DNA of 64,000 nucleotides from an uncultured Gammaproteobacteria bacterium. GTDB taxonomy: Bacteria; Patescibacteriota; Patescibacteriia; UBA9570; XYC2-FULL-38-9. Shown one piece after another: positions 1 through 64,000 of the stretch. How positions within the stretch are numbered: the stretch's first letter is position 1; each line of letters opens with the position of its first letter. The notes under the pieces were generated by a model, which saw only the letters and a list, made by a program, of their open reading frames with translations, searched no databases and was not told the DNA's origin. The translations under genes were made by a program, and so were the position numbers. The DNA is taken from positions 186,115 to 250,114 of the forward strand of contig CAYFNF010000001.1 in the NCBI GenBank assembly GCA_964344485.1. The letters run 5' to 3'.

Positions 1-729
1 GATTACCCGCTGGGGCTGCAATTGGTCACTGATGAAGAGATCGGGGGATTTGATGGCACAGGGTATCAGGTGGAGAAAGGTGTGCGCTCAGAGTTTGTTA
101 TTGCGGTTGAAGCCACGAATTTTGATATCGTAAATAAAGCAAAAGGAATTCTATGGGCTAAGGTTTCTGCAACAGGGAAAACCGGCCATGGAGCGCATCC
201 GTGGAATGGTGAGAATGCTATTTGGAAGATGCACAGTTTCTTACAGGCGCTACAGAAGAATTATCCGGTTCCGAAAAAGGAACAATGGGCGACTACGGTT
301 AATCTCTGTGACATAGGCACAAGCAACCATGCATATAACAAGATTCCTGACGACTGTATGGTCGGTTTGGATGTCCGTTTTATTCCCGAAGACACTAAGA
401 CGATCCTGCCGAGTATAAAGAAGTTACTGCCAAAAGGTTCCACACTCGAGGTTATTACAAACGAACCCGCGTTGTTAGTTGACAAAGACAATGATCATAT
501 TACACTGTTGCGGAACGCTGGACGGAGTGTCTTGAAAAAGAGCATGAAATTACGTGGAGCTCAAGGATCATCTGATGCACGACACTTTACTAAAGTGAAC
601 TGCCCAGGGATTGAGTTCGGGCCAGTTGGCGCTGGAATCGGTAGCGACAAGGAGTGGGTCAGTATTTCAAGCTTAGAACAGTTCTACTATTTACTAGCCG
701 AGTATCTCACGGCGTTACATACTAAATAA
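1..729 (+). CDS. M20-family metallopeptidase (ArgE/DapE-like), C-terminal part; 5' end lies outside the window
   Basis: The reading frame is open from base 1 with no stop (DYPLGLQLVTDEE...). It carries the M20 motif GKTGHGAHPWNGENAI and a typical C-terminal dimerisation/catalytic region. Confidence 0.7.
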   Translation, partial: DYPLGLQLVTDEEIGGFDGTGYQVEKGVRSEFVIAVEATNFDIVNKAKGILWAKVSATGKTGHGAHPWNGENAIWKMHSFLQALQKNYPVPKKEQWATTVNLCDIGTSNHAYNKIPDDCMVGLDVRFIPEDTKTILPSIKKLLPKGSTLEVITNEPALLVDKDNDHITLLRNAGRSVLKKSMKLRGAQGSSDARHFTKVNCPGIEFGPVGAGIGSDKEWVSISSLEQFYYLLAEYLTALHTK

Positions 730-747
730 CCTATTTAAATTAACAAC

Positions 748-1509
748 ATGGCAAAAAAAGAGATTAAACAGCGCAAAGATTTACGCATTCTACTTGTTCA
801 GATGCGTGGTGATGAAACTAAGCAGCATGAGATGGACTGTTTATTACGATACGGACATCTTGAGCCTGAGCAATTAATCTCTTATGATGCGTTAACTGAT
901 TCGGTGACCAATGACATTATCGAGGGTATGGACGCGGTGATTGTTGGGGGCGCAAACGAATTTCGAGTGTCGCACAAGGACTTTCATCAACTAGAAGAAG
1001 TAGAGGAGTTGGTTCGACACTGTACAGAGAAGAAAATTCCATTACTTGGCATTTGTTACGGAGCACATGTGATTGCAGAGGCGCTCGGTGGAACCGTGGA
1101 GTACACCCCGGATCGTAAAGAAGTGTCTAATCATGTCATGACCTGCATGCCAGCAGCTACGGATGACGAATTGCTGTATGACATGCCAAAGAAATTTAAA
1201 GCAAACTGTGGACGAACCGACAATATTATCAGTATTCCTGAGCATATGATTCACTTGGTGAAGTCTGAATTATCTGAATACCATATCTTCCGTGTTCCTG
1301 AGGCGCCAGTTTATGCAGTCCAGTTTCACGCAGAGTTGTGTAAGAAAGATGAGTGGACGCGTATGGACTTTGCTCATGCACATGGTGGGTACTTTAAGGA
1401 CAATGAAGACTTGCAGAATCAGAAAGATAAGATTGTAAAGACTCCTGAGGCAACGAGTTTAATAGAGAAATTTGTTGATCGAATAGTGCTTCCAGCTGTG
1501 AATTCATAG
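748..1509 (+). CDS. Class I glutamine amidotransferase-like protein (COG0518/GuaA-N-like), paralog 1
   Basis: N-terminus has LRILLVQMRGD. The Cys nucleophile sits in LLGICYGAHVIAEALGG and the His in VQFHAEL. Length is ~250 aa. Confidence 0.75.
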   Translation: MAKKEIKQRKDLRILLVQMRGDETKQHEMDCLLRYGHLEPEQLISYDALTDSVTNDIIEGMDAVIVGGANEFRVSHKDFHQLEEVEELVRHCTEKKIPLLGICYGAHVIAEALGGTVEYTPDRKEVSNHVMTCMPAATDDELLYDMPKKFKANCGRTDNIISIPEHMIHLVKSELSEYHIFRVPEAPVYAVQFHAELCKKDEWTRMDFAHAHGGYFKDNEDLQNQKDKIVKTPEATSLIEKFVDRIVLPAVNS

Positions 1510-1744
1510 CCTGCGCATCGTTTCTACTAGACCCATTAGTAGATTTTTCCACATTTTTTCGAAAAACCCTTGACTTATGACGATCATTATTATAGAATTT
1601 TGCAAACGTTAAATAACGTACAAACGTAATGAACTCAGTGACACATACAATACAGAACTGTTTCGAGCTAATTATTAGCCTGATTGTCCTTATTCGTAAG
1701 GGTGGGTTTTTGAGTGCTAGGTAAACGTATTTACACATTACTCA

Positions 1745-1770
1745 AAAGCCCGCCACTCGGCGGGTTTTTT
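1745..1770 (+). terminator. Rho-independent terminator
   Basis: Hairpin gcccgcc-actc-ggcgggt followed by tttttt. Confidence 0.6.
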
Positions 1771-2049
1771 CATTACGTGATTGAGCCTCTCGCAGTACTC
1801 GTTCGGACTATAAACCCGGCTTGCGCCGGGCCAACCGTCCTTCACGAGCACTGCTGCGGCTCTCATGAAATGAATAACCTCACTGTACATGTAGAAATAC
1901 GTCTACAGTGGCACATTGAAAAGTGATTGATGTCAGATACTCTTGTCGATCTGGCGGTTCGTAGGAGGAGAGCGAGCCGCCGGACTGGCAAGAGTATCCT
2001 TCCCCAAGATGGGGAGTAACAGAACCGCGCTGCTGTGAAAAGGAGAGAC

Positions 2050-3351
2050 ATGAAGCGGATTCTGATCGACGCGGTCCAAGAGGATTGGCCGCACCTGCGA
2101 GATGTCGACGCGATCGAAGCCTACTGGAATCGACCGCTGATGTTCGGAGAAGACTGCGTGGTGGTGGTCCACGCGAGCCAGGAGGACGAAGAACTGCAGC
2201 AGCTGCTGCACGACTACGGAACCATGGGCATCGGGCCCGCCGAAGTCATCTACGTCACGCCGCGAGGCAGAAGCTTCTACCAGGACATCCTGGCTGACAC
2301 CGACGCCATGGCGCGGATTCGCGCTCTGATGGCCGAAGGCGCCAAGCTGGACCTGTTCTGTGCTTCGCTCGAGGCGATCAAGTTCGTGGAAGCCGCTGGC
2401 TTCAAGTGGGACACCGACACGCTCAACCCTACCCCGGATCTGTACGCCCTACTGGCCAACAAGGCCGCGATGCGCGAGATGCTGGTGGAGGCCGGACTTC
2501 ACACCCTGGTACCGCCGCACGTGCTCGTGCGAACCGAAGCCGACCTGCGACAGTGGGTCACCTACTTCGGAGAGAACGGTGAAGGCGACGGAGTCTGTGT
2601 GAAGCGCCCGGACGGCGCGAGCTCGGAAGGGCAGGTGTTCCTGCGCAAGGGCGATGCGCCCGACGAGTTCCTCCGTACCCACTTCGATCCAGAGCTCCGC
2701 ATCATCGTGGAGCCCGCGTACGAGCACATCCCGTTCTCCGTGGTCTACGACCTCACCGGAAGCGAGGCTCGACTCGCGTACGGTTCCCTGCAGTGGCAGG
2801 GGCGTCACACCCGGCTCGGTGATCGCATCACCATGAGGCACCTGGTCGACAAGGACCTGGATCACCGCGCGAACATGGTGGGGTCCACCGGAATGGACCT
2901 GGGACCGCTGGCATGGCGCCAGATCGAGAGCGCGGCTGTCGCGTACGAGCCGGTCATGGGCCGGATCTACGAGATGGGCTACCGCAGCCAGATCTGTGCC
3001 GACATGCTCGGCGTGAACCCCATGATGGCCCTCGGGTCGGAGTTCAACCCCCGTCGTGCGCACAGCAACTTCCCGGCCGCTGTCCAAGCAGCACTGGAGT
3101 CCCGCTTCGGTGGGGAGATCGTGGTCCTGGCGACCAACGTCGAAGTACACCCTTCGGTGAACTCGTACTCCGCTGCTCGTTCTCGCGTGTCGCACCTGTG
3201 CGACGGAACCTCGCCCTCGGGCGTGCTGTTCTACCACACCCCCATCCTCCCCATCATGCCCAAGTGCGGGCTGATCTGCTGCGGACGCAGCTTCGAGGAG
3301 GTGCGGGAGCACTGCGAGACGGCTGAGGCCGAACTGCAAGCTGCCGCGTGA
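2050..3351 (+). CDS. ATP-grasp superfamily enzyme (carboxylate-amine ligase-like), high-GC foreign-looking gene
   Basis: GC is about 60-65% versus ~40% in the flanks. An SD (AAGGAGAG) lies 8 nt before the ATG at 2050. ATP-grasp-like blocks include NKAAMREMLVEAGLHTLVPP, VCVKRPDGASSEGQV, IVEPAYEHIPFSVVY and GVNPMMALGSEFNPR. The antisense ORF 2449..3339 is a GC artefact. Confidence 0.6.
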   Translation: MKRILIDAVQEDWPHLRDVDAIEAYWNRPLMFGEDCVVVVHASQEDEELQQLLHDYGTMGIGPAEVIYVTPRGRSFYQDILADTDAMARIRALMAEGAKLDLFCASLEAIKFVEAAGFKWDTDTLNPTPDLYALLANKAAMREMLVEAGLHTLVPPHVLVRTEADLRQWVTYFGENGEGDGVCVKRPDGASSEGQVFLRKGDAPDEFLRTHFDPELRIIVEPAYEHIPFSVVYDLTGSEARLAYGSLQWQGRHTRLGDRITMRHLVDKDLDHRANMVGSTGMDLGPLAWRQIESAAVAYEPVMGRIYEMGYRSQICADMLGVNPMMALGSEFNPRRAHSNFPAAVQAALESRFGGEIVVLATNVEVHPSVNSYSAARSRVSHLCDGTSPSGVLFYHTPILPIMPKCGLICCGRSFEEVREHCETAEAELQAAA

Positions 3352-3510
3352 GCGGCAACGGCGAAGCTGGGCGGGCCTACCGAAGCACCACTACAGGACA
3401 TCGCATCAACGACATCAGTCCTTCGGGGTGAGCACCACACTCGCCCCTCCCCATTTTTTTCAACAACCCCGCGTCTGAGCGGTTCATATAAACATGATAT
3501 AATAATCACT

Positions 3511-4278
3511 ATGCCCGAAATAGCATCAAAAAAAACACGCGATCAAGTGAAGATTCGAGTCATTCACTTTCGAAGCGATCCAGTCATACAAAAGATGGAG
3601 TTTGATAGTTTTGTACGTTTTACAAAATTACGACCAGAGCAGCTTGTTGTGCATAACGCATTAACCGACCCAGTAACTACTGACCTGATAGATGGATTCG
3701 ATGGATTACTCATCGCCGGCGGTGGAGATGTTCGTGTTACCGAGGAGCTACCGTTTTGGGAGCCGGTGCGAAAGTTGTTGCGCCATGCGTATGAAATTAA
3801 TTTTCCAACGCTTGGAGTCTGCTTAGGCATCCAGTTAGCAGCACAAGAGTTCGGTGGAAAGCTCACGAGTGACAAGAAGTACTTCGAAACCGGAACCTAT
3901 CCAATGTACTTAACAGACGCAGCAAAGAACGATCCGATGTATCAAGGAATTCCAGAGATATTTAATGGACAGATGGGGCATAATGATACAGTAATTGAAA
4001 TACCAGCAGAAGCTGTTCATCTCACCTATAGCGATAGGTCAAAATATCAAGCGTTCTGCTTTCCCGGGAAGAAGATGTACTTCACGCAGTATCATCCTGA
4101 GTTAGACGAGCACCAGTTGCGTGAGCGTCTGTATTATTATGAAGAGCATTACGCAGATAACAAAGAAGAGTTTCAAGCCATCCTGAACACACTGCAAGAC
4201 TCCACTGATGCGTCTCTCATACTAGAACGGTTTGTTGATGTGTTGGTGCTTGATTCTGAAGCAGTTTGCGGAATGTAG
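3511..4278 (+). CDS. Class I glutamine amidotransferase-like protein, paralog 2
   Basis: Shares the same architecture as 748..1509: IRVIHFRSD, FVRFTKLRPEQL, TLGVCLGIQLAAQEFGG and TQYHPEL. Confidence 0.75.
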   Translation: MPEIASKKTRDQVKIRVIHFRSDPVIQKMEFDSFVRFTKLRPEQLVVHNALTDPVTTDLIDGFDGLLIAGGGDVRVTEELPFWEPVRKLLRHAYEINFPTLGVCLGIQLAAQEFGGKLTSDKKYFETGTYPMYLTDAAKNDPMYQGIPEIFNGQMGHNDTVIEIPAEAVHLTYSDRSKYQAFCFPGKKMYFTQYHPELDEHQLRERLYYYEEHYADNKEEFQAILNTLQDSTDASLILERFVDVLVLDSEAVCGM

Positions 4279-4331
4279 GAATACTTGTTAGTATCACGTC
4301 TATAATTAAATTAGTTTTTTTCAATACACAG

Positions 4332-5102
4332 ATGTCACAGCCAAAGAAACGGGAGGATGTACGGATTCTCCTTTTACAATTCCGAGAGGACCCATTTATT
4401 AAGAAGCAGGAGTTTGATCAATACGTACGGTTTACGAAACTTCGCGCAGATCAGATTGATGTCCTAGATGCATTAACAGAGACAGTTACAAATGACTGTG
4501 TCCATGGGTATAATGGAGTCATAGTGGGTGGAGTTGGACATATATTCATCAGCGACAACGCTCCGTTTCAAGAACCGGTACTCGAGTTAATTCGCTATTT
4601 ACTCGAACAGAACATTCCAACGCTCGGAATCTGTTTTGGCGCACAACTTGCTGCACTGGCGTTAGGCGGTACAGTAGAGCGAAAGCCAGAGATGTTTGAG
4701 TACGGAACGTATCAGATGTATTTAGAGGATGAAGCGAAGAACGATTTGATGTTCGACGGTGTACCATCTCCTTTTAATGGACAGATGGGGCATAAAGATT
4801 CTATTACTGAGCTACCTGAGGGTGCCGTGCGCTTAACGTATAGTGATGCATGTCCAAATCAAGCGTTTTACTTCCCCGGAAAGAAGTTTTATGTTGTGCA
4901 GTATCATCCGGAGCTAGATGAGAAAGGGCTAAAAGATCGTTTAGCGTATTATCGTGACCACTATGCTCGAGATGAGAAGCAATATCAAGAGCTGCGAGAC
5001 CGTATTACCGACTCTACTGACGCATCAAAGATTCTAGAGCGGTTTATCGACGTGCTCGTGCTTGACGAGCCAGCGCAACAGAGCGTAAAAGATCAGAAAT
5101 AA
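4332..5102 (+). CDS. Class I glutamine amidotransferase-like protein, paralog 3
   Basis: Carries VRILLLQFRED, YVRFTKLRADQ, TLGICFGAQLAALALGG and VQYHPEL. About 50% identical to paralog 2. The start is taken at ATG 4332; the upstream extension in the ORF track overlaps paralog 2. Confidence 0.7.
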   Translation: MSQPKKREDVRILLLQFREDPFIKKQEFDQYVRFTKLRADQIDVLDALTETVTNDCVHGYNGVIVGGVGHIFISDNAPFQEPVLELIRYLLEQNIPTLGICFGAQLAALALGGTVERKPEMFEYGTYQMYLEDEAKNDLMFDGVPSPFNGQMGHKDSITELPEGAVRLTYSDACPNQAFYFPGKKFYVVQYHPELDEKGLKDRLAYYRDHYARDEKQYQELRDRITDSTDASKILERFIDVLVLDEPAQQSVKDQK

Positions 5103-5447
5103 GATTCCCTAGGCCTAGCACCAAATGTTGTCAACTAGTTGTGTGTAGAATCTGTGCACGGGAGCACTTGATTTTTCCACTACAAACAACGTATAATGAA
5201 GGTGTCCTCTTTGAGGACGCAAGCTCTGTGATCGATACATCCAGTTTCAACAAGTCGTTTCCTGTAGGGTTCATATTTTACACACTGCGGTGTGTGAAGA
5301 GGGCCTCATGAGGTAGTTGTGCTCTGTACTACTCTGAAAGTGGTTCCGACTGCTTGAAGGTCTGCAGAATACTAGCTAGCTGAAGAAGCTGGCGAAGCCC
5401 ACCTACTTATCAGGAAGCTCGGAATATCGATAAACAGAGCTCACAAT

Positions 5448-5468
5448 ACCCGGGAGTACCCGGTTTTT
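5448..5468 (+). terminator. Terminator-like hairpin
   Basis: Stem ccggg-agta-cccgg followed by ttttt. Confidence 0.4.
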
Positions 5469-5515
5469 GTGTATAAAAAAACGCGCTGTGGCTCAGCTCG
5501 CTGTAGAGCGAAGCG

Positions 5516-6058
5516 TCATGAACCCACGCGCGTGCGTGTGAACAGCAGATGCGAGTTGCCGGACCAGAGGCGCTGGTAGCGACCCATGGGTCGATCCATG
5601 GAGCAGTAGGAGTAGTGCTCGCGCAAGTGTCGACGACCGCCAGTTGGTGACATGACGTGGATCACTGGGAAGGAGGTCTGGATCTGACCGACCTTGCCAG
5701 CGTCGTACGGTCTGCTGTTGAACGGGGAACCGAGGGCGAGCACCCCAGGGTCGTCATCATCTTCGTCGTAGACCCGGGTGACCAGGTCCCATGCGATCAG
5801 CTCCCACATGTTCGCCGGTCGGAACCCCCTGAGCCCTGTTGAGATCAGGAGTTGCTCAATGGGGACAGAGCCTGCACATCCGTACGGGGTCTCGCGAACC
5901 CGTACCAGGAAGAAGTCGCCGGGCCGTCCTGGCTGCATCAAGATCTCTGCCATGTTCTCCGATGGCCGCAGTCGGCGTGGTAGTCTGGTCGTGCTGCCGA
6001 GGTCCAGACCGAACGGGATGTTCAGCCGGAGTATGACCGTAAGCAAGCTGCTTACCAT
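5516..6058 (-). CDS. Hypothetical protein (high-GC island gene 1)
   Basis: High-GC ORF. ATG at 6058 is preceded by a perfect SD (AGGAGG, 9 nt spacing). The longer ORF reaching 6124 would start at GTG without an SD. No family recognised. Confidence 0.5.
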   Translation of the reverse strand: MVSSLLTVILRLNIPFGLDLGSTTRLPRRLRPSENMAEILMQPGRPGDFFLVRVRETPYGCAGSVPIEQLLISTGLRGFRPANMWELIAWDLVTRVYDEDDDDPGVLALGSPFNSRPYDAGKVGQIQTSFPVIHVMSPTGGRRHLREHYSYCSMDRPMGRYQRLWSGNSHLLFTRTRVGS

Positions 6059-6074
6059 TTTGCTAATCCTCCTA

Positions 6075-6313
6075 AGAGGTGCTTCATTGCGAATGATGCA
6101 CCCATGAGTAGATCTTCGCCCCACTCATTCATGCACCATGTTGTAAAAAAACGAGCACAATGTTCGAAACCCTATTCACATTCTCGCGTCTGCTGAGGTG
6201 AAGAGGAGAACACTATGCTCGTGTTTCCAGCGTATGATACGACCGCTCGGTGTCGTTAGTAGTTTTTCTTCTATTTGCGGCTTCTTCTTACCATGAGATT
6301 GCATGATCGTCAA
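6075..6313 (-). promoter_or_regulatory. Promoter-like element plus structured attenuator-type 5' leader, copy 1
   Basis: Minus-strand reading: TTGACG, 17 nt, TAAGAA. Then an AACAC-GAGCAUA-GUGUU hairpin. Then a 12-bp stem ACGAGCAUAGUG/CAUUGUGCUCGU followed by UUUUUUU. About 70% identical to the copy at 7081..7295. Confidence 0.45.
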
Positions 6314-6364
6314 GCCTTTCTTGCGGTTGATATTGATGTGCAGTACAATCACTCAGAGGTATAT

Positions 6365-6435
6365 GCGGGATTAGTACAATGGTAGTACATCTGCTTCCCA
6401 AGCAGGAGACGCGAGTTCGATTCTCGTATCCCGCT
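6365..6435 (+). tRNA. tRNA-Gly (anticodon CCC)
   Basis: Full cloverleaf. Acceptor GCGGGAT/ATCCCGC, D-stem GTAC, anticodon arm TCTGC-TTCCCAA-GCAGG, T-arm GCGAG-TTCGATT-CTCGT. CCA is not encoded. Confidence 0.85.
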
Positions 6436-6468
6436 CAATCAATGAGACAATAAAAAAGCCGTGGTTGG

Positions 6469-7080
6469 TTACCAGGGCTGTTGCACTTCGGTCGCGTCCT
6501 TGTACGCCTGGTGCAGCTTGGTGAGCCATCCTTCGTCGCCGATTGACAGCGCGCAGAGCAGGACGATCACGATCAGCAGGATGCCCACTGGGAGCAGCAG
6601 GACCACGTCATTTCGCGGCTGACGGGATTGCGGTTGGCGCCACCCCATCACGCACCGCGCTTTCCGGTTTTCCACCATGGACGCGGCACCAGCCAGTAGA
6701 TCACCACCAGCAGGACCAGGGCCGGAAGCACGCGGTAGGTGTCGTTGGCGTGGGTCCACTCGGCCCGTGAGCGCGGTGAAGAGCGCGAAGTCGGTCTGGC
6801 GGATGACCCACCGGATCGCGCGCTTCTGGGCATCCAGCGTGTTGTAGGACGGCTGGTCGCGGAGGGCGCTGGTGCGAAGCATGTCCATGTGGTCCATCAG
6901 GACCACGCCGTTCACCCGCGCGTAGATGTGCACGCAGAGCACGAACAGCAGGACGCCCGCACAGGCTAGGGACTGGATGAACACGAACTCTGGGGAGCCG
7001 TGCACCACACAGTACGCCAGGTCCACGAACGCGCCGAACGCGAGGACGCGACTGAGGTATGCGAAGGTTCGCATGTTCAC
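6469..7080 (-). CDS. Hypothetical membrane protein (high-GC island gene 2)
   Basis: High-GC ORF with hydrophobic N-terminal helices (FAYLSRVLAFGAFVDLAYCVV, LACAGVLLFVLCV). Start is ambiguous between GTG 7080 and ATG 7074. The overlapping antisense ORFs are GC artefacts. Confidence 0.5.
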   Translation of the reverse strand: MNMRTFAYLSRVLAFGAFVDLAYCVVHGSPEFVFIQSLACAGVLLFVLCVHIYARVNGVVLMDHMDMLRTSALRDQPSYNTLDAQKRAIRWVIRQTDFALFTALTGRVDPRQRHLPRASGPGPAGGDLLAGAASMVENRKARCVMGWRQPQSRQPRNDVVLLLPVGILLIVIVLLCALSIGDEGWLTKLHQAYKDATEVQQPW

Positions 7081-7295
7081 CTCGTGTTGGAGTTGATTCC
7101 GTGCTAACGAAATGTGCAGTTTCGCAAAACACGGGCATGCTGTTCAAAACCCTTCTCACTTCGGTAGCGAAGTAGAAGGAGAACACCATACCCGTGTTTC
7201 CGAGCGCTTCTGTTACGGCGGCTCAGGTCACCGTTGTGTTGATAGCACTGAATTGTCGAACAGCTGTTTGTACCATAGTGAACGCTCTTTGTCAA
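7081..7295 (-). promoter_or_regulatory. Promoter-like element plus structured attenuator-type 5' leader, copy 2
   Basis: Minus-strand reading: TTGACA, 17 nt, TACAAA. Then an AACAC-GGGUAUG-GUGUU hairpin. Then a stem ACACGGGUAUGGUG/CAGCAUGCCCGUGU followed by UUUU. Compensatory changes relative to copy 1 preserve the pairing. Confidence 0.45.
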
Positions 7296-7355
7296 CGCTA
7301 TATTCTTATCTCGGTATTTCTGATACAGTAAATAGGTAATAAGTAAGATACAACT

Positions 7356-7697
7356 ATGGCACTATTTCGTTATGCAACCGGGAAGGAGCCGTATTACATT
7401 GAAGCAGGATGGCCGCGGGGGAGTACGTATAAAAAAAGCCCAACCACTATTCGAGTAACAAAAAAAGACGAGCAAGGAAAGTATGTGATGGTCCAGGATC
7501 TTGGAGAAGTGAACTATGAAAAAGAAAAAGCTGAACACGGGTGGCATTTTTCAGCTGAGCAGTTAGGTGATATTGAATTAAAGATTGTGAAGCGAGCACT
7601 ACTGTTTACAGAAGTACAAGTATTCTTGAATGGGGAGAAGTTGAAAGGCAGTGAGATACTCTCAACTGCAGCTGGAGAGGTCGGGAGATACTCGTAA
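7356..7697 (+). CDS. Hypothetical protein
   Basis: Low-GC 113-aa ORF. No recognisable domain and no clear SD. Confidence 0.35.
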   Translation: MALFRYATGKEPYYIEAGWPRGSTYKKSPTTIRVTKKDEQGKYVMVQDLGEVNYEKEKAEHGWHFSAEQLGDIELKIVKRALLFTEVQVFLNGEKLKGSEILSTAAGEVGRYS

Positions 7698-7715
7698 TAA
7701 TCATACTTCATAAGA

Positions 7716-7741
7716 CAGTCGCAGGTGTGCGGCTGTTTTTT
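7716..7741 (+). terminator. Rho-independent terminator
   Basis: Hairpin cagtcgca-ggtg-tgcggctg followed by tttttt. Confidence 0.45.
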
Positions 7742-7800
7742 GTATCCATTGACAGACCTATTCTATTCCTGCATCATAACAGTTCTGTTTGGAGACGCGC

Positions 7801-8169
7801 ATGATAGTGTTGAGAGGGAGTCGAGAGACAGCAACCGCAGCGTTCATCGCTCTGGGATGGAAGGTCCGGGGGAGTCCCCCTGAAGAGCTACCTGATGGTA
7901 CGACACTGCATCCCGTGCACAGCAACGGTGAGGCAGCAGTGGGCAAGGTCTGCATCACGAGTGGACGGCCCCAGACCGCGCAGCGCTTCTCGCTTCCGCA
8001 AGGAGCCGCGATCTACGTGCTCAAGGGGGTGCTCAAGCTGAATGGAGAGACGTACACCGCCGGTACCCTGATCTGGATCCCGGCATCTGGCGCGTTCAAC
8101 GTCGACACCACCCGTGAGTGCACACTCGGGGTGTTCTACCCCGCACTGCCCGGACTGACCGGACCCTGA
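7801..8169 (+). CDS. Cupin-fold-like small protein (high-GC)
   Basis: High-GC ORF. GGAG lies 7 nt before ATG 7801. Beta-rich and cupin-like: GAAIYVLKGVLKLNGETYTAGTLIWIPASGAFNV. Confidence 0.45.
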   Translation: MIVLRGSRETATAAFIALGWKVRGSPPEELPDGTTLHPVHSNGEAAVGKVCITSGRPQTAQRFSLPQGAAIYVLKGVLKLNGETYTAGTLIWIPASGAFNVDTTRECTLGVFYPALPGLTGP

Positions 8170-8440
8170 GCCATGCTGCTGTTGATGCACCGTGTTCCGT
8201 GACATGATCGGACCGCGGATTTTTTTATTCTAATGCCGCTACTCGCTTAACCCTACGTGATACCAGTCTCGCTTCCTCCGCTTCGGCTTTACATGACTGT
8301 TCTCAATTCCTGTAACGCACGCTTCGCGTGCTTTCCTTTGCGTGTTGATTTTTCGTTATCCGTGTCTTTTGCGCAGCCTTCAGGCTTCGGTGCGCTGCGA
8401 ATAGTATCACTTCGGGTGTCGCTTGTATCGCTTCTTGAAT

Positions 8441-8471
8441 AAAAAAACGGCGATGTCTTACGAGATCATCG
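8441..8471 (-). terminator. Terminator for the minus-strand gene ending at 8492
   Basis: On the minus strand, hairpin CGATG-atctcgtaaga-CATCG then CCGUUUUUUU, immediately after the stop. Confidence 0.4.
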
Positions 8472-8491
8472 TCCGCGTGAGCATGTGCGCA

Positions 8492-8980
8492 TCAGTGGAC
8501 TGCGTCGTCTGGTCCGGCGGTGGTACCGGTCAGGATCGAGCCCTCAGGCCCGATTCGATGGCGGAACTCGGTTCCGGGTGATGCAGAGTCCACGATCGCT
8601 TCCATGGGATCGTCAGCAGGCCACGGGCGAGTCGCTTGGTCTCCGCGTTCGCGAGCCAGCTGGATCTCCAGCGGTGGCTCGGGTGGCAGATGGTTCACGA
8701 TCGCGCTCGTGAGGCGGCTCACCAGTTGCGCATACTGCGGCTGTGGAAGTCGGCTCTGGAAGAAGGCCTGCAGTGCAGCGGCCTCGGGTACGCTGTGAGC
8801 TTCGGCGATCTGCCGCACGGTCCCACCCGGGAGCGTTACGACGATGTTCACCGCCGCGTGACAGCACGGGCAGAGTTGCACGTCCAGCGTCACCTGAGCG
8901 AGCCACTCTCGTGTGTAGTACTCCGCGCCTTGTTCGTAGCACAGCACATGCTCAAGGTTCACCTCGTCACAAGTTGCCAA
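8492..8980 (-). CDS. Hypothetical Cys/His-rich protein (possible zinc-binding), high-GC
   Basis: Probable TTG start at 8980 with SD AAGGAG 8 nt upstream. Carries HVLCYEQ...CPCCH. The coding region is high GC, but its promoter region (8981-9070) is AT-rich. Confidence 0.45.
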   Translation of the reverse strand: MATCDEVNLEHVLCYEQGAEYYTREWLAQVTLDVQLCPCCHAAVNIVVTLPGGTVRQIAEAHSVPEAAALQAFFQSRLPQPQYAQLVSRLTSAIVNHLPPEPPLEIQLARERGDQATRPWPADDPMEAIVDSASPGTEFRHRIGPEGSILTGTTAGPDDAVH

Positions 8981-9137
8981 TAGAATTGCTCCTTTGGACA
9001 GGGTTTCGTGAGTGAGGATAGCCCTACTTGTAATATATATTAGATAATATTGCAAGTGTGTATAACGCAAACAGTGCCCGTGCGCTTTAATTTAAACGTG
9101 GTATACTGATAAGGAGTTAAGTAATAAAGACAAAACC

Positions 9138-10949
9138 ATGAGAAAAACGATCCTTGTTCTCAGTACCGGGTTGTTTCTTTTATTGATGCAACCTGTGAGC
9201 GCTGAGACCGCACCGATCACTCTAGACGGCGACATATCAGACTGGGATGACGCTGGTATAGAGAGCCTTATTACCGACACTACCGGAGAGGTAGTTGGGA
9301 CTGATTGGTGCTATAACAACGCTACTTCCCAGTGGGAGGAGAAAGCTGAGAAAGATTGCGGCTCATTATTTGTGAATCAAGAGTTGTTTTTAGACATTGG
9401 AGACTTTCGAATGACTCATGATTCTACATTGATGTACGTTGCGCTGGAGTCAGCCGCGCCAATTATGGGCGTGAAGGTTCTAGATCCAACGAGTTTGGAT
9501 TACGGTAAATATCTACCGTTTGGATATCCATTAGATTGGGATGGTTCCGGCCCACCAGAAAAGTTTATAGCAGGAGCGCCTAGAGCGTTTGACCACTCTA
9601 TGGTGATCTGCTTTGACTTAAATCAGGATGGAATTGATGACCTATTTGCGAGAACGAATTTTCAATGGGAAGAAGGTATGGTTGGCACTGAAACCGGAGA
9701 AGGCATGACTATCATGCACTATCTGTATCAAGATGATGGTGATGGAGAGTACACGCCAAGTACTGATACACTCTTAGAGGAAGAAGAAGACAATCCTGTC
9801 GGTGTTTCATCTGATTCCTTTGATGCGAGTGAAGGGTTGTCAGCAGTCACTGAAGTTTCGGACGAGCTAGAGAGCTTTGAACTTCTAATTGGCGAAACAG
9901 TGAATGTGCATGTAGAGATGTGGTCATCCCTTGCTGACGAGACTGAGCCAGTGGAGTACACCTTCACAGAGTATATACCTGAGAAGATCACCGGGTTAAA
10001 AATAAACGACCCACTACCGCATCGACTCAGCTATGTGAACCTTACATGGGACGCAGATGATTCAGCTGCTACGTATGACATTCAACTATTGAAAAAGAAC
10101 GGTACGGTTTCACAGAGCCTAACATCAGCTACAAATAGTAAAAAGATAAAGAAGAAGTATCTTGTCGCGAATAGCGCAAGAAAAGTGAAGGTCCGAGGCG
10201 TCACCGGCGCTGGAACTCCTGGAGAGTACTCTGATACTAAGACGTTCTATGTTCCACCGGCAATGCCTCGCAATCTTCAAGCAAAGCGCGTCGGTCCAAC
10301 TACTGCAGTACTTGATTGGGTTGCACCAAAGAGGCACGCAAAGCTCAAACACTATAGAGTTATTCTATACAAAGGGAAGAAGGCCGTTCGAAGGTTGAAT
10401 GTGAAAAAGACGCAAAAGTTGGTTCGAAACTTAGATCCATCCAGCAAGTACTCCTTTAAAGTACGAACTGTGCGAAGAACTGGAGTATCAAGTAGGTGGT
10501 CTAAGAAGAAATCATTTACCACTATGGGGCCAGTACAGTATGTCAAGATCGAAGACATGACTCGAGTGGCAGATGATGACCTGAAACCTGGCGCGGATAT
10601 TGATGCATTGGTACTCAATCAAGAAGACGGGACCAAGTATTACGCAGACATGATCCCTGATCGGTACATTCCGATCTCCAGTGGAGATGATGACCCAGCA
10701 GAGATGCTCGGTATGCCAGACTATTCAGTAGATACAGACTGGGGGTACACTTCTTTGGGTGGAGTTGGCGGATATGCAGTGATCAAGCTAGAGCAAGCCA
10801 TGGATAAGGACTCTAAGAATCTAGTCATTCGTGAACTGCGCACAGTCTCTAAAGTCGGGGATGCTTATAAAGTCTACTTTTCTGAATCAGAGCTAGGCCC
10901 ATGGACATTCATTGGTCGCCACTCTGGCCGCGCAATCATTGGGTTATAA
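9138..10949 (+). CDS. Secreted protein with fibronectin-III-like/Ig-like domains and a Lys/Arg-rich region
   Basis: Signal peptide MRKTILVLSTGLFLLLMQPVSA|ETAP. Fn3-like segments include PRNLQAKRVGPTTAVLDWVAP. Confidence 0.6.
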   Translation: MRKTILVLSTGLFLLLMQPVSAETAPITLDGDISDWDDAGIESLITDTTGEVVGTDWCYNNATSQWEEKAEKDCGSLFVNQELFLDIGDFRMTHDSTLMYVALESAAPIMGVKVLDPTSLDYGKYLPFGYPLDWDGSGPPEKFIAGAPRAFDHSMVICFDLNQDGIDDLFARTNFQWEEGMVGTETGEGMTIMHYLYQDDGDGEYTPSTDTLLEEEEDNPVGVSSDSFDASEGLSAVTEVSDELESFELLIGETVNVHVEMWSSLADETEPVEYTFTEYIPEKITGLKINDPLPHRLSYVNLTWDADDSAATYDIQLLKKNGTVSQSLTSATNSKKIKKKYLVANSARKVKVRGVTGAGTPGEYSDTKTFYVPPAMPRNLQAKRVGPTTAVLDWVAPKRHAKLKHYRVILYKGKKAVRRLNVKKTQKLVRNLDPSSKYSFKVRTVRRTGVSSRWSKKKSFTTMGPVQYVKIEDMTRVADDDLKPGADIDALVLNQEDGTKYYADMIPDRYIPISSGDDDPAEMLGMPDYSVDTDWGYTSLGGVGGYAVIKLEQAMDKDSKNLVIRELRTVSKVGDAYKVYFSESELGPWTFIGRHSGRAIIGL

Positions 10950-10966
10950 TCCACCATGTTCAGTAG

Positions 10967-10995
10967 AAGGCGCTCTTCATTGAGCGCTTTCTTTG
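10967..10995 (+). terminator. Rho-independent terminator
   Basis: Hairpin ggcgctc-ttcatt-gagcgct followed by ttctttg. Confidence 0.5.
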
Positions 10996-11008
10996 TTATA
11001 CTAGCACT

Positions 11009-11647
11009 ATGAAACGACAAGATCGCGCAGCAGTAGTCTTGAAGCGCTTGCGAACAAGTACTGACAAGAACAGTGAGTTCATTCAGTGGAGTACACCACT
11101 CGAGTTAGTTGTGGGCGTGGTGCTTTCAGCGCAGTGTACTGATAAGCGGGTGAACATGGTCACTAAAGAGCTGTTCAAGAAATACAAGACTGCAGCAGAC
11201 TATGCAAACGCTCGATTGCAGACCTTAGAAAAAGAGATCAAGTCCACAGGATTCTATAAAGCTAAAGCCAAGTACTTAAAAGGAATCGGACAAGTATTAA
11301 AACAGCGTTTCAACGGCGCTGTTCCAGACACACTCGATCAAGTACTGCAACTGCCAGGCGTGGCTCATAAGTCCGCGTATATTATCCTCTCAAAAGTGCA
11401 TAATGTTCACGAAGGCGTTGCTGTAGATACCCATGTGCGACGCGTGGCTCCGCGACTTGGTCTGAGCAGACACTCCGAACCAAATATGATCTCAAAAGAT
11501 CTTTCTAAACTATATAAACCGAAAGAATATCCTGAAATAAATGAGTTACTGATCATACACGGACGCAATACCTGCAAACCGAAACCCCGCTGTACCGAGT
11601 GCAAACTCCAAGACATGTGCCCAAGCGCAAAGCGTTTTTCTGCGTAA
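11009..11647 (+). CDS. nth: Endonuclease III (HhH-GPD DNA glycosylase with 4Fe-4S cluster)
   Basis: HhH-GPD motif LPGVAHKSAYIIL. C-terminal cluster ligands C-x6-C-x2-C-x5-C (CKPKPRCTECKLQDMC). Confidence 0.8.
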   Translation: MKRQDRAAVVLKRLRTSTDKNSEFIQWSTPLELVVGVVLSAQCTDKRVNMVTKELFKKYKTAADYANARLQTLEKEIKSTGFYKAKAKYLKGIGQVLKQRFNGAVPDTLDQVLQLPGVAHKSAYIILSKVHNVHEGVAVDTHVRRVAPRLGLSRHSEPNMISKDLSKLYKPKEYPEINELLIIHGRNTCKPKPRCTECKLQDMCPSAKRFSA

Positions 11648-11714
11648 ACAAGGGGTGTTTGCACGGGAACGAAAAATGCGCTATTATAGGATACTAATTA
11701 TTTAACGTATTTAT

Positions 11715-12278
11715 ATGATACGGATTAATGAGGTTGTCCCTGATGTGGAGTGTGAGGCATATCATGAGGATGACATTAAAACAGTGAACCTCGCAGATTT
11801 TCGAGGCAAGTGGGTAGCGCTGGTGTTCTATCCAGCAGATTTTACATTTGTCTGCCCTACTGAATTACAAGAGCTCGCTGCACTCTATGAAGAGTTCAAA
11901 CAGCTTGATACAGAGATTCTCTCTGCCAGCACGGATACTGCGTTTGTACACAAAGCGTGGCATGATAATTCAGAGGCGATCAGCAAGATTCAATTTCCAA
12001 TGCTTGCGGACCCGTCTGGAAAGCTTGCAAGAATCTTCGGTACGTACATTGAAGATGAAGGGCTCGCACTACGCGGAACATTCATCATCGATCCTGATGG
12101 AGTATTGAAAGCGTATGAGATCAACAACAACGATATCGGACGCAGTGGAAAAGAGCTGCTCCGCAAGGTACAAGCAGCGAAGTTTGTGCGCGAGAACGGT
12201 GGAAACGTCTGTCCTGCAGGATGGCATCCGGGAGATGATACGCTGAAACCAGGTTTGGACCTAGTCGGTAAAATATAA
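11715..12278 (+). CDS. ahpC: 2-Cys peroxiredoxin (AhpC/Tsa family)
   Basis: Peroxidatic Cys in FTFVCPTEL and resolving Cys in VCPAGWHPG. Confidence 0.85.
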   Translation: MIRINEVVPDVECEAYHEDDIKTVNLADFRGKWVALVFYPADFTFVCPTELQELAALYEEFKQLDTEILSASTDTAFVHKAWHDNSEAISKIQFPMLADPSGKLARIFGTYIEDEGLALRGTFIIDPDGVLKAYEINNNDIGRSGKELLRKVQAAKFVRENGGNVCPAGWHPGDDTLKPGLDLVGKI

Positions 12279-12331
12279 CTTTGACGCTAGGGCTTCCTAG
12301 TGAAGAACAATTAACACGTAAGAGAACACTT

Positions 12332-12919
12332 ATGGGATATGAACCAAAAGACTATAGCTCCCTTCTTGGTATTGAAGGTTTAAGCGATGAATTGCTACAG
12401 AATCATTTCAAACTCTATCAAGGGTATGTCACAAACACGAATAAACTATCCGATACTCTACGCAGCATGGATGCCACCACTCCGGAGTACGCTGAATTAA
12501 AGCGTCGCTTTGGATGGGAGTTTAACGGCATGCGCTTGCATGAGTTGTATTTTGAAAGCATTACTGCTTCCAAGAAAAAAGGCACAGCAAGTGATGCGCT
12601 CGTTGAGCAGATGGATACAGATTTTGGTGATTCACCAAAGTCATGGACCAACGATTTTGTTGCGCTTAGTAGTGTACGCGGTATCGGGTGGACCGTTCTG
12701 TACTACGATCCAGTCGGTGACCGCATGTATAACACTTGGATCAATGAGCATGACCTCGGCCACCTCGCAGGAGGTATTCCGCTACTCGTCCTGGACTGCT
12801 TTGAACACGCATTCATGATCGATTACGGTTTGAAGAAAGCAGACTACATTGAGACGTTCATGGACGCAATTGATTGGAATACTGTAAACAAACGGTACGA
12901 AGCAGCAAAGAATCAATAA
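12332..12919 (+). CDS. Fe/Mn superoxide dismutase-like protein
   Basis: N-terminal helical-hairpin region LQNHFKLYQGYVTNTN. C-terminal D-x-[WF]-E-H motif (LDCFEHAF). Start taken at ATG 12332. Some canonical His ligands appear substituted. Confidence 0.65.
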   Translation: MGYEPKDYSSLLGIEGLSDELLQNHFKLYQGYVTNTNKLSDTLRSMDATTPEYAELKRRFGWEFNGMRLHELYFESITASKKKGTASDALVEQMDTDFGDSPKSWTNDFVALSSVRGIGWTVLYYDPVGDRMYNTWINEHDLGHLAGGIPLLVLDCFEHAFMIDYGLKKADYIETFMDAIDWNTVNKRYEAAKNQ

Positions 12920-12927
12920 GGCAAAGA

Positions 12928-12956
12928 TAAAAACGCGGAACAGAATCCGCGTTTTT
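12928..12956. terminator. Bidirectional terminator between sod-like gene and rpmB
   Basis: Hairpin cgcgga-acagaa-tccgcg flanked by an A-run and a T-run. Confidence 0.6.
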
Positions 12957-12971
12957 CTATTACAAAGAACG

Positions 12972-13148
12972 TTATTTCATTTTTTTGGTTGCAGCTTTAA
13001 TGCAACGGACACACGCTTTTACTTTCTTTCCGTCGATAGTAGCGCTCTGTAAGTTCACGTGCTGCCGTTTGATTGTTGCAATGTTTGAGTGGGAGCGCTG
13101 ATTCCCTTTGAGGTATCCTCGTCCACAGATTTCACATACTTTTGACAT
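12972..13148 (-). CDS. rpmB: 50S ribosomal protein L28
   Basis: 58-aa product MSKVCEICGRGYLKGNQRSHSNIATIKRQHVNLQ...CVRCIK, matching the L28 zinc-ribbon signature. Confidence 0.8.
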   Translation of the reverse strand: MSKVCEICGRGYLKGNQRSHSNIATIKRQHVNLQSATIDGKKVKACVRCIKAATKKMK

Positions 13149-13218
13149 AGAGACGTTTTCTAGTAATAATGACTGATGTATAACAAAGTGATACAGAGTA
13201 TATCGCGCGTAAAACGAT

Positions 13219-13857
13219 TTGTCAATTATGCTAATACAGACATTACTACAAGAACCAATTTTTTTTCTGCTATGGGTACTTGCCATTGTGTTTTCCTTGA
13301 CGATCCACGAATTCTCTCACGGGTTAATGGCAAAGATCCAGGGCGATCCTACGGCTGAGCTTGAAGGACGACTTTCGCTAAACCCATTAGCGCATATCGA
13401 TTGGATGGGCTTCTTCTTACTGGTGGTCGCTGGATTCGGTTGGGCAAAACCTGTTCCGTTTAATCCGTATAATCTAAAGAACAAGCGATTCGGTCCAGCG
13501 TTGGTTGCAATGGCTGGTCCGCTGTCGAATATTCTCGCTGTGGTCGTGATTGGCAGTGTATTAGCGTTGTTCTATCATTTAACTGGTATCACCGACGACA
13601 ACTTGATGATTATGTTCTTTGTGTTAGTGATCCAAGTGAACGTCTTACTTGCTGTGTTTAATTTTATTCCGATTCCTCCGTTAGATGGTTCAAAAATCCT
13701 CTACGCTATTATTGGACAGCGTCGTCCTGATATTGTGATGTTCTTGGAACGATACGGTATTTGGTTATTACTCGCATTAGTCTTCTTCGGCGGAAGCATT
13801 ATCTTTCGGATTTTCTACTTCTTCTACGAACTAATCCTACGATTGATTTTCTTCTAG
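13219..13857 (+). CDS. Site-2 protease family (M50) zinc metalloprotease
   Basis: HEFSHG (HExxH) motif, LDG motif (NFIPIPPLDGSKI), multiple TM helices. Confidence 0.75.
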   Translation: MSIMLIQTLLQEPIFFLLWVLAIVFSLTIHEFSHGLMAKIQGDPTAELEGRLSLNPLAHIDWMGFFLLVVAGFGWAKPVPFNPYNLKNKRFGPALVAMAGPLSNILAVVVIGSVLALFYHLTGITDDNLMIMFFVLVIQVNVLLAVFNFIPIPPLDGSKILYAIIGQRRPDIVMFLERYGIWLLLALVFFGGSIIFRIFYFFYELILRLIFF

Positions 13858-13863
13858 GAAAAC

Positions 13864-13889
13864 AAAAAAAGCGCCATCAGCGCTTTTTG
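13864..13889 (+). terminator. Rho-independent terminator
   Basis: Hairpin aaagcgc-catca-gcgcttt followed by ttg. Confidence 0.6.
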
Positions 13890-13892
13890 TAT

Positions 13893-14147
13893 TTATACAG
13901 CTTTTATCATGATCAGCCGGTATGCAGGACCGATGCCAGTAAAGAACAAGTAGACCACGAGAATAATAGCGATTGCAATTAAACTATCTGTTATCCGAGT
14001 TTTTGCTTCTTCTTCTTTCTTTTTATCTCCTTTGTGTGTATAGAACTCGAATGCGCCCAAGATAATGAGCAATACTGCAACAGCGATCACCACGCCAAGG
14101 ATGATCTTAATTAACAGTAGTATCATTGGAAATGTTTCTGTTCCCAT
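13893..14147 (-). CDS. Possible small two-TM membrane protein
   Basis: 84-aa ORF MGTETFPMILLLIKIILGVVIAVAVLL...IAIAIILVVYLFF. No SD. It overlaps the alternative N-terminal extension of the FG-GAP gene. Confidence 0.25.
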   Translation of the reverse strand: MGTETFPMILLLIKIILGVVIAVAVLLIILGAFEFYTHKGDKKKEEEAKTRITDSLIAIAIILVVYLFFTGIGPAYRLIMIKAV

Positions 14148-14231
14148 ATATTGTAAGTATACACCATACGGCTTTTTTTTAAAAACAATCGAGCGTTGTG
14201 TTATAATACATCCATTATTACGAAAAAAAGC

Positions 14232-16692
14232 AATGAAAAACACTTTACTATTCGTAAGTGGTGTAGCGATCACCTTTTTATTATGCATGTCTCCGGTAGC
14301 AGCAGAAACCGAGCTGAGTCTGGGAATTGATGAAATAGTTCAGTTTACTGGTGAAACCGACGTAGATATGGCTGCGAGTTCTGTCGCATCCGCTGGCGAC
14401 GTCAACGGAGACGGGTATACTGATTTTCTCGTTGGAGCGACCGGAGTGGACCTGGGAAATGGTGCAGCGTACTTGGTGTATGGACAATCGAGCAACTATG
14501 CGTCAGCTTCACTAGGTACAACAGTAAAATTCAGCGCCGAGAGCTCAATGGATTTTGCAGGTAACTCTGTCGCATCTGCCGGCGACGTAAACGGTGATGG
14601 ATATGATGATATTCTTATTGGCGCACAAGCAAATGATGCAGTAGCAACGACCGCAGGAGCAGCGTACTTACTCTATGGCAAAGCAGACAATCACACCTCA
14701 GCTTCTCTTGACACCGCTATTCGGTTTACTGGCGAAGCGTTGAATAATTCAGCTGGTACATCCGTCGCATCTGCCGGCGACGTAAACGGTGATGGATATG
14801 ATGATATTCTTATTGGTGCTCCAGGTAATAGTGATGCAGGCTCTGGTGCTGGAGCAGCGTACTTACTCTATGGCAAAGCAGACAATCACACCTCAGCTTC
14901 TCTGAGTACTGCGGTACAACTCTCTGGAGAAACAGGTGATTCAGCAGGTACATCCGTCGCATCTGCCGGCGACGTAAACGGCGATGGATATGATGATATT
15001 CTTATTGGTGCAACGAGTGCAGCTTCTGGTAATGGAGCAGCGTACTTACTCTATGGCAAAGCAGACAATCACACCTCAGCTTCTCTGAGTACTGCGGTAC
15101 AATTTTCAGGGGAAGAAAATACAGACACCGCAGGTAACTCTGTCGCATCCGCTGGCGACGTAAACGGTGATGGATATGATGATATTCTCGTGAGCGCAAT
15201 GATGGCTGAATCTATGAAAGGAGGAGCATACTTACTCCATGGCAAAGCAGACAATCACACCTCAGCTTCCTTAAGTACCGGGATTCAATTTCTCGGATTA
15301 ACTGATATGGACATGGCTGGAGATGATGTCGCATCTGCCGGCGACGTAAACGGTGATGGATATGATGATATTCTAGTCGGCTCAACACAAGGCGGTGGCA
15401 TGAAAGGTGTTGCGTATTTACTGTACGCTGAGGAATCAGATATTTCCATTACTAACAACAACTCATCAATAAATACTATAGAATGCAGTGTTGGTACATT
15501 TGCGGATCCAGGCGCAACAGCTACTGATGAATATGAAGATTCATCCTTATCTGTATCATCATCAGGAACCGTTACTGAAGAAATTGTTGGAAGTTATCCA
15601 ATAACGTATACCGCGGTAAATGTTCTGAGTGTCGCATCTTCTGCGATACGAACAGTGACAGTTCAAGATACTACCGCGCCAACCATCAGTATTACCAATA
15701 ATACAGTTGAGTATAATATTGTAGAGTGTGGTGTTGATACTTTTTCAGATCCGGGCGCAACAGCAACAGATACGTGCGATAGCAGTATAACGCCATCTGC
15801 CCTAGGGACAGTTTCAGAAGAGACAGCTGGAACATATTCTGTAGTATATTCAGCTACAGATGATTCGGATAATCCAGCAGATGCTGCAACGCGATCCGTT
15901 CTAGTACAAGATACTACCTCACCTACTATCACTCTCACCGGAGAAAGTTCAGTTACAGTGTCGCAAGGAGATACATATACGGATGCTGGTGCGACTGCAA
16001 CGGATAGTTGTGAGGGAGACCTTACAAGCAGCATTCAGACCACTAGTACGGTAGATACCTCTGTTGTTGGGGAGTACTCTGTTACCTATACTCTCACTGA
16101 CGCAGCAGAAAACCCGGCGACTGCAGTGGTACGAACCGTGAATGTTATCGCAGCTGTAGATGATAGTGAAGATGAGCAGTCTCCGGTATCTTCATTAGGA
16201 ACTAAGAAAAAGGGGAAGGTAAAAGTCAGCTACGAGGATGGATCATCAAGTACTTTTTCTGTATTTACTAAGGGGAAACCTAAAGCTAGCCTTGCTTCTG
16301 ATGACGAAAGAGTCATTGTGGTGAATAGTAAAGGAAAGCTTGTGCGCATAATTGATGCGTTTTCAGGAGAGGTGTTAGCGAGTAAGAAGATCCGAGCCAA
16401 AAAGCAAGCTATTACTAAAATTAAGGTAATTGATTTCTATAGCAAAAAGGACTCAAAAGATGAGGTGTTGGTTGCAACTAAGAAAAAGAGAGTATTGAAA
16501 ATCACAGTACTAACTCTTCACGATACGACGGATAAGCTATCAAAGAAAACTACGAAGATTATTAAGCCGTTTAGAAGCAACAAGTACAAGATAGTGCGCA
16601 AGAAAAAGCAGGTCAGAATCAAGGTCGGGAAGAAAATAAAAAAGAAGTACAAAGTTACGAAGAGGGGGAGACTGAAGAAGGTAAAGAAATAG
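14232..16692 (+). CDS. Secreted FG-GAP (integrin-alpha-like) repeat protein with Ig-like (PGATATD-type) domains and a Lys-rich C-terminal tail
   Basis: Signal peptide MKNTLLFVSGVAITFLLCMSPVAA|ETE. Seven repeats of SVASAGDVNGDGYDDILIGA. Three copies of DTTAPTI...C.VDTF.DPGATATD. The last 170 aa are Lys-rich. Confidence 0.7.
14380..15420 (+). repeat. Tandem ~180-nt repeats encoding the FG-GAP modules
   Basis: Near-identical nucleotide blocks (catccgtcgcatctgccggcgacgtaaacggtgatggatatgatgatattcttattggtgc and gcagcgtacttactctatggcaaagcagacaatcacacctcagcttctct) recur at ~14580, 14760, 14940, 15120 and 15300. Confidence 0.7.
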
Positions 16693-16698
16693 GATTTA

Positions 16699-16724
16699 AC
16701 GCCCTGCATGTGGGCGTTTCTTCT
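16699..16724 (+). terminator. Rho-independent terminator
   Basis: Hairpin acgccc-tgcatgt-gggcgt followed by ttcttct. Confidence 0.6.
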
Positions 16725-16730
16725 ATCATC

Positions 16731-16759
16731 TTGACATTTATTTTTAAATATCGTACAAT
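16731..16759 (+). promoter_or_regulatory. Consensus sigma70-type promoter upstream of str operon
   Basis: TTGACA, 17 nt spacer, TACAAT. The leader to rpsL is ~160 nt and contains the hairpin cagcata-ggcaa-tatgctg. Confidence 0.6.
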
Positions 16760-16922
16760 CCTTTCGGTTCCAATAGCTTGTCGATCATGGCTGACAAGCT
16801 TGACAATCGAGGTTTCTACAATGCGATCTTTTCTTGAACTGAAACAGATCCTATTTTAGAACTTCAATAGATTATTCATGACATCAGCATAGGCAATATG
16901 CTGTAGTTTTAACTGTTTTATC

Positions 16923-17345
16923 ATGCCAACAATAAATCAACTCGTTCGAAAAGGACGAAAACAAACCAAGAAGAAATCAAAGACGCCAGAGTTGCAGACC
17001 ACGATGAATGCGATTAAGCGTCGCAGAACAAAGCTGCCAAAAGGCTCTTCGTTCAAACGTGGTGTGTGCGTGCGTGTCTATACCACCACACCTAGAAAAC
17101 CGAACTCTGCGCTACGTAAAGTTGCTCGTGTTCGACTTTCTAACGGTACAGAAGTGACCGCGTATATTCCGGGAGAAGGGCACAACCTCCAAGAGCACAG
17201 TATTGTGCTAGTAAAAGGTGGAAGAGTTCCTGACCTTCCAGGTATTCGATATCGTATTGTCCGAGGAGTGTATGACACTCAAGGAGTAGAGGGGCGAAAA
17301 CAATCTCGCTCTCAATACGGTGTGAAGAAGACAAAAGGAGATTAA
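16923..17345 (+). CDS. rpsL: 30S ribosomal protein S12
   Basis: [13 protein letters not shown]... with a conserved S12 core. Confidence 0.95.
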
Positions 17346-17365
17346 TCAGATAATGAAGTACAACT

Positions 17366-17830
17366 ATGAGAGGTAAACAAGCCCCAAAACGAAAAATAGC
17401 TCCAGATCCACGATTCAACTCCACGCAAGTCGCGAAATTCATTAACTACATTATGCAGTGTGGGAAGAAGACTATTGCGCAGAAGATTGTCTACAGAGCA
17501 TTTGATTTTATCGAGAATAAAACTGGAGAGCCAGGTTATGATGTCTGGCAGAAAGCGATCCAGAACGTTTCTCCTACAGTGGAAGTACGCGCACGTCGTA
17601 TCGGTGGTGCGAACTATCAAGTACCAGTAGAGGTGCGCCCAGAGCGACGGTTCACTCTTGCGTGCCGATGGATTATCGAAGCAGCAACTGCTCGAAAAGG
17701 AAAGCCAATGCGTGAGAAGTTAGCTTTGGAAATTATGGATGCAGCAAACAGTGAAGGTGACGCATTCAAGAAGAAAGAAGATGTACAGCGAATGGCAGAG
17801 GCAAACCGTGCCTTCGCCCATTTTGCGTAG
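17366..17830 (+). CDS. rpsG: 30S ribosomal protein S7
   Basis: Conserved S7 sequence MRGKQAPKRKIAPDPRFNS... Confidence 0.95.
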   Translation: MRGKQAPKRKIAPDPRFNSTQVAKFINYIMQCGKKTIAQKIVYRAFDFIENKTGEPGYDVWQKAIQNVSPTVEVRARRIGGANYQVPVEVRPERRFTLACRWIIEAATARKGKPMREKLALEIMDAANSEGDAFKKKEDVQRMAEANRAFAHFA

Positions 17831-18036
17831 AGATCTTTTACAATGGTGAGTTGTTGCCACGCCTGCTCATGAGCAAAGCTCATGACACTGCGTGACAATC
17901 CTGCGGACTCGCGTTTCCCTGCGCTCCTCGCTCGACGTACTCATAGTACGCCTCGCTCCGGTGCTCAGTCCAACGCTTCGCACCTCACGCATTGCAAAGA
18001 GATCTCTAATAACCGTATTAATAAATAATCATATAT

Positions 18037-20181
18037 ATGGCAGAAGATACATTTGAATTAAAAGACGTCCGTAATATCGGAATCATTGCGCATATCGATG
18101 CAGGGAAGACCACTGTAACCGAGCGCGTGCTGTTCTATACCGGAAAGAAGCATAAGATCGGAGAAGTGCATGAAGGTGAAGCAGAGATGGACTGGATGGA
18201 GCAGGAGCAAGAGCGTGGTATTACTATCACCTCTGCTGCAACTACCTGTTTCTGGAACGACAAGAAGATCAACATCATCGACACTCCGGGTCACGTAGAC
18301 TTTACCGCCGAGGTTGAGCGTTCTTTGCGTGTGTTAGACGGTGGAGTTGTGGTATTCGACGGCGTCGCTGGTGTGGAGCCGCAATCTGAGACAGTATGGC
18401 ATCAAGCAGATAAGTATGAGGTGCCACGATTGGGCTTTGTTAATAAAATGGACCGGACTGGCGCTGATTTTTACAGCGACCTAGAATCTATCCGTACACG
18501 ATTAAACAAGCGTGCGTTTCCAATTCAGCTTCCAATTGGTGCAGAAGATAACTTCCAAGGAATCATTGACTTGATCGAGCAGAAAGCTGTTATCTATAAG
18601 GATGACATGGGGCAGGAGTTTGAAGAGACTGATGTGCCAGAGGACATGAAGGAGAAAGTCGAGCAGTATCGTGGTGAGCTGTTAGAGGCCGTTGCTGAGA
18701 ATGATGAAGAGCTTATGGAAGCATATCTTGAAGGCAAAGAGATCACAGTAGAGGATATTAAGAGAGTTCTACGACAAGCAACAGTCTCTAATGATATGAT
18801 TCCAATCCTTTGTGGATCTGCATTAAAGAACAAAGGAGTACAGTATCTGTTGGACGCAATTACTGAGTACTTGCCATCACCGTTAGACCTTCCAGCAACC
18901 CAAGGAACAGATCCGGACGATGAAGAGAAGAAGGTCGAGCGAAAATCCGAGGATTCAGAACCTCTGGCAGCACTTGCATTCAAGGTGGCTGCGGATCCGT
19001 TTGTTGGAAAGTTGATTTTTATTCGTGTCTATTCTGGTGTGTTGAAATCCGGTTCGTATGTATTAAACATGACAAACGGAAAAAAAGAGCGCATCTCTCG
19101 TTTGGTTCGAATGCATGCAAACTCACGCGAAGAGATCCAAGAGATCGGCGCAGGAGATATTGCTGCAGCAGTTGGTTTAAAGGAGACTGTGACAGGAACG
19201 ACACTATGTGATCCAGATGATCCAGTGATTCTTGAGCAGATTACGTTCCCAGAGCCAGTGATCTCGATTGCAGTTGAACCAAAGACTAAAGCAGACCAGG
19301 AGAAGATGGGCCTGGCAATCGCACGATTAGTTGAAGAAGACCCTACCCTTCGTGTGAAGTCAGATGAAGAGATCAACCAGACCATTCTTTCTGGAATGGG
19401 AGAGTTACATCTGGAGATCATTATCGACCGGTTGAAACGAGAGTTCAAAGTAGAGGCAAATATCGGTAAACCACAAGTAGCGTATAAAGAAACCATCCGA
19501 AAGGAAGCAGAGGGTGAAGAGAAATATGTGAAACAGTCTGGTGGACGTGGTCAGTACGGACACTGTCTGTTACGTGTGGAGCCAATGCAAGTAGTCGCCA
19601 GTGATCAAGACGACGAAGAAGAGAAAGAGCCTGAGCACTTCGAGTTTGTCAATAGCATTAAAGGTGGGTCCATTCCGAATGAGTATATCCCTGCAGTAGA
19701 GAAAGGTGTGCGTGAAGCAATGGATCGTGGAATTCTCGCTGGGTATCCGCTGCTCGATATTCGCGTGACGTTGTATGACGGTTCCTATCATGATGTGGAC
19801 TCCTCTGAAGCTGCATTTAAAGTTGCAGGATCTAAAGCGTTCCAGACTGCGGCGCGGAAAGCTGATCCGGTCATTCTGGAGCCAGTTATGAGTGTTGAAG
19901 TAGTCACGCCTGAAGAGTTTATGGGAGACGTGATGGGCGACTTAAACGCTAAGCGCGGCCAGATTCAAGAGATGTCTGATCGTGGTAACATGAAGATCAT
20001 TGAAGCGCTTGTTCCTTTAGCAGAGATGTTTGGGTATGTAACTGCACTGCGTTCCATGACTCAAGGACGTGCAAATTCCTCTATGGAGTTTGAGAAATAT
20101 GATGAAGTTCCGAAAAATGTTGGTGAAAAAATTATCGAAGATAGAGGCGGTACTGCCAAGTCAGACGACGACGAAGAGTAA
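18037..20181 (+). CDS. fusA: Elongation factor G
   Basis: G-domain AHIDAGKTT and DTPGHVDF. Full five-domain length of 714 aa. Confidence 0.95.
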
Positions 20182-20186
20182 AAGTA

Positions 20187-20211
20187 AGACCCGGATCATC
20201 CGGGTCTTTTT
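20187..20211 (+). terminator. Rho-independent terminator after fusA
   Basis: Hairpin agacccgg-atcat-ccgggtct followed by ttttt. Confidence 0.65.
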
Positions 20212-20241
20212 AATACAGGTGGCTAGTGTTATCATAGTACT

Positions 20242-21609
20242 ATGAATAGCGAAACTATTTCCAACCAGTATCAGGAATATGTAAGGAAGATGTTTTCTTC
20301 TGTTTCTTCACAAGAGCAAGCACGTGTACTTGAGCCGTTTGTTTTAACTGGAAACGGAGATTTAGAGTATCCTGTTTTTACTGTACCTACATCTTTACAA
20401 CCAGTGTTCTTTCCAAAGAAACAGATCGACGAGATCGCGCGAAAGACTGAGATATTGGATGAGATGCTTATTGAACTTTTTGATGTTATTCAGAAAGATG
20501 CTGCAGTACGGGCATTTCTGCACGTATCTGATTTTGAGTTGCAATTACTACAACAGCGACCAGAGTGTGAAGCACCGTTACCGTTCTGGAGGATAGACAT
20601 GAATCTTGGGCCCGAAGGTGGTAAGTGCGTTGAATTCAATACTGATGCAGCACGCGGGCGTGGAATTGCAGAACAGTTGGAGTGGGATTTTGCCAACACA
20701 CAGCTATTCCAAGAGTTCATGCAGCAGCATCCGGAGATCACGCCACCAGAGCAGGTGGACCTAATGACGGAGATATATGATCGCGCAGCCGAGCAGTTTG
20801 AGCGGTTCTCTGGATTATCAGCAAATCAGATGAAGGTCGGAGTTCTCTGCTGGGAAGACTACGGCTTTATGATTGAGATAGAACTGTATAGAGACTTCTG
20901 GAGAGAGCGTGGTATTGAAGCAGATATTATCGACCCGCGATCCGTGGAGTACTCCAGCGGCAAGGTTACGGCGAACGGAAAAGAGTATAACTTTTTTTCA
21001 CGCTGGGTGGATTTAGACAAGCTCATAGAGTATCAATGTACACCGATCCTTCAAGCGTATCTTGATGGTGCTATTTCGATATACCCAACCATCGCTTCAG
21101 GAGTTGTTGGCAAGAAAGCAGTGTTTGAGTTGTTCGTTGATCCTGCGTATAAAGCGCTCATCGATCCTGAGAAGTGGGAATACGTTTCATCTCTCATCGC
21201 TTGGACGCGTCGATTGCGCCCTGGTGAAACAGAGCTGCCATCAGGAGAGAAGAGCGATTGTGTTGCATTCACAAAAGCGCATCGCGAAGAGCTAGTAGTT
21301 AAAGCCTCTGTAGGAACTGAGGCAAAAGAGGTGGTGATTGGAGCAGACGTGAGTCAAGCAAAGTGGGAGCAGCAAGTAGACAACGCAGCACAAAAAGGTA
21401 CATGGGTAGTACAAGAATACGTGCAATGGAATAGTCAGGATTTCTTAACGTATGATGGTCAGCAATGTAGCACTGAACAAAGAAACTACGATTGTTTGCC
21501 GTGCTTGACTCACGGAACATACTCGTCCAGTTTTACTCGATCTGCTGTAGGAAATATTCTAAATTTTTCTGCAGGTGCAACTATCGCACCACAATACTAT
21601 ATTCAGTAA
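20242..21609 (+). CDS. ATP-grasp-like amidoligase (possibly circularly permuted ATP-grasp / GSP-synthetase-like family)
   Basis: 455 aa. C-terminal blocks WVVQEYVQ and NILNFSAGAT resemble ATP-grasp Mg/ATP-binding motifs. It sits next to a transglutaminase-like gene, the classic partner. Family assignment is tentative. Confidence 0.4.
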   Translation: MNSETISNQYQEYVRKMFSSVSSQEQARVLEPFVLTGNGDLEYPVFTVPTSLQPVFFPKKQIDEIARKTEILDEMLIELFDVIQKDAAVRAFLHVSDFELQLLQQRPECEAPLPFWRIDMNLGPEGGKCVEFNTDAARGRGIAEQLEWDFANTQLFQEFMQQHPEITPPEQVDLMTEIYDRAAEQFERFSGLSANQMKVGVLCWEDYGFMIEIELYRDFWRERGIEADIIDPRSVEYSSGKVTANGKEYNFFSRWVDLDKLIEYQCTPILQAYLDGAISIYPTIASGVVGKKAVFELFVDPAYKALIDPEKWEYVSSLIAWTRRLRPGETELPSGEKSDCVAFTKAHREELVVKASVGTEAKEVVIGADVSQAKWEQQVDNAAQKGTWVVQEYVQWNSQDFLTYDGQQCSTEQRNYDCLPCLTHGTYSSSFTRSAVGNILNFSAGATIAPQYYIQ

Positions 21610-21611
21610 TA

Positions 21612-24572
21612 CTAATTCGGTCGATTTCTCGGTGGCATGAAGAAGAAGCCGGTGTATCGTGGATTTCGTTTCTCAACTTTTCTTTCTGCTCGGTTATACT
21701 TCCACGCTTTTCTTTGGTAATCAATGCCGTCTCGAATTGGATGAGTAAACATTGCAGCTGCAATTTTGAATTGGGTGAATACTATGTGACGACGTTCACG
21801 TATATGCGGGCTGATTCGAATCATTGCTTGAAGTAGATCATCATCTTTGGATCGCGTATACGCTTCCCAGTAGGCATCCAGAGCTTCATCGTATCGTTCT
21901 TGTTTTTCACGGAGTTCTCCGAGCTTGCTTATCACTGTATATCCTTCTGAGTTGAGCTCTAAGGCGCGCGCCATTCGTGCAACTGCTTCATTGGTTCGTC
22001 CGCAATCCATGAGTGCGATGCTGTGTCGTGCATATATATCTCCACGAGGGTACTGTGAGAGTTCGGGTGCGTCATCAACTGATTCTTCATATATCTCTAT
22101 TGCTCGAGCGTACTCTTGCTCTGCTCCTTCGAATTGTTCCAGATGCATCATTGCTCCGGCGAGGAATTGATGTGCATACTGGTGATCTGGTTGTTGCTTC
22201 AGCACTCGTTCAAACTCTACTGCTGCTTCTTCATACCGTCGTTGATTATATAACCACGTTCCGTAGTGGTGTCGCAGTTCAGCATTATCTGGAGTTAATT
22301 CTAGCGCGCAATCATAATAAAACCGTGCATAATCATGTTCTTGCACTGCGAGCATGTCCGCTATCCTGCTTGCGAGACCAGCATTCTCTCGATCACTTTT
22401 GAACGCTTCCATTAATTCATATATTGCCTCGATTTGATTCGCTTGGTCGCGATTGTCTCTCCGTAATAGGAGATTCGCTAATCCTGTGTGTAGTTCTGGT
22501 GCATTATCTGCTTCTAGCGCTTGTCGAAATTTCGCTTCAGCAACAGCAAGAGAGGCTTGATAGTCTTCTGCACGCTCTAAGCGAGAAAGCGTAAATGCAA
22601 GATGCATTTCGTGGAACGGAGATTCTGGCTCTTCTTCAATAGCTTCTCTATACAACCGTTCTGCTTCTCTATACGCTGCAGCAGCTTCCTCGGTCTGTTT
22701 TGTTTCCCTTAAACATCCACCCAATCTGTTATAGAGAGAAGGATTGCTTGGATCCAACGCAATGGCGTGACGTAGTTCTATAATCGCTTGCTCTGTAGCC
22801 TCGATCCGCTCTAGTGTTGATGCATAGTTCCACCGTAATTCCGCGTTGTCCGGTAGCAGCTCGACAGCTTTTTGCATTGCTATGCATGATTCTTTATTTT
22901 GTCCTTCTTCTTGAAGGAACGTTGAAGTCCATTCTAGTACATCTATCTGTTGGCCAGTTTTGGGATCAAATGCAGTCACATGTGGACGCTCTGTACTGAA
23001 CCATGGAACTCTCTCTTCATACGCATCCTGGCTTAACCTAAACCGAATTGCTTTTCTCTCTGAAGAGTCGCGTGCAATCTCTCCGATCTCTGCAACTGTT
23101 GCATCTTGGACCATGTCATCCGTGAGTTCTCCATTGGTACGAGAGGTGAGCATATCGTGCCAACGCACTTTGCCGTCTGATGTTACTAATAACATGAGCG
23201 CGTGGCCAGGAACGTTTACATGTAAGTGGTCAATACCGATCTCTTCAAGAAACGCACTGCCGAGAATGGATGCGCCTACACAGTTCAACTCTTGTTGCTC
23301 CAGCATGCGCGCAGGATTTGCTGCACGTCGTTGGTATCGGTAAGATCCAACGATTTGTTGAATCCGCTCTGCATACTGTTGTTCTAGCGCAGCTGTTACT
23401 TCATCGTTACCGGCTTCGCGGGCAGCAAGAATACTTGCTCTCATTTGATCAACACCAATGGCTTCGCGTAGCGTGTCGCGTTTTCTATCCAGTTCAATAC
23501 CAAGTGCTTCAAGTCGTTCATCAACAGATTCATACCCCATTCCATTTATTAGCATCTCCACTCCTCTATCAAATAACGCGGTGTGCGCTTCTCGCTCTGG
23601 CATGCGCATAGTGCTTCGAGTGCGGTCATCAACGGTCTGTTGAAGACGGGCAAACGGCCCCCTTCTCTCTGCCCACGGCTCAGCAGCTGTTACTTTACGG
23701 CTCGGCTCCCGATCCATCGCAGCAAACAGTATTCTAATAATACGATCTCGATGTTCGTTTAATTTGTCCTGAGGGATTTCATCATCCGGTCCTAGCTTGA
23801 GACGACGACGCAATTTTCGTAACTGTTTCTGGTAGACTTCTGATCCGAGTAACCATTCGTCGACTTCTTGCTCTTCCTCAGGTGTCAGCTCTTGTTGCGC
23901 GATGGTTCGAAGCCCCTGTTCAAGGGTTTCTTGTTGATCATGGCCAAGCAGATTACTACCGTAGCGATAGAATTCATATGCAAAATCTGTTGCAAGCGGC
24001 ATGTGTTCATCTGTGACATGAAATCGACCTGCCATATAGATACCTGCATTACGGAACATGCGCCCAAGCTCTTGTAGTTGCTCGAACCGTTGTTCCCGTA
24101 AGTCCGGCTCATCTGCGTAGGTATCGTGATCGATTGCTTGGATAATTCGAAGGAGTTCATGCGGTTGGACATCCTTTGGAATAAATAAATTTTGTTCTGG
24201 GGGAGACCGTCGCGATACCTCTTCTACTAGGGGAGTGCCTGGTTCTTCTGGAAGCGGAGCGATATCATCATCTCCTAATGTTGGCGGATCTTCATCAGAT
24301 TCGTCTGCAGGCGTGTCGAACAGCGCTTCTAATGTCGGCCGGTCATCATCCTGTACCTCAACTGGAGAGACGTTTTCTTGTGGCACAGGCTCGAGCAGCG
24401 CATCTAGTCCACCGCGCTCATCCCACTCTTCTCTATCCATGAATTGTGGCCTGATTGAGTCGTTCACTTCGCACCACTTTGTAAAAAAAGACCGAAGAGG
24501 GGCGATATTAGCGAATCTGCGCCCTTCTTGCGCTGCGAGTGGCTCGTGAAATGTTGGTGTATACTCTGACAT
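21612..24572 (-). CDS. Large protein with transglutaminase-like Cys-His-Asp core and C-terminal TPR repeats
   Basis: Putative core NCVGASILGSAFLEEIGIDHLHVNVPGHALMLLVTSDGKVRWHDM. Multiple TPR-like repeats lie in the C-terminal 450 aa. Acidic N-terminal region. Confidence 0.5.
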   Translation of the reverse strand: MSEYTPTFHEPLAAQEGRRFANIAPLRSFFTKWCEVNDSIRPQFMDREEWDERGGLDALLEPVPQENVSPVEVQDDDRPTLEALFDTPADESDEDPPTLGDDDIAPLPEEPGTPLVEEVSRRSPPEQNLFIPKDVQPHELLRIIQAIDHDTYADEPDLREQRFEQLQELGRMFRNAGIYMAGRFHVTDEHMPLATDFAYEFYRYGSNLLGHDQQETLEQGLRTIAQQELTPEEEQEVDEWLLGSEVYQKQLRKLRRRLKLGPDDEIPQDKLNEHRDRIIRILFAAMDREPSRKVTAAEPWAERRGPFARLQQTVDDRTRSTMRMPEREAHTALFDRGVEMLINGMGYESVDERLEALGIELDRKRDTLREAIGVDQMRASILAAREAGNDEVTAALEQQYAERIQQIVGSYRYQRRAANPARMLEQQELNCVGASILGSAFLEEIGIDHLHVNVPGHALMLLVTSDGKVRWHDMLTSRTNGELTDDMVQDATVAEIGEIARDSSERKAIRFRLSQDAYEERVPWFSTERPHVTAFDPKTGQQIDVLEWTSTFLQEEGQNKESCIAMQKAVELLPDNAELRWNYASTLERIEATEQAIIELRHAIALDPSNPSLYNRLGGCLRETKQTEEAAAAYREAERLYREAIEEEPESPFHEMHLAFTLSRLERAEDYQASLAVAEAKFRQALEADNAPELHTGLANLLLRRDNRDQANQIEAIYELMEAFKSDRENAGLASRIADMLAVQEHDYARFYYDCALELTPDNAELRHHYGTWLYNQRRYEEAAVEFERVLKQQPDHQYAHQFLAGAMMHLEQFEGAEQEYARAIEIYEESVDDAPELSQYPRGDIYARHSIALMDCGRTNEAVARMARALELNSEGYTVISKLGELREKQERYDEALDAYWEAYTRSKDDDLLQAMIRISPHIRERRHIVFTQFKIAAAMFTHPIRDGIDYQRKAWKYNRAERKVEKRNPRYTGFFFMPPRNRPN

Positions 24573-24853
24573 TGATATACGAATTACTGTATATTGTACT
24601 GTATTTATTTTAATTTGTCAAGTTATAATAGGGCATAAATAGCCTTTTTTGCTAATATTAGCGCTTCTGTTTTCCACATTCCGTTCACACGCGTAAATAT
24701 TGATCAAAAAAAAGAATTCTTATATAATCATTCAGGTTTGTGTTAGCGCGTTTCTACTTGACAGCTTAATACAAACACACTATCGTTACCTTTGCTTTGC
24801 GAACAAGCAATTCAATTATTTTATCTATTTAATAAAATTATTTACAAGTATTT

Positions 24854-26044
24854 ATGGCAGAAAAGTTCGATCGATCAAAAACGCATGTGAATGTTGGAAC
24901 CATTGGTCACGTTGATCATGGAAAGACAACATTGACAGCTGCTATCTTGGCAGTTTCTGGTGCACAGGGAAAAGCTGCGCAAGATAAGAAATTTGAGGAC
25001 ATTGATAACGCGCCAGAAGAGAAAGAACGCGGAATCACTATTAACACCGCACACGTTGAGTATGAGACTGATACACGTCACTATGCTCACGTTGACTGTC
25101 CAGGGCACGCAGACTACGTAAAGAACATGATTACCGGTGCCGCACAGATGGACGGAGCAATTTTAGTTGTGTCAGCAACTGACGGTCCTATGCCTCAGAC
25201 TCGAGAGCACATCTTACTAGCACGTCAGGTGGGTGTTCCATCAATTGTGGTGTTCTTGAACAAATGTGATCAAGTAGAAGATGAAGAGCTTCTTACACTA
25301 GTAGAAGTTGAGATTCGCGAACTGCTCAGTAAATACGAATTCCCTGGCGATGAGATTCCTATCATTCGCGGTTCCGCACTGAAAGCTGTAGAGAATCCAA
25401 CTGATGAAGAAGCTGCAAAACCTATTGCTGAATTACTGAAAGCAGTTGATGAGTATATCCCAGCACCGGAACGTGATGTAGACAAAGACTACCTCATGCC
25501 TATTGAAGATATCTTCTCTATCGAAGGTCGTGGAACAGTGGTTACTGGTCGTATCGAACGCGGTAAAGTACAAGTGAATGAAGAGATTGAGATCGTTGGA
25601 CTGCGCGACACCACCAAGACAGTGGTAACTGGTGTTGAGATGTTTAACAAACAGCTAGACGAAGGAATGGCAGGAGATAACGCAGGTATTCTTCTTCGCG
25701 GAACCAAGAAAGATGAAGTAGAGCGTGGGCAAGTACTTGCAAAACCAGGAACCATTACTCCGCATACAGAATTCGAAACAGAGGTATACGTTCTATCAAA
25801 AGAAGAAGGCGGACGATCTACACCATTCACTAAAGGATACAAACCACAGTTCTATATGAGAACCACTGATGTTACTGGAGAGGTTGAGCTTCCTGAAGGA
25901 ACTGAGATGGTAATGCCTGGCGACACTGTGAGCTTCAAAGTAAAACTTGGAAAACCTATTGCTATGGAAGAGAAGCAACGATTCGCTATTCGTGAAGGCG
26001 GAAAGACTGTCGCATCAGGAGTTATTACTAAAATTATTGCATAA
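24854..26044 (+). CDS. tuf: Elongation factor Tu
   Basis: [14 protein letters not shown] and DCPGHADY. Full-length EF-Tu. Confidence 0.95.
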
Positions 26045-26055
26045 ATAGCTTGAAT

Positions 26056-26090
26056 GCCCGTTTCCCGGTCTCGGGAAGCGGGCTTCTCTA
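26056..26090 (+). terminator. Strong hairpin/terminator between tuf and rpsJ
   Basis: 12-bp stem gcccgtttcccg/cgggaagcgggc with loop gtct, followed by ttctct. Confidence 0.55.
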
Positions 26091-26108
26091 TTCGCTCTTT
26101 ACTAACAC

Positions 26109-26474
26109 ATGCCAACAGCAACCAAGAAAAAAGCATCCAAAGCCACTGATTCTAACGAAGCAGAAATTTCGACAAAGGTTCGTGTAAAGATTCGGGCATA
26201 CGATAATAAGATTATCGATAAGTCGACCAAGACCATTATCGATTCAGCGCTTCGCACTGGAGCAAATATTATCGGCCCTGTTCCTCTACCAACTGAGAAG
26301 AAGAAGTACACCGTCCTGAAGTCCACGTTCGTGCACAAGAACTCTCGTGATCAGTATGAAATGCGGGTGCACAAACGCTTGATTGATATCATTAATCCGT
26401 CTGCAAAGACGATTGATGCATTGTCCAACTTGAACTTGCCTGCTGGCGTAGACATCGAGATCAAGATGATGTAG
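26109..26474 (+). CDS. rpsJ: 30S ribosomal protein S10 (with ~17-aa N-terminal extension)
   Basis: RVKIRAYDNKIIDKS ... S10 core. Confidence 0.9.
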   Translation: MPTATKKKASKATDSNEAEISTKVRVKIRAYDNKIIDKSTKTIIDSALRTGANIIGPVPLPTEKKKYTVLKSTFVHKNSRDQYEMRVHKRLIDIINPSAKTIDALSNLNLPAGVDIEIKMM

Positions 26475-26725
26475 GACGTCTGCGGCAGCGTTCAGTGTAA
26501 ACTGAATGCTACCGTGTACGTTGTACACACAGCGTTTCTCCTAGGTGAAGGGGAATGATCCATATCACAAGATGCTATGGATATCGTTCGTTCGCTATGA
26601 GAAATAGATAGAAGTTTTAACACCTCACATTCACAGCTAATTGACTTGAAAGAGTCGTGGTTCGTCCGAATCAATCTTGTGGTGAGTACGAATGGCGACT
26701 TTTTTGTCGCTTACAAGTCAAATAT

Positions 26726-27346
26726 ATGAAATTTATTGTCGCACGAAAAATTGAAATGAGTCAGGAATACGCTGAAGATGGTACCGTTGCACCGGTGACT
26801 GTTCTTGAAGCTGGTCCAGTAGTGGTGACACAAGTAAAGACTCAAGAGAAAGATGGATACACTGCAGTACAGGTTGGTTTTGGAACGCGAAAGAAAAAGA
26901 ATATTTCAAAATCAGTACAAGGACATGTAAAAGACCTTGGTTCATTTGAGTTGTTACATGAGTTTCGTGTGCCAGAAGATGCGTCATATGAACGAGGGCA
27001 AGAGATTGCAGTAAAAGAGTTCGAAGTTGGAGAAAAAGTTGATGCAACAGGCGTTTCAATCGGAAGAGGATTTGCTGGAGTAGTGAAGCGTCACGGTTTT
27101 CACGGATCACCAGCATCACACGGTCATAAAGATCAGCTGCGTATGCCAGGTTCTATCGGTGCACAAGACCCTCAACATGTATTTAAAGGAACGCGAATGG
27201 GCGGACAGATGGGGTCAGAGAAGGTGATAACAAAGAATCTTGAAGTCATGAGCATTGATGAAAAGAATAACCGCATGTCAGTAAAAGGAGCAGTACCGGG
27301 CAGCAATGGTTCTATTGTATACATTCAATTAGCAAAGAACGCGTAA
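26726..27346 (+). CDS. rplC: 50S ribosomal protein L3
   Basis: MKFIVARKIEMSQEY and GFAGVVKRHGFHG. Start taken at ATG 26726. Confidence 0.9.
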   Translation: MKFIVARKIEMSQEYAEDGTVAPVTVLEAGPVVVTQVKTQEKDGYTAVQVGFGTRKKKNISKSVQGHVKDLGSFELLHEFRVPEDASYERGQEIAVKEFEVGEKVDATGVSIGRGFAGVVKRHGFHGSPASHGHKDQLRMPGSIGAQDPQHVFKGTRMGGQMGSEKVITKNLEVMSIDEKNNRMSVKGAVPGSNGSIVYIQLAKNA

Positions 27347-27350
27347 TTAT

Positions 27351-27980
27351 ATGCCAAAAGTAGCAGTGTACAATTCAAAAGGTGAGTCTGCAGGCGAGAT
27401 GAGCTTGGATGACGCAGTATTTGCTGTTGAAATCGACCCAGCGCTAGTTCAGTTTGTGATGAATGCACAACGAGCAAACGCACATGTTCCATTTGCACAT
27501 ACCAAAGGAAGAAAAGAGATTCGTGGTGGTGGAAGAAAACCATGGAGACAGAAAGGCACTGGTAATGCTCGCCACGGTTCTATCCGATCTCCGTTATGGC
27601 GTGGTGGAGGAGTGACGTTTGGTCCAACCAACGCTCGCAATCAAGCAAAGAAGGTAAACAAGAAGGAACGTCGAGCCGCATTACGTATGGTCCTCTCAGA
27701 CAAAGTTGCAGAGAAAGCGTTTATTGTGGTGGAATCCCTGAAGGATACAGAAGGCAAGACCAAAAACCTCGCAACAGTATTACAGAAGCTACCAGCAAAA
27801 GAGAAATCTACCCTTATTGCTGTAAATGAAAAGGATGCTGCACTTACTCGCGCAGCGCAGAATATTCCCAAAGTGAATACTGTACTCGCTGATTCATTAA
27901 ATGTATTAGATCTATTGCAGTATCAGTATGTGGTGATTGATAAAGCAGGCGTGGAAACGCTTTCATCTCTATTGAAATAA
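27351..27980 (+). CDS. rplD: 50S ribosomal protein L4
   Basis: Conserved L4 sequence. Confidence 0.9.
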   Translation: MPKVAVYNSKGESAGEMSLDDAVFAVEIDPALVQFVMNAQRANAHVPFAHTKGRKEIRGGGRKPWRQKGTGNARHGSIRSPLWRGGGVTFGPTNARNQAKKVNKKERRAALRMVLSDKVAEKAFIVVESLKDTEGKTKNLATVLQKLPAKEKSTLIAVNEKDAALTRAAQNIPKVNTVLADSLNVLDLLQYQYVVIDKAGVETLSSLLK

Positions 27981-27984
27981 CGTT

Positions 27985-28512
27985 ATGAAATTTTTTGACC
28001 GATTCAAGAAAAGCAAGAAGACTCCATTACAAGGTGCTCCAGTAGAGGATCAGGTTGTTGATGAAGAGAAGAAAGAGAAGCCAGAGAAAAGCGATGCTCC
28101 AAAGAAAAAGGATGAAAAGCCTAAGAAAAAGGATGAAAAGAAAGAGAAGAAAGAAAAAGAGCAAGCAGAAAAGAAGAAGAAAGAAGCAAAGGAAGAAAAG
28201 AAGAAGAAAGAGAAGGAACGAGATCTGAAAGATACTAAAGGAGCACATCGCGTATTAATTCAACCGATCATTACCGAGAAAGCGACGATTACAGGCACGT
28301 ATGTATTTCAAGTTGATGCGAATGCAAATAAGAATGAGGTAAAGAAGGCGATACATCGTGTATACGGCATCACACCGCTGCATGTCAGAATCATCAATGT
28401 GAAGGGGAAAGCAGTGCGCTGGAACTATCGAAGCGGCCAGCAGAAGTCATGGAAGAAAGCGATTGTACGGTTACCGAAAGGAGAGACTATTAACGTCTAC
28501 GAAGGAACATAA
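27985..28512 (+). CDS. rplW: 50S ribosomal protein L23 with ~80-aa Lys/Glu-rich N-terminal extension
   Basis: L23 core RVLIQPIITEKAT... is preceded by a KKEKKEK low-complexity region. Confidence 0.85.
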   Translation: MKFFDRFKKSKKTPLQGAPVEDQVVDEEKKEKPEKSDAPKKKDEKPKKKDEKKEKKEKEQAEKKKKEAKEEKKKKEKERDLKDTKGAHRVLIQPIITEKATITGTYVFQVDANANKNEVKKAIHRVYGITPLHVRIINVKGKAVRWNYRSGQQKSWKKAIVRLPKGETINVYEGT

Positions 28513-28514
28513 GT

Positions 28515-29357
28515 ATGGGAGTGAAAGTATATAAACCAACATCAGCAGGACGACGCCTCTCTTCAGGTGACGATTTTTCCGATATTACAAAAAAGGCTCC
28601 TGAGAAAGCACTCACTGCACCACTGAAAAAGAAAGCTGGAAGAAACAATCAAGGTAAGATTACGGTTCGTCATCGTGGTGGTGGGGCAAAACGCCGATAT
28701 CGCGTGGTGGATTTCAAGCAACAGCGCATTGATGATCCAGCAGAGGTGTTAGCAATTGAATATGATCCAAACCGATCAGCTCGCATTGCACTGATTCAGT
28801 ATAGGAACCAGGATAAAGCATATATTCTAGCTGCAGACGGAATGAAAGTTGGTGATACTATTGTGTGTACTGACAACGCAGTTGATTTAAACCCAGGTAA
28901 TCGCATGCCGTTGAAACATATCCCATCAGGAACGCTGGTCCATAATGTAGAGTTAGTACCTGGACGAGGCGGATCTATTGTTCGCTCCGCAGGATCTAGC
29001 GCAACGGTCATGTCAGCTGATGCTGGATTCGTGATCATGAAGCTCGCTTCTGGAGAAGTGCGAAAGATAGACGAGCGTTGCCGAGCATCTATCGGAAAAG
29101 CATCAAACCCAGATTGGGGAAATATCCGATGGGGGAAAGCAGGAAGAATGAGAAACCGTGGCCGACGACCAAGTGTTCGTGGTAAAGCAATGAATCCAGT
29201 AGATCACCCGCACGGTGGCGGTGAAGGCAGCCAGCCAATCGGTATGAAACATCCAAAGACCCCGCAAGGGAAACCTGCGCTTGGTGTGAAGACACGCAAA
29301 AAGAACAAAGAGTCAGATGCATATATAATTAGCGGAAGAAAAAAACGTAAGAAGTAA
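28515..29357 (+). CDS. rplB: 50S ribosomal protein L2
   Basis: Conserved L2 sequence. Confidence 0.95.
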
Positions 29358-29361
29358 GTAT

Positions 29362-29709
29362 ATGGGAAGAAGTCTAAAAAAAGGACCATTTGTTGATCCA
29401 AAGTTACTAAAGAAAGTTCAAACTGCACAACAGTCCAAGTCCAAGGATCCGATTAAAACGTGGTCACGAGCATCGACGATTGTTCCAGATATGATTGGAT
29501 TATCTTTCTTAGTTCATAACGGCAAGGATTTTATTCAGGTGGACGTTGTAGAGAATATGGTCGGTCATAAGCTTGGAGAATTTGCACCAACACGGAATTT
29601 CAGAGGGCATGGTGGTCGTATGGCGAAAGAGCAAGCAATGGCAGAAGCTTCTGCTGCTAAAGCAGACCTTGCAAAAGCACAAGAATCATTACAAGAGTCA
29701 AAAGAGTAA
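29362..29709 (+). CDS. rpsS: 30S ribosomal protein S19 (C-terminal Ala/Lys-rich extension)
   Basis: S19 core [11 protein letters not shown]... Confidence 0.9.
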
Positions 29710-29718
29710 TTTGTATAT

Positions 29719-30237
29719 ATGAAAGTTCGCGCAACAGCAAAATTTGTCAGAATATCTCCACGGAAAGCACGACTGGTGATTGACCAAGTGCGTGGTGTTT
29801 CTATTGCAGAAGCAGAGCGTACATTACAGTTCATGAACAAGAAAGCAGCAGAGCCAGTATTGAAGCTAATTAAATCTGCGGTTGCGAATGCTGAGCACAA
29901 TAATAAACAGAAGAAAGAACACCTCTATATTGCAGAGATTACAGCAAATGATGGATTTACTATGAAGCGATGGAGACCACGCGCGTTCGGGCGTGCAACC
30001 AAGATTCGAAAACGAACGACTCACCTGACAGTGGTGCTAGATGAGACTGAAGAGTATAAGCAGGAGGCAGCAGCAAAAGCAAAGAAGGCTAAGAAAACAG
30101 CAAAGGCAAAGAAAGAGAGTGCTACGAAGAAGCCAGAAGCAAAGAAAGAAGAGAAAAAGCCTACAGCAAAGAAGAAACAAGCAAGTCCAGCAGCAGATAG
30201 TAAGAAAGAGAAGAAAGAAACTACTAAAAAGAAATAA
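29719..30237 (+). CDS. rplV: 50S ribosomal protein L22 (C-terminal Lys-rich extension)
   Basis: L22 core MKVRATAKFVRISPRKARLV... Confidence 0.9.
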   Translation: MKVRATAKFVRISPRKARLVIDQVRGVSIAEAERTLQFMNKKAAEPVLKLIKSAVANAEHNNKQKKEHLYIAEITANDGFTMKRWRPRAFGRATKIRKRTTHLTVVLDETEEYKQEAAAKAKKAKKTAKAKKESATKKPEAKKEEKKPTAKKKQASPAADSKKEKKETTKKK

Positions 30238-30248
30238 TTCACTATATC

Positions 30249-31097
30249 ATGGGACAGAAAGTCAATCCACGATCATTCAGAACAACTACAACGTATCGTA
30301 TCCCGTCACGCTGGTTTGCGACACACCAAGATTACGCACGAAACCTTCAGATCGATACTGAGCTTCGACGCATCATCAAGAAGAAATTCAAGGATGGCGG
30401 TGTTGCACGTGTTGAGATTGAACGAGCAACTGGTGAGATTACGATTATTGTTTATACATCAAAACCAGGTGTAGTGATTGGACGTGGGGGGTCATTAATT
30501 GATGAGCTGAAAGCACAGATTAAAAAGCAGTTCTATGGAAGCGTCAAGATGAAGGTGAATGTCAATATTCAAGAAGTTGCAGATCCGGATTTAAATGCAG
30601 AGATTATCTACCAATCGATTCGTGATCAAATTGAGCAACGTGTTCCGTTCCGTCGCGCAATTAAGCGGTCTATGGAGCAAGTGATGCGTGCTGGGGCAAA
30701 AGGATGCAGAATTCAAGTTGCTGGACGATTGAACGGTGTCGAAATCGCGAGAACAGAGACTATTTCTGAAGGACGACTACCGTTACATACGCTGCGCGCT
30801 AATATTGATTACTCTCGTGGTGTTGCACATACGATTTACGGTGTCATCGGTATTAAAGTGTGGATCTATACCGGTGATGTATTTGGAGAGATGCCAGAGG
30901 CAGTAGAAAAGAAGAAGAAACAGAAGAAGAAACCGAAACGTCGACCACGAAAGAAGCGATTACAGACTGACGGCAAGAAGACCATTCTGCGAAAGAAGTC
31001 TGAGGTTGATAAAGAGAAGACCGCAGTAAGTGGAGAAGCGAAGAAACCTGCTGCGAAGAAAAAAGAAATAACAGCTAAGAAAAAGAGTGATAAGTAG
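30249..31097 (+). CDS. rpsC: 30S ribosomal protein S3 (C-terminal Lys-rich extension)
   Basis: MGQKVNPRSFR... with a KH domain. Confidence 0.9.
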   Translation: MGQKVNPRSFRTTTTYRIPSRWFATHQDYARNLQIDTELRRIIKKKFKDGGVARVEIERATGEITIIVYTSKPGVVIGRGGSLIDELKAQIKKQFYGSVKMKVNVNIQEVADPDLNAEIIYQSIRDQIEQRVPFRRAIKRSMEQVMRAGAKGCRIQVAGRLNGVEIARTETISEGRLPLHTLRANIDYSRGVAHTIYGVIGIKVWIYTGDVFGEMPEAVEKKKKQKKKPKRRPRKKRLQTDGKKTILRKKSEVDKEKTAVSGEAKKPAAKKKEITAKKKSDK

Positions 31098-31100
31098 TAT

Positions 31101-31517
31101 ATGTTAATTCCCAAGAAGGTAAAACATAGAAAGTGGCATAATAAGCCCTCCAGAGGAAAGAATGCAAAGGTGGCTACCCGCAAGACCCATATTGCGTTTG
31201 GGCAGTATGCGTTGAAGTCTCTTGAGGCGTCTTGGGTTACTGCACGACAGATTGAAGCAGCTCGACGAGCTATGACACGCTTTGTTCAGCGCGGTGGTAA
31301 AATTTGGATCCGCATCTTCCCGCAGCGTCCAGTAACGCTCAAAGGCGGAGAGATCCGTATGGGCGGAGGTAAGGGTGCAGTGGATCACTACGTTGCCCAG
31401 ATTAAACCCGGTGTGATCTTATTCGAAATTGATGGTGTGACAGAAGAGCAGGCTCGCGAGGCTATGCGATTGGCTGCACACAAGTTACCGGTAAAGACAA
31501 AGTTTGTATCTAAATAA
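31101..31517 (+). CDS. rplP: 50S ribosomal protein L16
   Basis: [13 protein letters not shown]... Confidence 0.9.
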
Positions 31518-31734
31518 ACATATGGAACTGCAAGAATTACGAAAAAAGAATGATCAAGAGTTGCGCACCATGCTTTCTGAGTCACAGGAGAAGTTGCGAC
31601 AGTTGCGATTTGAGGCTGCCAACCTCCAACTGAAGGATGTGCGCGCTATCCGACAGGCCCGCAAGCAGATCGCACGTATTCAGACTATTTTAAAAGAGCG
31701 CGAGCAGAAGCCAGTACCATCACCAAGTAATTAA
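31504..31734 (+). CDS. rpmC: 50S ribosomal protein L29
   Basis: [28 protein letters not shown]. Overlaps rplP by 14 nt. Confidence 0.85.
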
Positions 31735-31740
31735 TATATT

Positions 31741-32046
31741 ATGACAGATCAAGCACAGCCAAAAAAAGCACCAGTGGAGAACGAAGAGCAGTCAGTTGTA
31801 CGTCGCCGTCAGTTTAAAGGCATCGTGGTTTCTGATAAGAATGATAAGACCATTATTGTAGCTGTAGAGCGCAAGTTGCAGCACAAGTTATACGGAAAGC
31901 TGTTTAAACGAACAAGAAAGCACCAAGTACACGACCCAAAGAATCAGTATGCAGTTGGCGACGCAGTAGAGTTCATTGAATGTCGTCCTATCAGCAAGAA
32001 TAAACGATGGCGTGTGCTGTATACAAGTAACCAAGAAGAGAAATAG
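31741..32046 (+). CDS. rpsQ: 30S ribosomal protein S17
   Basis: FKGIVVSDKNDKTIIVAVERKLQHKLYGK. Confidence 0.9.
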   Translation: MTDQAQPKKAPVENEEQSVVRRRQFKGIVVSDKNDKTIIVAVERKLQHKLYGKLFKRTRKHQVHDPKNQYAVGDAVEFIECRPISKNKRWRVLYTSNQEEK

Positions 32047-32049
32047 TAT

Positions 32050-32421
32050 ATGATCCAAGCAGAGTCAAAAATGAAAGTCGCTGATAACTCGGGTGCACAG
32101 TTGGTCAAGGTTATTAAGGTTATCGGTGGGTACAAGCGACGATATGCTCGTCTTGGAGACGTAGTGGTTGTTTCAGTGAAGCAAGCACAGCCACATAGTT
32201 TAGTGAAAAAAGGAGAGATCCATCATGCAGTGATTGTCCGCCAGAGAAAAGAGAAGCGAAGAAAAGATGGAACCTATATTCGATTCAATGAGAATGCTTG
32301 TGTGTTAGTTGAGAAAGCAGGCGGCGAAGCAAAGGGGACACGTATTTTTGGCCCCATTGCACGCGAGGTCAAACAAGCAGGATATCATAAGATTGCATCA
32401 TTAGCACCAGAGGTATTATAA
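32050..32421 (+). CDS. rplN: 50S ribosomal protein L14
   Basis: [16 protein letters not shown]... Confidence 0.95.
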
Positions 32422-32425
32422 ATAT

Positions 32426-32761
32426 ATGAAAAAGTCACGAATTAAAATTAAATCAGGAGATACAGTAAAGGTCATGAACGGTAAAGACGCTGGTAAGTCT
32501 GGGACTGTTTCACAGGTGCTTGCATCCATGGATAAAGTGGTAATTGATGGTGTAAATAAGATGGTGAAGCATTTGAAATCGCAGAGAAGAGATGAGAAAG
32601 GGCAGCGTATTGAGTTCTTTGGCCCAATTCACATATCAAATGTTGCATTAGTATGTCCAAAGTGTAATAAGACCACACGTATCGGATGTCATGAGTCTGT
32701 TGGAGAAGACGGGACTAAGCAGAAAAGTCGGCAGTGTAAAAAGTGTAAGGAAACATTTTAA
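32426..32761 (+). CDS. rplX: 50S ribosomal protein L24 with C-terminal CxxC...CxxC zinc-ribbon-like extension
   Basis: KOW motif GDTVKVMNGKDAGKSG. C-terminal CPKCNKTTRIGCH...CKKCKE. Confidence 0.85.
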   Translation: MKKSRIKIKSGDTVKVMNGKDAGKSGTVSQVLASMDKVVIDGVNKMVKHLKSQRRDEKGQRIEFFGPIHISNVALVCPKCNKTTRIGCHESVGEDGTKQKSRQCKKCKETF

Positions 32762-32763
32762 CT

Positions 32764-33315
32764 ATGAATAGACTAGAAGAAAAATATAGAAATGAAGTCG
32801 TTCCTGAGTTGCAGAAGCAGCAAGGGGTGAACAATCGGCTTGCAGTTCCACGGCTAGAGAAGATCGTGTTGAATGTTGGATTAGGAAAGTCTATTCAAGA
32901 TCCTAGCTATATTGATGCCGCTATCGAGACGCTTCGGCGCATTACCGGTTTGCAGCCAGTGAAAACACTCGCAAAGAAATCCATCTCAAACTTCAAGATT
33001 CGACAAGGTATGGTGGTTGGAGCAAAAGTGACACTTCGTGGAGAGCGGATGTATGCATTTCTTGATAAGTTGATGAATGCTGCACTACCGCGTGTTCGAG
33101 ATTTCCGCGGTCTTTCAAGAAAGTCATTTGATGGAAATGGTAACTACTCAATCGGATTTGATGAGCACATTGTCTTCCCGGAGATATCTTCAGATGAAGT
33201 AGAAAAGATTATCGGTTTGGAAGTTAATATCGTGACTAATGTAGACCAGGATGCAGATGGTATGAAGTTACTGGAGTTACTCGGATTCCCATTTGAAAAA
33301 ACTAAACAAGAATAA
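32764..33315 (+). CDS. rplE: 50S ribosomal protein L5
   Basis: Conserved L5 sequence. Confidence 0.95.
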
Positions 33316-33320
33316 TATTT

Positions 33321-33515
33321 ATGGCTAAACGATCTCAAATTGTAAAATCGAAGCGATCCAGAACAAAAGCGAAGTTCTCTACTCGTATCATTCGCCGTTG
33401 CTGGAGATGTGGGAGACGAAAAGGATATATGCGAGATTTCGATTTATGCCGAATATGTTTTCGGGAATTAGCAAGTAAAGGTGATATTCCTGGAGTTAAG
33501 AAATCAAGCTGGTAA
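33321..33515 (+). CDS. rpsZ: 30S ribosomal protein S14 type Z (zinc-binding)
   Basis: 64 aa with [23 protein letters not shown]. Confidence 0.85.
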
Positions 33516-33527
33516 TTTGAATACACT

Positions 33528-33917
33528 ATGACAGATCCAATTGCAGACATGCTCACACGAATACGTAACGCGCAATCAGTAAAGAAAGCTGAAGTTGATT
33601 TGCCGTATTCAAAAATGAAAGAGCATATTGCGAACATTTTGGTCGCTGAGGGGTACTTGGCAGGAGCAGGGCTCGTGGAAGAGGGAAGTCGCAAGCAGCT
33701 ACGGTTGAACATCAAGTATGTGAACAAGCAGCCAGCTATTCGATCCCTGCGTCGCGTCAGTACACCTGGAAGACGAGTCTACGTCGGTTCCAAGAAGCTT
33801 CCGTATGTATTTGATGATTTAGGAATTGCGATTATCTCTACCTCGCAAGGGTTGATGACGAACAAGGACGCGCGAGCGCAGAAGATCGGTGGGGAAGTAA
33901 TTTGTGAAGTATTTTAA
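33528..33917 (+). CDS. rpsH: 30S ribosomal protein S8
   Basis: MTDPIADMLTRIRNA... Confidence 0.95.
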   Translation: MTDPIADMLTRIRNAQSVKKAEVDLPYSKMKEHIANILVAEGYLAGAGLVEEGSRKQLRLNIKYVNKQPAIRSLRRVSTPGRRVYVGSKKLPYVFDDLGIAIISTSQGLMTNKDARAQKIGGEVICEVF

Positions 33918-33919
33918 TT

Positions 33920-34477
33920 ATGTCGAGAATAGGAAAAAAACCAATTGAGATACCAGAAAAAGTCACCGTTGAGCTCAAGGATGGCGCAGTGGTTGTAAGA
34001 GGGCCAAAAGGTGAGATCTCTGAAACCGTACACACTGATGTGAACGTAGATATTCAAGAGAAAGAGATTGTGGTGTCGATAGGAAACGAAGCAAGCAAGC
34101 GCCAAAAAGCACTGTGGGGAACTTTTGCTTCATTAATACAGAATCTTATTATCGGTGTGACTGAAGGGTATGAAAAGAAGTTAGAGATTAACGGTGTTGG
34201 TTACGGGTGGAAGGTCTCTGGTAAGAAAGTTACAGTGAACGCAGGCTTCTCACATCCAGTGGATTTCGAACTGCCTGAAGGAATTGAAGCAAGCGTCGAA
34301 GAGAACGTATTAACTATTGCTGGCATCAATAAACAGCTCGTTGGAGAGGTTGCAGCGAATCTTCGAAAAATTCGTAAACCAGAGCCGTATAAAGGATCCG
34401 GCATTAAATATGTTGATGAGCAGATTCGAAGGAAGGCTGGTAAACAAGTAGTCGGCGCTGAAGGTGCAGGAGCATAA
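33920..34477 (+). CDS. rplF: 50S ribosomal protein L6
   Basis: MSRIGKKPIEIP... Confidence 0.95.
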   Translation: MSRIGKKPIEIPEKVTVELKDGAVVVRGPKGEISETVHTDVNVDIQEKEIVVSIGNEASKRQKALWGTFASLIQNLIIGVTEGYEKKLEINGVGYGWKVSGKKVTVNAGFSHPVDFELPEGIEASVEENVLTIAGINKQLVGEVAANLRKIRKPEPYKGSGIKYVDEQIRRKAGKQVVGAEGAGA

Positions 34478-34493
34478 GTGATATTGTAAACAT

Positions 34494-34841
34494 ATGAACG
34501 TACAGAAGAAAAAACAACAAATAAAGGACCGCAGATCATACCGAACACGATCACGTATTCGAGGTACCAAAGAACGACCGCGTTTATGTGTGCACCGTAC
34601 ATTGCAGCACATCTCAGTGCAGTTGATTGATGATGCTACTGGGCAGTCATTAGGGTATGCGGATGATAAAGATCTTTCCGGCAAGAAGTCTGAGAACGCA
34701 GCAGAAGTAGGCAAGCGCATTGCAGACGTTGCAAAAGAGAAAGGTATTACTACGGTGGTATTTGATCGCGGAGCATATAAGTATCACGGGCGAGTAAAGG
34801 CAGTTGCAGAAGGTGCTCGCGAAGCTGGATTACAAATATAA
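34494..34841 (+). CDS. rplR: 50S ribosomal protein L18
   Basis: Conserved L18 sequence. Confidence 0.9.
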
Positions 34842-34854
34842 CATTATTACTATT

Positions 34855-35538
34855 ATGACTGCACAGAAACAGGATACAACTGAAAAAAAACCTACAGCTG
34901 AGGCTGCTACAGAGAAAGCGCCTGCGGATGCAAAAGACGCTCCATCAGAGAAGAAGACTGGACCAGCTGATTCACGTCCAGCTCCAAGAGGGAGAGGAAA
35001 AGGAAAGAGATTTGGACACGGAAAAGGCGGGCCAAGGAAAGGAAAGAAAGGGTCACGTGACCGACGAGGAGACGATGATGAGTTTGAGTCCAAGATTGTT
35101 GATCTTGCCCGAGTCACTCGCGTGATGGCTGGTGGAAAACGTATGCGTTTTCGAGCTTGTGTAGTTATTGGAGACAAGAAAGGGAAAGTAGGATACGGTT
35201 TAAAGAAAGGAACTGATGTACAGTTGGCAGTGCAAAAAGCTACGGATCAGGCAAAGAAGAACATGATCAATTTAAAGCTAGTAGAAGGAACTATCCCACA
35301 CCGAGTAGAATGCAAGTTTAAAGGAGCAAAAGTACTATTGAAGCCAGCAAAGGCTGGTACTGGAGTAATTGCTGGTGGGCCGGTTCGAATGATTCTAGAA
35401 ATTGCAGGCATTAAGAATATCGTTGCTAAGATGCAGGGTTCTGCGAATAAAGTGAACAATGTAAAAGCAGTGATTGAAGCGCTACGAGAACTACAGACCA
35501 AGCAGGATATTCAAAAAATAACTTCAACTGAGGAATAA
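34855..35538 (+). CDS. rpsE: 30S ribosomal protein S5 with ~70-aa basic N-terminal extension
   Basis: S5 dsRBD RVTRVMAGGKRMRFRA. Start taken at ATG 34855, just after the rplR stop. Confidence 0.85.
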   Translation: MTAQKQDTTEKKPTAEAATEKAPADAKDAPSEKKTGPADSRPAPRGRGKGKRFGHGKGGPRKGKKGSRDRRGDDDEFESKIVDLARVTRVMAGGKRMRFRACVVIGDKKGKVGYGLKKGTDVQLAVQKATDQAKKNMINLKLVEGTIPHRVECKFKGAKVLLKPAKAGTGVIAGGPVRMILEIAGIKNIVAKMQGSANKVNNVKAVIEALRELQTKQDIQKITSTEE

Positions 35539-35540
35539 TT

Positions 35541-36095
35541 ATGTTGAATCTACACTCATTACCATCACAGAAAAATACAAAAAGGAAGCGAGTTGGCCGT
35601 GGGAATGCGTCTAAAGGGAATTACTCTGGTCGCGGCATGAAGGGTCAACGATCGCGTTCTGGTGGAAAAAGCGGATTGAAACTGCGTGGATTGAAGCAGA
35701 GCTTCTTAGCGATTCCGAAGTCACGAGGGTTTACTTCTGGACGACCAGCACCACAAGAAGTTCAAGTTTCTACATTAGAGCGAGCGTTTGAGTCAGGCAG
35801 CGAGGTGAGTGCAGCAGTACTCGCTGAAAAAGGACTGATCTCGGATTCATACGCAGCAGTAAAAGTTATTGGCAAAGATAAGTTAACAAAGAAGTTAACT
35901 GTACAGCTACAAGCAGCGTCAAAGAACGCGCAAGAAGCTATCACCGCAGCTGGTGGCACATTCGAACAAGTACCAGTAGCAAAACGACCAGCACCAGCGA
36001 AGAAAGAAGCTGCTACTGACAACACTGATGAGCAACAACAACCCGAGCAAACTGCGCCACAGACACCCAAGAAACCTGAAGAGCCTGCAAATTAA
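35541..36095 (+). CDS. rplO: 50S ribosomal protein L15 (C-terminal extension)
   Basis: KRVGRGNASKGNYSGRGMKGQ. It follows rpsE by only 2 nt, leaving no room for L30 (rpmD). Confidence 0.9.
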   Translation: MLNLHSLPSQKNTKRKRVGRGNASKGNYSGRGMKGQRSRSGGKSGLKLRGLKQSFLAIPKSRGFTSGRPAPQEVQVSTLERAFESGSEVSAAVLAEKGLISDSYAAVKVIGKDKLTKKLTVQLQAASKNAQEAITAAGGTFEQVPVAKRPAPAKKEAATDNTDEQQQPEQTAPQTPKKPEEPAN

Positions 36096-36118
36096 TATTT
36101 CACCATTGGAGGACTACT

Positions 36119-37393
36119 ATGCGTGATCATCTAAAAAAGATCTGGAAAGCAAAAGACTTACGAAGCAAGATTCTTTTTGTTGCAATTATGATGGTGCTGT
36201 TCCGATTTGCTGCGCATATCCCTATTCCAGGAGTGGATGCAGGAGCACTGGCACAGTTATTCCAAGGGAATCAGATGCTCGGCATGCTGAATATCTTTAC
36301 TGGTGGAGCGCTAGAGAACTTCTCTATTGTGATGCTTGGAGTCGGTCCGTACATTACCGCATCCATTATTTTCCAGCTGTTACAGATCATGATCCCAAAG
36401 ATTGAAGAACTCGCAAAAGAAGGCGCTTCCGGACAGCAAAAAATTAATACGTATACACGCTTACTCACTGTCCCACTCGCAGCGCTGCAGGGGTATGGAA
36501 CTATCCATCTGTTACAAGGCGCATCCGGACAGCAAATTCTTCCAGCTTCTATCGGCATATTTGATTGGGTTGTTATTATTACCACTGTTACTGCTGGCTC
36601 GGTGTTCCTGATGTGGATCGGTGAACTGATAACAGAGAAGAATATCGGAAACGGTGTATCATTGATTATTTTTGCTGGTATTATTGCCGGCCTCCCAAGT
36701 TCTATACAGCAGGTACTATTCAATTTTGATTCTTCACAGTTACCAATGGTACTTGGATTTGTCTTTATTGGATTTTTAACCATTGTTGGTGTGGTGTTTA
36801 TCACTGAAGGACAGCGCAATATTCCGATTTCACATGCGCGTCATCACTCGACGCAAGGCCAAAAGAGCCATCTTCCAATACGTGTGAACCAAGCAGGAGT
36901 GATCCCTATCATCTTCGCTATTTCGTTAGTATTAATGCCACCGTTAATCGCTCAGTATGCACTGCAGTTTAATATCGGTTGGTTGAATGCGATTTTAGAG
37001 GGCATAATATCTGCATTCAATAATCAACTGATCTACGGACTCATCTATTTCTTCTTAGTAGTAGTATTTACGTATTTCTACACTGCTGTGATATTCCATC
37101 CAGATCGTATTGCAGAGAACTTGCAACGCGGAGGGAGTTTTATCCCGGGCGTGCGCCCTGGAAACGCGACAGCAGACTACTTAAAGCAAGTATCCAACCG
37201 CATTCTGTTAACCGGGTCTCTGTTTCTAGGATTCATCGCTGTGTTGCCGCTCATTCTTCAAGGAGTCATCTCTGGCTCTCTCGGAAGTTTAGCAATAGGT
37301 GGAACGAGTTTATTGATTGTGGTATCAGTAGCTATTGAGACTGTCAAACAGATAGAAGCGCAACTACTATTGCGTGATTATGAACAACTATAA
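36119..37393 (+). CDS. secY: Preprotein translocase subunit SecY
   Basis: Ten-TM SecY signature sequence. Confidence 0.95.
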   Translation: MRDHLKKIWKAKDLRSKILFVAIMMVLFRFAAHIPIPGVDAGALAQLFQGNQMLGMLNIFTGGALENFSIVMLGVGPYITASIIFQLLQIMIPKIEELAKEGASGQQKINTYTRLLTVPLAALQGYGTIHLLQGASGQQILPASIGIFDWVVIITTVTAGSVFLMWIGELITEKNIGNGVSLIIFAGIIAGLPSSIQQVLFNFDSSQLPMVLGFVFIGFLTIVGVVFITEGQRNIPISHARHHSTQGQKSHLPIRVNQAGVIPIIFAISLVLMPPLIAQYALQFNIGWLNAILEGIISAFNNQLIYGLIYFFLVVVFTYFYTAVIFHPDRIAENLQRGGSFIPGVRPGNATADYLKQVSNRILLTGSLFLGFIAVLPLILQGVISGSLGSLAIGGTSLLIVVSVAIETVKQIEAQLLLRDYEQL

Positions 37394-37410
37394 TCATTCA
37401 CACAGGCTCT

Positions 37411-38058
37411 ATGATGAAAGAAAGTGATCCAAAAAATGTATGCCTGTTTGGACCGCAAGGTTCGGGAAAAGGAACGCAAGCTGAAAAGCTCTGTGATTTT
37501 TTAGGAGTTCCACAAATCGCACCAGGCAACATATTTCGACAAGCAGTTGCTGACGAAACTGAATTAGGGAAGAAGGTAGAAGAGATTATTAACGCAGGTC
37601 AGTTGGTGCCGAATGATATTACTAATGCGTTAATGAAAGAGCGTTTGCAGCAAGAGGATTGTTTAGAAGGTTTTATCCTTGACGGATATCCACGTAATCC
37701 GAATCAAGCAGATGCATTAGACTCTGTCTCATCTCTGAGCCACGTGATTGTCATTGATATTCCGGATAATGAGTCTATTCGTCGTATCTCCCAACGTCGT
37801 ACTTGCACCCCGTGCGGTATTACCTATCATTTAGAGTTCAAGAAACCAGTGGAAGAAGGGATTTGTGATTCGTGCGGCAAGGAGCTGACTCATCGAGATG
37901 ACGACCAACCAGAATCCATTAAAAAGCGACTCTCAATATATCATCAAGAGACCGAGCCGTTGTTTGAACGGTATAAGGAAAGAGGCATTCTCTGTCATGT
38001 TGATGGAGTTGGAACAATAGAAGAAGTCTGGGAACGAACACAGAATTGTTTCTTCTAG
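37411..38058 (+). CDS. adk: Adenylate kinase (zinc-lid type)
   Basis: P-loop GPQGSGKGTQA. Lid carries CTPCG...CDSCG. Confidence 0.9.
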   Translation: MMKESDPKNVCLFGPQGSGKGTQAEKLCDFLGVPQIAPGNIFRQAVADETELGKKVEEIINAGQLVPNDITNALMKERLQQEDCLEGFILDGYPRNPNQADALDSVSSLSHVIVIDIPDNESIRRISQRRTCTPCGITYHLEFKKPVEEGICDSCGKELTHRDDDQPESIKKRLSIYHQETEPLFERYKERGILCHVDGVGTIEEVWERTQNCFF

Positions 38059-38062
38059 CACT

Positions 38063-38812
38063 ATGGCGCTCACTAAAACCGCTGAAGAGATAGCGATTAT
38101 GCGTGAAGGTGGGCGTATTTTAGCTCATGCGCTTGAGCAAGTAATGAAAGCAGTAGCACCCGGCATTACAACGCTGGAGCTCGATCGTGTATTTGAAAAA
38201 GAGGTTCGGGCTGCTGGAGCTGTTCCATCGTTTTTAGGGTATCGCGGATATCCAAATGCGCTCTGCACCTCAGTGAATGATGAGGTGGTTCACGGTATTC
38301 CAGGGAATAGAACACTGAAAGAGGGAGATATTATCGGCGTGGATGGTGGGGTTCAATATAAAGAACTGTTTACTGATATGGCGCGTACTATTCCAGTTGG
38401 GGAGATCTCAGAGCAAGCGGCGCATTTAATCCAGATCACGAAAGAAGCGTTTGATGCAGCAGTGCAGGTCATGAAACCCGGTAATACTATAGGAGATATT
38501 GGCGCAACTATACAACAACACGCCGAGGACGCAGGGTATTCTGTTGTGCGTGAGCTCGTTGGGCATAACGTCGGACATGCAGTACATGAAGAGCCGTCAA
38601 TACCAAACTTCGGAACTACTGGTTCAGGGGTGGTGTTAGAGCAGGGAATGACACTCGCAATTGAACCCATGGTCAACATCGGTGATTCGAAAGTAACCTT
38701 TGATGAAGACGGGTGGACGGTTCGTGTTGCAGATGGTACACTATCTGCGCATTTTGAAGATACAATTGCAATTACAGAGACCGGAGCAGAGATAATAACT
38801 TCACTAAAATAA
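38063..38812 (+). CDS. map: Methionine aminopeptidase type I
   Basis: Metal ligands in the DGGVQY...HNVGH...E context. Confidence 0.9.
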   Translation: MALTKTAEEIAIMREGGRILAHALEQVMKAVAPGITTLELDRVFEKEVRAAGAVPSFLGYRGYPNALCTSVNDEVVHGIPGNRTLKEGDIIGVDGGVQYKELFTDMARTIPVGEISEQAAHLIQITKEAFDAAVQVMKPGNTIGDIGATIQQHAEDAGYSVVRELVGHNVGHAVHEEPSIPNFGTTGSGVVLEQGMTLAIEPMVNIGDSKVTFDEDGWTVRVADGTLSAHFEDTIAITETGAEIITSLK

Positions 38813-39210
38813 TGAAATATTTAGGAATTGACTACGGCACAAAACGCACTGGCGTCTCAGTGTCAGATGACGATGGACGTGTTGCAGTGGTGAAAGAAAC
38901 CATCGAAGCAGAAAGCCAAAAAGAAGTGATTCATCGCATCAAGGAGCTGGTTGATCAAGATAGCATCGAATGTGTGGTGGTTGGAGTACCGACAAACATG
39001 GACAACGAGTCTACGGAGATGACCGAGGAAGTTGAACGGTTTATTTCAAAGTTGAGAGACCATATCACCATTCCCGTACAGACTATCGATGAGCGGTTGA
39101 CCACCGAGATGGCAAAAAAATTATTACAAGGAGTAAAAAAGGAAGAGAGAGATCAAGTTGCAGCACAAATACTACTGCAGAATTTTCTTGATGATTTATC
39201 ATCTGAGTAA
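38812..39210 (+). CDS. ruvX: Putative pre-16S rRNA nuclease / Holliday junction resolvase-like YqgF
   Basis: MKYLGIDYGTKRTGVSVSD. The start overlaps the map stop (TAATG). Confidence 0.8.
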   Translation: MKYLGIDYGTKRTGVSVSDDDGRVAVVKETIEAESQKEVIHRIKELVDQDSIECVVVGVPTNMDNESTEMTEEVERFISKLRDHITIPVQTIDERLTTEMAKKLLQGVKKEERDQVAAQILLQNFLDDLSSE

Positions 39211-39216
39211 GAGCGT

Positions 39217-40290
39217 ATGAGTGTACCAGTTGCAGTGTTCGTCATATTTGTCATTGCGGTCGCACTGACGTTTTTTATTCGCCGCATTGCAATTCGCTAC
39301 AATATCGTGGACCATCCGTCTGAGGATCGAAAGATTCATACTGCACCGACACCTCTATTGGGAGGAGCTGCAGTGATCCTGGCGTTTATTGCCGGGGTAG
39401 TATTAGTGTGGCCAGAACTGATGGGTGGATATATGTTACCTAAGCACTTGTACGGCGTATTTATTGGGGCAATTATTTTGCTGATTGGTGGCGTGCTAGA
39501 CGATAAGTATAATATTTCACCTAAAAAGCAGTTCATCTTTCCAGTTCTTGCTGCATTGAGCGTAGTGTTCTGCGGTATTGGTATTGAATACATTACTAAC
39601 CCTCTTGGCGGTGTGATTCAGCTGGATAGCGTACAGTGGCGCCTATTCGAGTTACAGGGATTGCCGTATCATATCACGTTGTTTGCAGACCTTTTTGCTA
39701 TTGTATGGTTGCTTGGCATGATGTATACCACCAAATTTCTGGATGGATTAGATGGATTGGTGTCTGGCATTACAGTTATTGGTATGTTCATTCTTTTTTG
39801 GCTGAGTTTATCAAGTAATGTCTACCAACCAGAGACTGCATGGGTTGCTGCAATTGCTGGAGCAGCATTTTTCGGGTTTCTCCTGTTTAATTGGAACCCA
39901 GCAAAGATGTTTCTCGGAGAGTCTGGGTCGTTATTTGCTGGCTTCATTCTCGGGAGCATCTCTATCATCTCCGGCGGGAAGATCGCTACTGCACTGCTGA
40001 TTATGGGCATTCCAATCCTTGATGTGCTCTGGGTAATAGTGCGTCGGACCTTTTTAGAAAAGCGCTCTCCGTTTCTTGCTGACAGAAAGCATCTACATTT
40101 ACGGTTATTAGATATTGGGCTTTCTCAACGTCAGGCCGTGCTGCTTCTGTACGCACTTACCACTGTCTTCGGAGTAAGCTCACTGTTCCTGCAAACATCA
40201 ACCAAGATTATTGCGCTAGGGTTACTAGTGCTGACTATGCTTATTATCGGAGGTGTTGTAGTATATCAGTATAAAAAGAAGAGGGGGTAA
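39217..40290 (+). CDS. MraY/WecA-family polyprenyl-phosphate N-acetylhexosamine-1-phosphate transferase (glycosyltransferase family 4)
   Basis: Ten TM segments. Motifs DDKYN, FLDGLDGLVSGI and FLGESGSLFAGF. Confidence 0.65.
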   Translation: MSVPVAVFVIFVIAVALTFFIRRIAIRYNIVDHPSEDRKIHTAPTPLLGGAAVILAFIAGVVLVWPELMGGYMLPKHLYGVFIGAIILLIGGVLDDKYNISPKKQFIFPVLAALSVVFCGIGIEYITNPLGGVIQLDSVQWRLFELQGLPYHITLFADLFAIVWLLGMMYTTKFLDGLDGLVSGITVIGMFILFWLSLSSNVYQPETAWVAAIAGAAFFGFLLFNWNPAKMFLGESGSLFAGFILGSISIISGGKIATALLIMGIPILDVLWVIVRRTFLEKRSPFLADRKHLHLRLLDIGLSQRQAVLLLYALTTVFGVSSLFLQTSTKIIALGLLVLTMLIIGGVVVYQYKKKRG

Positions 40291-40292
40291 AT

Positions 40293-40751
40293 ATGAAAAA
40301 ACTGATACTATTACTGATTGCCGCGGTCATTCTTTGCTCCGGATATTTGATGTACTGGTATTCACAGCGCTTAGATGAACAGACTACTGCCGTGGTTCGC
40401 ATTAATGAGACCGAATTTACCGTAGAGGTTGCAGACAGCAGCGCGGAGTTAGAGCAGGGGCTCTCTGGGCGTGAATATTTGGAAGACGGCCACGGCATGC
40501 TGTTTGTATTTTTGATAAAAAGTTACCCACCGATCTGGATGAAAGATATGAAGATACCTATAGATGTGATATGGATTGACGACTACCGTATTGTAGGATT
40601 TGAAGAGAACCTTCAACCACAACCAGAGAAGCCAGTGGAGGAGCTGCGTATCTATCGGTCCGAACATGCGGTGAATCGTGTATTAGAACTTCCAGCTGGT
40701 TCAGTGCAGAAATATAATATACAGGTGGGGCAGACCATCGAAGTAGAGTAG
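40293..40751 (+). CDS. DUF192-like secreted/membrane-anchored protein
   Basis: N-terminal TM segment. DGHGMLFVF block typical of DUF192 (COG1430). Confidence 0.5.
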   Translation: MKKLILLLIAAVILCSGYLMYWYSQRLDEQTTAVVRINETEFTVEVADSSAELEQGLSGREYLEDGHGMLFVFLIKSYPPIWMKDMKIPIDVIWIDDYRIVGFEENLQPQPEKPVEELRIYRSEHAVNRVLELPAGSVQKYNIQVGQTIEVE

Positions 40752-40891
40752 TACCATTTTTCCCACATTTTTGGTATAATAAGAAGTGAGCTTCCTTTTT
40801 TTATTGATGAAATGCAGGATTACTGCATTTATCGGTTGTAATATATCGCCCGAACTATCGTATATAGTTAATCTTAGACTATTTACACCAC

Positions 40892-41434
40892 ATGCTAGAT
40901 CATAATGAATTAGCTGAACGAGCACGAACTGACGAGCAAGCATTTGCTGAGTTGTATGAACTCTATATTGATATGATCTATGGTTTTGTGATGAAGCGCG
41001 TGGGGCATACAGAGACTACCGAAGATATTGTGTCTGACATCTTCCGAAAAGTATTCCTTCATTTAGATGGTTTCGATTCCTCAAAAGCCTCGTTTAAGAC
41101 GTGGGTTTTTCAAATTGCAAATAATACGTTGATTGATTTCTATCGCGTTCATCGTAATGTAAACAAACCTGACAACGTAGATATAGATGAAGTAGTGCAA
41201 CTCTGTAGCCAGGAGCAGACACCTGATGAGCTCGTTCTCTCTCATGAGCAGCAAGAGTACATCCGTCAGTGTTTGATGCAGTTACAGCCCAAGCAGCAAA
41301 CTATCGTGCAGATGAAGTACTTTGATGGGTACTCCAATAAAGAGATAGCAGAGTGTATGAAGATGTCAGCGAATGCTGTGGGAGTACAGCTGCATCGATC
41401 TCTAAAGAAGATGAAAACAATAATCGAACAATAA
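40892..41434 (+). CDS. RNA polymerase sigma-70 family (ECF-type) sigma factor
   Basis: Region 2 (DIVSDIFRKVFLHLDGF, WVFQIANNTLIDFYR) and region 4 HTH (NKEIAECMKMSANAVGVQLHRSL). Confidence 0.75.
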   Translation: MLDHNELAERARTDEQAFAELYELYIDMIYGFVMKRVGHTETTEDIVSDIFRKVFLHLDGFDSSKASFKTWVFQIANNTLIDFYRVHRNVNKPDNVDIDEVVQLCSQEQTPDELVLSHEQQEYIRQCLMQLQPKQQTIVQMKYFDGYSNKEIAECMKMSANAVGVQLHRSLKKMKTIIEQ

Positions 41435-41438
41435 ATAT

Positions 41439-44400
41439 ATGCCTGTATCCAAAAGAAAACAACGTAATGCTACTGATGGATCTTCGTATACAGGAGTAGA
41501 GAAGCTGATTTCTGCTTCTCAGCACCAATCAAGCGGTGCACCAACGCAGTATAAGAAAGCGTTGCTTTCTGAATTGCGAACAGAACAATTTAATAACACG
41601 CATATGGCAAAAAATAAGAAAACCGCGGCTTCGAAAAAAGCTGCAGTGAGTGCACAGGATTCTAACACGGATTCTGACCGCGCTCGTAAGAAGCAGTTGT
41701 TTAGCTTCCCAATTTTTATTCCCGCAGTTGTCGGTGTACTCGTGCTTGGCATTATCATTACTTCTTTCGTCGTATTTCGTTCAGATGACCCACAGCCTGG
41801 CGGCGAGGTTACAGGCCCACTGGTGATACATCAGAATGTCAGTGATGAAGATATTGAAAATGCGTTTTCTCTGTCCGCGTTACAGGAAGACGCATCAGGC
41901 GTTAATCCTAAAACATCATTTCAGTTGATCTCCACTGTGCAGACCTCAGTGGATCAGATCAAGGATTCATTATCGTTCTCTCCATCTGTTGCATACGCTG
42001 TCGAAGCAACAGATAGCAACACGTATCGTGTTACTCCAGAGGCTCCACTCGAAGCCGGAAGTATGGTTGCTGCGACCATGAACGTTCAGTATCAGGGCGA
42101 GGGCAACACCATGATGCAGCGCAATTTCTCTTGGTCATATCAAGTGCAAGAAACCTTTCAAGTGCTATCAACGCTGCCACGTAATGCAGTAACCAGCGTT
42201 CCAGTGGATACGAGTATCGAGATTGAGTTTAGTCATACTGATGTGCAGGATATTGAGGAGAATTTCACTATCACTCCAGAAGTCTCTGGTCGATTCGAGA
42301 TGCATCGAAAGAGCGCTGTGTTCATTCCTGACGCTCCGCTGAAGAAAGGTACTGTATATACCGTGACACTGAAGAAAGAAACGCATCTCTCGTCTCCAGA
42401 AACTCCGCTGCAAGAAGACTTGGTATTTATGTTTGAGACCTCATCAAAGGATACAGATACTTCATACACCCCAGGGATTACGCAAATCCAACAGGTATCG
42501 AATGAAACTTCTACTCTAGAGAAGCCAGTATTTATCGTGTCTGGGTGGGATTTGGAAGATATAGAAGAGACTACATTAGCTTTCTATGAATTTTCGGATC
42601 AAGGGCAGTTTGAAGCAGCGTTTGATAATTACATTGCAGTTCCACAATGGGCATCCTACTCTCAGTCACACTGGAGCTATTCAACAGAAGGGCTGCAGTT
42701 ACACTCTTCTACGTCAGTTCCGCTGCAGGATATCGGTAATTACTGGCAGTTTGCAATTGAAGCACCGCAGCCGTTAGAGCAGGGTTGGTATTTAGTAGAA
42801 GTACTTGGCCGCAATGATGAGAATTACTACGCATTACTGCAGGTCGAGGATATTACGGCGTATGTGACTACTTCTGAAAAAGACATGGTCGTGTGGGCGC
42901 ATGATGCAACTACGCAAGATCCACTCGTGGGTGCAGAAGTCAAGTTGTCAGACGGTACATCTGTAGGTACTACTGACGCAAGCGGTTTATTGCAGGTCGA
43001 TACACCGGATGCACTGACGTTAGACGATAACACTTCCACACATGCAGTGACTATCGTCTATGGCGCGAGTACGTTATTTGTTCCGTTGTCAGGAAACGCT
43101 CAGGGATATAGTCGATACAAGCAGTATGGTAATTCAGCAACATCTGATCCATATTGGTCTTATATCTATTTAGATCAACCGTTCTATCTCCCTGATGCGA
43201 CCATGAATATCTGGGGGCTGCTTTCTTCCCGTGATGCCAGCGCGGTCTCTTCTGCAAGTATAGAGATACGAGATGGATATGATTTCGATGATCCAGAAAG
43301 CATCGTGTATAAAAAGACCCTGTCACCGGGTACGTACGGTACATTCGAGCATACAGTTGATCTCCCTAATCTACTTCCAGATTACTATACATTGACACTA
43401 ACCGTAGACGGTGAAGTGATTACCTATAAATCATTTGATATCCTTACTTACCAGAAGCCAGCATATACGTTGGATGTTGACCCAGCAAATATCGGAGTGA
43501 TCAGTGGCGAGGATGTAACTCATACAGTGACCGCATCGTTCTTTGATGGGACCCCAGTGACTTCTGTTGATATTGAACTTGATGGACAGAATCTCACTAC
43601 AAATGACCAGGGTGTGGTGGAGTATACGCACGCGTATAGTGGAGAAGGTTCTTACTATGATGAACGCATAGATACACAATGGCTCCATGCACGACCAGCG
43701 TTATCTGAAGAAGGGAACATATCCGCTGAAGCTCGAGTTCGCGTTTTCCCATCATCACAATTGATAGATGTTGATTCTACTGTTAAGGAGAGCACTGCAA
43801 CTGTGAATGGAACCCTCTACGAATTGGACTTAGCAGGATTTAATGATGGGACGTTTGACTTCTTTGAAGATCCGTACGGTTCGACTGTTGCAAACCATGA
43901 GCTCTCTGCTACCGTGACGCGCCGATGGTACAAGAAGAACCAGACTGGAACTCGGTATGATGCTATCGATAAAAAAGTCGTTCCAGTATATGAATATGAG
44001 TATAAGAATAAAGAGATTCTATCAACTACCGTGACTTCTGACTCGAACGGTACGTTTAACTTTGACTTTGATATGCTTGATGGGTCGTCATACGATGTTG
44101 CTGTGCGCTCAACCGATAGTCAAGGACGTACTATACGAGAGAACGCGTATGCGTCTGTTGGGTACGGCGCAACCTGGAGTGACGGCGATCTCTTTTCTAT
44201 CGGATATACTAGTGAAGGAGGCGAAGGTGAGGCGTACATGTCAGTGAAGAGGGATTTCTCACTCGGAGAGACGGTTTCTGTTGGCATGTATCGTAACGAT
44301 GATCTATTAGCTACTGAAGAGTATCCAGCATTCCTCTTTGTTCAAGCACAGAACGGCATCATGGATGTTGACACCTCCCAGGAAGCAACGTATGAATTCC

Positions 44401-46685
44401 CGTTTGCAGAAGAGCACATACCTAATGTGGTGCTGCAAGGAGTATGGTATGATGGTCGATCGTATTGGTCCACAGACACTGATACAGGTATGTGGAGTCG
44501 TGGAACTGTTGCATCATATCAAGAAGAAGATCGTGAAATGCAGATTGAAGTAGTGCAGGATAAAGACTCTTATGAGCCAGGCGATGATGTAACGCTGAAC
44601 ATCACTGCAACTCGTCCAGACGGTTCAGCTTCCGAAACTGTGCTAAATGTAAATTTAGTAGATGAAGCGCTGTACGCCATCTTGCCAGAACGCAGCTACA
44701 GTTTTACCAGTGACTATACAAAAGGATTCAATGTCAGTTTATACCGGGATGTTGCTTCTGGTATTCTGACCTCATATGCATCACATCGCTATCCTAGTAA
44801 AGAGACGTACGCTGAAGGTGGCGGTGGACAGGGATCTCGATCGAACTTCCCTGACAAAGCGCTGTTCAAGACTGTTACTACGAACGAACACGGAAAAGCG
44901 CAGATTCAGTTTACACTTCCAGACAACATCACTTCATGGCGCATTAACACACACGCTGTAGATAGTGGATTATACGCAGCAAGCTCTATCGAGAAGCTGA
45001 CTGTGACGCAACCGTTCTTTGTTGCTGCTGTATTGAATAAGACCTATCTCGCTGACGATCTGCCAGTAGTAAAAGTTCGCGCGTTCGGAACTGCTCTGAC
45101 GCAAGCAGATGCAGTGGCACTGACTTGGGAGTCTGATACGCTAGGGGTTGAAGAGACACCACTATCGACATCAGGATCTACTCCTGTAGAGCTCACTCTC
45201 CCAGCGCTTTCGGCAGGCAAGCACTCCATTACTGTTGCCGGAGAAGCAGTCGGGTATAGCGATGCTATTACTCGATCGTTTACGGTCCTACCATCATATA
45301 CGGCGATTCCGTTCTCAGAGATGCACGATGCGGTTGCTGATTGGAAACCAGTTGTGGATACGGATCGCAACTTCTCTGTCACATTTGCTGATAAAAATAA
45401 AGGACAGTTCTATTCATACTTACGGCAACGTGCATATTCATTTGGTGATCGCTTAGATCAGCAAGTCGGGCGCGCTATTGCAACAACACTGTTGAATGAG
45501 CACTTTGATGCAGGAATGATAGAAGACACTATCACCACATCTGAATATCAAGCGTTAGAGCTGCATGGATTAACGCTCTATCCATACACTGATGAAGACC
45601 TTGTGCTCAGCGCTCATGTCGCAGCAAGTCGAATGGCAGATCAGTTTGACACTGCGCGCCTTGCTAGCTATTTCGAGGGCATTCTGAATAATTCCTCTGA
45701 GACCACATTACGTCATGCGATTAGTTTGTATGGATTAGCAGGCCTACAGCAACCAGTATTAGTGGAAATTCGCGAGGTTTTGAACTCAACTGAGATTACC
45801 GATATCGATCGTTTATACCTAACCTTAGCGCTTGCTGAGCTAGGTAGTTATGATGAGGCCGAGATCTTGTATGAAGCGTTCAAGACCAAGTATGCAAAAG
45901 AGCACGATCAATACATGTATGTAGAGCTTGGAGACAATAAGGACTACCAGTTAGAGAATACACTAGTGATGGCGAATATCGCTGCACATATTCAAGATGA
46001 TAGTGCTGATGCGTTCTTTAACTATGTACGAGACAATTGGACCAAAGAGATTGTACTCATGGTTCCTGAGATGAACTTTATGGAAGCGCGGTTAGATGTG
46101 TTGCCACAGTCTTCAACCACGGTGACGTATGCACTCTCAGGAGAAGAACATACAGCGGAGTTGAAGGAAGGAAAGACGCACACTGTTGCCTTGACCTCTT
46201 TGTCAAAGGATTCATTCAAGGTAGTCCGAGTGGATGGCGCTGCTTCTGCAATTGTTGAGTACACGCGTAAACCGACCGCAGATGAATTACAGTCAGATGA
46301 TCGAATCGCAGTATTACGATCGTATGAAAAGACCACAGTGCAAGACGGAGACTTAGTGCGCATTACTATTACTCCTTCGATTACGTCGAGTGCTCCAGAC
46401 GGTCTCTATCAAGTAACGGATTTCGTACCTTCTGGTCTGCGCATCGTCACTAATCCATACGAGTATACACAGTGGAACTATGAAAATGATTTCCGTTCAC
46501 CGTATCGAGTGGATGGACAGCGCGCATCCTTTATTGTCAGCAAATGGGACAACAATCCGACGTTTACCTACTACGCTCGAGTACTCAGCAAGGGAACGTA
46601 TGCGGCTGAGCAACCAGTTATGCAATCCATGAACTCGCCAAGTGTACGAACGATCGGGAATCAAGAGACTATCACGATAGAGTAA
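41439..46685 (+). CDS. Membrane-anchored alpha-2-macroglobulin-family giant protein (1748 aa; no CxEQ thioester motif seen)
   Basis: Cytoplasmic basic N-terminus, then a single TM (IFIPAVVGVLVLGIIITSFVVF). Bait-region-like NVNLVDEALYAIL. A2M-domain signature LPDNITSWRINTHAVDSGLYAASSIEKLTVTQPFFV. Starts 4 nt after the sigma factor stop. Confidence 0.6.
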   Translation: MPVSKRKQRNATDGSSYTGVEKLISASQHQSSGAPTQYKKALLSELRTEQFNNTHMAKNKKTAASKKAAVSAQDSNTDSDRARKKQLFSFPIFIPAVVGVLVLGIIITSFVVFRSDDPQPGGEVTGPLVIHQNVSDEDIENAFSLSALQEDASGVNPKTSFQLISTVQTSVDQIKDSLSFSPSVAYAVEATDSNTYRVTPEAPLEAGSMVAATMNVQYQGEGNTMMQRNFSWSYQVQETFQVLSTLPRNAVTSVPVDTSIEIEFSHTDVQDIEENFTITPEVSGRFEMHRKSAVFIPDAPLKKGTVYTVTLKKETHLSSPETPLQEDLVFMFETSSKDTDTSYTPGITQIQQVSNETSTLEKPVFIVSGWDLEDIEETTLAFYEFSDQGQFEAAFDNYIAVPQWASYSQSHWSYSTEGLQLHSSTSVPLQDIGNYWQFAIEAPQPLEQGWYLVEVLGRNDENYYALLQVEDITAYVTTSEKDMVVWAHDATTQDPLVGAEVKLSDGTSVGTTDASGLLQVDTPDALTLDDNTSTHAVTIVYGASTLFVPLSGNAQGYSRYKQYGNSATSDPYWSYIYLDQPFYLPDATMNIWGLLSSRDASAVSSASIEIRDGYDFDDPESIVYKKTLSPGTYGTFEHTVDLPNLLPDYYTLTLTVDGEVITYKSFDILTYQKPAYTLDVDPANIGVISGEDVTHTVTASFFDGTPVTSVDIELDGQNLTTNDQGVVEYTHAYSGEGSYYDERIDTQWLHARPALSEEGNISAEARVRVFPSSQLIDVDSTVKESTATVNGTLYELDLAGFNDGTFDFFEDPYGSTVANHELSATVTRRWYKKNQTGTRYDAIDKKVVPVYEYEYKNKEILSTTVTSDSNGTFNFDFDMLDGSSYDVAVRSTDSQGRTIRENAYASVGYGATWSDGDLFSIGYTSEGGEGEAYMSVKRDFSLGETVSVGMYRNDDLLATEEYPAFLFVQAQNGIMDVDTSQEATYEFPFAEEHIPNVVLQGVWYDGRSYWSTDTDTGMWSRGTVASYQEEDREMQIEVVQDKDSYEPGDDVTLNITATRPDGSASETVLNVNLVDEALYAILPERSYSFTSDYTKGFNVSLYRDVASGILTSYASHRYPSKETYAEGGGGQGSRSNFPDKALFKTVTTNEHGKAQIQFTLPDNITSWRINTHAVDSGLYAASSIEKLTVTQPFFVAAVLNKTYLADDLPVVKVRAFGTALTQADAVALTWESDTLGVEETPLSTSGSTPVELTLPALSAGKHSITVAGEAVGYSDAITRSFTVLPSYTAIPFSEMHDAVADWKPVVDTDRNFSVTFADKNKGQFYSYLRQRAYSFGDRLDQQVGRAIATTLLNEHFDAGMIEDTITTSEYQALELHGLTLYPYTDEDLVLSAHVAASRMADQFDTARLASYFEGILNNSSETTLRHAISLYGLAGLQQPVLVEIREVLNSTEITDIDRLYLTLALAELGSYDEAEILYEAFKTKYAKEHDQYMYVELGDNKDYQLENTLVMANIAAHIQDDSADAFFNYVRDNWTKEIVLMVPEMNFMEARLDVLPQSSTTVTYALSGEEHTAELKEGKTHTVALTSLSKDSFKVVRVDGAASAIVEYTRKPTADELQSDDRIAVLRSYEKTTVQDGDLVRITITPSITSSAPDGLYQVTDFVPSGLRIVTNPYEYTQWNYENDFRSPYRVDGQRASFIVSKWDNNPTFTYYARVLSKGTYAAEQPVMQSMNSPSVRTIGNQETITIE

Positions 46686-46690
46686 CAGTA

Positions 46691-46714
46691 AGCCCGGAGT
46701 AATCCGGGCTTTTC
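46691..46714 (+). terminator. Rho-independent terminator
   Basis: Hairpin agcccgga-gtaa-tccgggct followed by tttt. Confidence 0.6.
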
Positions 46715-46719
46715 ACTAT

Positions 46720-47508
46720 ATGAAACTACTGAAACAAATTGTATTCATTATCTGTGTAGTCATTCTCGGTATTATTATTGGTCTTGTCGTACGCCCGGAA
46801 CAAGGTGAAGATAGCACACCAGCAGAACTCTATGGAGGAGTAGTGCCTCATCATGATTTGATCCCTAAAGAGATAGGGCGCTTCTGGGAAGAGCTTGCTG
46901 TGCGCGTCCAGCCCGAAGCAGTAGTCTTGGTTGGGCCGGATCATTATGACGCTGGGAGATCATCAGTTTCGATTGCGAATCATCAATCAGCACTCACAGA
47001 GCAAGTGACATTGTACGAACCTCTTATAGAACAACTGCAAGAGCATGCAGCAGTGACTAGTGATAACCAAACGATTCGTGAGGATCACTCCATTCAGATT
47101 CACCTGACGTTTATTCAGAAGTATCTTCCGGATACAGAAATTGTTCCGTTGATTTTTCGCGCGGATGCAGAGCAGAGTGACGTGATCGATATTGCAGAGA
47201 TCATTCGTACAGCACAGGGCAGCCCGGTTGCGGTAGTGGCATCTGTGGACTTCTCTCACTACCTGACGCATGAACAAGCAACAGAGCGTGACATAGAGAC
47301 CAGTGCTGCAATTCAGGAATTTGATTATCAGAAGCTTCAGACATTCGGGCCTGACAACATTGATTCAGATCAATCGGTTGTGTTAGTGAGCGAAGCGGTC
47401 TGCCCGACTCATGATTGCTCTTGGGAGACTCTCTTCTACGGTAACTCTTCGGAATACTCAGGCAATCCAGCAATTACCACTTCGTACTACTCTCTATTTG
47501 TGCATTGA
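46720..47508 (+). CDS. MEMO1/AmmeMemoRadiSam-system-protein-B-like (class III extradiol dioxygenase-like fold)
   Basis: N-terminal TM segment. GGVVPHHDLI and LVGPDHYDAG motifs. Confidence 0.5.
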   Translation: MKLLKQIVFIICVVILGIIIGLVVRPEQGEDSTPAELYGGVVPHHDLIPKEIGRFWEELAVRVQPEAVVLVGPDHYDAGRSSVSIANHQSALTEQVTLYEPLIEQLQEHAAVTSDNQTIREDHSIQIHLTFIQKYLPDTEIVPLIFRADAEQSDVIDIAEIIRTAQGSPVAVVASVDFSHYLTHEQATERDIETSAAIQEFDYQKLQTFGPDNIDSDQSVVLVSEAVCPTHDCSWETLFYGNSSEYSGNPAITTSYYSLFVH

Positions 47509-47572
47509 ATTGTCGCAGCGTATATGATTTAGAATGTAGCAGATCTTGTGGTGGCAGCAGGTAGCTATGTTC

Positions 47573-47601
47573 TTGACAGATATAGTGGAAAAACGTATAC
47601 T
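47573..47601 (+). promoter_or_regulatory. Sigma70-type promoter upstream of rplU
   Basis: TTGACA, 17 nt spacer, TATACT. Confidence 0.55.
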
Positions 47602-47639
47602 GTGGTTCGTGCTGATAAAATAATAATAATAACTATACT

Positions 47640-47960
47640 ATGATTGCAGTGATTAAAACCGGGGGAAAACAGTATCTTGTTGAGAAAGGTGACAAGCTTC
47701 GAGTAGAGAAATTACCCAAAGTCGAAGAAGGCAAGAGCGTGACATTTAAAGAAGTATTGTTAGTTGGCGAAAAAGGTGGTGCAAAGACCCAAGTAGGATC
47801 CCCAACAGTAAAAGGAGCTTCTGTAGAAGCGAAGGTATTAAAAGTTGGCCGAGCAAAGAAGGTACAGGTACGTAAATTCAAAGCAAAGAGCCGGTATACG
47901 CGGAATTACGGTCACCGACAACCATTTGTTGAAGTGCAGATCGAGAAGATTGCAGTATAA
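47640..47960 (+). CDS. rplU: 50S ribosomal protein L21
   Basis: MIAVIKTGGKQYLVEKGDKL. No rpmA (L27) follows it. Confidence 0.9.
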   Translation: MIAVIKTGGKQYLVEKGDKLRVEKLPKVEEGKSVTFKEVLLVGEKGGAKTQVGSPTVKGASVEAKVLKVGRAKKVQVRKFKAKSRYTRNYGHRQPFVEVQIEKIAV

Positions 47961-47970
47961 TACTCAAATC

Positions 47971-47999
47971 AAAAAACGCAGCTGGATCTGCGTTTTTTC
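47971..47999. terminator. Bidirectional terminator between rplU and recR
   Basis: Hairpin acgcagc-tggat-ctgcgt flanked by an A-run and a T-run. Confidence 0.6.
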
Positions 48000-48009
48000 T
48001 ATTGGTTCT

Positions 48010-48621
48010 TTATTCGCCGTTTTCCATTTTCTGTCGCGCAGCTAACGCATTCGCTAGAGTGACTTCATCTGCGAATTCAATATCAGCGCCCATGGGAAGT
48101 CCGCGTGCAATACGGGTGATCGTAAGATCTCGGTCTTTGAGTTCCTGAAGGATGTAGTGCGCAGTAGTCTCTCCTTCCATATCTGGATTAGTCGCAAGAA
48201 TGATCTCTTGTACTCCATCAGCATCAATGCGCGCAATTAACTCTTTCACGCGGATTTGATCTGGCCCCACTCCTACTGCGTGATTGATGGTTCCGCCTAA
48301 TACGTGATACAAGCCGTTGAACTCTCCGGTTTTTTCAAACGCCATGACCTCTTTGGGTTCAGCCACAATACAGAGGATGGTGTTGTCGCGGTGTTCATTC
48401 GCGCAGATTGTACATTTCTTGTTCTCGCTATACGTATAGCACTGCTCACAGATCGTGATTGCATCCCGCACTTGTTGCAGCTTATCTACTAGCGCCTCTA
48501 TCTCTGATTTCGGTCGTTGTAGTAAATGAAAGACAAACCGTTCACTGGTTTTTGATCCAATGCCCGGGAGTCGGTTAAACTCCTGGATGAGCTTCTGGAT
48601 TGAGGAGGGGAGCGATTTCAT
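48010..48621 (-). CDS. recR: Recombination protein RecR
   Basis: HhH LPGIGSKTSERF, zinc finger CEQCYTYSENKKCTIC, Toprim domain. Confidence 0.9.
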   Translation of the reverse strand: MKSLPSSIQKLIQEFNRLPGIGSKTSERFVFHLLQRPKSEIEALVDKLQQVRDAITICEQCYTYSENKKCTICANEHRDNTILCIVAEPKEVMAFEKTGEFNGLYHVLGGTINHAVGVGPDQIRVKELIARIDADGVQEIILATNPDMEGETTAHYILQELKDRDLTITRIARGLPMGADIEFADEVTLANALAARQKMENGE

Positions 48622-48637
48622 GAAGCGGTGTGTGACC

Positions 48638-48943
48638 CTACGAAATACTTGAGATATCAGGCATCTCTAGTTCACCAGACTTCATCTTTTGCATCATGAC
48701 TCGTTGTAGTTTTTTCATTGCACTTTCAATGGCATCTTTAATACCAGTCTCGATTTTTGATTTATTCTCTGGTGCGAGAAGGGATTCATCAATGTCAATC
48801 GATAGAATCTTCTGATTTCCATCCATGACTACTCCAATCTTTCCGCCTGCAGCATCTGCATGCACGGTCTCTTTTTCAAGCACGTTTTGCGCTTGTTTGG
48901 ATTGATCTCGTAGATCTTTGTACTGTTTGAGTTTTTGAAACAT
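48638..48943 (-). CDS. ybaB: Nucleoid-associated protein YbaB/EbfC
   Basis: 101 aa with MFQKLKQYKDLRDQSKQAQ...GGKIGVVMDGNQKI. Confidence 0.85.
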   Translation of the reverse strand: MFQKLKQYKDLRDQSKQAQNVLEKETVHADAAGGKIGVVMDGNQKILSIDIDESLLAPENKSKIETGIKDAIESAMKKLQRVMMQKMKSGELEMPDISSIS

Positions 48944-49026
48944 ATTCGTTTTTTATGTATTAACGTTAATAGATTGTAGCGAAAAACAAGCAAAAATACA
49001 AGACGTGCACTCGTCACGCTTAACTC

Positions 49027-50424
49027 TTAAAACACTGCTTCAGGTGGAGGAGCGTCTTGCTCGTCAAATCGTTTCTCAAGGTTTTTAAATGATGCTTTTT
49101 CAATATCGAAAAATAGCTCAAGTTGTCCAGTTGGTCCGTTACGATGTTTTGCTACAAAGATGTCTGCAATATTTTTTCGTTCAGTATCACGTTTGTAGTA
49201 CTCCTCACGATAGATGAACATCACCACATCCGCGTCCTGTTCGATGGATCCTGATTCACGCAAATGAGAGAGTTTTGGAATCGGCGGGTTGTTCATCTCC
49301 ACTGCACGAGAGAGCTGCGATAGAGCGAGTACTGGAATATTCAATTCACGCGCAATAGATTTTAATCCACGAGAGATCTCTGCAATTTGAGTTACGCGAT
49401 TGTCAGACGTGGTGTGACTTTCCATTAATTGTAAGTAGTCCAAGATTAACAGACCAATGCCGTGTTCCATCTGAAGACGTCGAGCGCGTGTGCGGATCTC
49501 CATGATATTGGCGTTTGCAGAATCATCAATATAGATCGGTGCTTCAGCCAGTTCTCCCATGGCACGTCCGATATTTGCAAAGTCTTCATCGTTTTGTAGC
49601 TTTCCAGTACGCATCTTCCATAGGTCCACATTTGCTTCAGCACAGAGCATACGATCGCCGAGCTGATCTTTACTCATTTCCAAACTCACGATTGCGCACG
49701 GTACTTTCTCTTGTACTGCAACGTGTCGAGCGATATCTAGTGCAAGACCGGTTTTACCCATAGAAGGTCGAGCAGCGAGTATGACTAAGTCAGATTTCTG
49801 TAATCCACCGAGAATGTTGTCGATCTTTGTAAACCCAGTAGCAATACCACGCAGTTTTCCTTCGTGTCGGTGGATTTCATCTAAGCGGTCAAATGCATCA
49901 GTCAAGATAGAATGAATCGGAATAAAATTTTGCTTCATGTACTGCTGTGACACACCGAATAACCGCTGTTCAGATTTATCAAGCAACTGCGCGATATCTT
50001 CAGTCTCTTCTTGTCCGAGTTTAATCATGTCATGTCCGGCCTTTATCAGCCGCCGTAAGGTCGCTTTCTCGCGGACAATCTTTGCGTAATGCTCAATATT
50101 GCTTGCAGTCGGTACGATATTCGTTAATGTCACTAAGTACGAACGACCGCCGATCTCTTTGAGCATCTCTCGTTCTTTCAAGCGATTGGAAAGACTCAGT
50201 ACATCAATAGGCTCTCTTTTTCCAAAGAGCTCCATCATGGACTCATAGATTACCCGATGTTTATCTGCGTAAAAGTCTTCTGGAGCAAGCGCGTCAGCAA
50301 TCTTAATAGTAGCGTCTTGGTCTATCAGGAGCGAGCCAAGTACTGCTTCCTCCGCCTCCATATTATGTGGGGGGATATTTCCGAGCTCAGAAGGAGCTTG
50401 CGGAATAGGTTGTTCTGTACTCAT
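49027..50424 (-). CDS. dnaB: Replicative DNA helicase DnaB
   Basis: N-terminal PPHNMEAEEAVLGSLL. Walker A ARPSMGKTGLALDIA. Start chosen at ATG 50424 (MSTEQ...). The ORF extends to 50508, but that N-terminus does not look like DnaB. Confidence 0.85.
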   Translation of the reverse strand: MSTEQPIPQAPSELGNIPPHNMEAEEAVLGSLLIDQDATIKIADALAPEDFYADKHRVIYESMMELFGKREPIDVLSLSNRLKEREMLKEIGGRSYLVTLTNIVPTASNIEHYAKIVREKATLRRLIKAGHDMIKLGQEETEDIAQLLDKSEQRLFGVSQQYMKQNFIPIHSILTDAFDRLDEIHRHEGKLRGIATGFTKIDNILGGLQKSDLVILAARPSMGKTGLALDIARHVAVQEKVPCAIVSLEMSKDQLGDRMLCAEANVDLWKMRTGKLQNDEDFANIGRAMGELAEAPIYIDDSANANIMEIRTRARRLQMEHGIGLLILDYLQLMESHTTSDNRVTQIAEISRGLKSIARELNIPVLALSQLSRAVEMNNPPIPKLSHLRESGSIEQDADVVMFIYREEYYKRDTERKNIADIFVAKHRNGPTGQLELFFDIEKASFKNLEKRFDEQDAPPPEAVF

Positions 50425-50715
50425 AGCCCACGTATTGTACCGCAGTTTCATTTGAGATTCAATGTATTCAACCACAGGTTTTCCCCGATTTTTTACACAT
50501 TTTGACATACATTAGTGATTATCCTGTAGTTCAGCACAATACCAGCGCGGATATTGACAAATTCGCGTTTTATTGTAGGGTAAAGGTGTTCTCCAGCCGG
50601 AGAGCCTTTGTTTTCGGGATACTCCTGAGCAGTGATGTAATCCATGTTCTGGAATATCTCGAACTAGGCAGATCCGACGCAGTGAGCACACTGCGTGTTG
50701 AACGAGGAGGACAGG

Positions 50716-50931
50716 ATGAGCAGATGCTCACAGGACGGAGGAGTGCACGGAACCGCGCGCTACATGCCCGAGACCCCGGCCGAGGCGTTTGCGCTCGGTC
50801 TGACGCTGGTGCTCAGCGACATGGCCAAGCCGTTCCGCGGCATCGGTCGTCGGGCCAAGCGCTTCGCGAGCCTCACGCGTCTTCCGCTGGCGCTCTGGCG
50901 CTGCCGCGTCACCCGCACTCACCGTTCGTGA
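50716..50931 (+). CDS. Small hypothetical protein in high-GC mini-cassette
   Basis: 71-aa ORF with a strong SD (GAGGAGG) 7 nt upstream. ~65% GC against ~40% flanks. Arg-rich C-terminus. Confidence 0.3.
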   Translation: MSRCSQDGGVHGTARYMPETPAEAFALGLTLVLSDMAKPFRGIGRRAKRFASLTRLPLALWRCRVTRTHRS

Positions 50932-50939
50932 TCGCAACC

Positions 50940-50975
50940 CGCGTCCCCTGACGCGGACCACTGCGATTTTTTTTA
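50940..50975 (+). terminator. Terminator-like hairpin ending the high-GC cassette
   Basis: Hairpin ccgcgtc-ccct-gacgcgg, then accactgcga and tttttttt. Confidence 0.4.
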
Positions 50976-51051
50976 CCCACGCTTCATATCTCTTGACCTT
51001 TTACATCCACAATGCTATGATCTTTCAGGCATTCTAATTACAACTATATAC

Positions 51052-51125
51052 GGGACGTTAGCTCAGCCTGGTAGAGCAACTGCCTTTTAAGCAGATGGTC
51101 GGAGGTTCGAATCCTCCACGTCCCA
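51052..51125 (+). tRNA. tRNA-Lys (anticodon TTT)
   Basis: Acceptor GGGACGT/ACGTCCC. D-arm GCTC-AGCCTGGTA-GAGC. Anticodon loop CTTTTAA. T-arm GGAGG-TTCGAAT-CCTCC. Confidence 0.85.
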
Positions 51126-51204
51126 CTCTCAGAGCGTATCCGCGCTTTTTTGTTTTTCTCTTTGTCGTACGGGAGGCTTTTCAAAACAGGTAAAATATAC
51201 TATA

Positions 51205-51387
51205 ATGTATGTGATGCAACATATAGAAGAAACCGTACTAGAAGACGATAAGTCAGACCCAGGAAAAGCAGCGATTCTTAGAAAAGCATTAATTGTTGGA
51301 TGTTTAGTGTTTTTCTTCTCTGTCGGTTTTTTTGTTGTAGGAGTAATTGCTCTCGCAAAATACGCCTCCAAAACACCGGGGGGATAA
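51205..51387 (+). CDS. Possible small membrane protein upstream of the P-type ATPase
   Basis: 60-aa ORF with a C-terminal hydrophobic helix. Ends 10 nt before the ATPase start. Confidence 0.25.
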   Translation: MYVMQHIEETVLEDDKSDPGKAAILRKALIVGCLVFFFSVGFFVVGVIALAKYASKTPGG

Positions 51388-51396
51388 CAATAGAAC

Positions 51397-54084
51397 ATGG
51401 AAAACGAAAAAAAGAATTTTCACACATTATCAATAGAAGAGACCTTTTCGCACGTACGTTCCTCTGCAGAAGGTCTTTCTGCTCAAGAAGCAGAGAAACG
51501 GCTAGAAGAATATGGGCCAAATGCGCTGCCTGAACCTGAGCGTGCTGGATGGTACGTGTTGCTCTATAACCAGTTTAAAAGCTTTTTAATTCTTATTCTG
51601 CTAGCTGCGGCTGTGATCAGTTTTCTTCTACACGATAAAACTGATGCGTATATTATTGTTGCTGCAGTATTAATGAATGTGATTTTTGGATTTATTCAAG
51701 AGAGTAAAGCTGAGAAGTCCCTGGAGTCACTGCGAAAAGTCATTACCTTAGAGGCAAAAGTAGCACGAAGCGGAAAAGAAGAGATTATTGATATAAAAGA
51801 GTTAGTACCAGGAGACATTATTCTTCTGAACGCTGGAGACAAGATACCAGCCGATGCACGCTTAATTGAAGTCTCAGACCTTGAAGTGAACGAAGCTGCG
51901 TTAACCGGAGAGTCAGCTGCAGTAAAGAAACAGCTGGAATCAGTAGACGCTTCAGCTGGTGTTGGTGACCGTAAGAACATGATTTTTATCGGAACCACTG
52001 TGGTGAAAGGGTCGGCACGGGCTGTAGTAGTACAGACCGGACTGCATACTGAGATGGGGCACATTGCTGAGTTACTCAAAGAGACTAAGTCAGACGCTAC
52101 TCCACTTCAAAAGAAGTTGGATCGGTTTGCTCGCAATGTCGGTTTAATTATTCTAGTGATCTGTGCAGTCATTATTGTGATTGGCCTGGTCAAGGGTATG
52201 GCATTTGTAGAGATCTTTACAACTGCTGTGGCTATTGCAGTATCAGCAATTCCAGAAGGGTTGGTGGTTGCGGTGACTGTGATTCTCTCTATCGGAATGC
52301 AGCGTATTTTAAAGCGCAAAGCATTAGTACGAAATTTGCAAGCAGCAGAGACGCTCGGTTCCACTAGCGTCATCTGTACAGACAAGACCGGGACCATTAC
52401 CGAAGGGAACATGCAGGTCGTATCTTTGGTGACTTCGGATTATCACTATAAAGGGTTGAATCAAGTAGAGCGACACGAACAAAAAGGGCTGCGCGAACTG
52501 ATCTTTGCATTGAACATCGGCATGCTCTGTAACGATGCGCATATTATTGAGCAAGGAACACAACTTAAGGAATCTGTAATTGTCGGAAATCTCACTGAGC
52601 GTGCATTACTTGCTGCGGGCATGAACATCGGTTTGGATCAAGCAAAGCTTCGTACAGATGAACCGCGCATCGCAACCGTACCGTTTGATTCAAAGATTAA
52701 GTACATGGCCACGCTTCATGAACATCCAAAAGGTGGAAGGCGTATCTATGTAAAAGGAGCACCTGAGAAGATTATTGCCATGTCGAAGAAGCTGCGTTCT
52801 GGATCTGCAACTCAAGATTTTTCATCTGCTAAACGTAAGAAATTTGAAGAGCAGTTTATAGAGTTCTCTGAACAGGGGCTCCGCATCCTCGCGCTTGCAT
52901 ACAAAGATGTACCGAAATCAAAGGACGACTTAACTGAGGATGACTGCAAAGAGCTGGTCTTTGTGGGTTTTGTTGGTATTAAAGATCCGTTGCGCGAAGG
53001 TATCTCTGAGACGTTCAAACACACTGCTGATGCCGGAGTCACCACAGTGATGATCACTGGAGATCACAAGATTACAGCGAAAGCCATTGCACAAGAGGTC
53101 GGGCTGCGCGCAGATGATAGTAATATATTAGAAGGGGAGGAGTTACATAATATGACGCAAGAGCAACTGAATGAACGGGTACAGGATATATCAGTGTATG
53201 CTCGGGTGTCACCAGAGGACAAGCTCAACATCATTAAAGCATGGAAGGAGAACGGCAAGGTCGTAGCCATGACCGGCGATGGAGTGAATGACTCTCCTGC
53301 ATTGAAAGCAGCAGATATCGGAGTCGCGCTTGGTTCAGGGACAGATGTTGCAAAAGAAGCTTCAGACATGGTGTTGCTAGATGACAATTATCAAACCACA
53401 GTCGCTGCGGTTGAAGAAGGCCGTGGAATTTTTGATAATATCCGAAAAGTCGTGCTGTACCTGATGTCTGACTCGTTCTCTGAGATGATTCTTATTATAG
53501 GAGCGTTACTGATTGGAGTACCAGTCCCTTTAACCGCTGCTCAGATTTTATGGATAAATATTGTTGGAGATGGCTTGCCAAATATGGCACTTGCTTTAGA
53601 GCCAAAAGAAGCAGAAGCCATGGATGAGCCGCCACGCGCGCTTGATGAGCCGGTCATGAACAGTCAGATGAAGACTTTAATGATTATTATTAGTTTAGTG
53701 ACGGGCTTCATTAACTTAGGAGTATTCATGTACTTCTGGAAGACCACTAACGATGTGGTGCTTGCTCGGTCTGTGGTTTTTGCATCCATTGCTGTTGATT
53801 CATTGCTATACCTCTTCTCGGTTCGTTCCATGCGTCACTCGATTATCAGCAAACAGTTCTACTCAAATAAATGGTTATTCGCTGCGGTCTTTGGAACCAT
53901 GTTGATTATGCTTGCAGCGTTCTACATTCCGTTCTTACAAAACGTACTCAAGACCACGCCAATCGGATTGTTCGAGTGGGGCGTTGTCTTTGCAGTATCG
54001 ATCGGCGTAATCATTATTATTGAAGCAATTAAGTACATATTCATCGTCTCACGAAAAAAAGAGCCTAAACCAGCAACCGTATGA
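51397..54084 (+). CDS. P-type cation-transporting ATPase (type IIA/IIB Ca2+/Mg2+-like)
   Basis: Phosphorylation motif CTDKTGTITEG. Hinge TGDGVNDSPALKAADIGVA. Ten TM segments. Confidence 0.9.
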   Translation: MENEKKNFHTLSIEETFSHVRSSAEGLSAQEAEKRLEEYGPNALPEPERAGWYVLLYNQFKSFLILILLAAAVISFLLHDKTDAYIIVAAVLMNVIFGFIQESKAEKSLESLRKVITLEAKVARSGKEEIIDIKELVPGDIILLNAGDKIPADARLIEVSDLEVNEAALTGESAAVKKQLESVDASAGVGDRKNMIFIGTTVVKGSARAVVVQTGLHTEMGHIAELLKETKSDATPLQKKLDRFARNVGLIILVICAVIIVIGLVKGMAFVEIFTTAVAIAVSAIPEGLVVAVTVILSIGMQRILKRKALVRNLQAAETLGSTSVICTDKTGTITEGNMQVVSLVTSDYHYKGLNQVERHEQKGLRELIFALNIGMLCNDAHIIEQGTQLKESVIVGNLTERALLAAGMNIGLDQAKLRTDEPRIATVPFDSKIKYMATLHEHPKGGRRIYVKGAPEKIIAMSKKLRSGSATQDFSSAKRKKFEEQFIEFSEQGLRILALAYKDVPKSKDDLTEDDCKELVFVGFVGIKDPLREGISETFKHTADAGVTTVMITGDHKITAKAIAQEVGLRADDSNILEGEELHNMTQEQLNERVQDISVYARVSPEDKLNIIKAWKENGKVVAMTGDGVNDSPALKAADIGVALGSGTDVAKEASDMVLLDDNYQTTVAAVEEGRGIFDNIRKVVLYLMSDSFSEMILIIGALLIGVPVPLTAAQILWINIVGDGLPNMALALEPKEAEAMDEPPRALDEPVMNSQMKTLMIIISLVTGFINLGVFMYFWKTTNDVVLARSVVFASIAVDSLLYLFSVRSMRHSIISKQFYSNKWLFAAVFGTMLIMLAAFYIPFLQNVLKTTPIGLFEWGVVFAVSIGVIIIIEAIKYIFIVSRKKEPKPATV

Positions 54085-54827
54085 ACATTACTGACGAACA
54101 AATATTTCAAGCAAAAAAACAGCTGCAAGAAGATATCACGAAATTCGAGCAAGACCTTCAGAAGTTGATTAAAAAACAGCAGGGGATTTCTAACGTAGAA
54201 ACGTTGGCTGCAACAGTGTTGCAGTACAATCAGATAGAACGAGAAATCGAAGATCGTGCGCATGTGTTTACTTTGCTCGCAGCACCTCCATCTTCGTTAA
54301 CTAGTCCGTTTGTAAAGTCTGAATTCTTTTCCTATATTGTTGCAGCAGAGACTATCGGGCCGGAGATGGTGAACTTATTGACTGATGACTTTATTACACA
54401 GATTCGTAAAGAGCTGCAATCCGGAGAGTACGACTCTGTGGACCTGGTGCATGCTGAGTTCAAGGAGTACATTCTTCCGGGAAAGATTATCGGGGAGAAG
54501 TTTGAGGAGATCGATAGTTTGCTGAATGAAATGAATGTCTACTGTAAGAACATCAAAGCAGACTATAATGAAGCAGAAGGAGCGCAGCAGGTGCTGAAGT
54601 ATGCATTCGAGATTTCAATAACTGCAGATACGCGTATGGAGCCTACAATTGAAGCAATAAGAAAGTTCCCGTTGCAAAATTTGTCAGATCAGGATCGAGC
54701 AGAGCTGTTAGATAAAGTAGAGGAACATTTAGCAGTTATTCGGTATAACGAAGCGAAAAAACAGAACATAGCTATGGACAAGGCTGTGAAGATGCTAGAA
54801 CAGAAACAGCAACCCAAAGAGCAGTAG
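54081..54827 (+). CDS. Hypothetical helical protein
   Basis: 248-aa ORF overlapping the ATPase stop by 4 nt (ATGA). Coiled-coil-like, no known motif. Confidence 0.45.
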   Translation: MNITDEQIFQAKKQLQEDITKFEQDLQKLIKKQQGISNVETLAATVLQYNQIEREIEDRAHVFTLLAAPPSSLTSPFVKSEFFSYIVAAETIGPEMVNLLTDDFITQIRKELQSGEYDSVDLVHAEFKEYILPGKIIGEKFEEIDSLLNEMNVYCKNIKADYNEAEGAQQVLKYAFEISITADTRMEPTIEAIRKFPLQNLSDQDRAELLDKVEEHLAVIRYNEAKKQNIAMDKAVKMLEQKQQPKEQ

Positions 54828-54912
54828 TAGATCATTTTTGCAATAAAAGCGGCGCAAGTTCGCTTTTTTTAACTGTTCTAGTATACTAACCAAGAGAATT
54901 AATACTTTATTT

Positions 54913-56202
54913 ATGCATGCATTAATATCAGATTTCTCTACTCATGTAGATGAAGAGGTGACCGTACGTGGGTGGGTCTATAACACTCGCAGTTCAGGTA
55001 AAATCGCGTTTCTCCAGGTACGAGACGGAACTGGCTTTGCTCAAGCGATTGTTTCCAGCCACGAAGTACCTAAGCTGGTATGGGAGACAGCGTTAAAGAT
55101 TACAGTTGAATCTTCGGTTGAGATTACCGGAGTGGTGTCCAAACACCCGAAAAAGGATGAGTATGAGCTACAAGTCCGCAAGATCGTTCCGTACCAGATT
55201 GCTCAAGAGTATCCGATAAGTAAGAAAGAGCACGGTCCGGATTTTCTACTGAATAATAGACATCTCTGGTTGCGTAGTCATAGGCAGTGGGCCATGCTTC
55301 GTATTCGACATTTAGTAAAAGCAGGACTGCAAGAGTACTACAACTCCCATAACTTCATTCAAGTTGACACCCCGATCTTTACTCCAACATCCTGCGAAGG
55401 TACATCAGACTTGTTTGAAGTGGAGTATTTTGATGACACCGCATATCTAACACAGAATGGACAGTTGTATTTAGAGGCGATGTGTTCGGCGCACGGGAAG
55501 GTCTATGACTTAGGGCCGAACTTTCGTGCAGAGAAGTCTAAGACGCGAAAGCATCTAACTGAGTTCTGGTCATTAAACCCTGAGATGGCGTTTGTCGAGC
55601 ACGAGGAGAGCTTGAAGGTGCAGGAGGAGTCGTTGAAGCATGTGGTGCGATATGTAGTAGATAACGCGCAACAGGAGCTGGAGATTCTTGAGCGCGATAT
55701 TGATGAGTTAGAAGCGATTGTGCATAAACCGTTCCTGCATATGGAATATGAAGAAGCAATTAGTGAATTACAGAAACGAGGGTCAGACATAGAGCACGGG
55801 GATGACTTAGGCGCTGATGACGAGGTGTTGTTGACTGAGGACTCTGAAGTTCCGATTATAGTGAAGAACTGGCCGACCGAGACTAAACCGTTTTACATGA
55901 AGGCGCATCCTGATAAGAAAGGATACGTCTTGAATGCAGATATCCTTGCATCAAAAGGATTTGGCGAGATCGTCGGCGGGTCACAACGCGAGAATGACTT
56001 TGATGTACTGCAGAAACGTATGCAAGATGAGCATCTTCCCCTAGAAGTCTTTAGCTGGTATTTAGATTTACGGCAGTACGGCAGTGTTCCGCATTCTGGA
56101 TTTGGTATCGGCATTGAACGAACCACGCGTTGGATCGCTGGAATTCATCATATACGAGAGACTATACCGTTCCCACGCATGCTCAATAGAATTACACCGT
56201 AG
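54913..56202 (+). CDS. asnS: Asparaginyl-tRNA synthetase (class IIb)
   Basis: OB-fold anticodon-binding domain VRGWVYNTRSSGKIAFLQVRDGTG. Motif 2 FRAEKSKTRKHLTEFWSLNPE. 429 aa. Confidence 0.85.
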   Translation: MHALISDFSTHVDEEVTVRGWVYNTRSSGKIAFLQVRDGTGFAQAIVSSHEVPKLVWETALKITVESSVEITGVVSKHPKKDEYELQVRKIVPYQIAQEYPISKKEHGPDFLLNNRHLWLRSHRQWAMLRIRHLVKAGLQEYYNSHNFIQVDTPIFTPTSCEGTSDLFEVEYFDDTAYLTQNGQLYLEAMCSAHGKVYDLGPNFRAEKSKTRKHLTEFWSLNPEMAFVEHEESLKVQEESLKHVVRYVVDNAQQELEILERDIDELEAIVHKPFLHMEYEEAISELQKRGSDIEHGDDLGADDEVLLTEDSEVPIIVKNWPTETKPFYMKAHPDKKGYVLNADILASKGFGEIVGGSQRENDFDVLQKRMQDEHLPLEVFSWYLDLRQYGSVPHSGFGIGIERTTRWIAGIHHIRETIPFPRMLNRITP

Positions 56203-56203
56203 T

Positions 56204-57382
56204 ATGCGCGCGAGAAGAGAACGCAGACCAACACCAAAAGAGGGGCGGTATGTTGCTATTGCACGAAAAAAGCATGCGCCAGTTGCAGCTGCAGTGTTAT
56301 TAGAGCAGCATCTGCTAGATCATGGAGGAATGACTGATCAGGAGTTCATGGAATTCATGCATGATAAAGGGGTGGCACCGCAAGTCCAAGAACGATTTGT
56401 AGATATTTTGCAGAGCTATCGAACAGCTACTGAAAAAGCAGATCATGATGAGATAAAAATGTTACGCGCTGCTGGATTTGATGAAACCGAGGAGCCAGAC
56501 CCTACTGAGTTTGGACGTGCAGTGTTTTTTGCTGCTACTGGAATGAAGCCTGTTGGTAATCCTGCATTTCAACGCTTTGGTCCTGCGCTTTCTCTGACTT
56601 GTGATAATAGAAAAGACTACTTTATCCTAAGTAGGAAGCGTCGTTTTTCAGATTTAAAACCAGGGACGAGTGGGAAGGCGTTGTTTCAACCGTCGCGTCT
56701 TGTGTTCTTTCTTAACGGAATTCAATTTATAGTTACGCCATTAATCCTTTTGAATAGCCAACACGGAGAAGACGATCTGCAAGAAGGAATCCGTCATGAA
56801 GTACAGCATTACATCGATGATAAGATTCTAAAAGGGTATACGCTGGTACGGCCAGAAGAGAAAAAGACTTCAGTTGAGCAGCATATCATCAAGCAGGAGA
56901 TCATAGCGTATATTCGGCAAGGGGATAATGAAATTGGGGAAGTTATTAAATTAGGCTCTGGTTCGTATAGTAAGTTTCTACGGTTTATGGACCAACCGGA
57001 GCGTGAACGTACATTGCGGGCTATCACTGGCATTGATGTGCAGTTAGAGCGACTGGATTCAGTATTCTCGTCAGAAGAAGGTCGTGCATTTTTAGCGTAT
57101 TACTTAGTGGACGCGCCTATTGAGGAGTTTCCTGCGTTATTACAGGGCTTGCATAAGTATAGTCAGGAGCTGCTGCGAGTATTCCAAGAATACGATGTTG
57201 ATGCTCCTGAAAGTGCGCCAGAAGGTGAATCTCAAGCAATGGGAGCATGGCAACAGTATGCTGCGCGTAAGGAAGAATTGAAGAAGCAGCTGCTATTACA
57301 TCCCAGCAGACCAGCTACTGATCTGCGAGCGCAGTTAGATGAATTACAACGACAACACCAAGAAGCAATTGCTCGTTTTTGA
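56204..57382 (+). CDS. Hypothetical protein with an HExxH motif
   Basis: Start at ATG 56204, right after the asnS stop. Contains IRHEVQHYID. Otherwise unrecognised. Confidence 0.45.
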   Translation: MRARRERRPTPKEGRYVAIARKKHAPVAAAVLLEQHLLDHGGMTDQEFMEFMHDKGVAPQVQERFVDILQSYRTATEKADHDEIKMLRAAGFDETEEPDPTEFGRAVFFAATGMKPVGNPAFQRFGPALSLTCDNRKDYFILSRKRRFSDLKPGTSGKALFQPSRLVFFLNGIQFIVTPLILLNSQHGEDDLQEGIRHEVQHYIDDKILKGYTLVRPEEKKTSVEQHIIKQEIIAYIRQGDNEIGEVIKLGSGSYSKFLRFMDQPERERTLRAITGIDVQLERLDSVFSSEEGRAFLAYYLVDAPIEEFPALLQGLHKYSQELLRVFQEYDVDAPESAPEGESQAMGAWQQYAARKEELKKQLLLHPSRPATDLRAQLDELQRQHQEAIARF

Positions 57383-57427
57383 CATAGTAAACAGATAGTG
57401 TTTGAATAAATTTTACAGGCATTGACC

Positions 57428-58411
57428 ATGGCCTGTTCTTTCTCGCCAACCCCATTGAGGAGGTACGCATTGAAAGAGGAAACGACAGGGCGTTCTATCG
57501 TCGTGACCGGGGGATCGAGAGGAATCGGTTGCGCACTGGTGGAGTTGTTCACCGAAGCAGGATGGAGGGTCGCAGCGCTCGCGCGCTTCTCTGAGACAGA
57601 CGGTGAACCACCGGCGGACTTCCCCAGAAGAGTGATGCCCATGCGGTTCGACGCAGTGTCGACTGTGGCCGACGTCTACGGCATTCATCACACCGCAGTG
57701 GGTAACATCGAGCCGGTTCTGGACACGGTTCTGGAGTGGAACCACGGGAGGCTGCCCGAGGTCGTGGTGCTCAACCACGGTACGGCTGCTGCGCACGAAG
57801 ACGCATTCAGCGCGATCTGGTTGCTGATCCTCAACCTGGTCAGCAAGGTGATGATCACCTACCGGCTGATCCAGCTCTGGGAAGAGCAGCATCGTCCACC
57901 CCTCACGGTCTGCTACATGGGTAGCTACATGGAGCGGTTGCCGCTGTTCGGCGCCAACCAGTACTCGCTGACCAAGGCCGCGCTGGCTCTGCTGGCGTAC
58001 CGACTCCGTCGGCAGTACCGAGGCACCACGCTGCACGTGATGCACGCAACGCCGGGAGTGGTGCGGACCCAGATCTGGGACCACCAGGACAACATGCAGC
58101 CGTGGTTCAGGACCATCATGCTGGCTCTCGCGACACCGGTCGAGGTCTGCGCGCGCAACATCATGCACGCCATCCTCAAGCGCAAGGCGTGCTCGCGGCC
58201 GACCATGGATGCGAAGCTGGTCTTCATGCCACTCGTGGGCCGACTGACGGTTCCGGTGTACAACATGCTCCGGTACCTCGGGTACAGTCCGGAGGAAGTC
58301 TACGAGGAGTGGCTGGCCAAGCGGCTCTACGGCACGCGCTGGTTCTACCGGCTCGTACAGTCCATCATGATCCGCATCGCAGGACGAATCGAACGCCAAC
58401 AGTCCGAATAA
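57428..58411 (+). CDS. Short-chain dehydrogenase/reductase (SDR) family oxidoreductase, high-GC foreign-looking gene
   Basis: Cofactor motif VVTGGSRGIGCAL. Catalytic YSLTK (YxxxK). GC about 60% or more. The fully overlapping antisense ORF 57413..58423 is a GC artefact. Confidence 0.7.
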   Translation: MACSFSPTPLRRYALKEETTGRSIVVTGGSRGIGCALVELFTEAGWRVAALARFSETDGEPPADFPRRVMPMRFDAVSTVADVYGIHHTAVGNIEPVLDTVLEWNHGRLPEVVVLNHGTAAAHEDAFSAIWLLILNLVSKVMITYRLIQLWEEQHRPPLTVCYMGSYMERLPLFGANQYSLTKAALALLAYRLRRQYRGTTLHVMHATPGVVRTQIWDHQDNMQPWFRTIMLALATPVEVCARNIMHAILKRKACSRPTMDAKLVFMPLVGRLTVPVYNMLRYLGYSPEEVYEEWLAKRLYGTRWFYRLVQSIMIRIAGRIERQQSE

Positions 58412-58434
58412 GGGTGAACCCATCCCTTTTTTAT
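58410..58434 (+). terminator. Terminator-like hairpin after the SDR gene
   Basis: Hairpin aaggg-tgaacccat-ccctt followed by ttttt. Confidence 0.4.
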
Positions 58435-58444
58435 TTCCGCGTTA

Positions 58445-58472
58445 TTGACAAATGCGGTACAGGTGATATACT
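58445..58472 (+). promoter_or_regulatory. Promoter-like element upstream of tRNA-Asn
   Basis: TTGACA, 16 nt spacer, TATACT. Confidence 0.4.
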
Positions 58473-58598
58473 ACGCGCACTATGAAAACGCATCGTAACA
58501 ATAATAGAAATAATACCCCGCACCTGCTGGCTTGTTTGCGTTGATATCATCTTTCAATCAACAGTAACAAGGCCAGCACCGCTGGTCTGTTTCTTTAT

Positions 58599-58674
58599 TC
58601 GGGTGTAGCTCAGTTGGTAGAGCGCCTGGCTGTTAACCAGGAGGTCGCAGGTTCGATCCCTGCTGCCCGAGCCA
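58599..58674 (+). tRNA. tRNA-Asn (anticodon GTT), CCA encoded
   Basis: D-arm GCTC-AGTTGGTA-GAGC. Anticodon arm CCTGG-CTGTTAA-CCAGG. T-arm GCAGG-TTCGATC-CCTGC. 3' GCCA. Confidence 0.85.
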
Positions 58675-58765
58675 TTAGTACAAGAAGTGCCTGCATGAAC
58701 ATGCGGCGCTTTTTCTTTTAAAGCCAGGTTTGTTATACTGATAGTGAGATTATTAATAGAAGCAT

Positions 58766-60439
58766 ATGAGAAAGTTCATAGTAGTATTTGCGCTTTTTAC
58801 GGCGCTCATTTTAATTCAACCCGTTTCTGCTGAAGAGGTGGTCATTCAAGATGCATCTGTGCATTCGAATATGGGTTTGTATGGCGGTCAGCCGGAGTCT
58901 ATTGCTCTGGAGTATGGTACTGACAATGCTTATGCCGCACTCATGGCACCGAGTGCAATTTTTTCTACTACCGGTAGCGGTACATGGGACGGATTGCCAT
59001 CAGATAGTAATTACGGGATAGGAAAAGTCGTGGCAGTAGATCAGGATACTGGTGATGCATACGCCTTGATTGGAAACAGTATGCTTAAAAGCACAGATAA
59101 CGGTACTACCTGGACAGACCAGAATCCAGAAACCGGTACTACTGACTATGATCATAGGATCGTTATTGGTCACGGTCGAATTTTAGTGGCGTTGAATGAC
59201 GGTAGCGTGTTAATCGGTGAAGGTATGGGAACGAGCTACACAACAGCTACTATTGAAACGAATGCGCATATATGGAGCTTAGCTGCATCTCCAATTACAG
59301 ATGTGTACTATGCAGTTACAGAAGACAACGAAGGAAACAGTTCATTGTATGTGAGTACTGATGGAGGGGCGAGTTGGTCTGATAAGGAGATGTATAGTAA
59401 TGGTGTTACAGCAGGCAATCAGCTGCATCATGTGGGAGTGGACCCACTGGACGGTCAACATATCGTGGTTGCATCTAGTGCCATTGGTCACTATGCGTTT
59501 CAGACGTTCAATAGCGGAACTACTTGGCAGCCTATCACCGTAGAAGGTTCAAACATCGGCGGTCGGTATGTTGCATGGGACGGTGCTGGTAAGATGTATA
59601 TGAGTGAGTACTATACAGATGACGCCTCAGCTGATCCGATTGTGTGGACATCCATGACAACCGAGTCACCGTTATCATCTATCGGTTATGACTTTTTAGT
59701 AGTTGATCGCGGTAGCCCTGAAACACTGTATGTGGGAACTGGCCTAGGAGTAGCAAAGAGTGAGGATCGAGGTGCGTCATGGACAGATATTGTTGATGGC
59801 ATCGAAGCAGTAAAAATATATGCATTTTCTCAAGCCGAGAATAAAGACATTGCTTGGATTGCAGCTAACGGTGGCGTTGGCCGAACCGTGAATTGTACTG
59901 CAGACGATCCGGACTGGGACTATCCAATCCTGCCAGTCCAAAATACCTCGAACTGGATGGGATTATGGGTAAAGCCAGAAGATCCTGATATAGTAGTTGC
60001 AGCGGCTGGAAGTACTTCTTTCTATAGAACAACAAACGGTACTGATACTACTCCAACTTGGACTCAAGGCATTACCCCCGAAATAGATGGAGGTCAGGTA
60101 AAGCAGATTATCGCAGATCCAAGTGATAACACACTGTACGCAGTTATACTCGATGCTGTTATTGCTGGCCCTGATGACGGTATGGTGTTGAAAAGCGAAG
60201 ATGAAGGCGCTACGTGGACAGATACGGGATTGACTGACAGTCTACCAGCTCAAACTATTACGTTGACTACTGACGGAATCCTCTTTGCTGGTATTGGTGG
60301 GGACGCTACAACACGCGGTGTGTATATGATGGGTACGGACGGAGTATGGGAGAAACCATCAACAGATTTAGATGAGTATGAGGTAACGAGCATTGTCGCT
60401 AGTCCTGATGACGCTGATACGTTGTATGCCACTGTATAA
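58766..60439 (+). CDS. Secreted BNR/Asp-box repeat (sialidase/sortilin-like beta-propeller) protein, N-terminal 557 codons
   Basis: Signal peptide MRKFIVVFALFTALILIQPVSA|EEV. Multiple S-x-D-x-G-x-[TS]-W repeats (STDGGASWSD, SEDRGASWTD, SEDEGATWTD). Ends at an in-frame TAA. Confidence 0.7.
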   Translation: MRKFIVVFALFTALILIQPVSAEEVVIQDASVHSNMGLYGGQPESIALEYGTDNAYAALMAPSAIFSTTGSGTWDGLPSDSNYGIGKVVAVDQDTGDAYALIGNSMLKSTDNGTTWTDQNPETGTTDYDHRIVIGHGRILVALNDGSVLIGEGMGTSYTTATIETNAHIWSLAASPITDVYYAVTEDNEGNSSLYVSTDGGASWSDKEMYSNGVTAGNQLHHVGVDPLDGQHIVVASSAIGHYAFQTFNSGTTWQPITVEGSNIGGRYVAWDGAGKMYMSEYYTDDASADPIVWTSMTTESPLSSIGYDFLVVDRGSPETLYVGTGLGVAKSEDRGASWTDIVDGIEAVKIYAFSQAENKDIAWIAANGGVGRTVNCTADDPDWDYPILPVQNTSNWMGLWVKPEDPDIVVAAAGSTSFYRTTNGTDTTPTWTQGITPEIDGGQVKQIIADPSDNTLYAVILDAVIAGPDDGMVLKSEDEGATWTDTGLTDSLPAQTITLTTDGILFAGIGGDATTRGVYMMGTDGVWEKPSTDLDEYEVTSIVASPDDADTLYATV

Positions 60440-61069
60440 GGCACCACATCCGGTGGTCTGTATATCACTACGGATCTTGGCACTACTTGGACTCAAGTGA
60501 CGGAAGGTTTGGATGATGCGATGAATTACCATAAGTTAGCAGTACAAACATCTACTGATCCTATTACAATGTATTTAGCTGTTCAGCTAAGTGATATCAA
60601 CGGTGGGATCTATAAATCAAATGATGCTGGTGCATCTTGGAACTTACTTCACACCGGATTAATGCAAGAGACCTTTTACACCTTATTTTTTGATGGTTTA
60701 ATGGCAGGCAATGATCGCGGATTGTTTGAAATTAAATCACGGCCATCACTTTCTATAAAAACAAATAAAAAGAAAGTGAGTAAGGGAAAGAAGGTGCGAG
60801 TAACATTTACTCTGAAAGACAAGGTGACGAAAAAGAAATTAAAAAAGAAGAAGATCAAGATCTACCGTAAAGTAGGCACAAAGAAGTGGAAATTATATAA
60901 AAACCTCAAGACCACTAAAAAGGGCAAAAAGGTGATGAAAGCAAAGATAAATAAGGCTACGCGGTTTAGGGCCAAGTGGAATCCAAAAGGTCAATTCGCT
61001 GAAGAGTATACTACTGTTACTTCTAAGATTAAACGCGTGAAGCTGAAGAAGAAAAAAAAGAAGAAGTAG
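60440..61069 (+). pseudogene. In-frame continuation of the BNR-repeat gene after a single TAA (C-terminal BNR repeats plus Lys-rich tail)
   Basis: Same frame as 58766..60439. A BNR repeat resumes immediately (TTDLGTTWTQV). No SD for an independent start. Confidence 0.45.
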
Positions 61070-61079
61070 TTACTAGGAA

Positions 61080-61107
61080 AGGCCCGCGTTGAAGCGGGCT
61101 TTTTTTA
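61080..61107 (+). terminator. Rho-independent terminator
   Basis: Hairpin gcccgc-gttgaa-gcgggc followed by ttttttt. Confidence 0.65.
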
Positions 61108-61122
61108 ATTATGATATGATGG

Positions 61123-62322
61123 ATGCGTTGTATGGAAGCTACACGAAAGCAATTACGATCAAACATTTGGAAGTTTTATACGTTCACTTTTTTCCGAGCG
61201 TTTATCTTTGCGTATGTCACTGAACGCATTTTCCAACAAGCGCGTGGACTTTCCGTGACCGAGATGGTCTATCTGGATATCATCTTTTTTGTATTAGTAC
61301 TGCTGTTAGAAGTTCCGTCCGGAGCGCTCGCTGACCGTTGGAGTAGAAAGAAGATATTAATGATCGGTGTGGTATTTGTTGCTTTAGAGTTCTTTATTCC
61401 GATTTTTGCATTTAACTTCTGGATCTTTGCGCTTGCATCAGTTGCAGCTGCAATTGGAGTGGTCTTGCAGTCTGGAACCGCTAATGCATTCATGTACGAC
61501 ACGTTAAAATCTCTCAAGCAAGAGAAAACATTTGAAAAGTTTCTAGGAAAAGAGAAGTTCCTACGATACACTGCGAACGGTGTGGCGATTGTGCTCGGTG
61601 GATTTGTTGCTCATTATATCAGTTTGGAAGCTACATACTGGTTCTCGCTCATTGGCATGCCGCTCGCGCTGATCTTGGCTGCATCCATGACTGAACCAAA
61701 GATTCACACCACCACAGCAGAGGTCAGTTACTGGAAGCATATTGCAGACGCAGGCCAGTTTATCTGGGCGAATAAGAGTCTACGGTTTATTGTGTTGTAC
61801 GGTGTCATCACTGGAGCAGTGCTTGTTGAGATCGATGAGTACGTACAGTTGTTCTACCAAGCTGTTGGACTGCCTATTGTTTTTTTCGGCATTGTCTCTA
61901 CGACGTGGTTGTTGCTACAAGGAGTCGGTGGCTTTATAGCTGGCTATCTCAAGGAACGCATTAAGTTGAACGCATTGCTTCTATGGGTACTGATTCTCTC
62001 GATCCTCTTTTTATTCCTCGCAATTGTCATGAAGACACTGTTAAGTTTGATTCCGTTAGTGTTAGCTTTTTTCGTTATGGGCATTATGTCACCCTTGGTT
62101 TTTGGATATTTACATCATCAGACCGATTCAAAGCATCGAGCGACCGTGGATTCGTTTCATTCATTACTACTGAACGGCATCTCTATTGTTATCGGCCTTG
62201 GGTTTGCCTATTTTTCAGACCACATATCGATCTTCTGGGGGTATTCATTTCTTGGTGCGCTTCTGGTGGTGTATCTGGTTTACTACATCGCTGCGCAAGG
62301 CAAGCTACTACAAGAGAAATAA
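61123..62322 (+). CDS. MFS transporter
   Basis: About 12 TM helices. Loop motif ADRWSRKKILMIG. Confidence 0.8.
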   Translation: MRCMEATRKQLRSNIWKFYTFTFFRAFIFAYVTERIFQQARGLSVTEMVYLDIIFFVLVLLLEVPSGALADRWSRKKILMIGVVFVALEFFIPIFAFNFWIFALASVAAAIGVVLQSGTANAFMYDTLKSLKQEKTFEKFLGKEKFLRYTANGVAIVLGGFVAHYISLEATYWFSLIGMPLALILAASMTEPKIHTTTAEVSYWKHIADAGQFIWANKSLRFIVLYGVITGAVLVEIDEYVQLFYQAVGLPIVFFGIVSTTWLLLQGVGGFIAGYLKERIKLNALLLWVLILSILFLFLAIVMKTLLSLIPLVLAFFVMGIMSPLVFGYLHHQTDSKHRATVDSFHSLLLNGISIVIGLGFAYFSDHISIFWGYSFLGALLVVYLVYYIAAQGKLLQEK

Positions 62323-62347
62323 AAAACAGGGCCGTAGCCCTGTTTTG
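62321..62347. terminator. Bidirectional terminator
   Basis: Hairpin acagggc-cgta-gccctgt between an A-run and a T-run. Confidence 0.6.
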
Positions 62348-62356
62348 AGAAATATG

Positions 62357-62887
62357 CTATTCCTGTTTCTCTCCGACGGTTAGAGAGATTGTGACTCCTA
62401 GTTCTTCATCTTCTTCATCGAATTCAAATACGCCAACAACGAGTTCGCGTGTATCTTGTGTTGCGATGAGTGTGGTTGTTTTACCAGCGATATTTAGTGA
62501 AGAAGAGTTATCGACAGTCCAGCCTTCTTGCGGCACTTCTGTTTCGTAGTAGGTCTTAATAGTATCGTACGCGTCAGTAGATGTCATCGTCACGTAGTAG
62601 GTGTCGCCTTGCGTTGATGCAGCAACAATGGTTGCATCGTCATATACAGGCACGTCTGACGGAAAACCGTCTGGAAGGTCAATATCTTCTCCGACTTCGG
62701 TTTTAGTTCCTGTGGCTTCATCTACAAACGTGGTTTTATTCCCGTCCACATCAACGTCTACTTCACCGTTTGTCGCGCTTTCTACTGCTTGTTCTGTAGC
62801 AACTTCCGCTACTTTTTTAGTAGGAAAGCATCCGGCGAACGCGCCGACCATGAGCACAATGAGTGCAAAGTATAGTCCTTTTTTCAT
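62357..62887 (-). CDS. Lipoprotein (acidic, secreted)
   Basis: Signal peptide plus lipobox MKKGLYFALIVLMVGAFAGC. Confidence 0.6.
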   Translation of the reverse strand: MKKGLYFALIVLMVGAFAGCFPTKKVAEVATEQAVESATNGEVDVDVDGNKTTFVDEATGTKTEVGEDIDLPDGFPSDVPVYDDATIVAASTQGDTYYVTMTSTDAYDTIKTYYETEVPQEGWTVDNSSSLNIAGKTTTLIATQDTRELVVGVFEFDEEDEELGVTISLTVGEKQE

Positions 62888-63007
62888 ACTGAGTGGTTAC
62901 TTATTTTCTCTATTATAATTGATTCTGTTTTCATTGGCGAATATAGTTGTCAATTCCCCTCAATAAATGATATTCTACCTATATAATTATTGACCGAAAT
63001 ACGTTTT

Positions 63008-64000
63008 ATGGAACGAACATGGATTATTGACACCGTGGATAACGTAGACAACGAAGTGCGTCTGAATGGGTGGGTGCATGTACGTCGTGACATGGGTAAG
63101 TTGATATTTATTGATCTACGCGATAAGACCGGAATGGCGCAAGTTGTATTTCTTCCGAACCACAAAGAAGTACTTGAAGAAGCAAAGAAGTTGCGCCCAG
63201 AATTCGTCGTGGAGATCGTCGGCAAAGTGAATGCACGCCCAGAGAAGCAGGTGAATGCAGAGTCGCCGACCGGAACAGTTGAAATTGAAGCGTTAGAGTT
63301 AACAATATTGAATCAAGCAAAGACACCTCCGTTTGAGATTGAAAAAGACACCAGTAAAGTTGATGAGGATTTGCGTGCACAGTATCGGTACTTGGATCTG
63401 CGCACTGAGCGGATGAAACAGAATATTGAGTTGCGACATCAAGTGATCCATTACTTGCGGAATGCGTTCACAGACCAGGGATTCACAGAAGTGCAGACAC
63501 CGATTTTATCAAAGTCTACTCCTGAGGGCGCACGTGACTATCTCGTTCCTTCACGTATTCATCAAGGGAAGTTCTTTGCGCTACCACAGAGTCCACAGCA
63601 GTATAAGCAGTTGCTGATGGTTGCTGGGCTTGAGCGATATTTTCAGATTGCACCATGCTTTCGAGATGAGAATGCGCGCGCAGACCGATCCCCAGGTGAG
63701 TTCTATCAATTGGATGTGGAGATGTCGTTTGTGACACAAGATGATATTTTGCAGCTCATCGAAACCGTATTCACCGAAATGATACAAACCTTACTCCCAG
63801 AGAAGAAGATCACCGAGTCACCGTGGCCGCGACTAACCTATGAGCAAGCAATGAAGCAGCACAATGCTGATAAGTTTGATCTACGAAAAGACCCAAAGGA
63901 CAATAACGAGCTTGCATTTGCATGGGTTGTAGACTTTCCGTTGTTCATGGAGCAAACTGAAGAGGATTTCTTCCATGGAGCAGGACAACAGTGGGCACCG
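63008..64000 (+). CDS. aspS: Aspartyl-tRNA synthetase, N-terminal part (continues beyond the window)
   Basis: Open frame to the window end. LNGWVHVRRDMGKLIFIDLRD, QSPQQYKQLLMVAGLERYFQIAPCFRDE. Confidence 0.9.
   Translation, partial: MERTWIIDTVDNVDNEVRLNGWVHVRRDMGKLIFIDLRDKTGMAQVVFLPNHKEVLEEAKKLRPEFVVEIVGKVNARPEKQVNAESPTGTVEIEALELTILNQAKTPPFEIEKDTSKVDEDLRAQYRYLDLRTERMKQNIELRHQVIHYLRNAFTDQGFTEVQTPILSKSTPEGARDYLVPSRIHQGKFFALPQSPQQYKQLLMVAGLERYFQIAPCFRDENARADRSPGEFYQLDVEMSFVTQDDILQLIETVFTEMIQTLLPEKKITESPWPRLTYEQAMKQHNADKFDLRKDPKDNNELAFAWVVDFPLFMEQTEEDFFHGAGQQWAP

Follow-up and report, generated by a model that had tools for sequence, protein, structure and literature searches.

The window examined here, a stretch of 64,000 nucleotides, comes from a Patescibacteria (Kerfeldbacteria-like) bacterium, whose SecY is 77% identical to that of Ca. 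Kerfeldbacteria. A first-pass annotation had described a 433-aa ORF flanked by class-I GATase genes and preceded by an M20 peptidase gene, and the whole of this layout holds in the sequence (Table 1). The central ORF, hereafter the ligase, extends over 2035-3351; the ATG at 2050, with a Shine-Dalgarno (SD) sequence 5-13 nt upstream, is its likely start and gives the 433 aa. An antisense ORF of 296 aa over the same gene was dismissed as a shadow ORF. The M20 protein matches NCBIfam ArgE/DapE and, in the PDB, 2rb7 (5e-33) as well as DapE and CPG2; its complete gene (363 aa) is present on L089, a separate ENA assembly of this strain, and upstream of it only the GC-rich 3' end of a further gene is seen. 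All three GATases match PF00117 (E = 7e-16 to 5e-21) and, weakly, Pfam Peptidase_C26 (gamma-glutamyl hydrolase), and their Cys/His/Glu triads, read from the translations, are intact. The nearest PDB entry to GATa is GMP synthase subunit A, which GATb-1 also matches together with standalone GATases. The start of GATb-2 was placed at the ATG that follows the TTG proposed by the ORF finder at 4266, as inferred from the N-termini of the other two GATases.

Table 1 Features of the ligase locus, in window coordinates
Feature	Coordinates	Strand	Evidence and remarks
M20 (DapE/ArgE/CPG2-like) metallopeptidase, 3' two-thirds	22..729	+	Pfam M20_dimer 7e-17, Peptidase_M20; host composition; 5' end beyond the window
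GATa (GATase-1), class-I GATase fold	748..1509	+	PF00117 6.9e-16; triad GICYG ... HAE; GC3 0.43; host composition
Sigma-70-like promoter P1, TTGACT-17-TAGAAT	1570..1598	+	10/12 match to consensus
Putative leader ORF, 31 codons, MNSVTHTIQNCFELIISLIVLIRKGGFLSAR*, Ile/Leu/Val-rich run then Gly-Gly codons	1629..1724	+	Analogous 25-42-codon ORFs in 11/11 loci
Predicted antiterminator, GGGUGGGUUUUUGAGUG (leader ORF 3' end) paired with CUCAAAAGCCCGCC (terminator 5' arm)	1700..1754	+	MFE of the untranslated leader; inverted repeat I2
Predicted intrinsic terminator, GCCCGCC-ACUC-GGCGGGU + U6	1748..1770	+	-13.9 kcal/mol; 23 nt past the leader stop codon
Ligase 5' UTR, GC 0.53	1775..2049	+	Weak P2-like motif TTCACG 1841-1846 ... 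CATGAA 1864-1869; SD AAAGGAGAG 2037-2045
Long near-perfect 5' UTR hairpin, 26 bp, base ACUCUUGUC / GGCAAGAGU	1936..1998	+	-42.9 kcal/mol, z = -9.2, 0/200 shuffles
ATP-grasp carboxylate-amine ligase, 433 aa, PGM1/BesA-like amino-acid/peptide ligase group	2050..3351	+	Family profile, AF2 model, Foldseek
3' hairpin, GGGGUGAG-N7-CUCGCCCC, 6-nt spacer, U7	3425..3460	+	-16.4 kcal/mol, z = -4.2
GATb-1 (GATase-2), class-I GATase fold	3511..4278	+	PF00117 2.6e-18; triad GVCLG ... HPE; host composition
GATb-2 (GATase-3)	4332..5102	+	PF00117 5e-21; triad GICFG ... HPE

The ligase gene carries a genuine high-GC coding signature (GC 0.643 over 2050-3351; 0.68, 0.43 and 0.82 at the first, second and third codon positions), in contrast to the flanking M20 and three GATase genes (GC 0.43-0.45, GC3 0.41-0.46). 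The segment is thus as compositionally alien to its neighbours as had been claimed (GC 0.64 against 43-44% in the GATases), and it does have its own SD and a structured leader. The composition scan places the GC rise at ~1775 and the fall at ~3450, so that the GC-rich segment takes in non-coding flanks; the hairpin at its 3' end marks the downstream border of the segment and probably terminates the ligase unit. The 5' junction is reproduced by L089 with no mismatch in or near it (the single mismatch in 2056 nt falls inside GATa) and two JGI samples likewise show the corresponding junctions of a relative, so an assembly chimera does not explain the pattern. Six further islands of 57-66% GC occur in the 64-kb window, where the ligase island is thus not unique; these other islands adjoin tRNA genes.

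As a single sequence, the ligase has no match in Pfam, NCBIfam or the PDB. A profile of its family, searched against the PDB, matched 69 sequences at E <= 1, the best 60 of which are all ATP-grasp enzymes. The top two are 8ynd, an 'ATP-grasp peptide ligase' (2.7e-19), and PGM1 (3wvq, 4.6e-16); a BesA-type ligase is matched at 5e-9, and PurD, CPS (7e-7, against 2.7e-19 for the peptide ligases) and Ddl rank behind. The AF2 model (pLDDT 96.9, pTM 0.94) gave 621 Foldseek matches in the PDB at E <= 0.001, of which the best 50 are likewise all ATP-grasp enzymes, with 8ynd on top (E = 4.6e-22). 8ynd, BesA, PGM1 and LdmS superpose at TM 0.65-0.73, BesA being the highest among the matches listed (0.73), while biotin carboxylase and PurK reach only ~0.5 against the 0.70-0.73 of the nearest ligases. 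Six residues (K138, R142, D318, E331, N333 and R335) are invariant in an alignment of 50 sequences and align with the NMK..FRR and D..E.NAR motifs of 8ynd, so the nucleotide- and Mg-binding residues of ATP-grasp enzymes (the Lys, the Asp/Glu/Asn Mg ligands and the catalytic Arg) are conserved. Family profile and predicted structure thus bear out the proposed ATP-grasp identity and place the protein closest to the PGM1 / BesA / L-amino-acid-ligase group, a subfamily placement that the single-sequence searches could not provide. Since no Pfam or NCBIfam threshold is passed and the identity to any solved ligase is only ~15%, the substrate class is an extrapolation.

The protein belongs to a small family without prior characterisation, found mainly in CPR-type contexts: an HMM search of 1.84 billion representatives gave 108 relatives, and no protein more than 50% identical to the ligase exists in 5.8 billion protein clusters. 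Pfam ATP-grasp_3 (PF02655) is matched by 12 of 50 relatives; the PGM1-derived domains PF18604 (PreAtp-grasp) and PF18105 (PGM1_C) are each detected in one of the 50, and the Pfam search found neither in the window ligase. PGM1, the pheganomycin peptide ligase of Streptomyces cirratus (3wvq/3wvr), and the Streptomyces 8ynd are full-length three-domain ATP-grasp enzymes (TM 0.65-0.72) that have the conserved Lys/Arg and Asp/Glu/Asn/Arg motifs in common with the window ligase. Nevertheless, their hosts are actinomycetes rather than CPR bacteria, and the window ligase neighbours M20, GATase and GCS2-like genes, without the amidinotransferase, PKS or NRPS of the PGM1 context. BesA, the gamma-glutamyl ligase for L-propargylglycine (8yi6), and LdmS / SAOUHSC_02373, the L-Asp-L-Met ligase (7r8p), are also alike by fold. 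Both are standalone amino-acid ligases that form one amide bond between small molecules (LdmS: PMC9486568), but their identity to the window ligase is low, their gene neighbourhoods are different and nothing points to glutamate, or to any other given substrate, here. In the proposed chemistry, the ATP-dependent conversion of a carboxylate to an acyl-phosphate would be followed by attack from an amino-acid or short-peptide amine.

The gene neighbourhood was compared over ten contexts with flanking genes (the window and L001, L003, L084, L085, L086, L087, L090, L091 and L094), all of which are CPR-type. In all nine other lineages the ligase lies beside M20, GATase and/or GCS2-like ligase genes: M20 adjoins it in L001, L084, L085, L090, L091 and L094, and a GATase in the window, L003, L086 and L087. 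The GCS2 match of the partner ligase is weak (E = 1e-12 at best), and no GCS2-like gene lies inside the window. The order in L086 is GCS2-like - GATa - ATP-grasp - GATb, with a ligase 40% identical to that of the window. GATa of the window shares 52% identity with the GATase that precedes the ligase in L086, and GATb-1 and GATb-2 share 45 and 43% with the one that follows it. The upstream and downstream GATases are thus positional orthologues in both loci, which makes the GATa-ligase-GATb order ancestral. It follows that simple tandem paralogy does not describe the three GATases, GATa being in another orthologous group than the other two; only GATb-1 and GATb-2 (52% identical to each other) arose by a local, lineage-specific tandem duplication. 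The functional link of the ligase with the GATase and M20 genes that had been proposed is supported by these conserved neighbourhoods.

The same comparison bears on the explanation originally given for the locus, namely a recent horizontal acquisition in which a foreign ATP-grasp gene of high GC landed precisely between tandem low-GC GATase paralogues and made the locus chimeric. The sharp step in composition (GC 0.44 to 0.64, GC3 0.82 against 0.42 in the neighbours), the SD, UTR and terminator that the segment has of its own and the tRNA genes beside the other GC-rich islands would fit such an event, and both horizontal transfer and genomic islands are on record for Patescibacteria (PMC12455944). 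Yet L086, at 40% ligase identity, has the ligase at the same site between orthologous GATases, rather than GATases lacking the insert, and the same kinds of partner genes accompany the ligase in the nine other lineages. Apart from a 22-nt promoter-proximal motif, no repeats flank the segment, and no att-like sites were found; neither Pfam nor NCBIfam revealed an integrase or transposase in 1-9 kb, there is no PHROG match, and no donor-like sequence turned up in the 5.8 billion protein clusters, the GTDB representatives or viral contigs. Of the features of a genomic island, deviant composition is therefore present, but mobility signs, an empty site in relatives and a close donor were not found. 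The attenuator upstream (see below), moreover, has host composition and is conserved family-wide. Synteny has by itself largely refuted a recent insertion, to which we leave very little probability; the ligase is a resident part of a conserved CPR module. The observation that the first-pass annotation had named as a refutation, orthologues in the corresponding place in low-GC relatives, is made here as regards position; a composition matching that of the host is seen only in the divergent copies L087, L090 and L091.

The compositional anomaly itself recurs. In six lineages whose ligase proteins are only 35-47% identical, ligase GC3 is 0.72-0.88 amid neighbours of host composition. Ligase GC3 follows host GC3 closely (r = 0.98), the odds ratio staying constant at ~6.5 (CV 0.11), and a fit assuming amelioration from a common donor demands an impossible donor GC3 of 1.53. 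In the NJ tree the high-GC copies group with one host-GC copy, L087, in a clade that lies within the host-GC CPR copies; L087 has host composition yet carries the UTR hairpin of the clade. Two scenarios may explain these observations in the context of a conserved module. One is that the ligase, with its GCS2-like partner, was repeatedly replaced in situ from an unsampled high-GC reservoir lineage bearing the same cluster. GC is high at all three codon positions and in the UTRs, as a donor mutational signature would be, the ligase tree is star-like (identities 32-47%), and a distant member, L095, sits on a 1.9-kb contig of uniformly 65% GC; in addition, most horizontal transfer detected into Patescibacteria comes from other Patescibacteria (PMC12455944). 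Nevertheless, seven high-GC recipient contexts (six of the closest clade and L094) face zero donors for that clade in the HMM search of 1.84 billion representatives, and the breakpoints would need to fall between attenuator terminator and UTR every time. The dependence of ligase GC3 on recipient GC3, the implied donor GC3 above 1 and the host composition of L087 despite its place and hairpin within the clade also argue against repeated replacement, which we regard as unlikely without dismissing it.

Alternatively, the pattern could reflect a bias acting in place. Across the six lineages, and within the limits of short contigs and an NJ tree, the data weakly favour a long-acting GC-favouring bias on these transcription units over recent import. 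A heritable, locus-specific process of roughly constant strength (the odds ratio of ~6.5 at third positions), acting on defined CPR transcription units, is a tentative proposal that we hold to be possible rather than probable. The units concerned would be those of the ATP-grasp ligase, of its GCS2-like partner and possibly of other GC-rich islands (SDR, cupin, orphan ORFs), and the process would hold such genes GC-rich in AT-rich genomes down to 35-47% protein identity. Candidates are unusually strong localised GC-biased gene conversion, targeted A:T-to-G:C mutagenesis and selection for GC-rich nuclease-resistant mRNAs. We know of no bacterial process that yields a shift of +0.4 in GC3, and the effect of GC-biased gene conversion in bacteria was reportedly found by Lassalle et al. 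in 2015 to be modest, unlike the ~+0.4 at the ligase. Genomic islands and bacterial GC-biased gene conversion (PMC4450053) resemble the present case in that deviant base composition is confined to particular genes; islands are unlike it in that here mobility signatures and a donor are missing, synteny is conserved and composition tracks the host.

The region between GATa and the ligase gene contains the elements of a transcription attenuator. The terminator-like hairpin had been assigned to the upstream gene (1745-1770), but it has its own promoter and leader ORF, and the whole arrangement travels with the ligase gene in 11 of 11 loci. Promoters equivalent to P1 (TTGAC/TTTACA...TAxxxT), read from the sequence, precede the leader ORF in the other loci. 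The leader ORFs, in which no obvious SD can be read, contain 24-50% Ile/Leu/Val with runs such as IIII, LIVLI or IVIIL. The stop-to-terminator distance is 15-27 nt in all loci and the terminators range from -7 to -19 kcal/mol. In the window the antiterminator duplex reaches -22.7 kcal/mol against -9.8 +/- 2.3 in shuffles (z = -5.5); the complementarity is found in all 11 ligase-preceding units (z = -2.6 to -7.9) and is the MFE structure in four loci, but of the two units that precede partner ligase genes, one, L001b, falls short of significance. The promoter/terminator scan also picked up the 1748-1770 hairpin, but on the opposite strand. Rfam matches all remain below threshold (20 bits for Trp_leader, whose gathering score is 41, and 19 for Leu_leader, whose gathering score is 50; the Phe leader likewise), so no Rfam leader family can be assigned. 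The anatomy is that of the ilvL, leuL and trpL attenuators. A promoter is followed by a short ORF in which codons of one class stand in a row, and the antiterminator and terminator hairpins exclude each other, the antiterminator strand lying at the 3' end of the leader ORF; the ilvL and leuL leader peptides are themselves rich in Ile/Leu/Val. Unlike them, the window attenuator precedes a ligase gene rather than a biosynthetic operon, in a CPR host, and the closest-clade loci add a long UTR with a 20-27-bp hairpin.

These UTR hairpins occur at the same relative position in L001, L003, L084, L085, L086 and L087 (z = -6.8 to -10), and across the seven closest loci, the window included, the sequence differs while the pairing is maintained. 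The gap from terminator to start codon is only 70-110 nt in L090 and L091; the high-GC clade has a UTR of 190-330 nt with a P2-like promoter motif between attenuator and ligase gene, so that the ligase could be transcribed independently of the leader unit. That motif, read from the sequence as 'CTTTACAA...TAAGnT', is clearer in L084, L087, L003 and L085, and the promoter consensus scan did not flag it in the window. The hairpin-spacer-U-run arrangement at the 3' end of the ligase unit is also present in L084 and L086.

A different reading of the small ORF is that it encodes, instead of or besides a regulatory leader, a ribosomal precursor peptide with a double-glycine-type motif and a C-terminal core of 5-7 residues, to which the PGM1-like ligase would add an amino acid. 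PGM1 indeed joins a non-proteinogenic amino acid to a short core peptide of ribosomal origin in pheganomycin synthesis (PMC8939145), the ligase is related most closely to PGM1 and a second peptide ligase, a small ORF that ends in R/K-x-G-G plus 4-9 variable residues is present in every locus, and a C39-type peptidase lies ~6 kb away in L087. Yet base pairing of the RNA with the terminator arm, which is rich in G+C, accounts for the Gly-Gly codons (z down to -7.9), and the second units, before partner ligase genes, lack the Gly-Gly pair. The 15-27 nt between ORF and terminator are the geometry of an attenuator, the peptides resemble ilv/leu leaders in their Ile/Leu/Val content, and the cluster has no conserved protease or exporter. 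The features of the small ORF before every ligase gene are thus better explained by an attenuator, and a precursor peptide seems highly unlikely.

Judging from sequence, ligase expression may therefore be controlled by ribosome-mediated transcription attenuation, with the following predicted signal and direction. Transcription from P1 would enter the leader ORF rich in Ile/Leu/Val codons. A ribosome reaching the leader stop codon would mask the antiterminator strand and let the terminator form, while a ribosome stalled on the hydrophobic codons, through scarcity of charged tRNA or other translation stress, would allow the antiterminator to form, and the transcript would run on through the 280-nt UTR and its 26-bp hairpin into the ligase gene. 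It is counted against this direction that induction of an ATP-consuming ligase in an auxotrophic CPR cell short of branched-chain amino acids is puzzling.

As for the role of the GATases, an amidoligase of the CarA/CarB kind, which the first-pass annotation had invoked, or of the GatD/MurT kind would have them hydrolyse glutamine and channel the ammonia to the ATP-grasp enzyme, and the latter would amidate a carboxylate instead of joining two amino acids. There too a class-I GATase gene adjoins the gene of an ATP-dependent, acyl-phosphate-forming enzyme; all three GATases keep their catalytic triad, their closest match is GMP-synthase subunit A, which serves as a dedicated donor of ammonia, and a GATase adjoins the ligase in four loci (the window, L003, L086 and L087). 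However, the ATP-grasp partner falls outside the carboxylase/CPS type: its nearest relatives (2.7e-19) use amino-acid or peptide amines without a GATase partner, and the match to the carboxyphosphate-forming CPS is far weaker (7e-7). Adjacency is not universal in the family either, the ligase and M20 occurring without any GATase within the contig in L084, L085, L090, L091 and L094, and the weak Peptidase_C26 matches of the GATases also count against this reading. The CarA/CarB analogy is weak on these grounds and an amidoligase of this kind appears improbable.

Taken together, the results make it somewhat probable that the locus represents a CPR-specific conserved module, in which an ATP-grasp ligase for a small peptide or amide is attenuator-controlled (starvation-inducible), with a real compositional anomaly in addition. 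Its parts would be a GCS2/YbdK-type carboxylate-amine ligase, the ATP-grasp ligase, one to three GuaA-subunit-A-like GATases and a DapE/ArgE-like M20 hydrolase. The closest logic may be that of GshA/GshB, the two-step synthesis of glutathione: two ATP-dependent ligases would make a small amide-linked product, such as a di-/tripeptide or an amino-acid conjugate. The GATases would either provide an amidation step with ammonia or cleave an amide of the gamma-glutamyl type by hydrolysis, and the M20 enzyme would take off an acyl or aminoacyl group. The resemblance lies in the pairing of a GCS-family ligase with an ATP-grasp ligase, with M20 and gamma-glutamyl-hydrolase-type hydrolases encoded nearby here; neither ligase is orthologous to GshA or GshB and there is no sign of thiol chemistry, so that this is an analogy only. 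Fold and family, the conserved neighbourhood, the attenuator anatomy with its conservation and the GC pattern are shown here, whereas we infer the substrate, what each partner does, which signal regulates the unit in which direction, and why GC is enriched.

An unannotated protein family, seen mainly in CPR-type contexts, thereby gains a fold and a probable reaction class. The GC pattern challenges the routine equation of a GC-deviant gene with recent horizontal transfer, as synteny is kept, no donor is found and GC3 tracks the host; if a locus-specific GC-elevating force exists, the detection of horizontal transfer, binning and models of base-composition evolution would be affected. A literature search found no report of leader-peptide attenuators in CPR bacteria, and in Patescibacteria the present one is apparently the first example of classical leader-peptide attenuation to be well supported. 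Its conservation over the whole gene family offers a handle on how these organisms sense translation or amino-acid status. Finally, a conserved five-component module (two ligases, GATases and an M20 hydrolase) is defined in bacteria of which both the metabolism and the interactions with hosts are largely obscure. A small peptide or amide made by it under starvation would be a concrete candidate for a symbiont-host effector or a salvage route.

The window is a chromosomal segment of 44% GC, carrying the genes of EF-G, EF-Tu, SecY and DnaB and a ribosomal protein operon, in which a plateau of 0.60-0.66 GC extends from ~1775 to ~3450 and contains the ligase gene. GC content at the three codon positions is 0.68/0.43/0.82 in the ligase ORF and 0.56/0.32/0.43 in the flanking genes, so the ORF is truly coding, and its codon usage is completely unlike that of its neighbors; an antisense ORF of 296 aa was ruled out on the same measure as a shadow ORF. 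The first-pass annotation, which had seen a foreign ATP-grasp gene inserted in a tandem array of GATase genes, was confirmed as an observation and supported in part as an interpretation. The flanking genes are as it described them. The GATases, whose catalytic triad is intact, are similar to GMP-synthase subunit A and to uncharacterised standalone GATases, and the M20 protein resembles DapE, ArgE and CPG2. A contig of the same strain from an independent ENA assembly (L089, PRJEB17505) crosses the 5' GC junction with 1 mismatch in 2056 nt, within GATase-1, and both GC junctions of a relative were recovered in two JGI samples. Since the junctions recur in independent assemblies, the mosaic is real and an assembly chimera is ruled out. 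The replicate assemblies are identical and thus offer no polymorphism to compare in the GC-rich genes. L089 also covers 549 nt of DNA upstream of the window, and its positions 1-95 (from 549 to 455 nt 5' of the window) hold the 3' end and terminator of another gene, of 64% GC, immediately upstream of the M20 gene. This short-read contig begins and ends in GC-rich sequence; therefore, the assembly broke at both GC-rich flanks. The hairpin at the 3' end of the ligase gene has, in three lineages (L084, ~9560-9605, and L086, ~4205-4265, besides the window), a C-rich spacer of 6-8 nt before the U-run, a layout atypical for an intrinsic terminator.

Features of the window (window positions)
Feature	Position	Details
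M20 peptidase fragment	22-729	
GATase-1	748-1509	class I; Pfam PF00117, E = 7e-16 to 5e-21 over the three GATases
22-nt motif, first copy	1548-1569	TCCACATTTTTTCGAAAAACCC
Sigma-70-like promoter	1570-1598	TTGACT-17-TAGAAT
Leader ORF	1629-1724	31 codons; MNSVTHTIQNCFELIISLIVLIRKGGFLSAR, stop
Terminator	1748-1770	mutually exclusive with antiterminator
UTR hairpin	1936-1998	-42.9 kcal/mol
Ligase ORF	2035-3351	433 aa; plausible start ATG 2050, AAAGGAGAG 5' of it
Ligase 3' hairpin	3425-3460	
22-nt motif, second copy	3448-3469	TCCCCATTTTTTTCAACAACCC
GATase-2	3511-4278	class I
GATase-3	4332-5102	class I
Further GC-rich islands	5451-6100, 6401-7200, 7751-8300, 8351-9000, 50601-51050, 57451-58450	57-66% GC
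Island ORFs	5516-6124(-), 6469-7080(-), 7789-8169(+), 8492-9070(-)	7789-8169(+): 126 aa
tRNA-Gly(ccc)	6365-6436	abuts island
tRNA-Lys(ttt)	51052-51126	abuts island
tRNA-Asn(gtt)	58599-58674	abuts island
PreATP-grasp ORF	20242-21609	455 aa; PF03738
Alpha-2-macroglobulin-like ORF	41439-46685	1748 aa
Divergent short-chain dehydrogenase (SDR) ORF	57422-58411(+)	GC3 0.80

The ligase protein has no match in Pfam, NCBIfam or a single-sequence search of the PDB. A word-indexed search of 5.8 billion clusters recovered two relatives only (47% and 42% identity), and 108, 25 of them below 1e-30, came from an exhaustive search of 1.84 billion representatives with a profile. A word-indexed homologue search with a 50-sequence profile added almost nothing new, the genome-collection scan gave no relative, the viral scan was empty and the metagenome scan gave only a duplicate of one relative (L084). 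In the 50-sequence alignment, K138, R142, D318, E331, N333 and R335 are invariant, and 12 of the 50 members match Pfam ATP-grasp_3. Searched against the PDB, the family profile matched 8ynd, an 'ATP-grasp peptide ligase' (2.7e-19), PGM1 (4.6e-16) and a BesA-type ligase (5e-9), followed by PurD, CPS and Ddl. The AlphaFold model reached a pLDDT of 96.9 with this alignment (51 with three sequences, which was unusable), and its Foldseek neighbors are 8ynd (E = 4.6e-22, TM 0.70), BesA (TM 0.73), PGM1 and the S. aureus L-amino-acid ligase, with PurK, PurT and biotin carboxylase at TM ~0.5. The family profile and the structure model thus bear out the proposed ATP-grasp identity, on which Pfam and NCBIfam had been silent: the ligase belongs to the ATP-grasp superfamily and fits no characterised subfamily or Pfam model. 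By profile and predicted structure, its closest group is that of the amino-acid/peptide ligases, at ~15% identity, and its likeness to PGM1, BesA and the L-amino-acid ligases would be one of enzymology. PGM1 acts on a small ribosomal peptide, to which it couples a non-proteinogenic amino acid (PMC8939145); no paper on 8ynd was found in the literature.

The SecY protein of the window shares 77% identity with that of a Candidatus Kerfeldbacteria MAG and 55-62% with those of Falkow-, Magasanik- and Uhrbacteria, which places the host in the Patescibacteria (CPR). Contexts were retrieved for ten further family members, nine of them with flanking genes; the tenth (L095), a distant member, lies on a 1.9-kb contig of uniformly 65% GC. 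The nine are CPR-like in gene content (type IV pilus or T4SS, S6-SSB-S18, S12-S7-EF-G, UvrD-NDK), and in every one of them the ligase adjoins at least one M20, GATase or GCS2-like gene, the latter encoding a partner ligase distantly related to GCS2/YbdK. No GCS2-like gene was detected by tblastn inside the window. GATase-1 is 52% identical to the upstream GATase of L086, and GATase-2 and GATase-3 are respectively 45% and 43% identical to the downstream one, the cross-pairs reaching only 31-37%; GATase-2 and GATase-3 share 52% identity. These identities, which pair the GATases by position, indicate that the order GATase - ligase - GATase is ancestral and that the downstream gene was locally duplicated, contrary to the insertion into a tandem array that had been proposed.

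Gene order around the ligase, with GC3 of the ligase and of those neighbors that have host composition (host GC3)
Locus	Gene order	Ligase GC3	Host GC3
L003	GATase - GCS2-like - ligase	0.72	0.26
L085	ligase - M20	0.76	0.37
L084	GCS2-like - ligase - M20	0.80	0.38
Window	M20 - GATase-1 - ligase - GATase-2 - GATase-3	0.82	0.42
L001	ligase - GCS2 - M20	0.84	0.44
L086	GCS2-like - GATase - ligase - GATase	0.88	0.52
L094 (sister clade)	GCS2-like - ligase - M20 (two M20 genes)	0.70	about 0.37
L087	ligase - GATase - 396-aa ORF	0.37	0.28
L090	ligase - 429-aa ORF - M20	0.50	0.41
L091	ligase - M20	0.36	0.31

The ligases of L003, L085, L084, the window, L001 and L086 make up the high-GC clade. Identity among them is only 35-47%, and together with L087 they form a clade nested among CPR members of host composition (NJ tree); the ligases of L087, L090 and L091 are near host composition. 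Without exception, the leader ORF and the interleaved GATase and M20 genes match the host in composition and the GCS2-like partner is rich in GC (GC3 0.67-0.85); the ligase 3' UTRs are GC-rich as well (0.56-0.64). Over the six high-GC loci, ligase GC3 follows host GC3 closely (r = 0.98, Spearman 1.0), and a single parameter, a constant odds ratio of 6.5 (CV 0.11), fits all six, the partner genes giving 5.3-6.7. A fit assuming partial amelioration from a common donor requires an impossible donor GC3 of 1.53. No protein of >50% identity to the ligase was found in databases, GTDB representatives or viral contigs, nor were any mobility genes, border repeats, or phage or defence matches. On these grounds, recent horizontal transfer is a poor explanation of the ligase composition. 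The reading as an integron cassette or an attC-like element was likewise rejected, as there is no integrase and no shared border motif. One possibility is that the ligase was repeatedly replaced in situ from an unsampled high-GC reservoir; another is a long-acting, locus-specific bias favoring GC in situ. Because the composition of the gene tracks that of its host, we lean weakly towards the in situ bias. The effects known for gBGC in bacteria are much smaller than the ligase shift. Its action in bacteria has been proposed (PMC4450053).

The ligase segment is not unique, since the window contains six further GC-rich islands, three of which abut tRNA genes. Four ORFs in these islands have no match in Pfam, NCBIfam, PHROG or PADLOC, and phage or defence cargo was rejected as PHROG and PADLOC gave no matches; 5.8 billion clusters contain nothing related to the SDR ORF at E < 1e-10. 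The GC-rich 126-aa island ORF has a weak Cupin_7 match (E = 0.028), and a GC-rich cupin gene (3198-3560(-), GC3 0.83) lies near the ligase cluster of L084; the two show no similarity by BLAST. In L003 (~4620-4640, 4770-4795, 7020-7050), the GC-rich ligase and GCS2-like genes are flanked by AT-rich intergenic DNA occupied by runs of tandemly repeated heptamers (ATCACTT / ATCACCT) and by a duplicated segment of ~90 nt. Elsewhere in the window, the ORF directly after EF-G, which matches the glutathionylspermidine-synthase preATP-grasp domain, may encode a further amide ligase, although biosynthetic capacity in this genome is very small, and an alpha-2-macroglobulin-like ORF (A2M, bait-region and Big_5 domains) is present in this CPR genome.

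The terminator upstream of the ligase, previously assigned to the preceding gene, is preceded by a promoter and a leader ORF of its own. In the fold of the untranslated leader RNA, the terminator's 5' arm is base-paired to the 3' end of this ORF, forming an antiterminator (-22.7 kcal/mol vs -9.8 +/- 2.3 for shuffles, z = -5.5). The arrangement is found 5' of the ligase in 11/11 distinct loci, the distant L095 included: a promoter, an ORF of 25-42 codons (24-50% Ile/Leu/Val) whose Gly-rich codons mimic the terminator 3' arm, and a terminator that lies 15-27 nt past the stop codon, with antiterminator complementarity at z = -2.6 to -7.9. The leader region therefore has the anatomy of ribosome-mediated attenuation, in which a ribosome stalled on the hydrophobic codons would free the antiterminator and one at the leader stop codon would mask it. 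The terminator lies only 70-110 nt from the ligase start codon in L090 and L091. Second units, each a small hydrophobic ORF and a terminator, precede the partner ligase genes of L001 (3306-3362, MKSRQNFVVVVELASLWR and stop, before GCS2) and L087 (10283-10372, MTQGNYKQNLFVFVLFLVLGSPRRGFSIV and stop, before the 396-aa ORF), so that both ligases may be separately controlled by attenuators. Rfam gave no significant match for the leader, the weak ones including the Trp, Phe and Leu leader families, and no report of leader-peptide attenuators in CPR was found in the literature. Two copies of a 22-nt motif, 82% identical to each other, immediately precede the leader promoter and the promoter region of GATase-2; they may represent an upstream element common to both promoters.

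Downstream of the terminator, the seven closest loci carry a 'CTTTACAA'-type motif, possibly a second promoter, and then a near-perfect hairpin of 20-27 bp (z = -6.8 to -10 in 7/7 loci). Its base is partly conserved (ACUCUUGyC/GrCAAGAGU); the interiors differ between loci yet stay paired and loop size varies widely, which argues for an RNA or single-strand structure. A DNA operator was rejected, as the spacing of the palindrome arms ranges from ~10 to >100 nt between loci with pairing kept. The hairpin may serve in RNase III cleavage, stabilisation or protein binding.

Fold, synteny and attenuator anatomy have been shown; from them we infer a chemistry and a physiological signal. The GCS2-type and ATP-grasp carboxylate-amine ligases, both ATP-dependent, would make a small amide-linked product in a CPR-specific module, the GATases and the M20 hydrolase acting as amide donors or hydrolases; the likeness to GshA/GshB would be one of overall logic. 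The attenuator would induce the module when Ile/Leu/Val-tRNA charging or translation is compromised. What is new here is an ATP-grasp subfamily with its putative module, an attenuator conserved in CPR, and a lasting and unexplained GC enrichment.

Follow-up and report, generated by a model that had tools for sequence, protein, structure and literature searches.

Scattered GC-rich single genes in a low-GC chromosomal segment of Candidatus Kerfeldbacteria

Four GC-rich genes at 5475-8980 of the window (the whole 64,000-nt stretch of DNA that was analysed) belong to a scattered set of at least seven GC-rich single genes, designated A, B, C, D, E, F2 and G, in a backbone of Candidatus Kerfeldbacteria (Patescibacteria/CPR). 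The reading that we favour, at slightly less than even odds, is that these are independent, monocistronic accessory genes scattered in a core chromosomal segment, not a tRNA-integrated island, and that the genes themselves are persistently GC-rich. On this reading, their composition would be a lasting gene property and not the fading trace of a recent actinobacterial transfer.

Composition and layout of the GC-rich patches

A two-state HMM placed the backbone of the window at 43.6-44.6% GC and delimited three high-GC segments within 5476-9070, H2 (5482-6029, 62.4% GC), H3 (6458-7057, 65.0% GC) and H4 (7816-8929, 60.5% GC), in agreement with the abrupt GC rise described in the first-pass annotation. 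That annotation had read the region as one contiguous island. However, the patches were separated by backbone DNA, both at 6030-6457, which holds tRNA-Gly(CCC) (44.6% GC), and at 7058-7815 (43.8% GC). The latter carries a native low-GC gene between H3 and H4 (7356..7697, + strand, 113 aa, GC3 0.40), and the supposed island is thus broken by backbone DNA. Nor was the pattern peculiar to this locus or to tRNA-Gly, since the HMM found three further patches elsewhere in the window, H1 (1953-3452), H5 (50667-50965) and H6 (57483-58406). No sequence similarity was found between patches.

GC3 was 0.70-0.80 in genes B, C, D and E versus 0.30-0.50 in all of the ~58 backbone genes of the window, bearing out the compositional difference that had been proposed. 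The ~65 genes fell into two classes, at 0.65-0.82 and 0.30-0.50, with no intermediates, and the GC shift of the patch genes is far above chance expectation. The patch genes deviated at GC1, GC2 and GC3 and in amino-acid usage, with K/(K+R) of 0.08-0.36 versus ~0.5-0.9 for most backbone genes, and are compositionally foreign. They shared a common codon dialect (RSCU r = 0.67-0.88) of a generic high-GC type.

The compositional edges matched CDS or terminator edges in 7/7 units. GC was lower (0.50-0.61) in the 5' UTRs, SDs and first ~12 codons, every one of the seven units was closed by an L-shaped terminator with T6-8, and none of the seven patches had collateral donor DNA around its CDS. High GC is limited to the coding sequences; promoters, SDs and terminators are native-looking.

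Genes and elements within 5475-8980

Genes B, C, D and E are genuine coding genes. All four ORFs lay where the first-pass annotation had placed them, each with an SD and a terminator of a hairpin plus T6-8, and the stop-free antisense ORFs that it had noted were indeed open. Strong codon periodicity was seen in the patch genes, and a codon model, trained on the other patch genes and then scored per frame and strand (LLR), selected the frame and strand given here for B, D and E. Gene E had been singled out for its native-looking, AT-rich promoter region; this description fitted E but was not unique to it, as all four genes have low-GC, native-looking upstream DNA. The term "domesticated" proved apt, in that patch genes were joined to native-type expression signals.

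Gene B (5516..6058, - strand) is a 180-aa ORFan (GC 61%, GC3 0.74) with an SD, AGGAGG, 8 nt 5' of its ATG, and GC climbs only ~10 codons inside the CDS. The ORF is also in the public annotation (P0010), and the codon model gave LLR +20.0 for this frame and negative values for all remaining frames. Searches of Pfam, NCBIfam, PHROG, PADLOC, PDB, plasmid and viral sequences gave no match. Its intrinsic terminator (5475..5515, - strand), a GC hairpin plus T7, forms the left edge of H2 (HMM boundary 5482).

As had been reported, tRNA-Gly(CCC) (6365-6436, + strand; ARAGORN; Rfam 69.1 bits) lies between the ORFs; it sits in DNA of backbone composition between B and C, converging on C. Gene C (6469..7074, - strand; P0007 in the public annotation) is a 201-aa ORFan (GC 64%, GC3 0.80) with the SD GAGGTG, for which ATG 7074 is a more likely start than the GTG at 7080 proposed earlier. 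Judged by eye, its product looks like a membrane protein. The stop codon of C and its terminator (a hairpin with T6) overlap, at a distance of 33 bp from the 3' end of tRNA-Gly.

Gene D (7801..8169, + strand; P0011 in the public annotation) encodes 122 aa (GC 62%, GC3 0.70) and is preceded, within low-GC DNA, by a promoter-like TTGACA-N17-CATCAT and the SD GGAGA; its terminator lies at ~8190-8226 (T7), and its codon-model LLR was +10.3. The product is tentatively a small cupin, a probable assignment that draws on a Pfam Cupin_7 match (E=0.028) and an AF2 model with a beta domain at pLDDT 73-83, for which the top PDB matches in Foldseek were almost all cupins (TM 0.4-0.5).

Gene E (8492..8980, - strand) is a 162-aa ORFan with a TTG start (GC 64%, GC1 and GC3 each ~0.71), the SD AGGAG, AT-rich DNA upstream and a terminator at ~8441-8475 (T7). 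The codon model scored it at LLR +21.4 versus +4.4 for the top opposite-strand frame. It is absent from the calls of the public annotation and is the least certain gene model.

Between the convergent terminators of D and E lies a non-coding spacer (8227..8442, 54% GC). Its minus strand was unusually well folded (z = -3.82, equalled by 0/200 shuffles; plus strand -1.0), which makes the spacer a candidate small RNA or 3' UTR extension. It had no Rfam match at E<=1 and no copy among the fetched loci.

Family A and the patches outside this interval

Gene A (patch H1, 1953-3460; CDS 2050-3351, + strand; 433 aa, GC3 0.82) has a GC-rich leader of ~95 nt and a terminator at ~3424-3460, and is tentatively an ATP-grasp-like ligase. 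It is flanked by a low-GC M20 peptidase (22-729) and three low-GC GATase/C26 paralogues (748-1509, 3511-4278 and 4266-5102). Family A, the only patch family having relatives, comprised five members from 5.8e9 clusters and JGI metagenomes, with a mutual identity of 42-48%. The homologues P0002, P0003 and L085 were each a GC-rich gene in low-GC surroundings. In 4/4 retrievable contexts the gene was 58.5-64.5% GC (GC3 0.72-0.84) and the backbone 36-46% GC, and uniformly GC-rich contigs yielded no member. Low-GC neighbours recurred beside A, the GATase/C26 in the window and in L004 and the M20 peptidase in the window and in L002. A GC-rich partner gene adjoined A in L002, L004 and L085 (homologous between L004 and L085, E=2e-17), separated from it by spacers of 398-958 bp at a backbone-like 38-47% GC. 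Gene GC tracked backbone GC in the family, across just four cases. The GC-richness of family A was shown to persist across four different low-GC genomes, a pattern not accounted for by simple recent gene transfer.

Gene F2 (patch H5; 50716..50931, + strand) is a 71-aa basic ORFan (GC3 0.81, SD GAGGAGG, terminator 50932-50974) placed between dnaB and tRNA-Lys; it was missing from the dnaB/tRNA-Lys gap of the relatives L005-L009. Gene G (patch H6; 57470..58411, + strand; 313 aa, GC3 0.81) has a TTG start after the SD GAGGAGG and a terminator at 58412-58433, and lies 188 bp upstream of tRNA-Asn. The public annotation has an antisense ORF (57413-58423, P0012) in its place. Its matches to Pfam adh_short (9.3e-14) and an NCBIfam SDR model solidly predict a short-chain dehydrogenase/reductase (SDR). 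Overall, the patch genes likely encode small-molecule enzymes and small proteins, B, E and F2 having no assigned function. H5 and H6 are the patches with testable synteny, and the genes of both were missing from the closest Kerfeldbacteria relatives. The patch genes are thus lineage-specific accessory genes and were therefore gained at some point.

The patch junctions are real, as independent contigs cross them at 100% identity. The independent ENA contigs L088 and L089 were 100% identical at the native gene 7356-7697, L089 runs 40 bp into H4, the independent ENA contig L091 spans dnaB into F2, and L001 begins 27 bp within H1. No polymorphism was found among the ENA contigs. We consider it very improbable that the patches reflect chimeric assembly or binning contamination, or are GC-rich non-coding structured RNAs instead of genes. 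Fragmentary ENA contigs from this organism did often stop close to the edges of patches, RNA genes can appear as GC-rich islands where a genome is AT-rich, and the spacer 8227-8442 is well folded. However, L091, L089 and L001 crossed junctions independently, the family A architecture recurred in four unrelated assemblies, and the only Rfam matches were tRNAs. Codon periodicity, the SD-linked SDR domain of G and the choice by the model of one frame per patch likewise argue for genes.

Origin and maintenance of the GC-rich composition

No integrase, transposase or RT was found. There was no att site or TSD, flanking direct and inverted repeats were at chance level, and no fragment of tRNA-Gly(CCC) of >=11 nt was repeated within 1-12 kb, the att-like repeats suggested for the tRNA 3' end included. 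Adjacency of patches to tRNAs was not above chance (P~0.13-0.18), and an island organised on tRNA-Gly was not supported. No dedicated tRNA for patch-gene codons was identified; GGG usage was little different (RSCU 0.54 vs 0.75), and tRNA-Gly(CCC) is therefore not implicated. The patches resemble integrase-mediated, tRNA-associated genomic islands in being compositionally atypical accessory genes near tRNAs in variable regions. They differ in lacking an integrase, a duplicated tRNA 3' fragment and an att repeat, in being single genes parted by native DNA with no contiguous block, and in that 2/3 tRNA-adjacent patches lie on the tRNA 5' side. Integron gene cassettes are likewise single-gene accessory units, inserted singly, but each patch unit carries a promoter and an intrinsic terminator of its own, and the units lack an attC-like conserved 3' element, a common 3' motif, an integron integrase and an array.

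No close homologue of any patch protein was found in databases of billions of proteins. The sole match of gene C among 5.8e9 clusters was itself, an exhaustive HMMER search with gene E of 1.84e9 representatives gave repeat-protein artefacts only, and the top database match of gene G had just 30% identity. Genes B and E had no plasmid matches, and no viral relatives of patch genes were found. The actinobacterial or other high-GC donor envisaged in the first-pass annotation was thus not identified. Homologues of the same composition, which that annotation had held would count against acquisition, exist for family A; the four genes of the interval are without homologues.

Recent, independent transfer from unsampled GC-rich donors, such as an actinobacterial host of an epibiont, with the genes still unameliorated and promoters replaced or recruited locally, is a serious rival, albeit one that we consider rather unlikely. 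The composition at three codon positions and the use of Arg over Lys fit a ~60-68% GC genome, and the codon dialect is the generic high-GC one. The shift in GC1, GC2 and amino acids fits foreign origin and is less natural under pure codon selection. The patch genes are lineage-specific and occupy variable intergenic gaps, and their absence from the closest relatives is as recent gain would predict. The sole detectable relatives of gene G (27-30% identity) lay in uniformly 64-71% GC contigs, one of them adjoining a mycobacterial-type Rv1486c-like gene. Against such transfer, no donor-grade homologue turned up for the tested patch genes among 5.8e9 clusters and 1.84e9 representatives, even though sampling is far denser for GC-rich bacteria than for CPR. 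The family A contexts were low-GC in 4/4 cases; their neighbours, likewise low-GC, were conserved, and the spacers had backbone-like composition. The edges of 7/7 patches were CDS-confined, the SDs and T-run terminators were native in style, and integrase, att site and TSD were lacking. Gene exchange is known in CPR bacteria, but among 125 aquifer Patescibacteria genomes the inferred donor was Actinomycetota in 1 event versus Patescibacteria in 109 (PMC12455944).

As in the Lawrence-Ochman framework of transfer and amelioration, the patch genes deviate in GC and codon usage on the scale of single genes, are patchy among close relatives and have ORFan character. Acquired genes are mostly AT-richer than the host genome (PMC2671203), as is also generally held, whereas the patch genes are ~19 GC points richer. 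They further differ in that no donors were found, in that family A remains GC-rich in four low-GC genomes where its GC-poor neighbours are conserved, and in showing no amelioration signature: for the well-supported genes, GC3 implied a genome GC similar to or higher than the values from GC1 and GC2, and the L011 gene joined a GC3 of 0.85 to backbone-like GC1/GC2. Low-GC Lawsonia intracellularis also has a minority gene class with GC3 well above the rest of the genome, reported as putative alien genes and read as horizontally transferred from correspondence analysis only, a precedent that favours transfer here (PMC2671203). That organism belongs to another phylum, and there is no evidence there for CDS-confined edges, native expression signals or cross-genome GC persistence (PMC2671203).

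Isolated, non-homologous GC-rich ORFan genes were also found at other CPR loci (L011, L026, L010, L006, L017 and L036), and no comparably strong patch was found in non-CPR control loci. Patch GC did not track backbone GC across a small sample of genomes (r=0.38, p=0.11). Local GC-biased gene conversion, in which patch genes are recombination hot spots and biased mismatch repair pushes GC upward, for example as divergent alleles are swapped via natural transformation, appears improbable. It would accord with a shift that spans three codon positions and amino-acid composition, with the variable regions in which the genes sit and with the L011 gene, which, like conversion-driven genes, combines backbone-like, low-GC-type GC1/GC2 (0.54/0.39) with GC3 of 0.85. 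However, conversion tracts would ignore CDS edges, so the sharp, CDS-confined edges count against it; GC remains at backbone level in immediately adjacent genes and in spacers of 400-960 bp, and the ENA contigs lack polymorphism. Moreover, recombination is reported to shift bacterial GC3 by a few percent, not by +35-40 points.

Each unit consists of a low-GC promoter and SD of native type, then a CDS whose GC reaches 60-65% (GC3 0.7-0.8) a few codons past the start, and lastly a canonical hairpin plus T-run terminator. By analogy, we infer that the four ORFan genes obey the rule of family A, as they share its window, anatomy and codon dialect. Under the favoured reading of persistent GC-richness, some force on the coding sequence or mRNA would hold GC high in low-GC Patescibacteria. 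Our leading guess at its nature is selection on nucleotide content, synonymous and overall, which would set translation rate or mRNA stability, perhaps for low-level or conditional expression. We know of no established mechanism that keeps gene-specific GC-richness in bacteria. In bldA/TTA regulation in Streptomyces and in tRNA-modification-tunable transcripts of mycobacteria, genome-rare codons let translation gate expression, and this is the kind of mechanism that might maintain the GC-rich dialect. Such regulation depends on a single specific codon or a small number of them, together with a known tRNA or modification, whereas here the whole CDS and its amino acids are shifted.

Gene-sized high-GC patches and their coding status

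The 64-kb window has a very uniform backbone of ~44% GC, from which a two-state HMM separated six sharply bounded high-GC segments: H1 (1953-3452, 64% GC), H2 (5482-6029, 62%), H3 (6458-7057, 65%), H4 (7816-8929, 60%), H5 (50667-50965, 68%) and H6 (57483-58406, 62%). GC at third codon positions (GC3) fell into two separate classes, 0.30-0.50 in the ~58 backbone genes, including the ribosomal-protein operon at ~26.6-36 kb, and 0.65-0.82 in the seven patch genes, with no gene in between. With these two classes and the sharp HMM edges, the abrupt rise in GC described in the first-pass annotation is real and far beyond chance. That annotation had proposed a horizontally acquired island around tRNA-Gly(CCC) at 5476-9070. 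Its four ORFs were present as described and the tRNA was confirmed at 6365-6436; however, the proposed island was not contiguous. It resolved into three separate segments, H2 to H4, divided by backbone sequence at 6030-6457, where the tRNA lies, and at 7058-7815, which holds a native gene (7356-7697, GC3 0.40) between H3 and H4.

Relative synonymous codon usage (RSCU) of the patch genes correlated with that of the backbone at only -0.1 to -0.25, and their codon dialect was of a generic high-GC type. Amino-acid usage was also shifted, with K/(K+R) values of 0.08-0.36. A composition and codon usage atypical of the genome favor recent transfer from unsampled GC-rich donors, the main rival explanation, as does the amino-acid shift, which foreign origin predicts. 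A shift at all codon positions also fits local gBGC.

Patch genes displayed strong three-base periodicity (GC3 > GC1 > GC2), with the exception of gene E, in which GC1 was close to GC3. A codon model trained on genes A, C and G favored a single frame in each small patch: minus for B, plus for D, minus for E (log-likelihood ratio +21.4, versus +4.4 for the best opposite-strand frame) and plus for F2. The resulting genes, each preceded by a Shine-Dalgarno sequence (SD), are A in H1 (2050-3351, plus strand; ATG start, SD AAGGAG), B in H2 (5516-6058, minus; ATG, AGGAGG), C in H3 (6469-7074, minus; ATG, GAGGTG), D and E in H4 (7801-8169, plus; ATG, GGAGA; and 8492-8980, minus; TTG, AGGAG), F2 in H5 (50716-50931, plus; ATG, GAGGAGG) and G in H6 (57470-58411, plus; TTG, GAGGAGG). 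The public annotation concurs on A, B, C and D, and for F2 an independent ENA contig has a matching gene call. No tested form of gene E (8492-8980, minus) appears in the public annotation. At G, that annotation places an antisense ORF (57413-58423, minus, 336 aa; protein P0012) instead of the plus-strand gene, and P0012 is a typical high-GC antisense-ORF miscall.

The possibility that the patches are GC-rich structured non-coding RNA was rejected given the strong codon periodicity and Rfam searches, at gathering thresholds and at E<=1, that returned only tRNAs, three in the window. These results rule out a non-coding RNA explanation. All-against-all blastn detected no DNA similarity between patches, and the idea that they are copies of one element was likewise rejected. 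Between the convergent terminators of D and E lies a 215-bp non-coding spacer (8227-8442, 54% GC), the minus strand of which folds far better than shuffled sequences (z = -3.8; 0/200 as good). Excess folding was confined to this spacer, which matched nothing in Rfam and recurred in none of the fetched loci. It may represent a small RNA or the extended 3' UTR of E.

Unit anatomy, mobile elements and assembly

All seven patch genes were monocistronic. GC was low or intermediate (0.50-0.61) upstream of each gene, at its SD and over its first ~12 codons, except that A carries a ~95-nt GC-rich leader 5' of its SD. Beyond those codons, GC was high throughout the rest of the reading frame and on into a hairpin with a T6-T8 tail in all seven units. 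Thus, the compositional edges coincide with the edges of the coding sequence (CDS) and the terminator. Sharp CDS-limited edges do not fit local gBGC, which we consider improbable. The individual SD and terminator ascribed to each island ORF were seen in all seven patch units; the expression signals were of the native low-GC type, and collateral foreign DNA was absent.

None of the patch ORFs or neighboring ORFs matched an integrase, transposase or reverse transcriptase (RT) in Pfam scans. The att-like repeats that an island at tRNA-Gly might have left were also lacking, with no tRNA-Gly fragment of >=11 nt found elsewhere in the 1-12 kb region, and for every patch and patch combination the longest flanking direct or inverted repeats did not exceed the 95th percentile of the null. 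A tRNA-integrated genomic island is characterized by an integrase, attL/attR repeats of the tRNA 3' end and a contiguous foreign block, none of which is present here, and this origin is ruled out. All three tRNAs of the window adjoin a patch gene, with tRNA-Lys next to H5 and tRNA-Asn next to H6. However, there are 22 intergenic gaps of >=100 bp and a patch gene borders 11 of them, giving P ~0.13-0.18 for tRNA adjacency, and a role for tRNA genes as insertion hot spots was dropped given so few large gaps. The units also differ from integron cassettes, which are promoterless, end in attC and require a nearby intI; the patch 3' ends share only generic hairpin and T-run terminators, and the units own their SDs and promoter-like regions. 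RT-mediated conversion was dropped because the expected 3'-to-5' gradient of GC3 occurred only in G and D and was flat in A, B, C and E. Adenine depletion resembling that of DGRs was dismissed as well, since the coding-strand AT skew of the patches resembles that of backbone genes.

The same organism was found in two other assemblies (ENA ERZ930068/ERZ930070, PRJEB17505), solely as 0.6-1.5-kb contigs that are 100% identical to the window. Four of these contigs, L001, L088, L089 and L090, correspond to window positions 3425-4333, 7097-7783, 7259-7856 and 10620-11745, and a fifth, L091, carries part of dnaB together with F2. Patch junctions were crossed at 100% identity by the independent contigs L091, L089 and L001, which excludes chimeric assembly; an assembly artefact is ruled out. 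Several ENA contigs end within ~40 bp of patch edges, perhaps through a GC-dependent loss of coverage or through variation among strains at the patches.

Protein relatives and the search for a donor

Gene G encodes a short-chain dehydrogenase/reductase (SDR; PF00106, adh_short, 51.8 bits against a cut-off of 26.6, E 9e-14) in which VVTGGSRGIG fits the Rossmann TGxxxGxG motif. It had generic SDR matches in NCBIfam, beyond which defence-system, phage and NCBIfam profiles (PADLOC, PHROGs, NCBIfam) returned nothing. D had a sub-threshold Pfam match to Cupin_7 (E=0.028), and the top Foldseek matches of its single-sequence AF2 model, a model of modest quality (mean pLDDT 54.7; 73-83 in the beta domain), were cupins (TM 0.4-0.5, E~2e-3). 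Matches of A to PreATP-grasp (E=0.036) and to the ATP-grasp peptide ligase 8ynd in the PDB (E=0.81) were also weak, the former being sub-threshold, and its AF2 model from three sequences (pLDDT 51) was too poor for a fold search.

Among 5.8e9 clusters, C matched only itself, the best match of G was 30% identical, and A had two relatives at 42-47% identity; one further relative of A (45% identity) was recovered from JGI metagenomes. An exhaustive search of E against 1.84e9 representatives returned only artefactual multi-repeat matches, and its two matches there were rejected as homology, being summed weak matches to tandem-repeat proteins. For B and D, the comparison covered PDB sequences, viral contigs and profile libraries, with plasmids added for B. 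B, D and E matched PDB sequences only at E >=0.5. Viral contigs held no relatives of A, G or B and only cupin-level matches of ~35% identity to D; plasmids in PLSDB gave no tblastn match to B or E.

Distant relatives of G (27-30% identity) were located in contigs of uniformly 64-71% GC, one of them beside an Rv1486c-like gene. Such low identity cannot indicate recent transfer, and the GC-rich contexts may stem from the word prefilter of the search, which is sensitive to composition. Had an un-ameliorated gene come in recently from a well-sampled GC-rich phylum, close relatives would be expected, and none were found. The suggestion of an actinobacterial or other high-GC donor was not borne out: C matched only itself, E had no relative, G reached at most 30% identity, and the relatives of A, at 42-48% identity, all lie in low-GC contexts. 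These data rule out an identifiable actinobacterial donor. The lack of close homologues in the large-database searches with A, C, E and G likewise weighs against recent transfer from unsampled GC-rich donors. Horizontal gene transfer (HGT) into Patescibacteria has been reported to come mostly from other Patescibacteria, with Actinomycetota a rare donor (PMC12455944).

DnaB was 74-78% identical to that of Candidatus Kerfeldbacteria metagenome-assembled genomes, and gene order around dnaB was kept in five comparison loci (L005-L009). F2 was absent from the gap between dnaB and tRNA-Lys in all five, a gap of only 578 bp in L008. Both H5 and H6 were absent from the syntenic position in L005-L009; the syntenic data cover these two patches. 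The block at ~56200-62950 comprises a gene for a 432-aa hypothetical protein, the SDR gene G, tRNA-Asn and, among others, a gene (58766-60439) for a secreted protein of BNR/sortilin-like type. L008 and L009 lack this block and have its flanking genes side by side, so that it is a variable region. The seven patch proteins had no tblastn match in 80 related loci, and a search of GTDB genomes for close relatives through the GATase gene found no match. Collectively, these data support the view that each patch gene is an accessory unit of its own, lineage-specific and equipped with native signals.

Family A in four low-GC genomes and the proposed persistence of GC-richness

In all four retrievable contexts of family A, comprising A and its homologues on L002, L004 and L085, a GC-rich gene was situated in a low-GC backbone. 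Gene GC and GC3 were 64.3% and 0.82 in the window (backbone 44%), 64.5% and 0.84 in L002 (46%), 58.5% and 0.72 in L004 (36%), and 62.6% and 0.79 in L085 (43%). A GC-poor GATase/peptidase-C26 gene, with the same Pfam signature in both, adjoins A in L004 and, as three paralogues, in the window; the window and L002 share a GC-poor M20 peptidase gene next to A. A second GC-rich gene also adjoins A, encoding GCS2 in L002, while the partners in L004 and L085 are homologous to each other (E=2e-17). The spacer between partner and A (398-958 bp) falls back to 38-47% GC. This neighborhood of mixed composition (window 22-5102; L002 1786-5625; L004 2514-6705; L085 3228-5971), with M20, GATase/C26, A and the GCS2-like partner, is suggestive of a gamma-glutamyl or peptide ligase/hydrolase module, GC-rich in its putative ligases and GC-poor in its putative hydrolases.

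Spacers at backbone GC between genes whose synonymous sites remain at 0.7-0.84 are not expected of a block brought in from a GC-rich donor, nor would separate imports into four genomes be expected to end up next to members of the same GC-poor families. Homologues of the same composition in other genomes, an outcome that the first-pass annotation itself counted against its reading, were found for family A, a patch outside 5476-9070. A GC-rich family beside GC-poor neighbors in four low-GC genomes also counts against recent transfer from unsampled GC-rich donors, which we regard as unlikely. Purine-rich leaders of ~100 nt with hairpins precede all four family-A genes (window 1953-2049; L002, L004, L085); a conserved structured leader or shared riboregulator was dropped as RNAalifold gave no consensus pairs. 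L004 also encodes, at 1720-2100 and 13932-16705, a 23S_rRNA_IVP protein and a PrgI/TraC-like/VirB4-type type IV secretion cluster, which fits a putative Patescibacteria-type conjugation-like system.

Isolated GC-rich genes were also present on other CPR loci fetched with dnaB, none homologous to the patch genes of the window and none with a Pfam match. These included a 191-aa ORFan on a Patescibacteria contig (L011, 4399-4974; GC3 0.85, backbone 39%) and a gene in L026 (13772-14596; GC3 0.90, backbone 36%), with further examples in L010, L006, L017 and L036. No comparably strong patch was detected in ~40 non-CPR control loci, a comparison of small numbers. In the L011 gene, GC1 and GC2 were backbone-like (0.54/0.39) and GC3 was 0.85, so that GC-richness is restricted to synonymous sites, the reverse of the amelioration signature. 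By the Lawrence-Ochman comparison, the genome GC implied by GC3 was at least the mean of that implied by GC1 and GC2 in 10/19 genes, a split that gives no support to an intrinsic process; in the genes that are long and reliable, there was clearly no decay of GC3. Within family A, patch GC tracked backbone GC (r=0.995, with n=4 only); across ten genomes with exact CDS coordinates the correlation was not significant (r=0.38, p=0.11), and this argument for an intrinsic process was dropped.

We tentatively favor, at a little under an even chance, the interpretation that high GC persists in this gene class of low-GC Patescibacteria as a feature of the CDS. It would be kept up by selection for particular nucleotides or codons, most plausibly for the sake of expression control, or else by a biased process as yet undescribed. 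By analogy with family A, we infer that the four ORFan genes B to E may behave in the same way, and the nature of the maintaining force is likewise our inference. A broader generalization, which we hold to be doubtful, is that Patescibacteria carry a distinct class of accessory genes, most of them ORFans, in a second, GC-rich "dialect," actively maintained in CDS over deep time within AT-biased genomes. Such a dialect might reflect selection for mRNA or codon content by which expression is gated, or an undescribed, targeted GC-biased process.

Compositional heterogeneity and atypical accessory genes are known already; a maintained second dialect, should this rather unlikely proposal prove correct, would be new and undescribed. 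In the literature searched, no description was found of CDS-confined, evolutionarily persistent GC-rich genes in CPR. Acquired genes are as a general rule AT-rich, GC-rich putative alien genes in Lawsonia being an exception (PMC2671203). Gene-sized GC anomalies are routinely taken as recent HGT and, for uncultivated episymbionts, used to name donors and hosts. In the present case this interpretation did not survive its own tests, with no donors, no integration machinery, CDS-confined edges and a family that is GC-rich in four divergent genomes. If the pattern is general, composition-based inference of HGT and hosts in CPR genomes would be misleading, these genes would form a systematic exception to the rule that acquired genes are AT-rich and ameliorate to the host, and bimodal GC3 in tiny genomes would offer a tractable entry to selection or biased repair acting on nucleotide content. 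Were the dialect real, gene-level base composition would be a regulated, heritable trait and not a footprint of origin. A practical consequence is that gene callers mis-annotate these genes, as with G on the wrong strand and E uncalled.

One gene of backbone composition (21612-24572, minus, 986 aa) was unlike its neighbors in having an unusually high GC1 (0.65) and an Arg-rich product with K/(K+R) of 0.21.

Follow-up and report, generated by a model that had tools for sequence, protein, structure and literature searches.

A duplicated promoter and folded leader RNA upstream of two unrelated high-GC genes: a candidate transcription attenuator

Introduction

In the RAT leaders of the BglG/SacY/LicT systems, a short hairpin shares the 5′ arm of a terminator and blocks termination only if it is stabilized by a protein; the RAT hairpin carries two conserved asymmetric internal loops, overlaps the terminator by 6–10 nt and, in the case of licS, differs from it in energy by 6.6 kcal/mol (PMC5393181). 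Leaders of the ANTAR type (AmiR/NasR/EutV) contain two stem-loops that precede or overlap an intrinsic terminator, and the second stem-loop uses nucleotides of the terminator 5′ arm (PMC3369936). A third arrangement is that of the HMP-PP (thiS) riboswitch, in which the conserved nucleotides lie within the terminator hairpin and not in a separate aptamer domain (PMC6478431). In type III toxin–antitoxin systems, tandem repeats of the antitoxin RNA are found between a promoter and a terminator upstream of the toxin gene. Folded elements next to foreign genes also include the attC sites of integrons, whose R box follows the consensus RYYYAAC/GTTRRRY.

Here, we describe two related minus-strand units of about 170 nt each, at 6313–6145 (copy 1) and 7295–7126 (copy 2) of a 64 kb window, the window being the whole 64,000-nucleotide stretch of DNA that was analysed. 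Each copy may be a cis-acting transcription attenuator forming the 5′ leader of the gene behind it, probably one that depends on a factor; we assign this reading a probability of roughly 45%. The two units most likely restrain the expression of the two foreign-looking genes behind them.

Architecture of the duplicated unit

The duplication of a promoter plus a folded RNA, reported in an earlier sequence-only reading of this DNA, is confirmed. All of the parts then described (promoter, small hairpin, long stem and U-run) were located on the minus strand in the same order in both copies, and a further hairpin, P0, which was absent from that description, lies upstream of them. The common order is thus a TTGAC(G/A)–17 nt–TA..AA site, the small upstream hairpin P0, a 29 bp hairpin, the 5′ arm of which can take part in an early alternative hairpin, and a U-run.

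6285 to 6313, minus strand: promoter-like site of copy 1 (TTGACG, 17 nt spacer, TAAGAA; TG at the extended −10)
6239 to 6256, minus strand: upstream hairpin P0 of copy 1 (ACGAC-ACCGAGCG-GUCGU; −5.6 kcal/mol)
6205 to 6228, minus strand: early alternative hairpin of copy 1 (GGAAACAC-GAGCAUA-GUGUU(C)UCC; −7.7 kcal/mol)
6145 to 6222, minus strand: long hairpin and U7 of copy 1 (29 bp, UUUC bulge, variable apical part; −34.1 kcal/mol)
7267 to 7295, minus strand: promoter-like site of copy 2 (TTGACA, 17 nt spacer, TACAAA; TG at the extended −10)
7215 to 7234, minus strand: upstream hairpin P0 of copy 2 (ACGGUG-ACCUGAGC-CGCCGU; −8.3 kcal/mol)
7178 to 7201, minus strand: early alternative hairpin of copy 2 (GGAAACAC-GGGUAUG-GUGUU(C)UCC; −8.0 kcal/mol)
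7126 to 7197, minus strand: long hairpin and U4 of copy 2 (29 bp, UUUU bulge; −41.5 kcal/mol)

Alignment with MAFFT gave 73% column identity between the copies over ∼300 columns and 82% within a 117-column core, so that the ∼70% originally quoted was a fair figure. The likeness extends approximately from the −35 box to the U-run and ends there. Three blocks, GGAAACACG, GUGUUCUCCU and AGGGUUUYGAACA, are invariant and coincide with the segments that have two possible pairing partners. The window contains exactly two matches to the core pattern GTGTTCTCCT-N15-45-GGGTTTYGAACA, compared with none in 100 shuffles, and a blastn search of the window with copy 1 as the query recovered copy 2 (E = 3e-4). 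A covariance model built from both copies matched only these two in the 64 kb (104 bits for the long hairpin of copy 1 and 95.7 bits for that of copy 2), the next-best match being an ordinary terminator with 14.7 bits.

Duplicated coding sequence was ruled out as the origin of this likeness, as non-synonymous changes and a frame-breaking 8 nt indel distinguish the ORFs that overlap the two copies; the element is duplicated, as had been claimed, and non-coding. These ORFs also differ in frame and length between the copies, leaving no conserved leader peptide, and no start codon is present between the predicted start site and the hairpin of copy 1, which argues against a leader-peptide attenuator. 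Neither leader contains tandem repeats and no PADLOC match was obtained, in disagreement with a ToxIN-like type III toxin–antitoxin system.

Promoter-like sites

The proposed sites (copy 1, −35 TTGACG at 6313–6308 and −10 TAAGAA at 6290–6285; copy 2, −35 TTGACA at 7295–7290 and −10 TACAAA at 7272–7267, with ten of 12 matches to the consensus) are the best σ70-like sites in their respective units. A standard promoter scan calls neither of them, since both −10 boxes end in A and not in the usual T; the missing conserved T counts against the proposed transcription start, which is a predicted one. No other σ70-like site is present between the hairpin and the start codon in either unit. Within ∼250–300 nt upstream of each start codon, the only such site therefore lies upstream of the hairpin, and the genes would depend on read-through. 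Both genes have strong ribosome-binding sites and no σ70-like site of their own. GGAAAC was considered as part of an ECF-type promoter and was rejected because no matching −10 box accompanies it.

A tRNA gene separates the two units.

6365 to 6436, plus strand: tRNA-Gly(CCC), transcribed away from copy 1

The promoter-like site of copy 1 adjoins, and points away from, the likely promoter of this tRNA gene (TTGCGG-17-TACAAT on the plus strand, identified by eye). Integration beside the tRNA gene with an att repeat was rejected, as the tRNA-Gly 3′ end was found only once.

The long hairpin as a predicted terminator

The long stem of the sequence-only reading proved to be one continuous 29 bp hairpin of ∼70 nt with a conserved 4 nt bulge (UUUY) and a variable apical part. 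It spans 6222–6151 in copy 1, followed by U7 at 6151–6145, and 7197–7129 in copy 2, followed by U4 at 7129–7126. Folding of both leaders thus places a stable stem-loop directly 5′ of a U-run on the transcribed strand, the arrangement of an intrinsic terminator, within the 5′ leader of each gene. The minimum free energies are −35.7 kcal/mol for copy 1 (z = −5.25 against shuffles) and −48.5 kcal/mol for copy 2 (z = −7.94), and the ordinary terminators of the window, such as that at 12924–12961, are much shorter than either hairpin. Both elements sit in divergent intergenic regions, so a terminator is not needed there to end a neighbouring gene. Further long hairpins, in these cases without U-runs, were noted in the leaders of high-GC genes at 6139–6093, 1770–1873 and 1936–1998.

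In both copies the minus-strand RNA is ∼10 kcal/mol more stable than the plus-strand RNA. The difference arises from G-U pairs and points to a gene-sense RNA rather than a DNA palindrome, in support of the RNA-level structure that had been proposed for the strand of the downstream genes.

The compensatory changes that had been reported are also present. Among the 27 pairs compared, four are changed on both sides and still paired and three are changed compatibly on one side, with two cells broken; 96% of the cells are paired, compared with 30–46% when the partners are slid. The apical parts differ between the copies in sequence and in length, yet are paired in each. In P0, a second covarying hairpin farther upstream, a two-sided change is seen in one pair and a one-sided change in another. 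Covariation statistics are weak with only two copies, and the values observed were attained in 34 of 500 shuffles. A new RNA class cannot be established from a pair of copies; the element is a well formed candidate for one.

Searches for further copies

A search of the whole window against Rfam 15 at the gathering threshold returned three tRNAs only, neither copy being matched. When the region 5400–9200 was searched at E ≤ 10, copy 2 gave matches at chance level (Flavi_CRE and mir-3533, 18 bits each) and copy 1 gave none, which agrees with the earlier failure to assign the element to a known riboswitch class. With the covariance model R1, the window gave no copy beyond these two and four loci from distant relatives gave none, and blastn searches of phage and plasmid collections gave no match. 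Scans for the exact core yielded two chance-like matches in unrelated sequence among 185,579 species genomes and four matches in the JGI metagenomes, all from one contig family; the outer stem is absent from every one of these, and the metagenome matches correspond to the reverse complement of a ribosome-binding site and start codon. No match was found in the viral contigs of IMG/VR with either of two patterns. The sequence-only reading had named a lack of conservation beyond the two copies as evidence against a selected RNA structure, and no such conservation was found; the test is a weak one, since the scans demanded an exact core of 21–22 nt and would have missed diverged copies.

Downstream genes

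5516 to 6058, minus strand: gene 1, a 180-residue ORFan (61% GC, GC3 0.74)
6059 to 6144, minus strand: 5′ UTR of copy 1 past the terminator, with a hairpin of ∼18 bp (6139–6093), the ribosome-binding site AGGAGG and no promoter-like site
6469 to 7074, minus strand: gene 2 region (64% GC), annotated as one ORF of 201 residues

Searches of 5.8 billion clustered proteins and of 1.84 billion representatives found no homolog of gene 1, and no family was matched; the AlphaFold model of its product is uninformative (pLDDT 29.5). Likewise, neither a homolog nor a family match was found for gene 2. The phase of GC3 shifts within the gene 2 region at about 6800–6690, and on this compositional evidence the region probably comprises two genes, a frameshifted one for a membrane protein (7074 to 6648) and, behind it, one for a membrane protein of 59 residues (6648–6469). 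The two downstream genes are unrelated to each other (BLASTP E = 2.4), as had been stated, and the UTR downstream of the terminator in copy 1 is not conserved in copy 2. The shift in composition begins at the ORF, 50–90 nt past the hairpin. Both units lie between the GATase genes and EndoIII, in a lineage-specific variable region that accumulates insertions.

The main rival to the attenuator is an independent small RNA gene, with each copy giving a stand-alone transcript of ∼130–150 nt from one of two paralogous genes and the ORFs behind the terminator being expressed by leakage. This is a real possibility, if on the whole an unlikely one. The conserved stretch corresponds to exactly one promoter-to-terminator unit, the likeness stopping at the U-run, and copy 1 ends in a strong U7 tail; moreover, ORFs could land in 'safe' DNA behind a terminator in a region as variable as this one. 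Terminated leader transcripts can also double as small RNAs. However, both copies share the orientation of the genes directly behind them, whose ribosome-binding sites are strong but which lack a σ70-like site, and two out of two precede high-GC ORFs. In addition, the unit shows neither an evident long, conserved seed region in single-stranded form nor a known target.

Alternative pairing and a possible attenuation mechanism

The segment GUGUUCUCC has two possible partners: the upstream GGAAACAC, with which it forms the early hairpin, or the downstream GGG..GAACA, with which it pairs in the terminator. In co-transcriptional prefix folds of both copies, the early hairpin, whose stem extends to 8 bp with a single 1 nt bulge, forms before any other structure. 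It follows P0 after a linker of 13–16 nt and, in copy 1, is contained almost wholly in the 5′ arm of the terminator. No covariation supports it, since its pairs are invariant, and its 7 nt loop is not conserved. With ∼−8 kcal/mol compared with −34.1 and −41.5 kcal/mol, it is ∼26–34 kcal/mol weaker than the terminator. Mutually exclusive antiterminator and terminator folds had been proposed for this leader, but an antiterminator of 8 bp cannot compete unaided; for read-through to be regulated, a factor acting in trans would have to hold the early hairpin and possibly P0 as well.

An attenuator of this kind might operate as follows. Transcription would begin at the TTGAC-17-TA..AA site and the polymerase would run for ∼55–60 nt through P0 and then through the 29 bp hairpin abutting the U-run. 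By default, most transcripts would stop at the U-run and the foreign-looking gene would be made only by read-through. During transcription, GUGUUCUCC would pair first with GGAAACAC in the early hairpin or, later, with GGG..GAACA in the terminator. The likeliest factor would be an antiterminator protein that binds RNA, like those of the RAT/CAT and ANTAR systems. A Pfam scan of 40 window ORFs detected no such protein (ANTAR, CAT/PRD and the like).

The energy difference would also suit a leader hairpin without any switch, either a leaky terminator that damps foreign genes or a hairpin for RNA stability or RNase III processing, and the other high-GC gene leaders with long hairpins that lack U-runs, listed above, fit this idea. 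A duplex of 15 bp, a 4 nt bulge and 7–12 bp is long enough for RNase III. We nevertheless consider an unregulated hairpin improbable, as it leaves unexplained both the conservation of P0 with compensation and the invariance of GGAAACACG, which is complementary to GUGUUCUCC and lies largely outside the terminator stem.

As an attenuator, the leader is similar to the RAT systems in that its terminator (−34 to −41 kcal/mol) contains, within the 5′ arm, an 8 bp hairpin of −8 kcal/mol. It differs from them in the single 1 nt bulge that stands in place of the two internal loops, in a near-complete overlap with the terminator and in the size of the energy gap (∼26–34 kcal/mol, compared with 6.6 kcal/mol for licS; PMC5393181). 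There is also no sequence similarity, and no CAT/PRD gene was seen among the window ORFs scanned. The layout agrees with that of ANTAR leaders, P0 and the early hairpin matching the two stem-loops, the second of which overlaps the terminator 5′ arm. However, the loop feature of those leaders (PMC3369936) is not reproduced: the loops measure 8 nt in P0 (ACCGAGCG and ACCUGAGC) and 7 nt in the early hairpin (GAGCAUA and GGGUAUG), and A1/G4 occurs only in the P0 loop of copy 1. No ORF with an ANTAR domain was found among those scanned in the window.

The chance that the leader is a metabolite-sensing or ion-sensing riboswitch with its aptamer embedded in the terminator, as in the HMP-PP (thiS) class, appears very slight. 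The conserved bulge or internal-loop region GUGUUC-UCCU/AGGG-UUUY-GAACA does lie inside the terminator stem, as do the conserved nucleotides of thiS leaders, and a terminator-embedded aptamer has precedent (PMC6478431). Unlike that class, the present element has no link to a pathway and no Rfam match even at E ≤ 10. Its two copies come from one genome, with no homolog found elsewhere, whereas a riboswitch would be expected as an aptamer across many genomes upstream of a coherent set of genes. The downstream genes are unrelated ORFans without a shared metabolic role and the loop of the alternative hairpin is unconserved. The suggestion of a riboswitch is therefore not supported.

A second leader family and the lineage context

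A second family of leaders, family B, was found at 1570–1770 in the window and at 3760–3932 and 7342–7509 in a locus of a distant relative (L010), and precedes three unrelated high-GC ORFs. Its layout is that of a promoter of native composition, a short ORF, a T-run terminator, a UTR and then the high-GC ORF; the terminator is a hairpin of 74–80 nt in two of the three copies. Family B shares with copies 1 and 2 the promoter, the leader ending in a T-run terminator, the UTR and the high-GC ORF, but has no sequence similarity to them. It also differs in its short ORF of 26–31 residues, which overlaps the 5′ arm of the hairpin and suggests ribosome-dependent control; copies 1 and 2 lack a conserved ORF.

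This broader pattern of two unrelated leader families, each standing before several unrelated high-GC ORFs, may carry more weight than the motif itself, and the occurrence of one family in two genomes hints at a general strategy by which foreign genes are tamed or captured. A speculative and rather doubtful extension is that resident leader modules, each combining a promoter with a structured RNA and a T-run terminator (a long hairpin in most copies), serve as standard adaptors, with variable ORFs of foreign composition being placed behind them and brought under their control; copies 1 and 2 would represent one family of such modules. This family would then be either a new protein-dependent antitermination switch reserved for acquired genes or an RNA/DNA hairpin with a second role as a mark of the capture site.

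A related proposal is that the element acts as DNA, as a recombination or insertion site (attC-like or a landing pad) that places foreign ORFs behind a resident promoter. The same leader precedes two unrelated and compositionally foreign ORFans, family B shows the same pattern in two genomes and the hairpin folds as single-stranded DNA too. In outline it also resembles an integron attC site, being a long imperfect hairpin with a conserved basal stem, unpaired bases on one strand and a variable tip, adjoining foreign ORFans. Several features nevertheless make this most improbable. The basal stem GUGUUC/GAACA falls outside the R-box consensus, no R-box/L-box pair is present and no integrase domain was found among the window ORFs scanned. 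The units do not form a co-oriented array but are separated by a tRNA gene, and each element lies upstream of its ORF with a promoter of its own. The G-U pairs make the fold strand-specific and RNA-like, and the composition shifts at the ORF, 50–90 nt after the hairpin. T6-7 followed by ATT, seen after the island genes, was considered as a cassette boundary and dropped, because the terminators of native genes end similarly (a T-run and TATT).

If the attenuator reading were confirmed, copies 1 and 2 would represent a new leader RNA, one that uses a terminator to gate ORFan genes gained by horizontal transfer, in a barely sequenced lineage. The sparse sampling is reflected in the closest homolog of a housekeeping-type protein, which is only 52% identical. 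The ribosomal protein uL2 is closest to proteins of the Bacillota, in which leader terminators are a common control device.

The duplicated leader element

On the minus strand, both copies of the promoter-plus-hairpin unit contain all of the elements listed in the sequence-only reading.

Elements of the two units
6313-6308 and 6290-6285, minus: copy 1 promoter-like site, TTGACG, 17 nt, TAAGAA
6256-6239, minus: copy 1 upstream hairpin (P0)
6228-6205, minus: copy 1 small (early) hairpin, GGAAACAC-N7-GUGUU(C)UCC
6222-6151, minus: copy 1 long hairpin, then U7
7295-7290 and 7272-7267, minus: copy 2 promoter-like site, TTGACA, 17 nt, TACAAA
7234-7215, minus: copy 2 upstream hairpin (P0)
7201-7178, minus: copy 2 small (early) hairpin
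7197-7129, minus: copy 2 long hairpin, then U4

The likeness claimed in that reading also holds, with a column identity of 73% over ~300 columns and 82% over a 117-column core, and extends from near the -35 box to the U-run and no further. The shared core, absent from all of 100 shuffles, is present at two places in the window, blastn joins the two copies (E = 3e-4) and a covariance model built from both finds only these two in 64 kb with filters off; the core is not a product of chance.

Each unit has a single candidate sigma-70-like site, upstream of the hairpin, with none between the long hairpin and the start codon, and a good ribosome-binding site precedes each downstream gene. Both -10 boxes have A, not T, as their last base and are not called by a standard scan; both have an extended -10 TG. 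An independent small RNA gene, running from this promoter to the terminator, is a possible but unlikely reading. Both elements lie in divergent intergenic regions, so that their hairpins are not terminators of neighbouring genes: copy 1 is directed away from the likely tRNA-Gly promoter beside it (a site read by eye), whereas copy 2 faces ORF 7356-7697. Copy 1 has a further ~18-bp hairpin (6093-6139, minus) in its 5' UTR, after the terminator and before the ribosome-binding site, with no counterpart in copy 2.

The ORFs overlapping the leaders start inside or upstream of the promoter boxes and, where alignable, show non-synonymous differences and an 8-nt indel that puts them out of register, which rules out the leaders as coding sequence. 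A leader peptide was likewise rejected, as no ORF is conserved: copy 1 has no start codon between the predicted start site and the hairpin, and an ATG in the copy 2 stem is unmatched in copy 1.

RNA structure and covariation

Each copy is predicted to fold into one continuous 29-bp hairpin. Its outer stem (15-17 bp) leads through a conserved 4-nt bulge on the 3' side (UUUY) to an inner stem; the apical part varies between the copies in both length and sequence but is paired in each. The energies are -34.1 kcal/mol (copy 1) and -41.5 kcal/mol (copy 2), with z-scores of -5.25 and -7.94, respectively, when flanks are included. In both copies, RNA of the plus strand folds 10 kcal/mol less stably than RNA of the minus strand because several pairs are G-U; as DNA, the strands are 1.7 kcal/mol apart in copy 1 and 7.5 kcal/mol apart in copy 2. 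The modelled folds thus point to an RNA transcribed in the same direction as the downstream genes, not to a DNA palindrome, and a DNA-level capture site, which such strand-specific G-U pairing does not suit, is very improbable.

The compensatory changes noted from the sequence were recovered: four of the 27 alignable pairs have both bases replaced (two in the long stem and one each in the upstream hairpin and the apical part), three further pairs have a compatible replacement of one base, and two cells are broken. Paired cells amount to 96%, versus 30-46% with the partners slid. The observed covariation measures were reached by 34 of 500 shuffles, and covariation evidence from two sequences is suggestive only. 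We conclude that the element is real: a duplicated, strand-specific RNA structure that ends in an intrinsic terminator, lying inside two leaders. The original observation is thereby confirmed, and its interpretation is partly supported. An unregulated hairpin that damps expression or is processed is rather unlikely.

A possible antitermination switch

In prefix folding, the early hairpin (-7.7 kcal/mol in copy 1 and -8.0 kcal/mol in copy 2) is the first structure to form, and it lies almost wholly inside the 5' arm of the terminator. There are three invariant blocks, GGAAACACG, GUGUUCUCCU and AGGGUUUYGAACA, of which the middle one can pair with either of the others; two possible partners for this block would explain why the blocks are fixed, whereas covariation occurs in the middle of the outer stem. 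Overlapping alternative folds like those proposed as antiterminator and terminator are predicted in both copies, but the early hairpin is too weak to compete unaided, the terminator being 26-34 kcal/mol more stable. The pairs of the early hairpin are invariant and its loop is not conserved (GAGCAUA versus GGGUAUG). With these properties the arrangement looks, by analogy, less like a self-sufficient riboswitch, which is most improbable here, than like protein-dependent antitermination, in which some protein would be needed for the early hairpin to win over the terminator. We put the probability of such a factor-dependent transcription attenuator at roughly 45%.

RAT/CAT and ANTAR leaders have a weak hairpin in the terminator 5' arm and a second hairpin before it (PMC5393181, PMC3369936). 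The two copies resemble them in having P0 followed by a weak hairpin within the terminator 5' arm, but lack what defines each family, the pair of asymmetric internal loops in RAT and the A1/G4 loops in ANTAR. The ORFs scanned in the window include no regulator of the RAT/CAT or ANTAR type.

A search of Rfam gave no match, in keeping with the earlier failure to place the leader in a known riboswitch class. Scans for the exact 21-22-nt core, which diverged homologues would escape, gave two chance matches in 185,579 species genomes and none in IMG/VR. In JGI metagenomes the same scan gave four matches from one contig family and no true copy; these were rejected, as the motif there is a ribosome-binding site with its start codon, read as the reverse complement. 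Phage and plasmid collections, and the covariance model run on four loci of the nearest available relatives, gave no match. As judged from these searches the element fits no family described so far, and two copies in a single genome are as yet too few for it to count as a new RNA class.

Downstream genes and the high-GC island

The window is bacterial chromosome of ~44% GC encoding EF-G, EF-Tu, a ribosomal protein/SecY cluster, DnaB, RecR and an ECF sigma factor. The host lineage is almost unsampled: the EF-Tu is the sole member of its own 90% cluster, the closest uL2 proteins among solved ribosomes are from Bacillota, and the best homologue of the GATase-family protein adjoining the two units is 52% identical. 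Five ORFs within 2-9 kb have 60-64% GC and GC3 of 0.65-0.82, in flanks of ~45-50% GC; GC3 in the high-GC ORFs of the window locally reaches 0.97.

High-GC ORFs from the GC scan
2035/2050-3351, plus: ORF with the gene ATG at 2050
5516-6058, minus: gene 1, behind copy 1
6469-7074, minus: gene 2 region, behind copy 2
7789-8169, plus: ORF
8492-9070, minus: ORF
57422-58411, plus: sixth ORF

The proteins of genes 1 and 2 are unrelated (E = 2.4), as the sequence had suggested. Neither has a homologue among 5.8 billion clustered proteins or a match to Pfam, PHROG, NCBIfam or PADLOC families, and full HMMER found none for gene 1 among 1.84 billion representatives; by these searches both are ORFans. The AlphaFold model of gene 1 was uninformative. 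In the 201-residue ORF of gene 2 the GC3 phase shifts by one frame at ~6800-6690 (region 6648-6833, minus), suggesting that 6469-7074 is probably a frameshifted membrane-protein gene followed, via a TGATG overlap, by a 59-residue membrane-protein gene; a pseudogene, misassembly or programmed frameshifting could each explain the frameshift.

In two distant relatives the GATase gene is followed by EndoIII, with AhpC-SOD further on in one of the two. In the window, GATase and EndoIII are separated by 5103-9137, a lineage-specific variable region containing four of the five high-GC ORFs, genes 1 and 2 included. Two distant relatives, loci L007 and L010, have similar ORFs encoding unrelated proteins (L007, ~6540-7745, plus; L010, 4062-5252, 7617-7994 and 8334-9770); across window and relatives the ORFs have 60-65% GC in genomes of ~43-45% GC. 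Almost all of these ORFs, in the window and the relatives, lack a family match or homologue, and the missing homologues of the two searched proteins argue against donation from a well-sampled high-GC group.

A recurring leader arrangement

The gene starting at 2050 has a leader similar in layout to copies 1 and 2, with no sequence similarity, and two leaders in L010 can be aligned to it (family B).

Family B leaders
1570-2050, plus: window leader
1570-1598, plus: promoter, TTGACT-17-TAGAAT
1629-1724, plus: short ORF, 31 residues, MNSVTHTIQNCFELIISLIVLIRKGGFLSAR
1692-1765, plus: 74-nt hairpin, -34 kcal/mol, then T6
1770-1873, plus: long hairpin, z -8.6
1936-1998, plus: long hairpin with 26-nt arms, z -6.6
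3760-4062 and 7342-7617: L010 leaders

The layout consists of a consensus promoter, an ORF of 26-31 residues, a T-run terminator and then an unrelated high-GC ORF. Two of the three copies have, as terminator, a hairpin of 74-80 nt (80 nt, -39.5 kcal/mol and T7 in one L010 leader) whose 5' arm overlaps the 3' end of the short ORF. From sequence, family B looks like a ribosome-dependent attenuator; peptide similarity is weak. The hairpins at 1770-1873 and 1936-1998, both very stable and within the 280-nt UTR of the gene starting at 2050, have no U-run after them and match no Rfam family. Each L010 leader precedes a different high-GC ORF. One family B copy lies directly behind a GATase gene in both the window and L010, and the L010 ORF at this syntenic position, the one compared directly, is unrelated to the window gene (E = 0.76); tblastn of the window island proteins against these L010 ORFs gave no match.

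A promoter of native composition with a leader and a T-run terminator, followed by a variable, foreign-looking ORF, thus recurs in this lineage, the terminator being a long hairpin in most copies, and copies 1 and 2 are one instance. The three highest-ranking of the four longest local inverted repeats in the 64 kb all fall within high-GC gene leaders. The recurrence raises the prior for a cis-regulatory role. The stretches behind the terminators of small resident genes may also just be safe DNA in which foreign ORFs collect, or the hairpins may mark a capture site.

Three paralogous genes for class-I glutamine amidotransferases (748-1509, 3511-4278 and 4266/4332-5102, plus) have high-GC units interspersed among them; two are in tandem, and an M20 peptidase gene is found upstream. 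A 22-nt direct repeat of 82% identity (1548-1569, TCCACATTTTTTCGAAAAACCC, and 3448-3469, TCCCCATTTTTTTCAACAACCC, plus) flanks the promoter, leader and high-GC gene unit between two of the paralogues; it may have arisen as a target duplication or simply belong to the GATase tandem duplication. The 322-nt convergent intergenic region 8170-8491 is strongly A-rich on the minus strand, with no structure predicted at a significant level (z -0.9 and -0.2) and no Rfam match. The sixth high-GC ORF is a short-chain dehydrogenase gene (GC3 0.80) that adjoins tRNA-Asn (58599-58674, plus) and is opposed on the other strand by a shadow ORF of nearly equal length (57413-58423).
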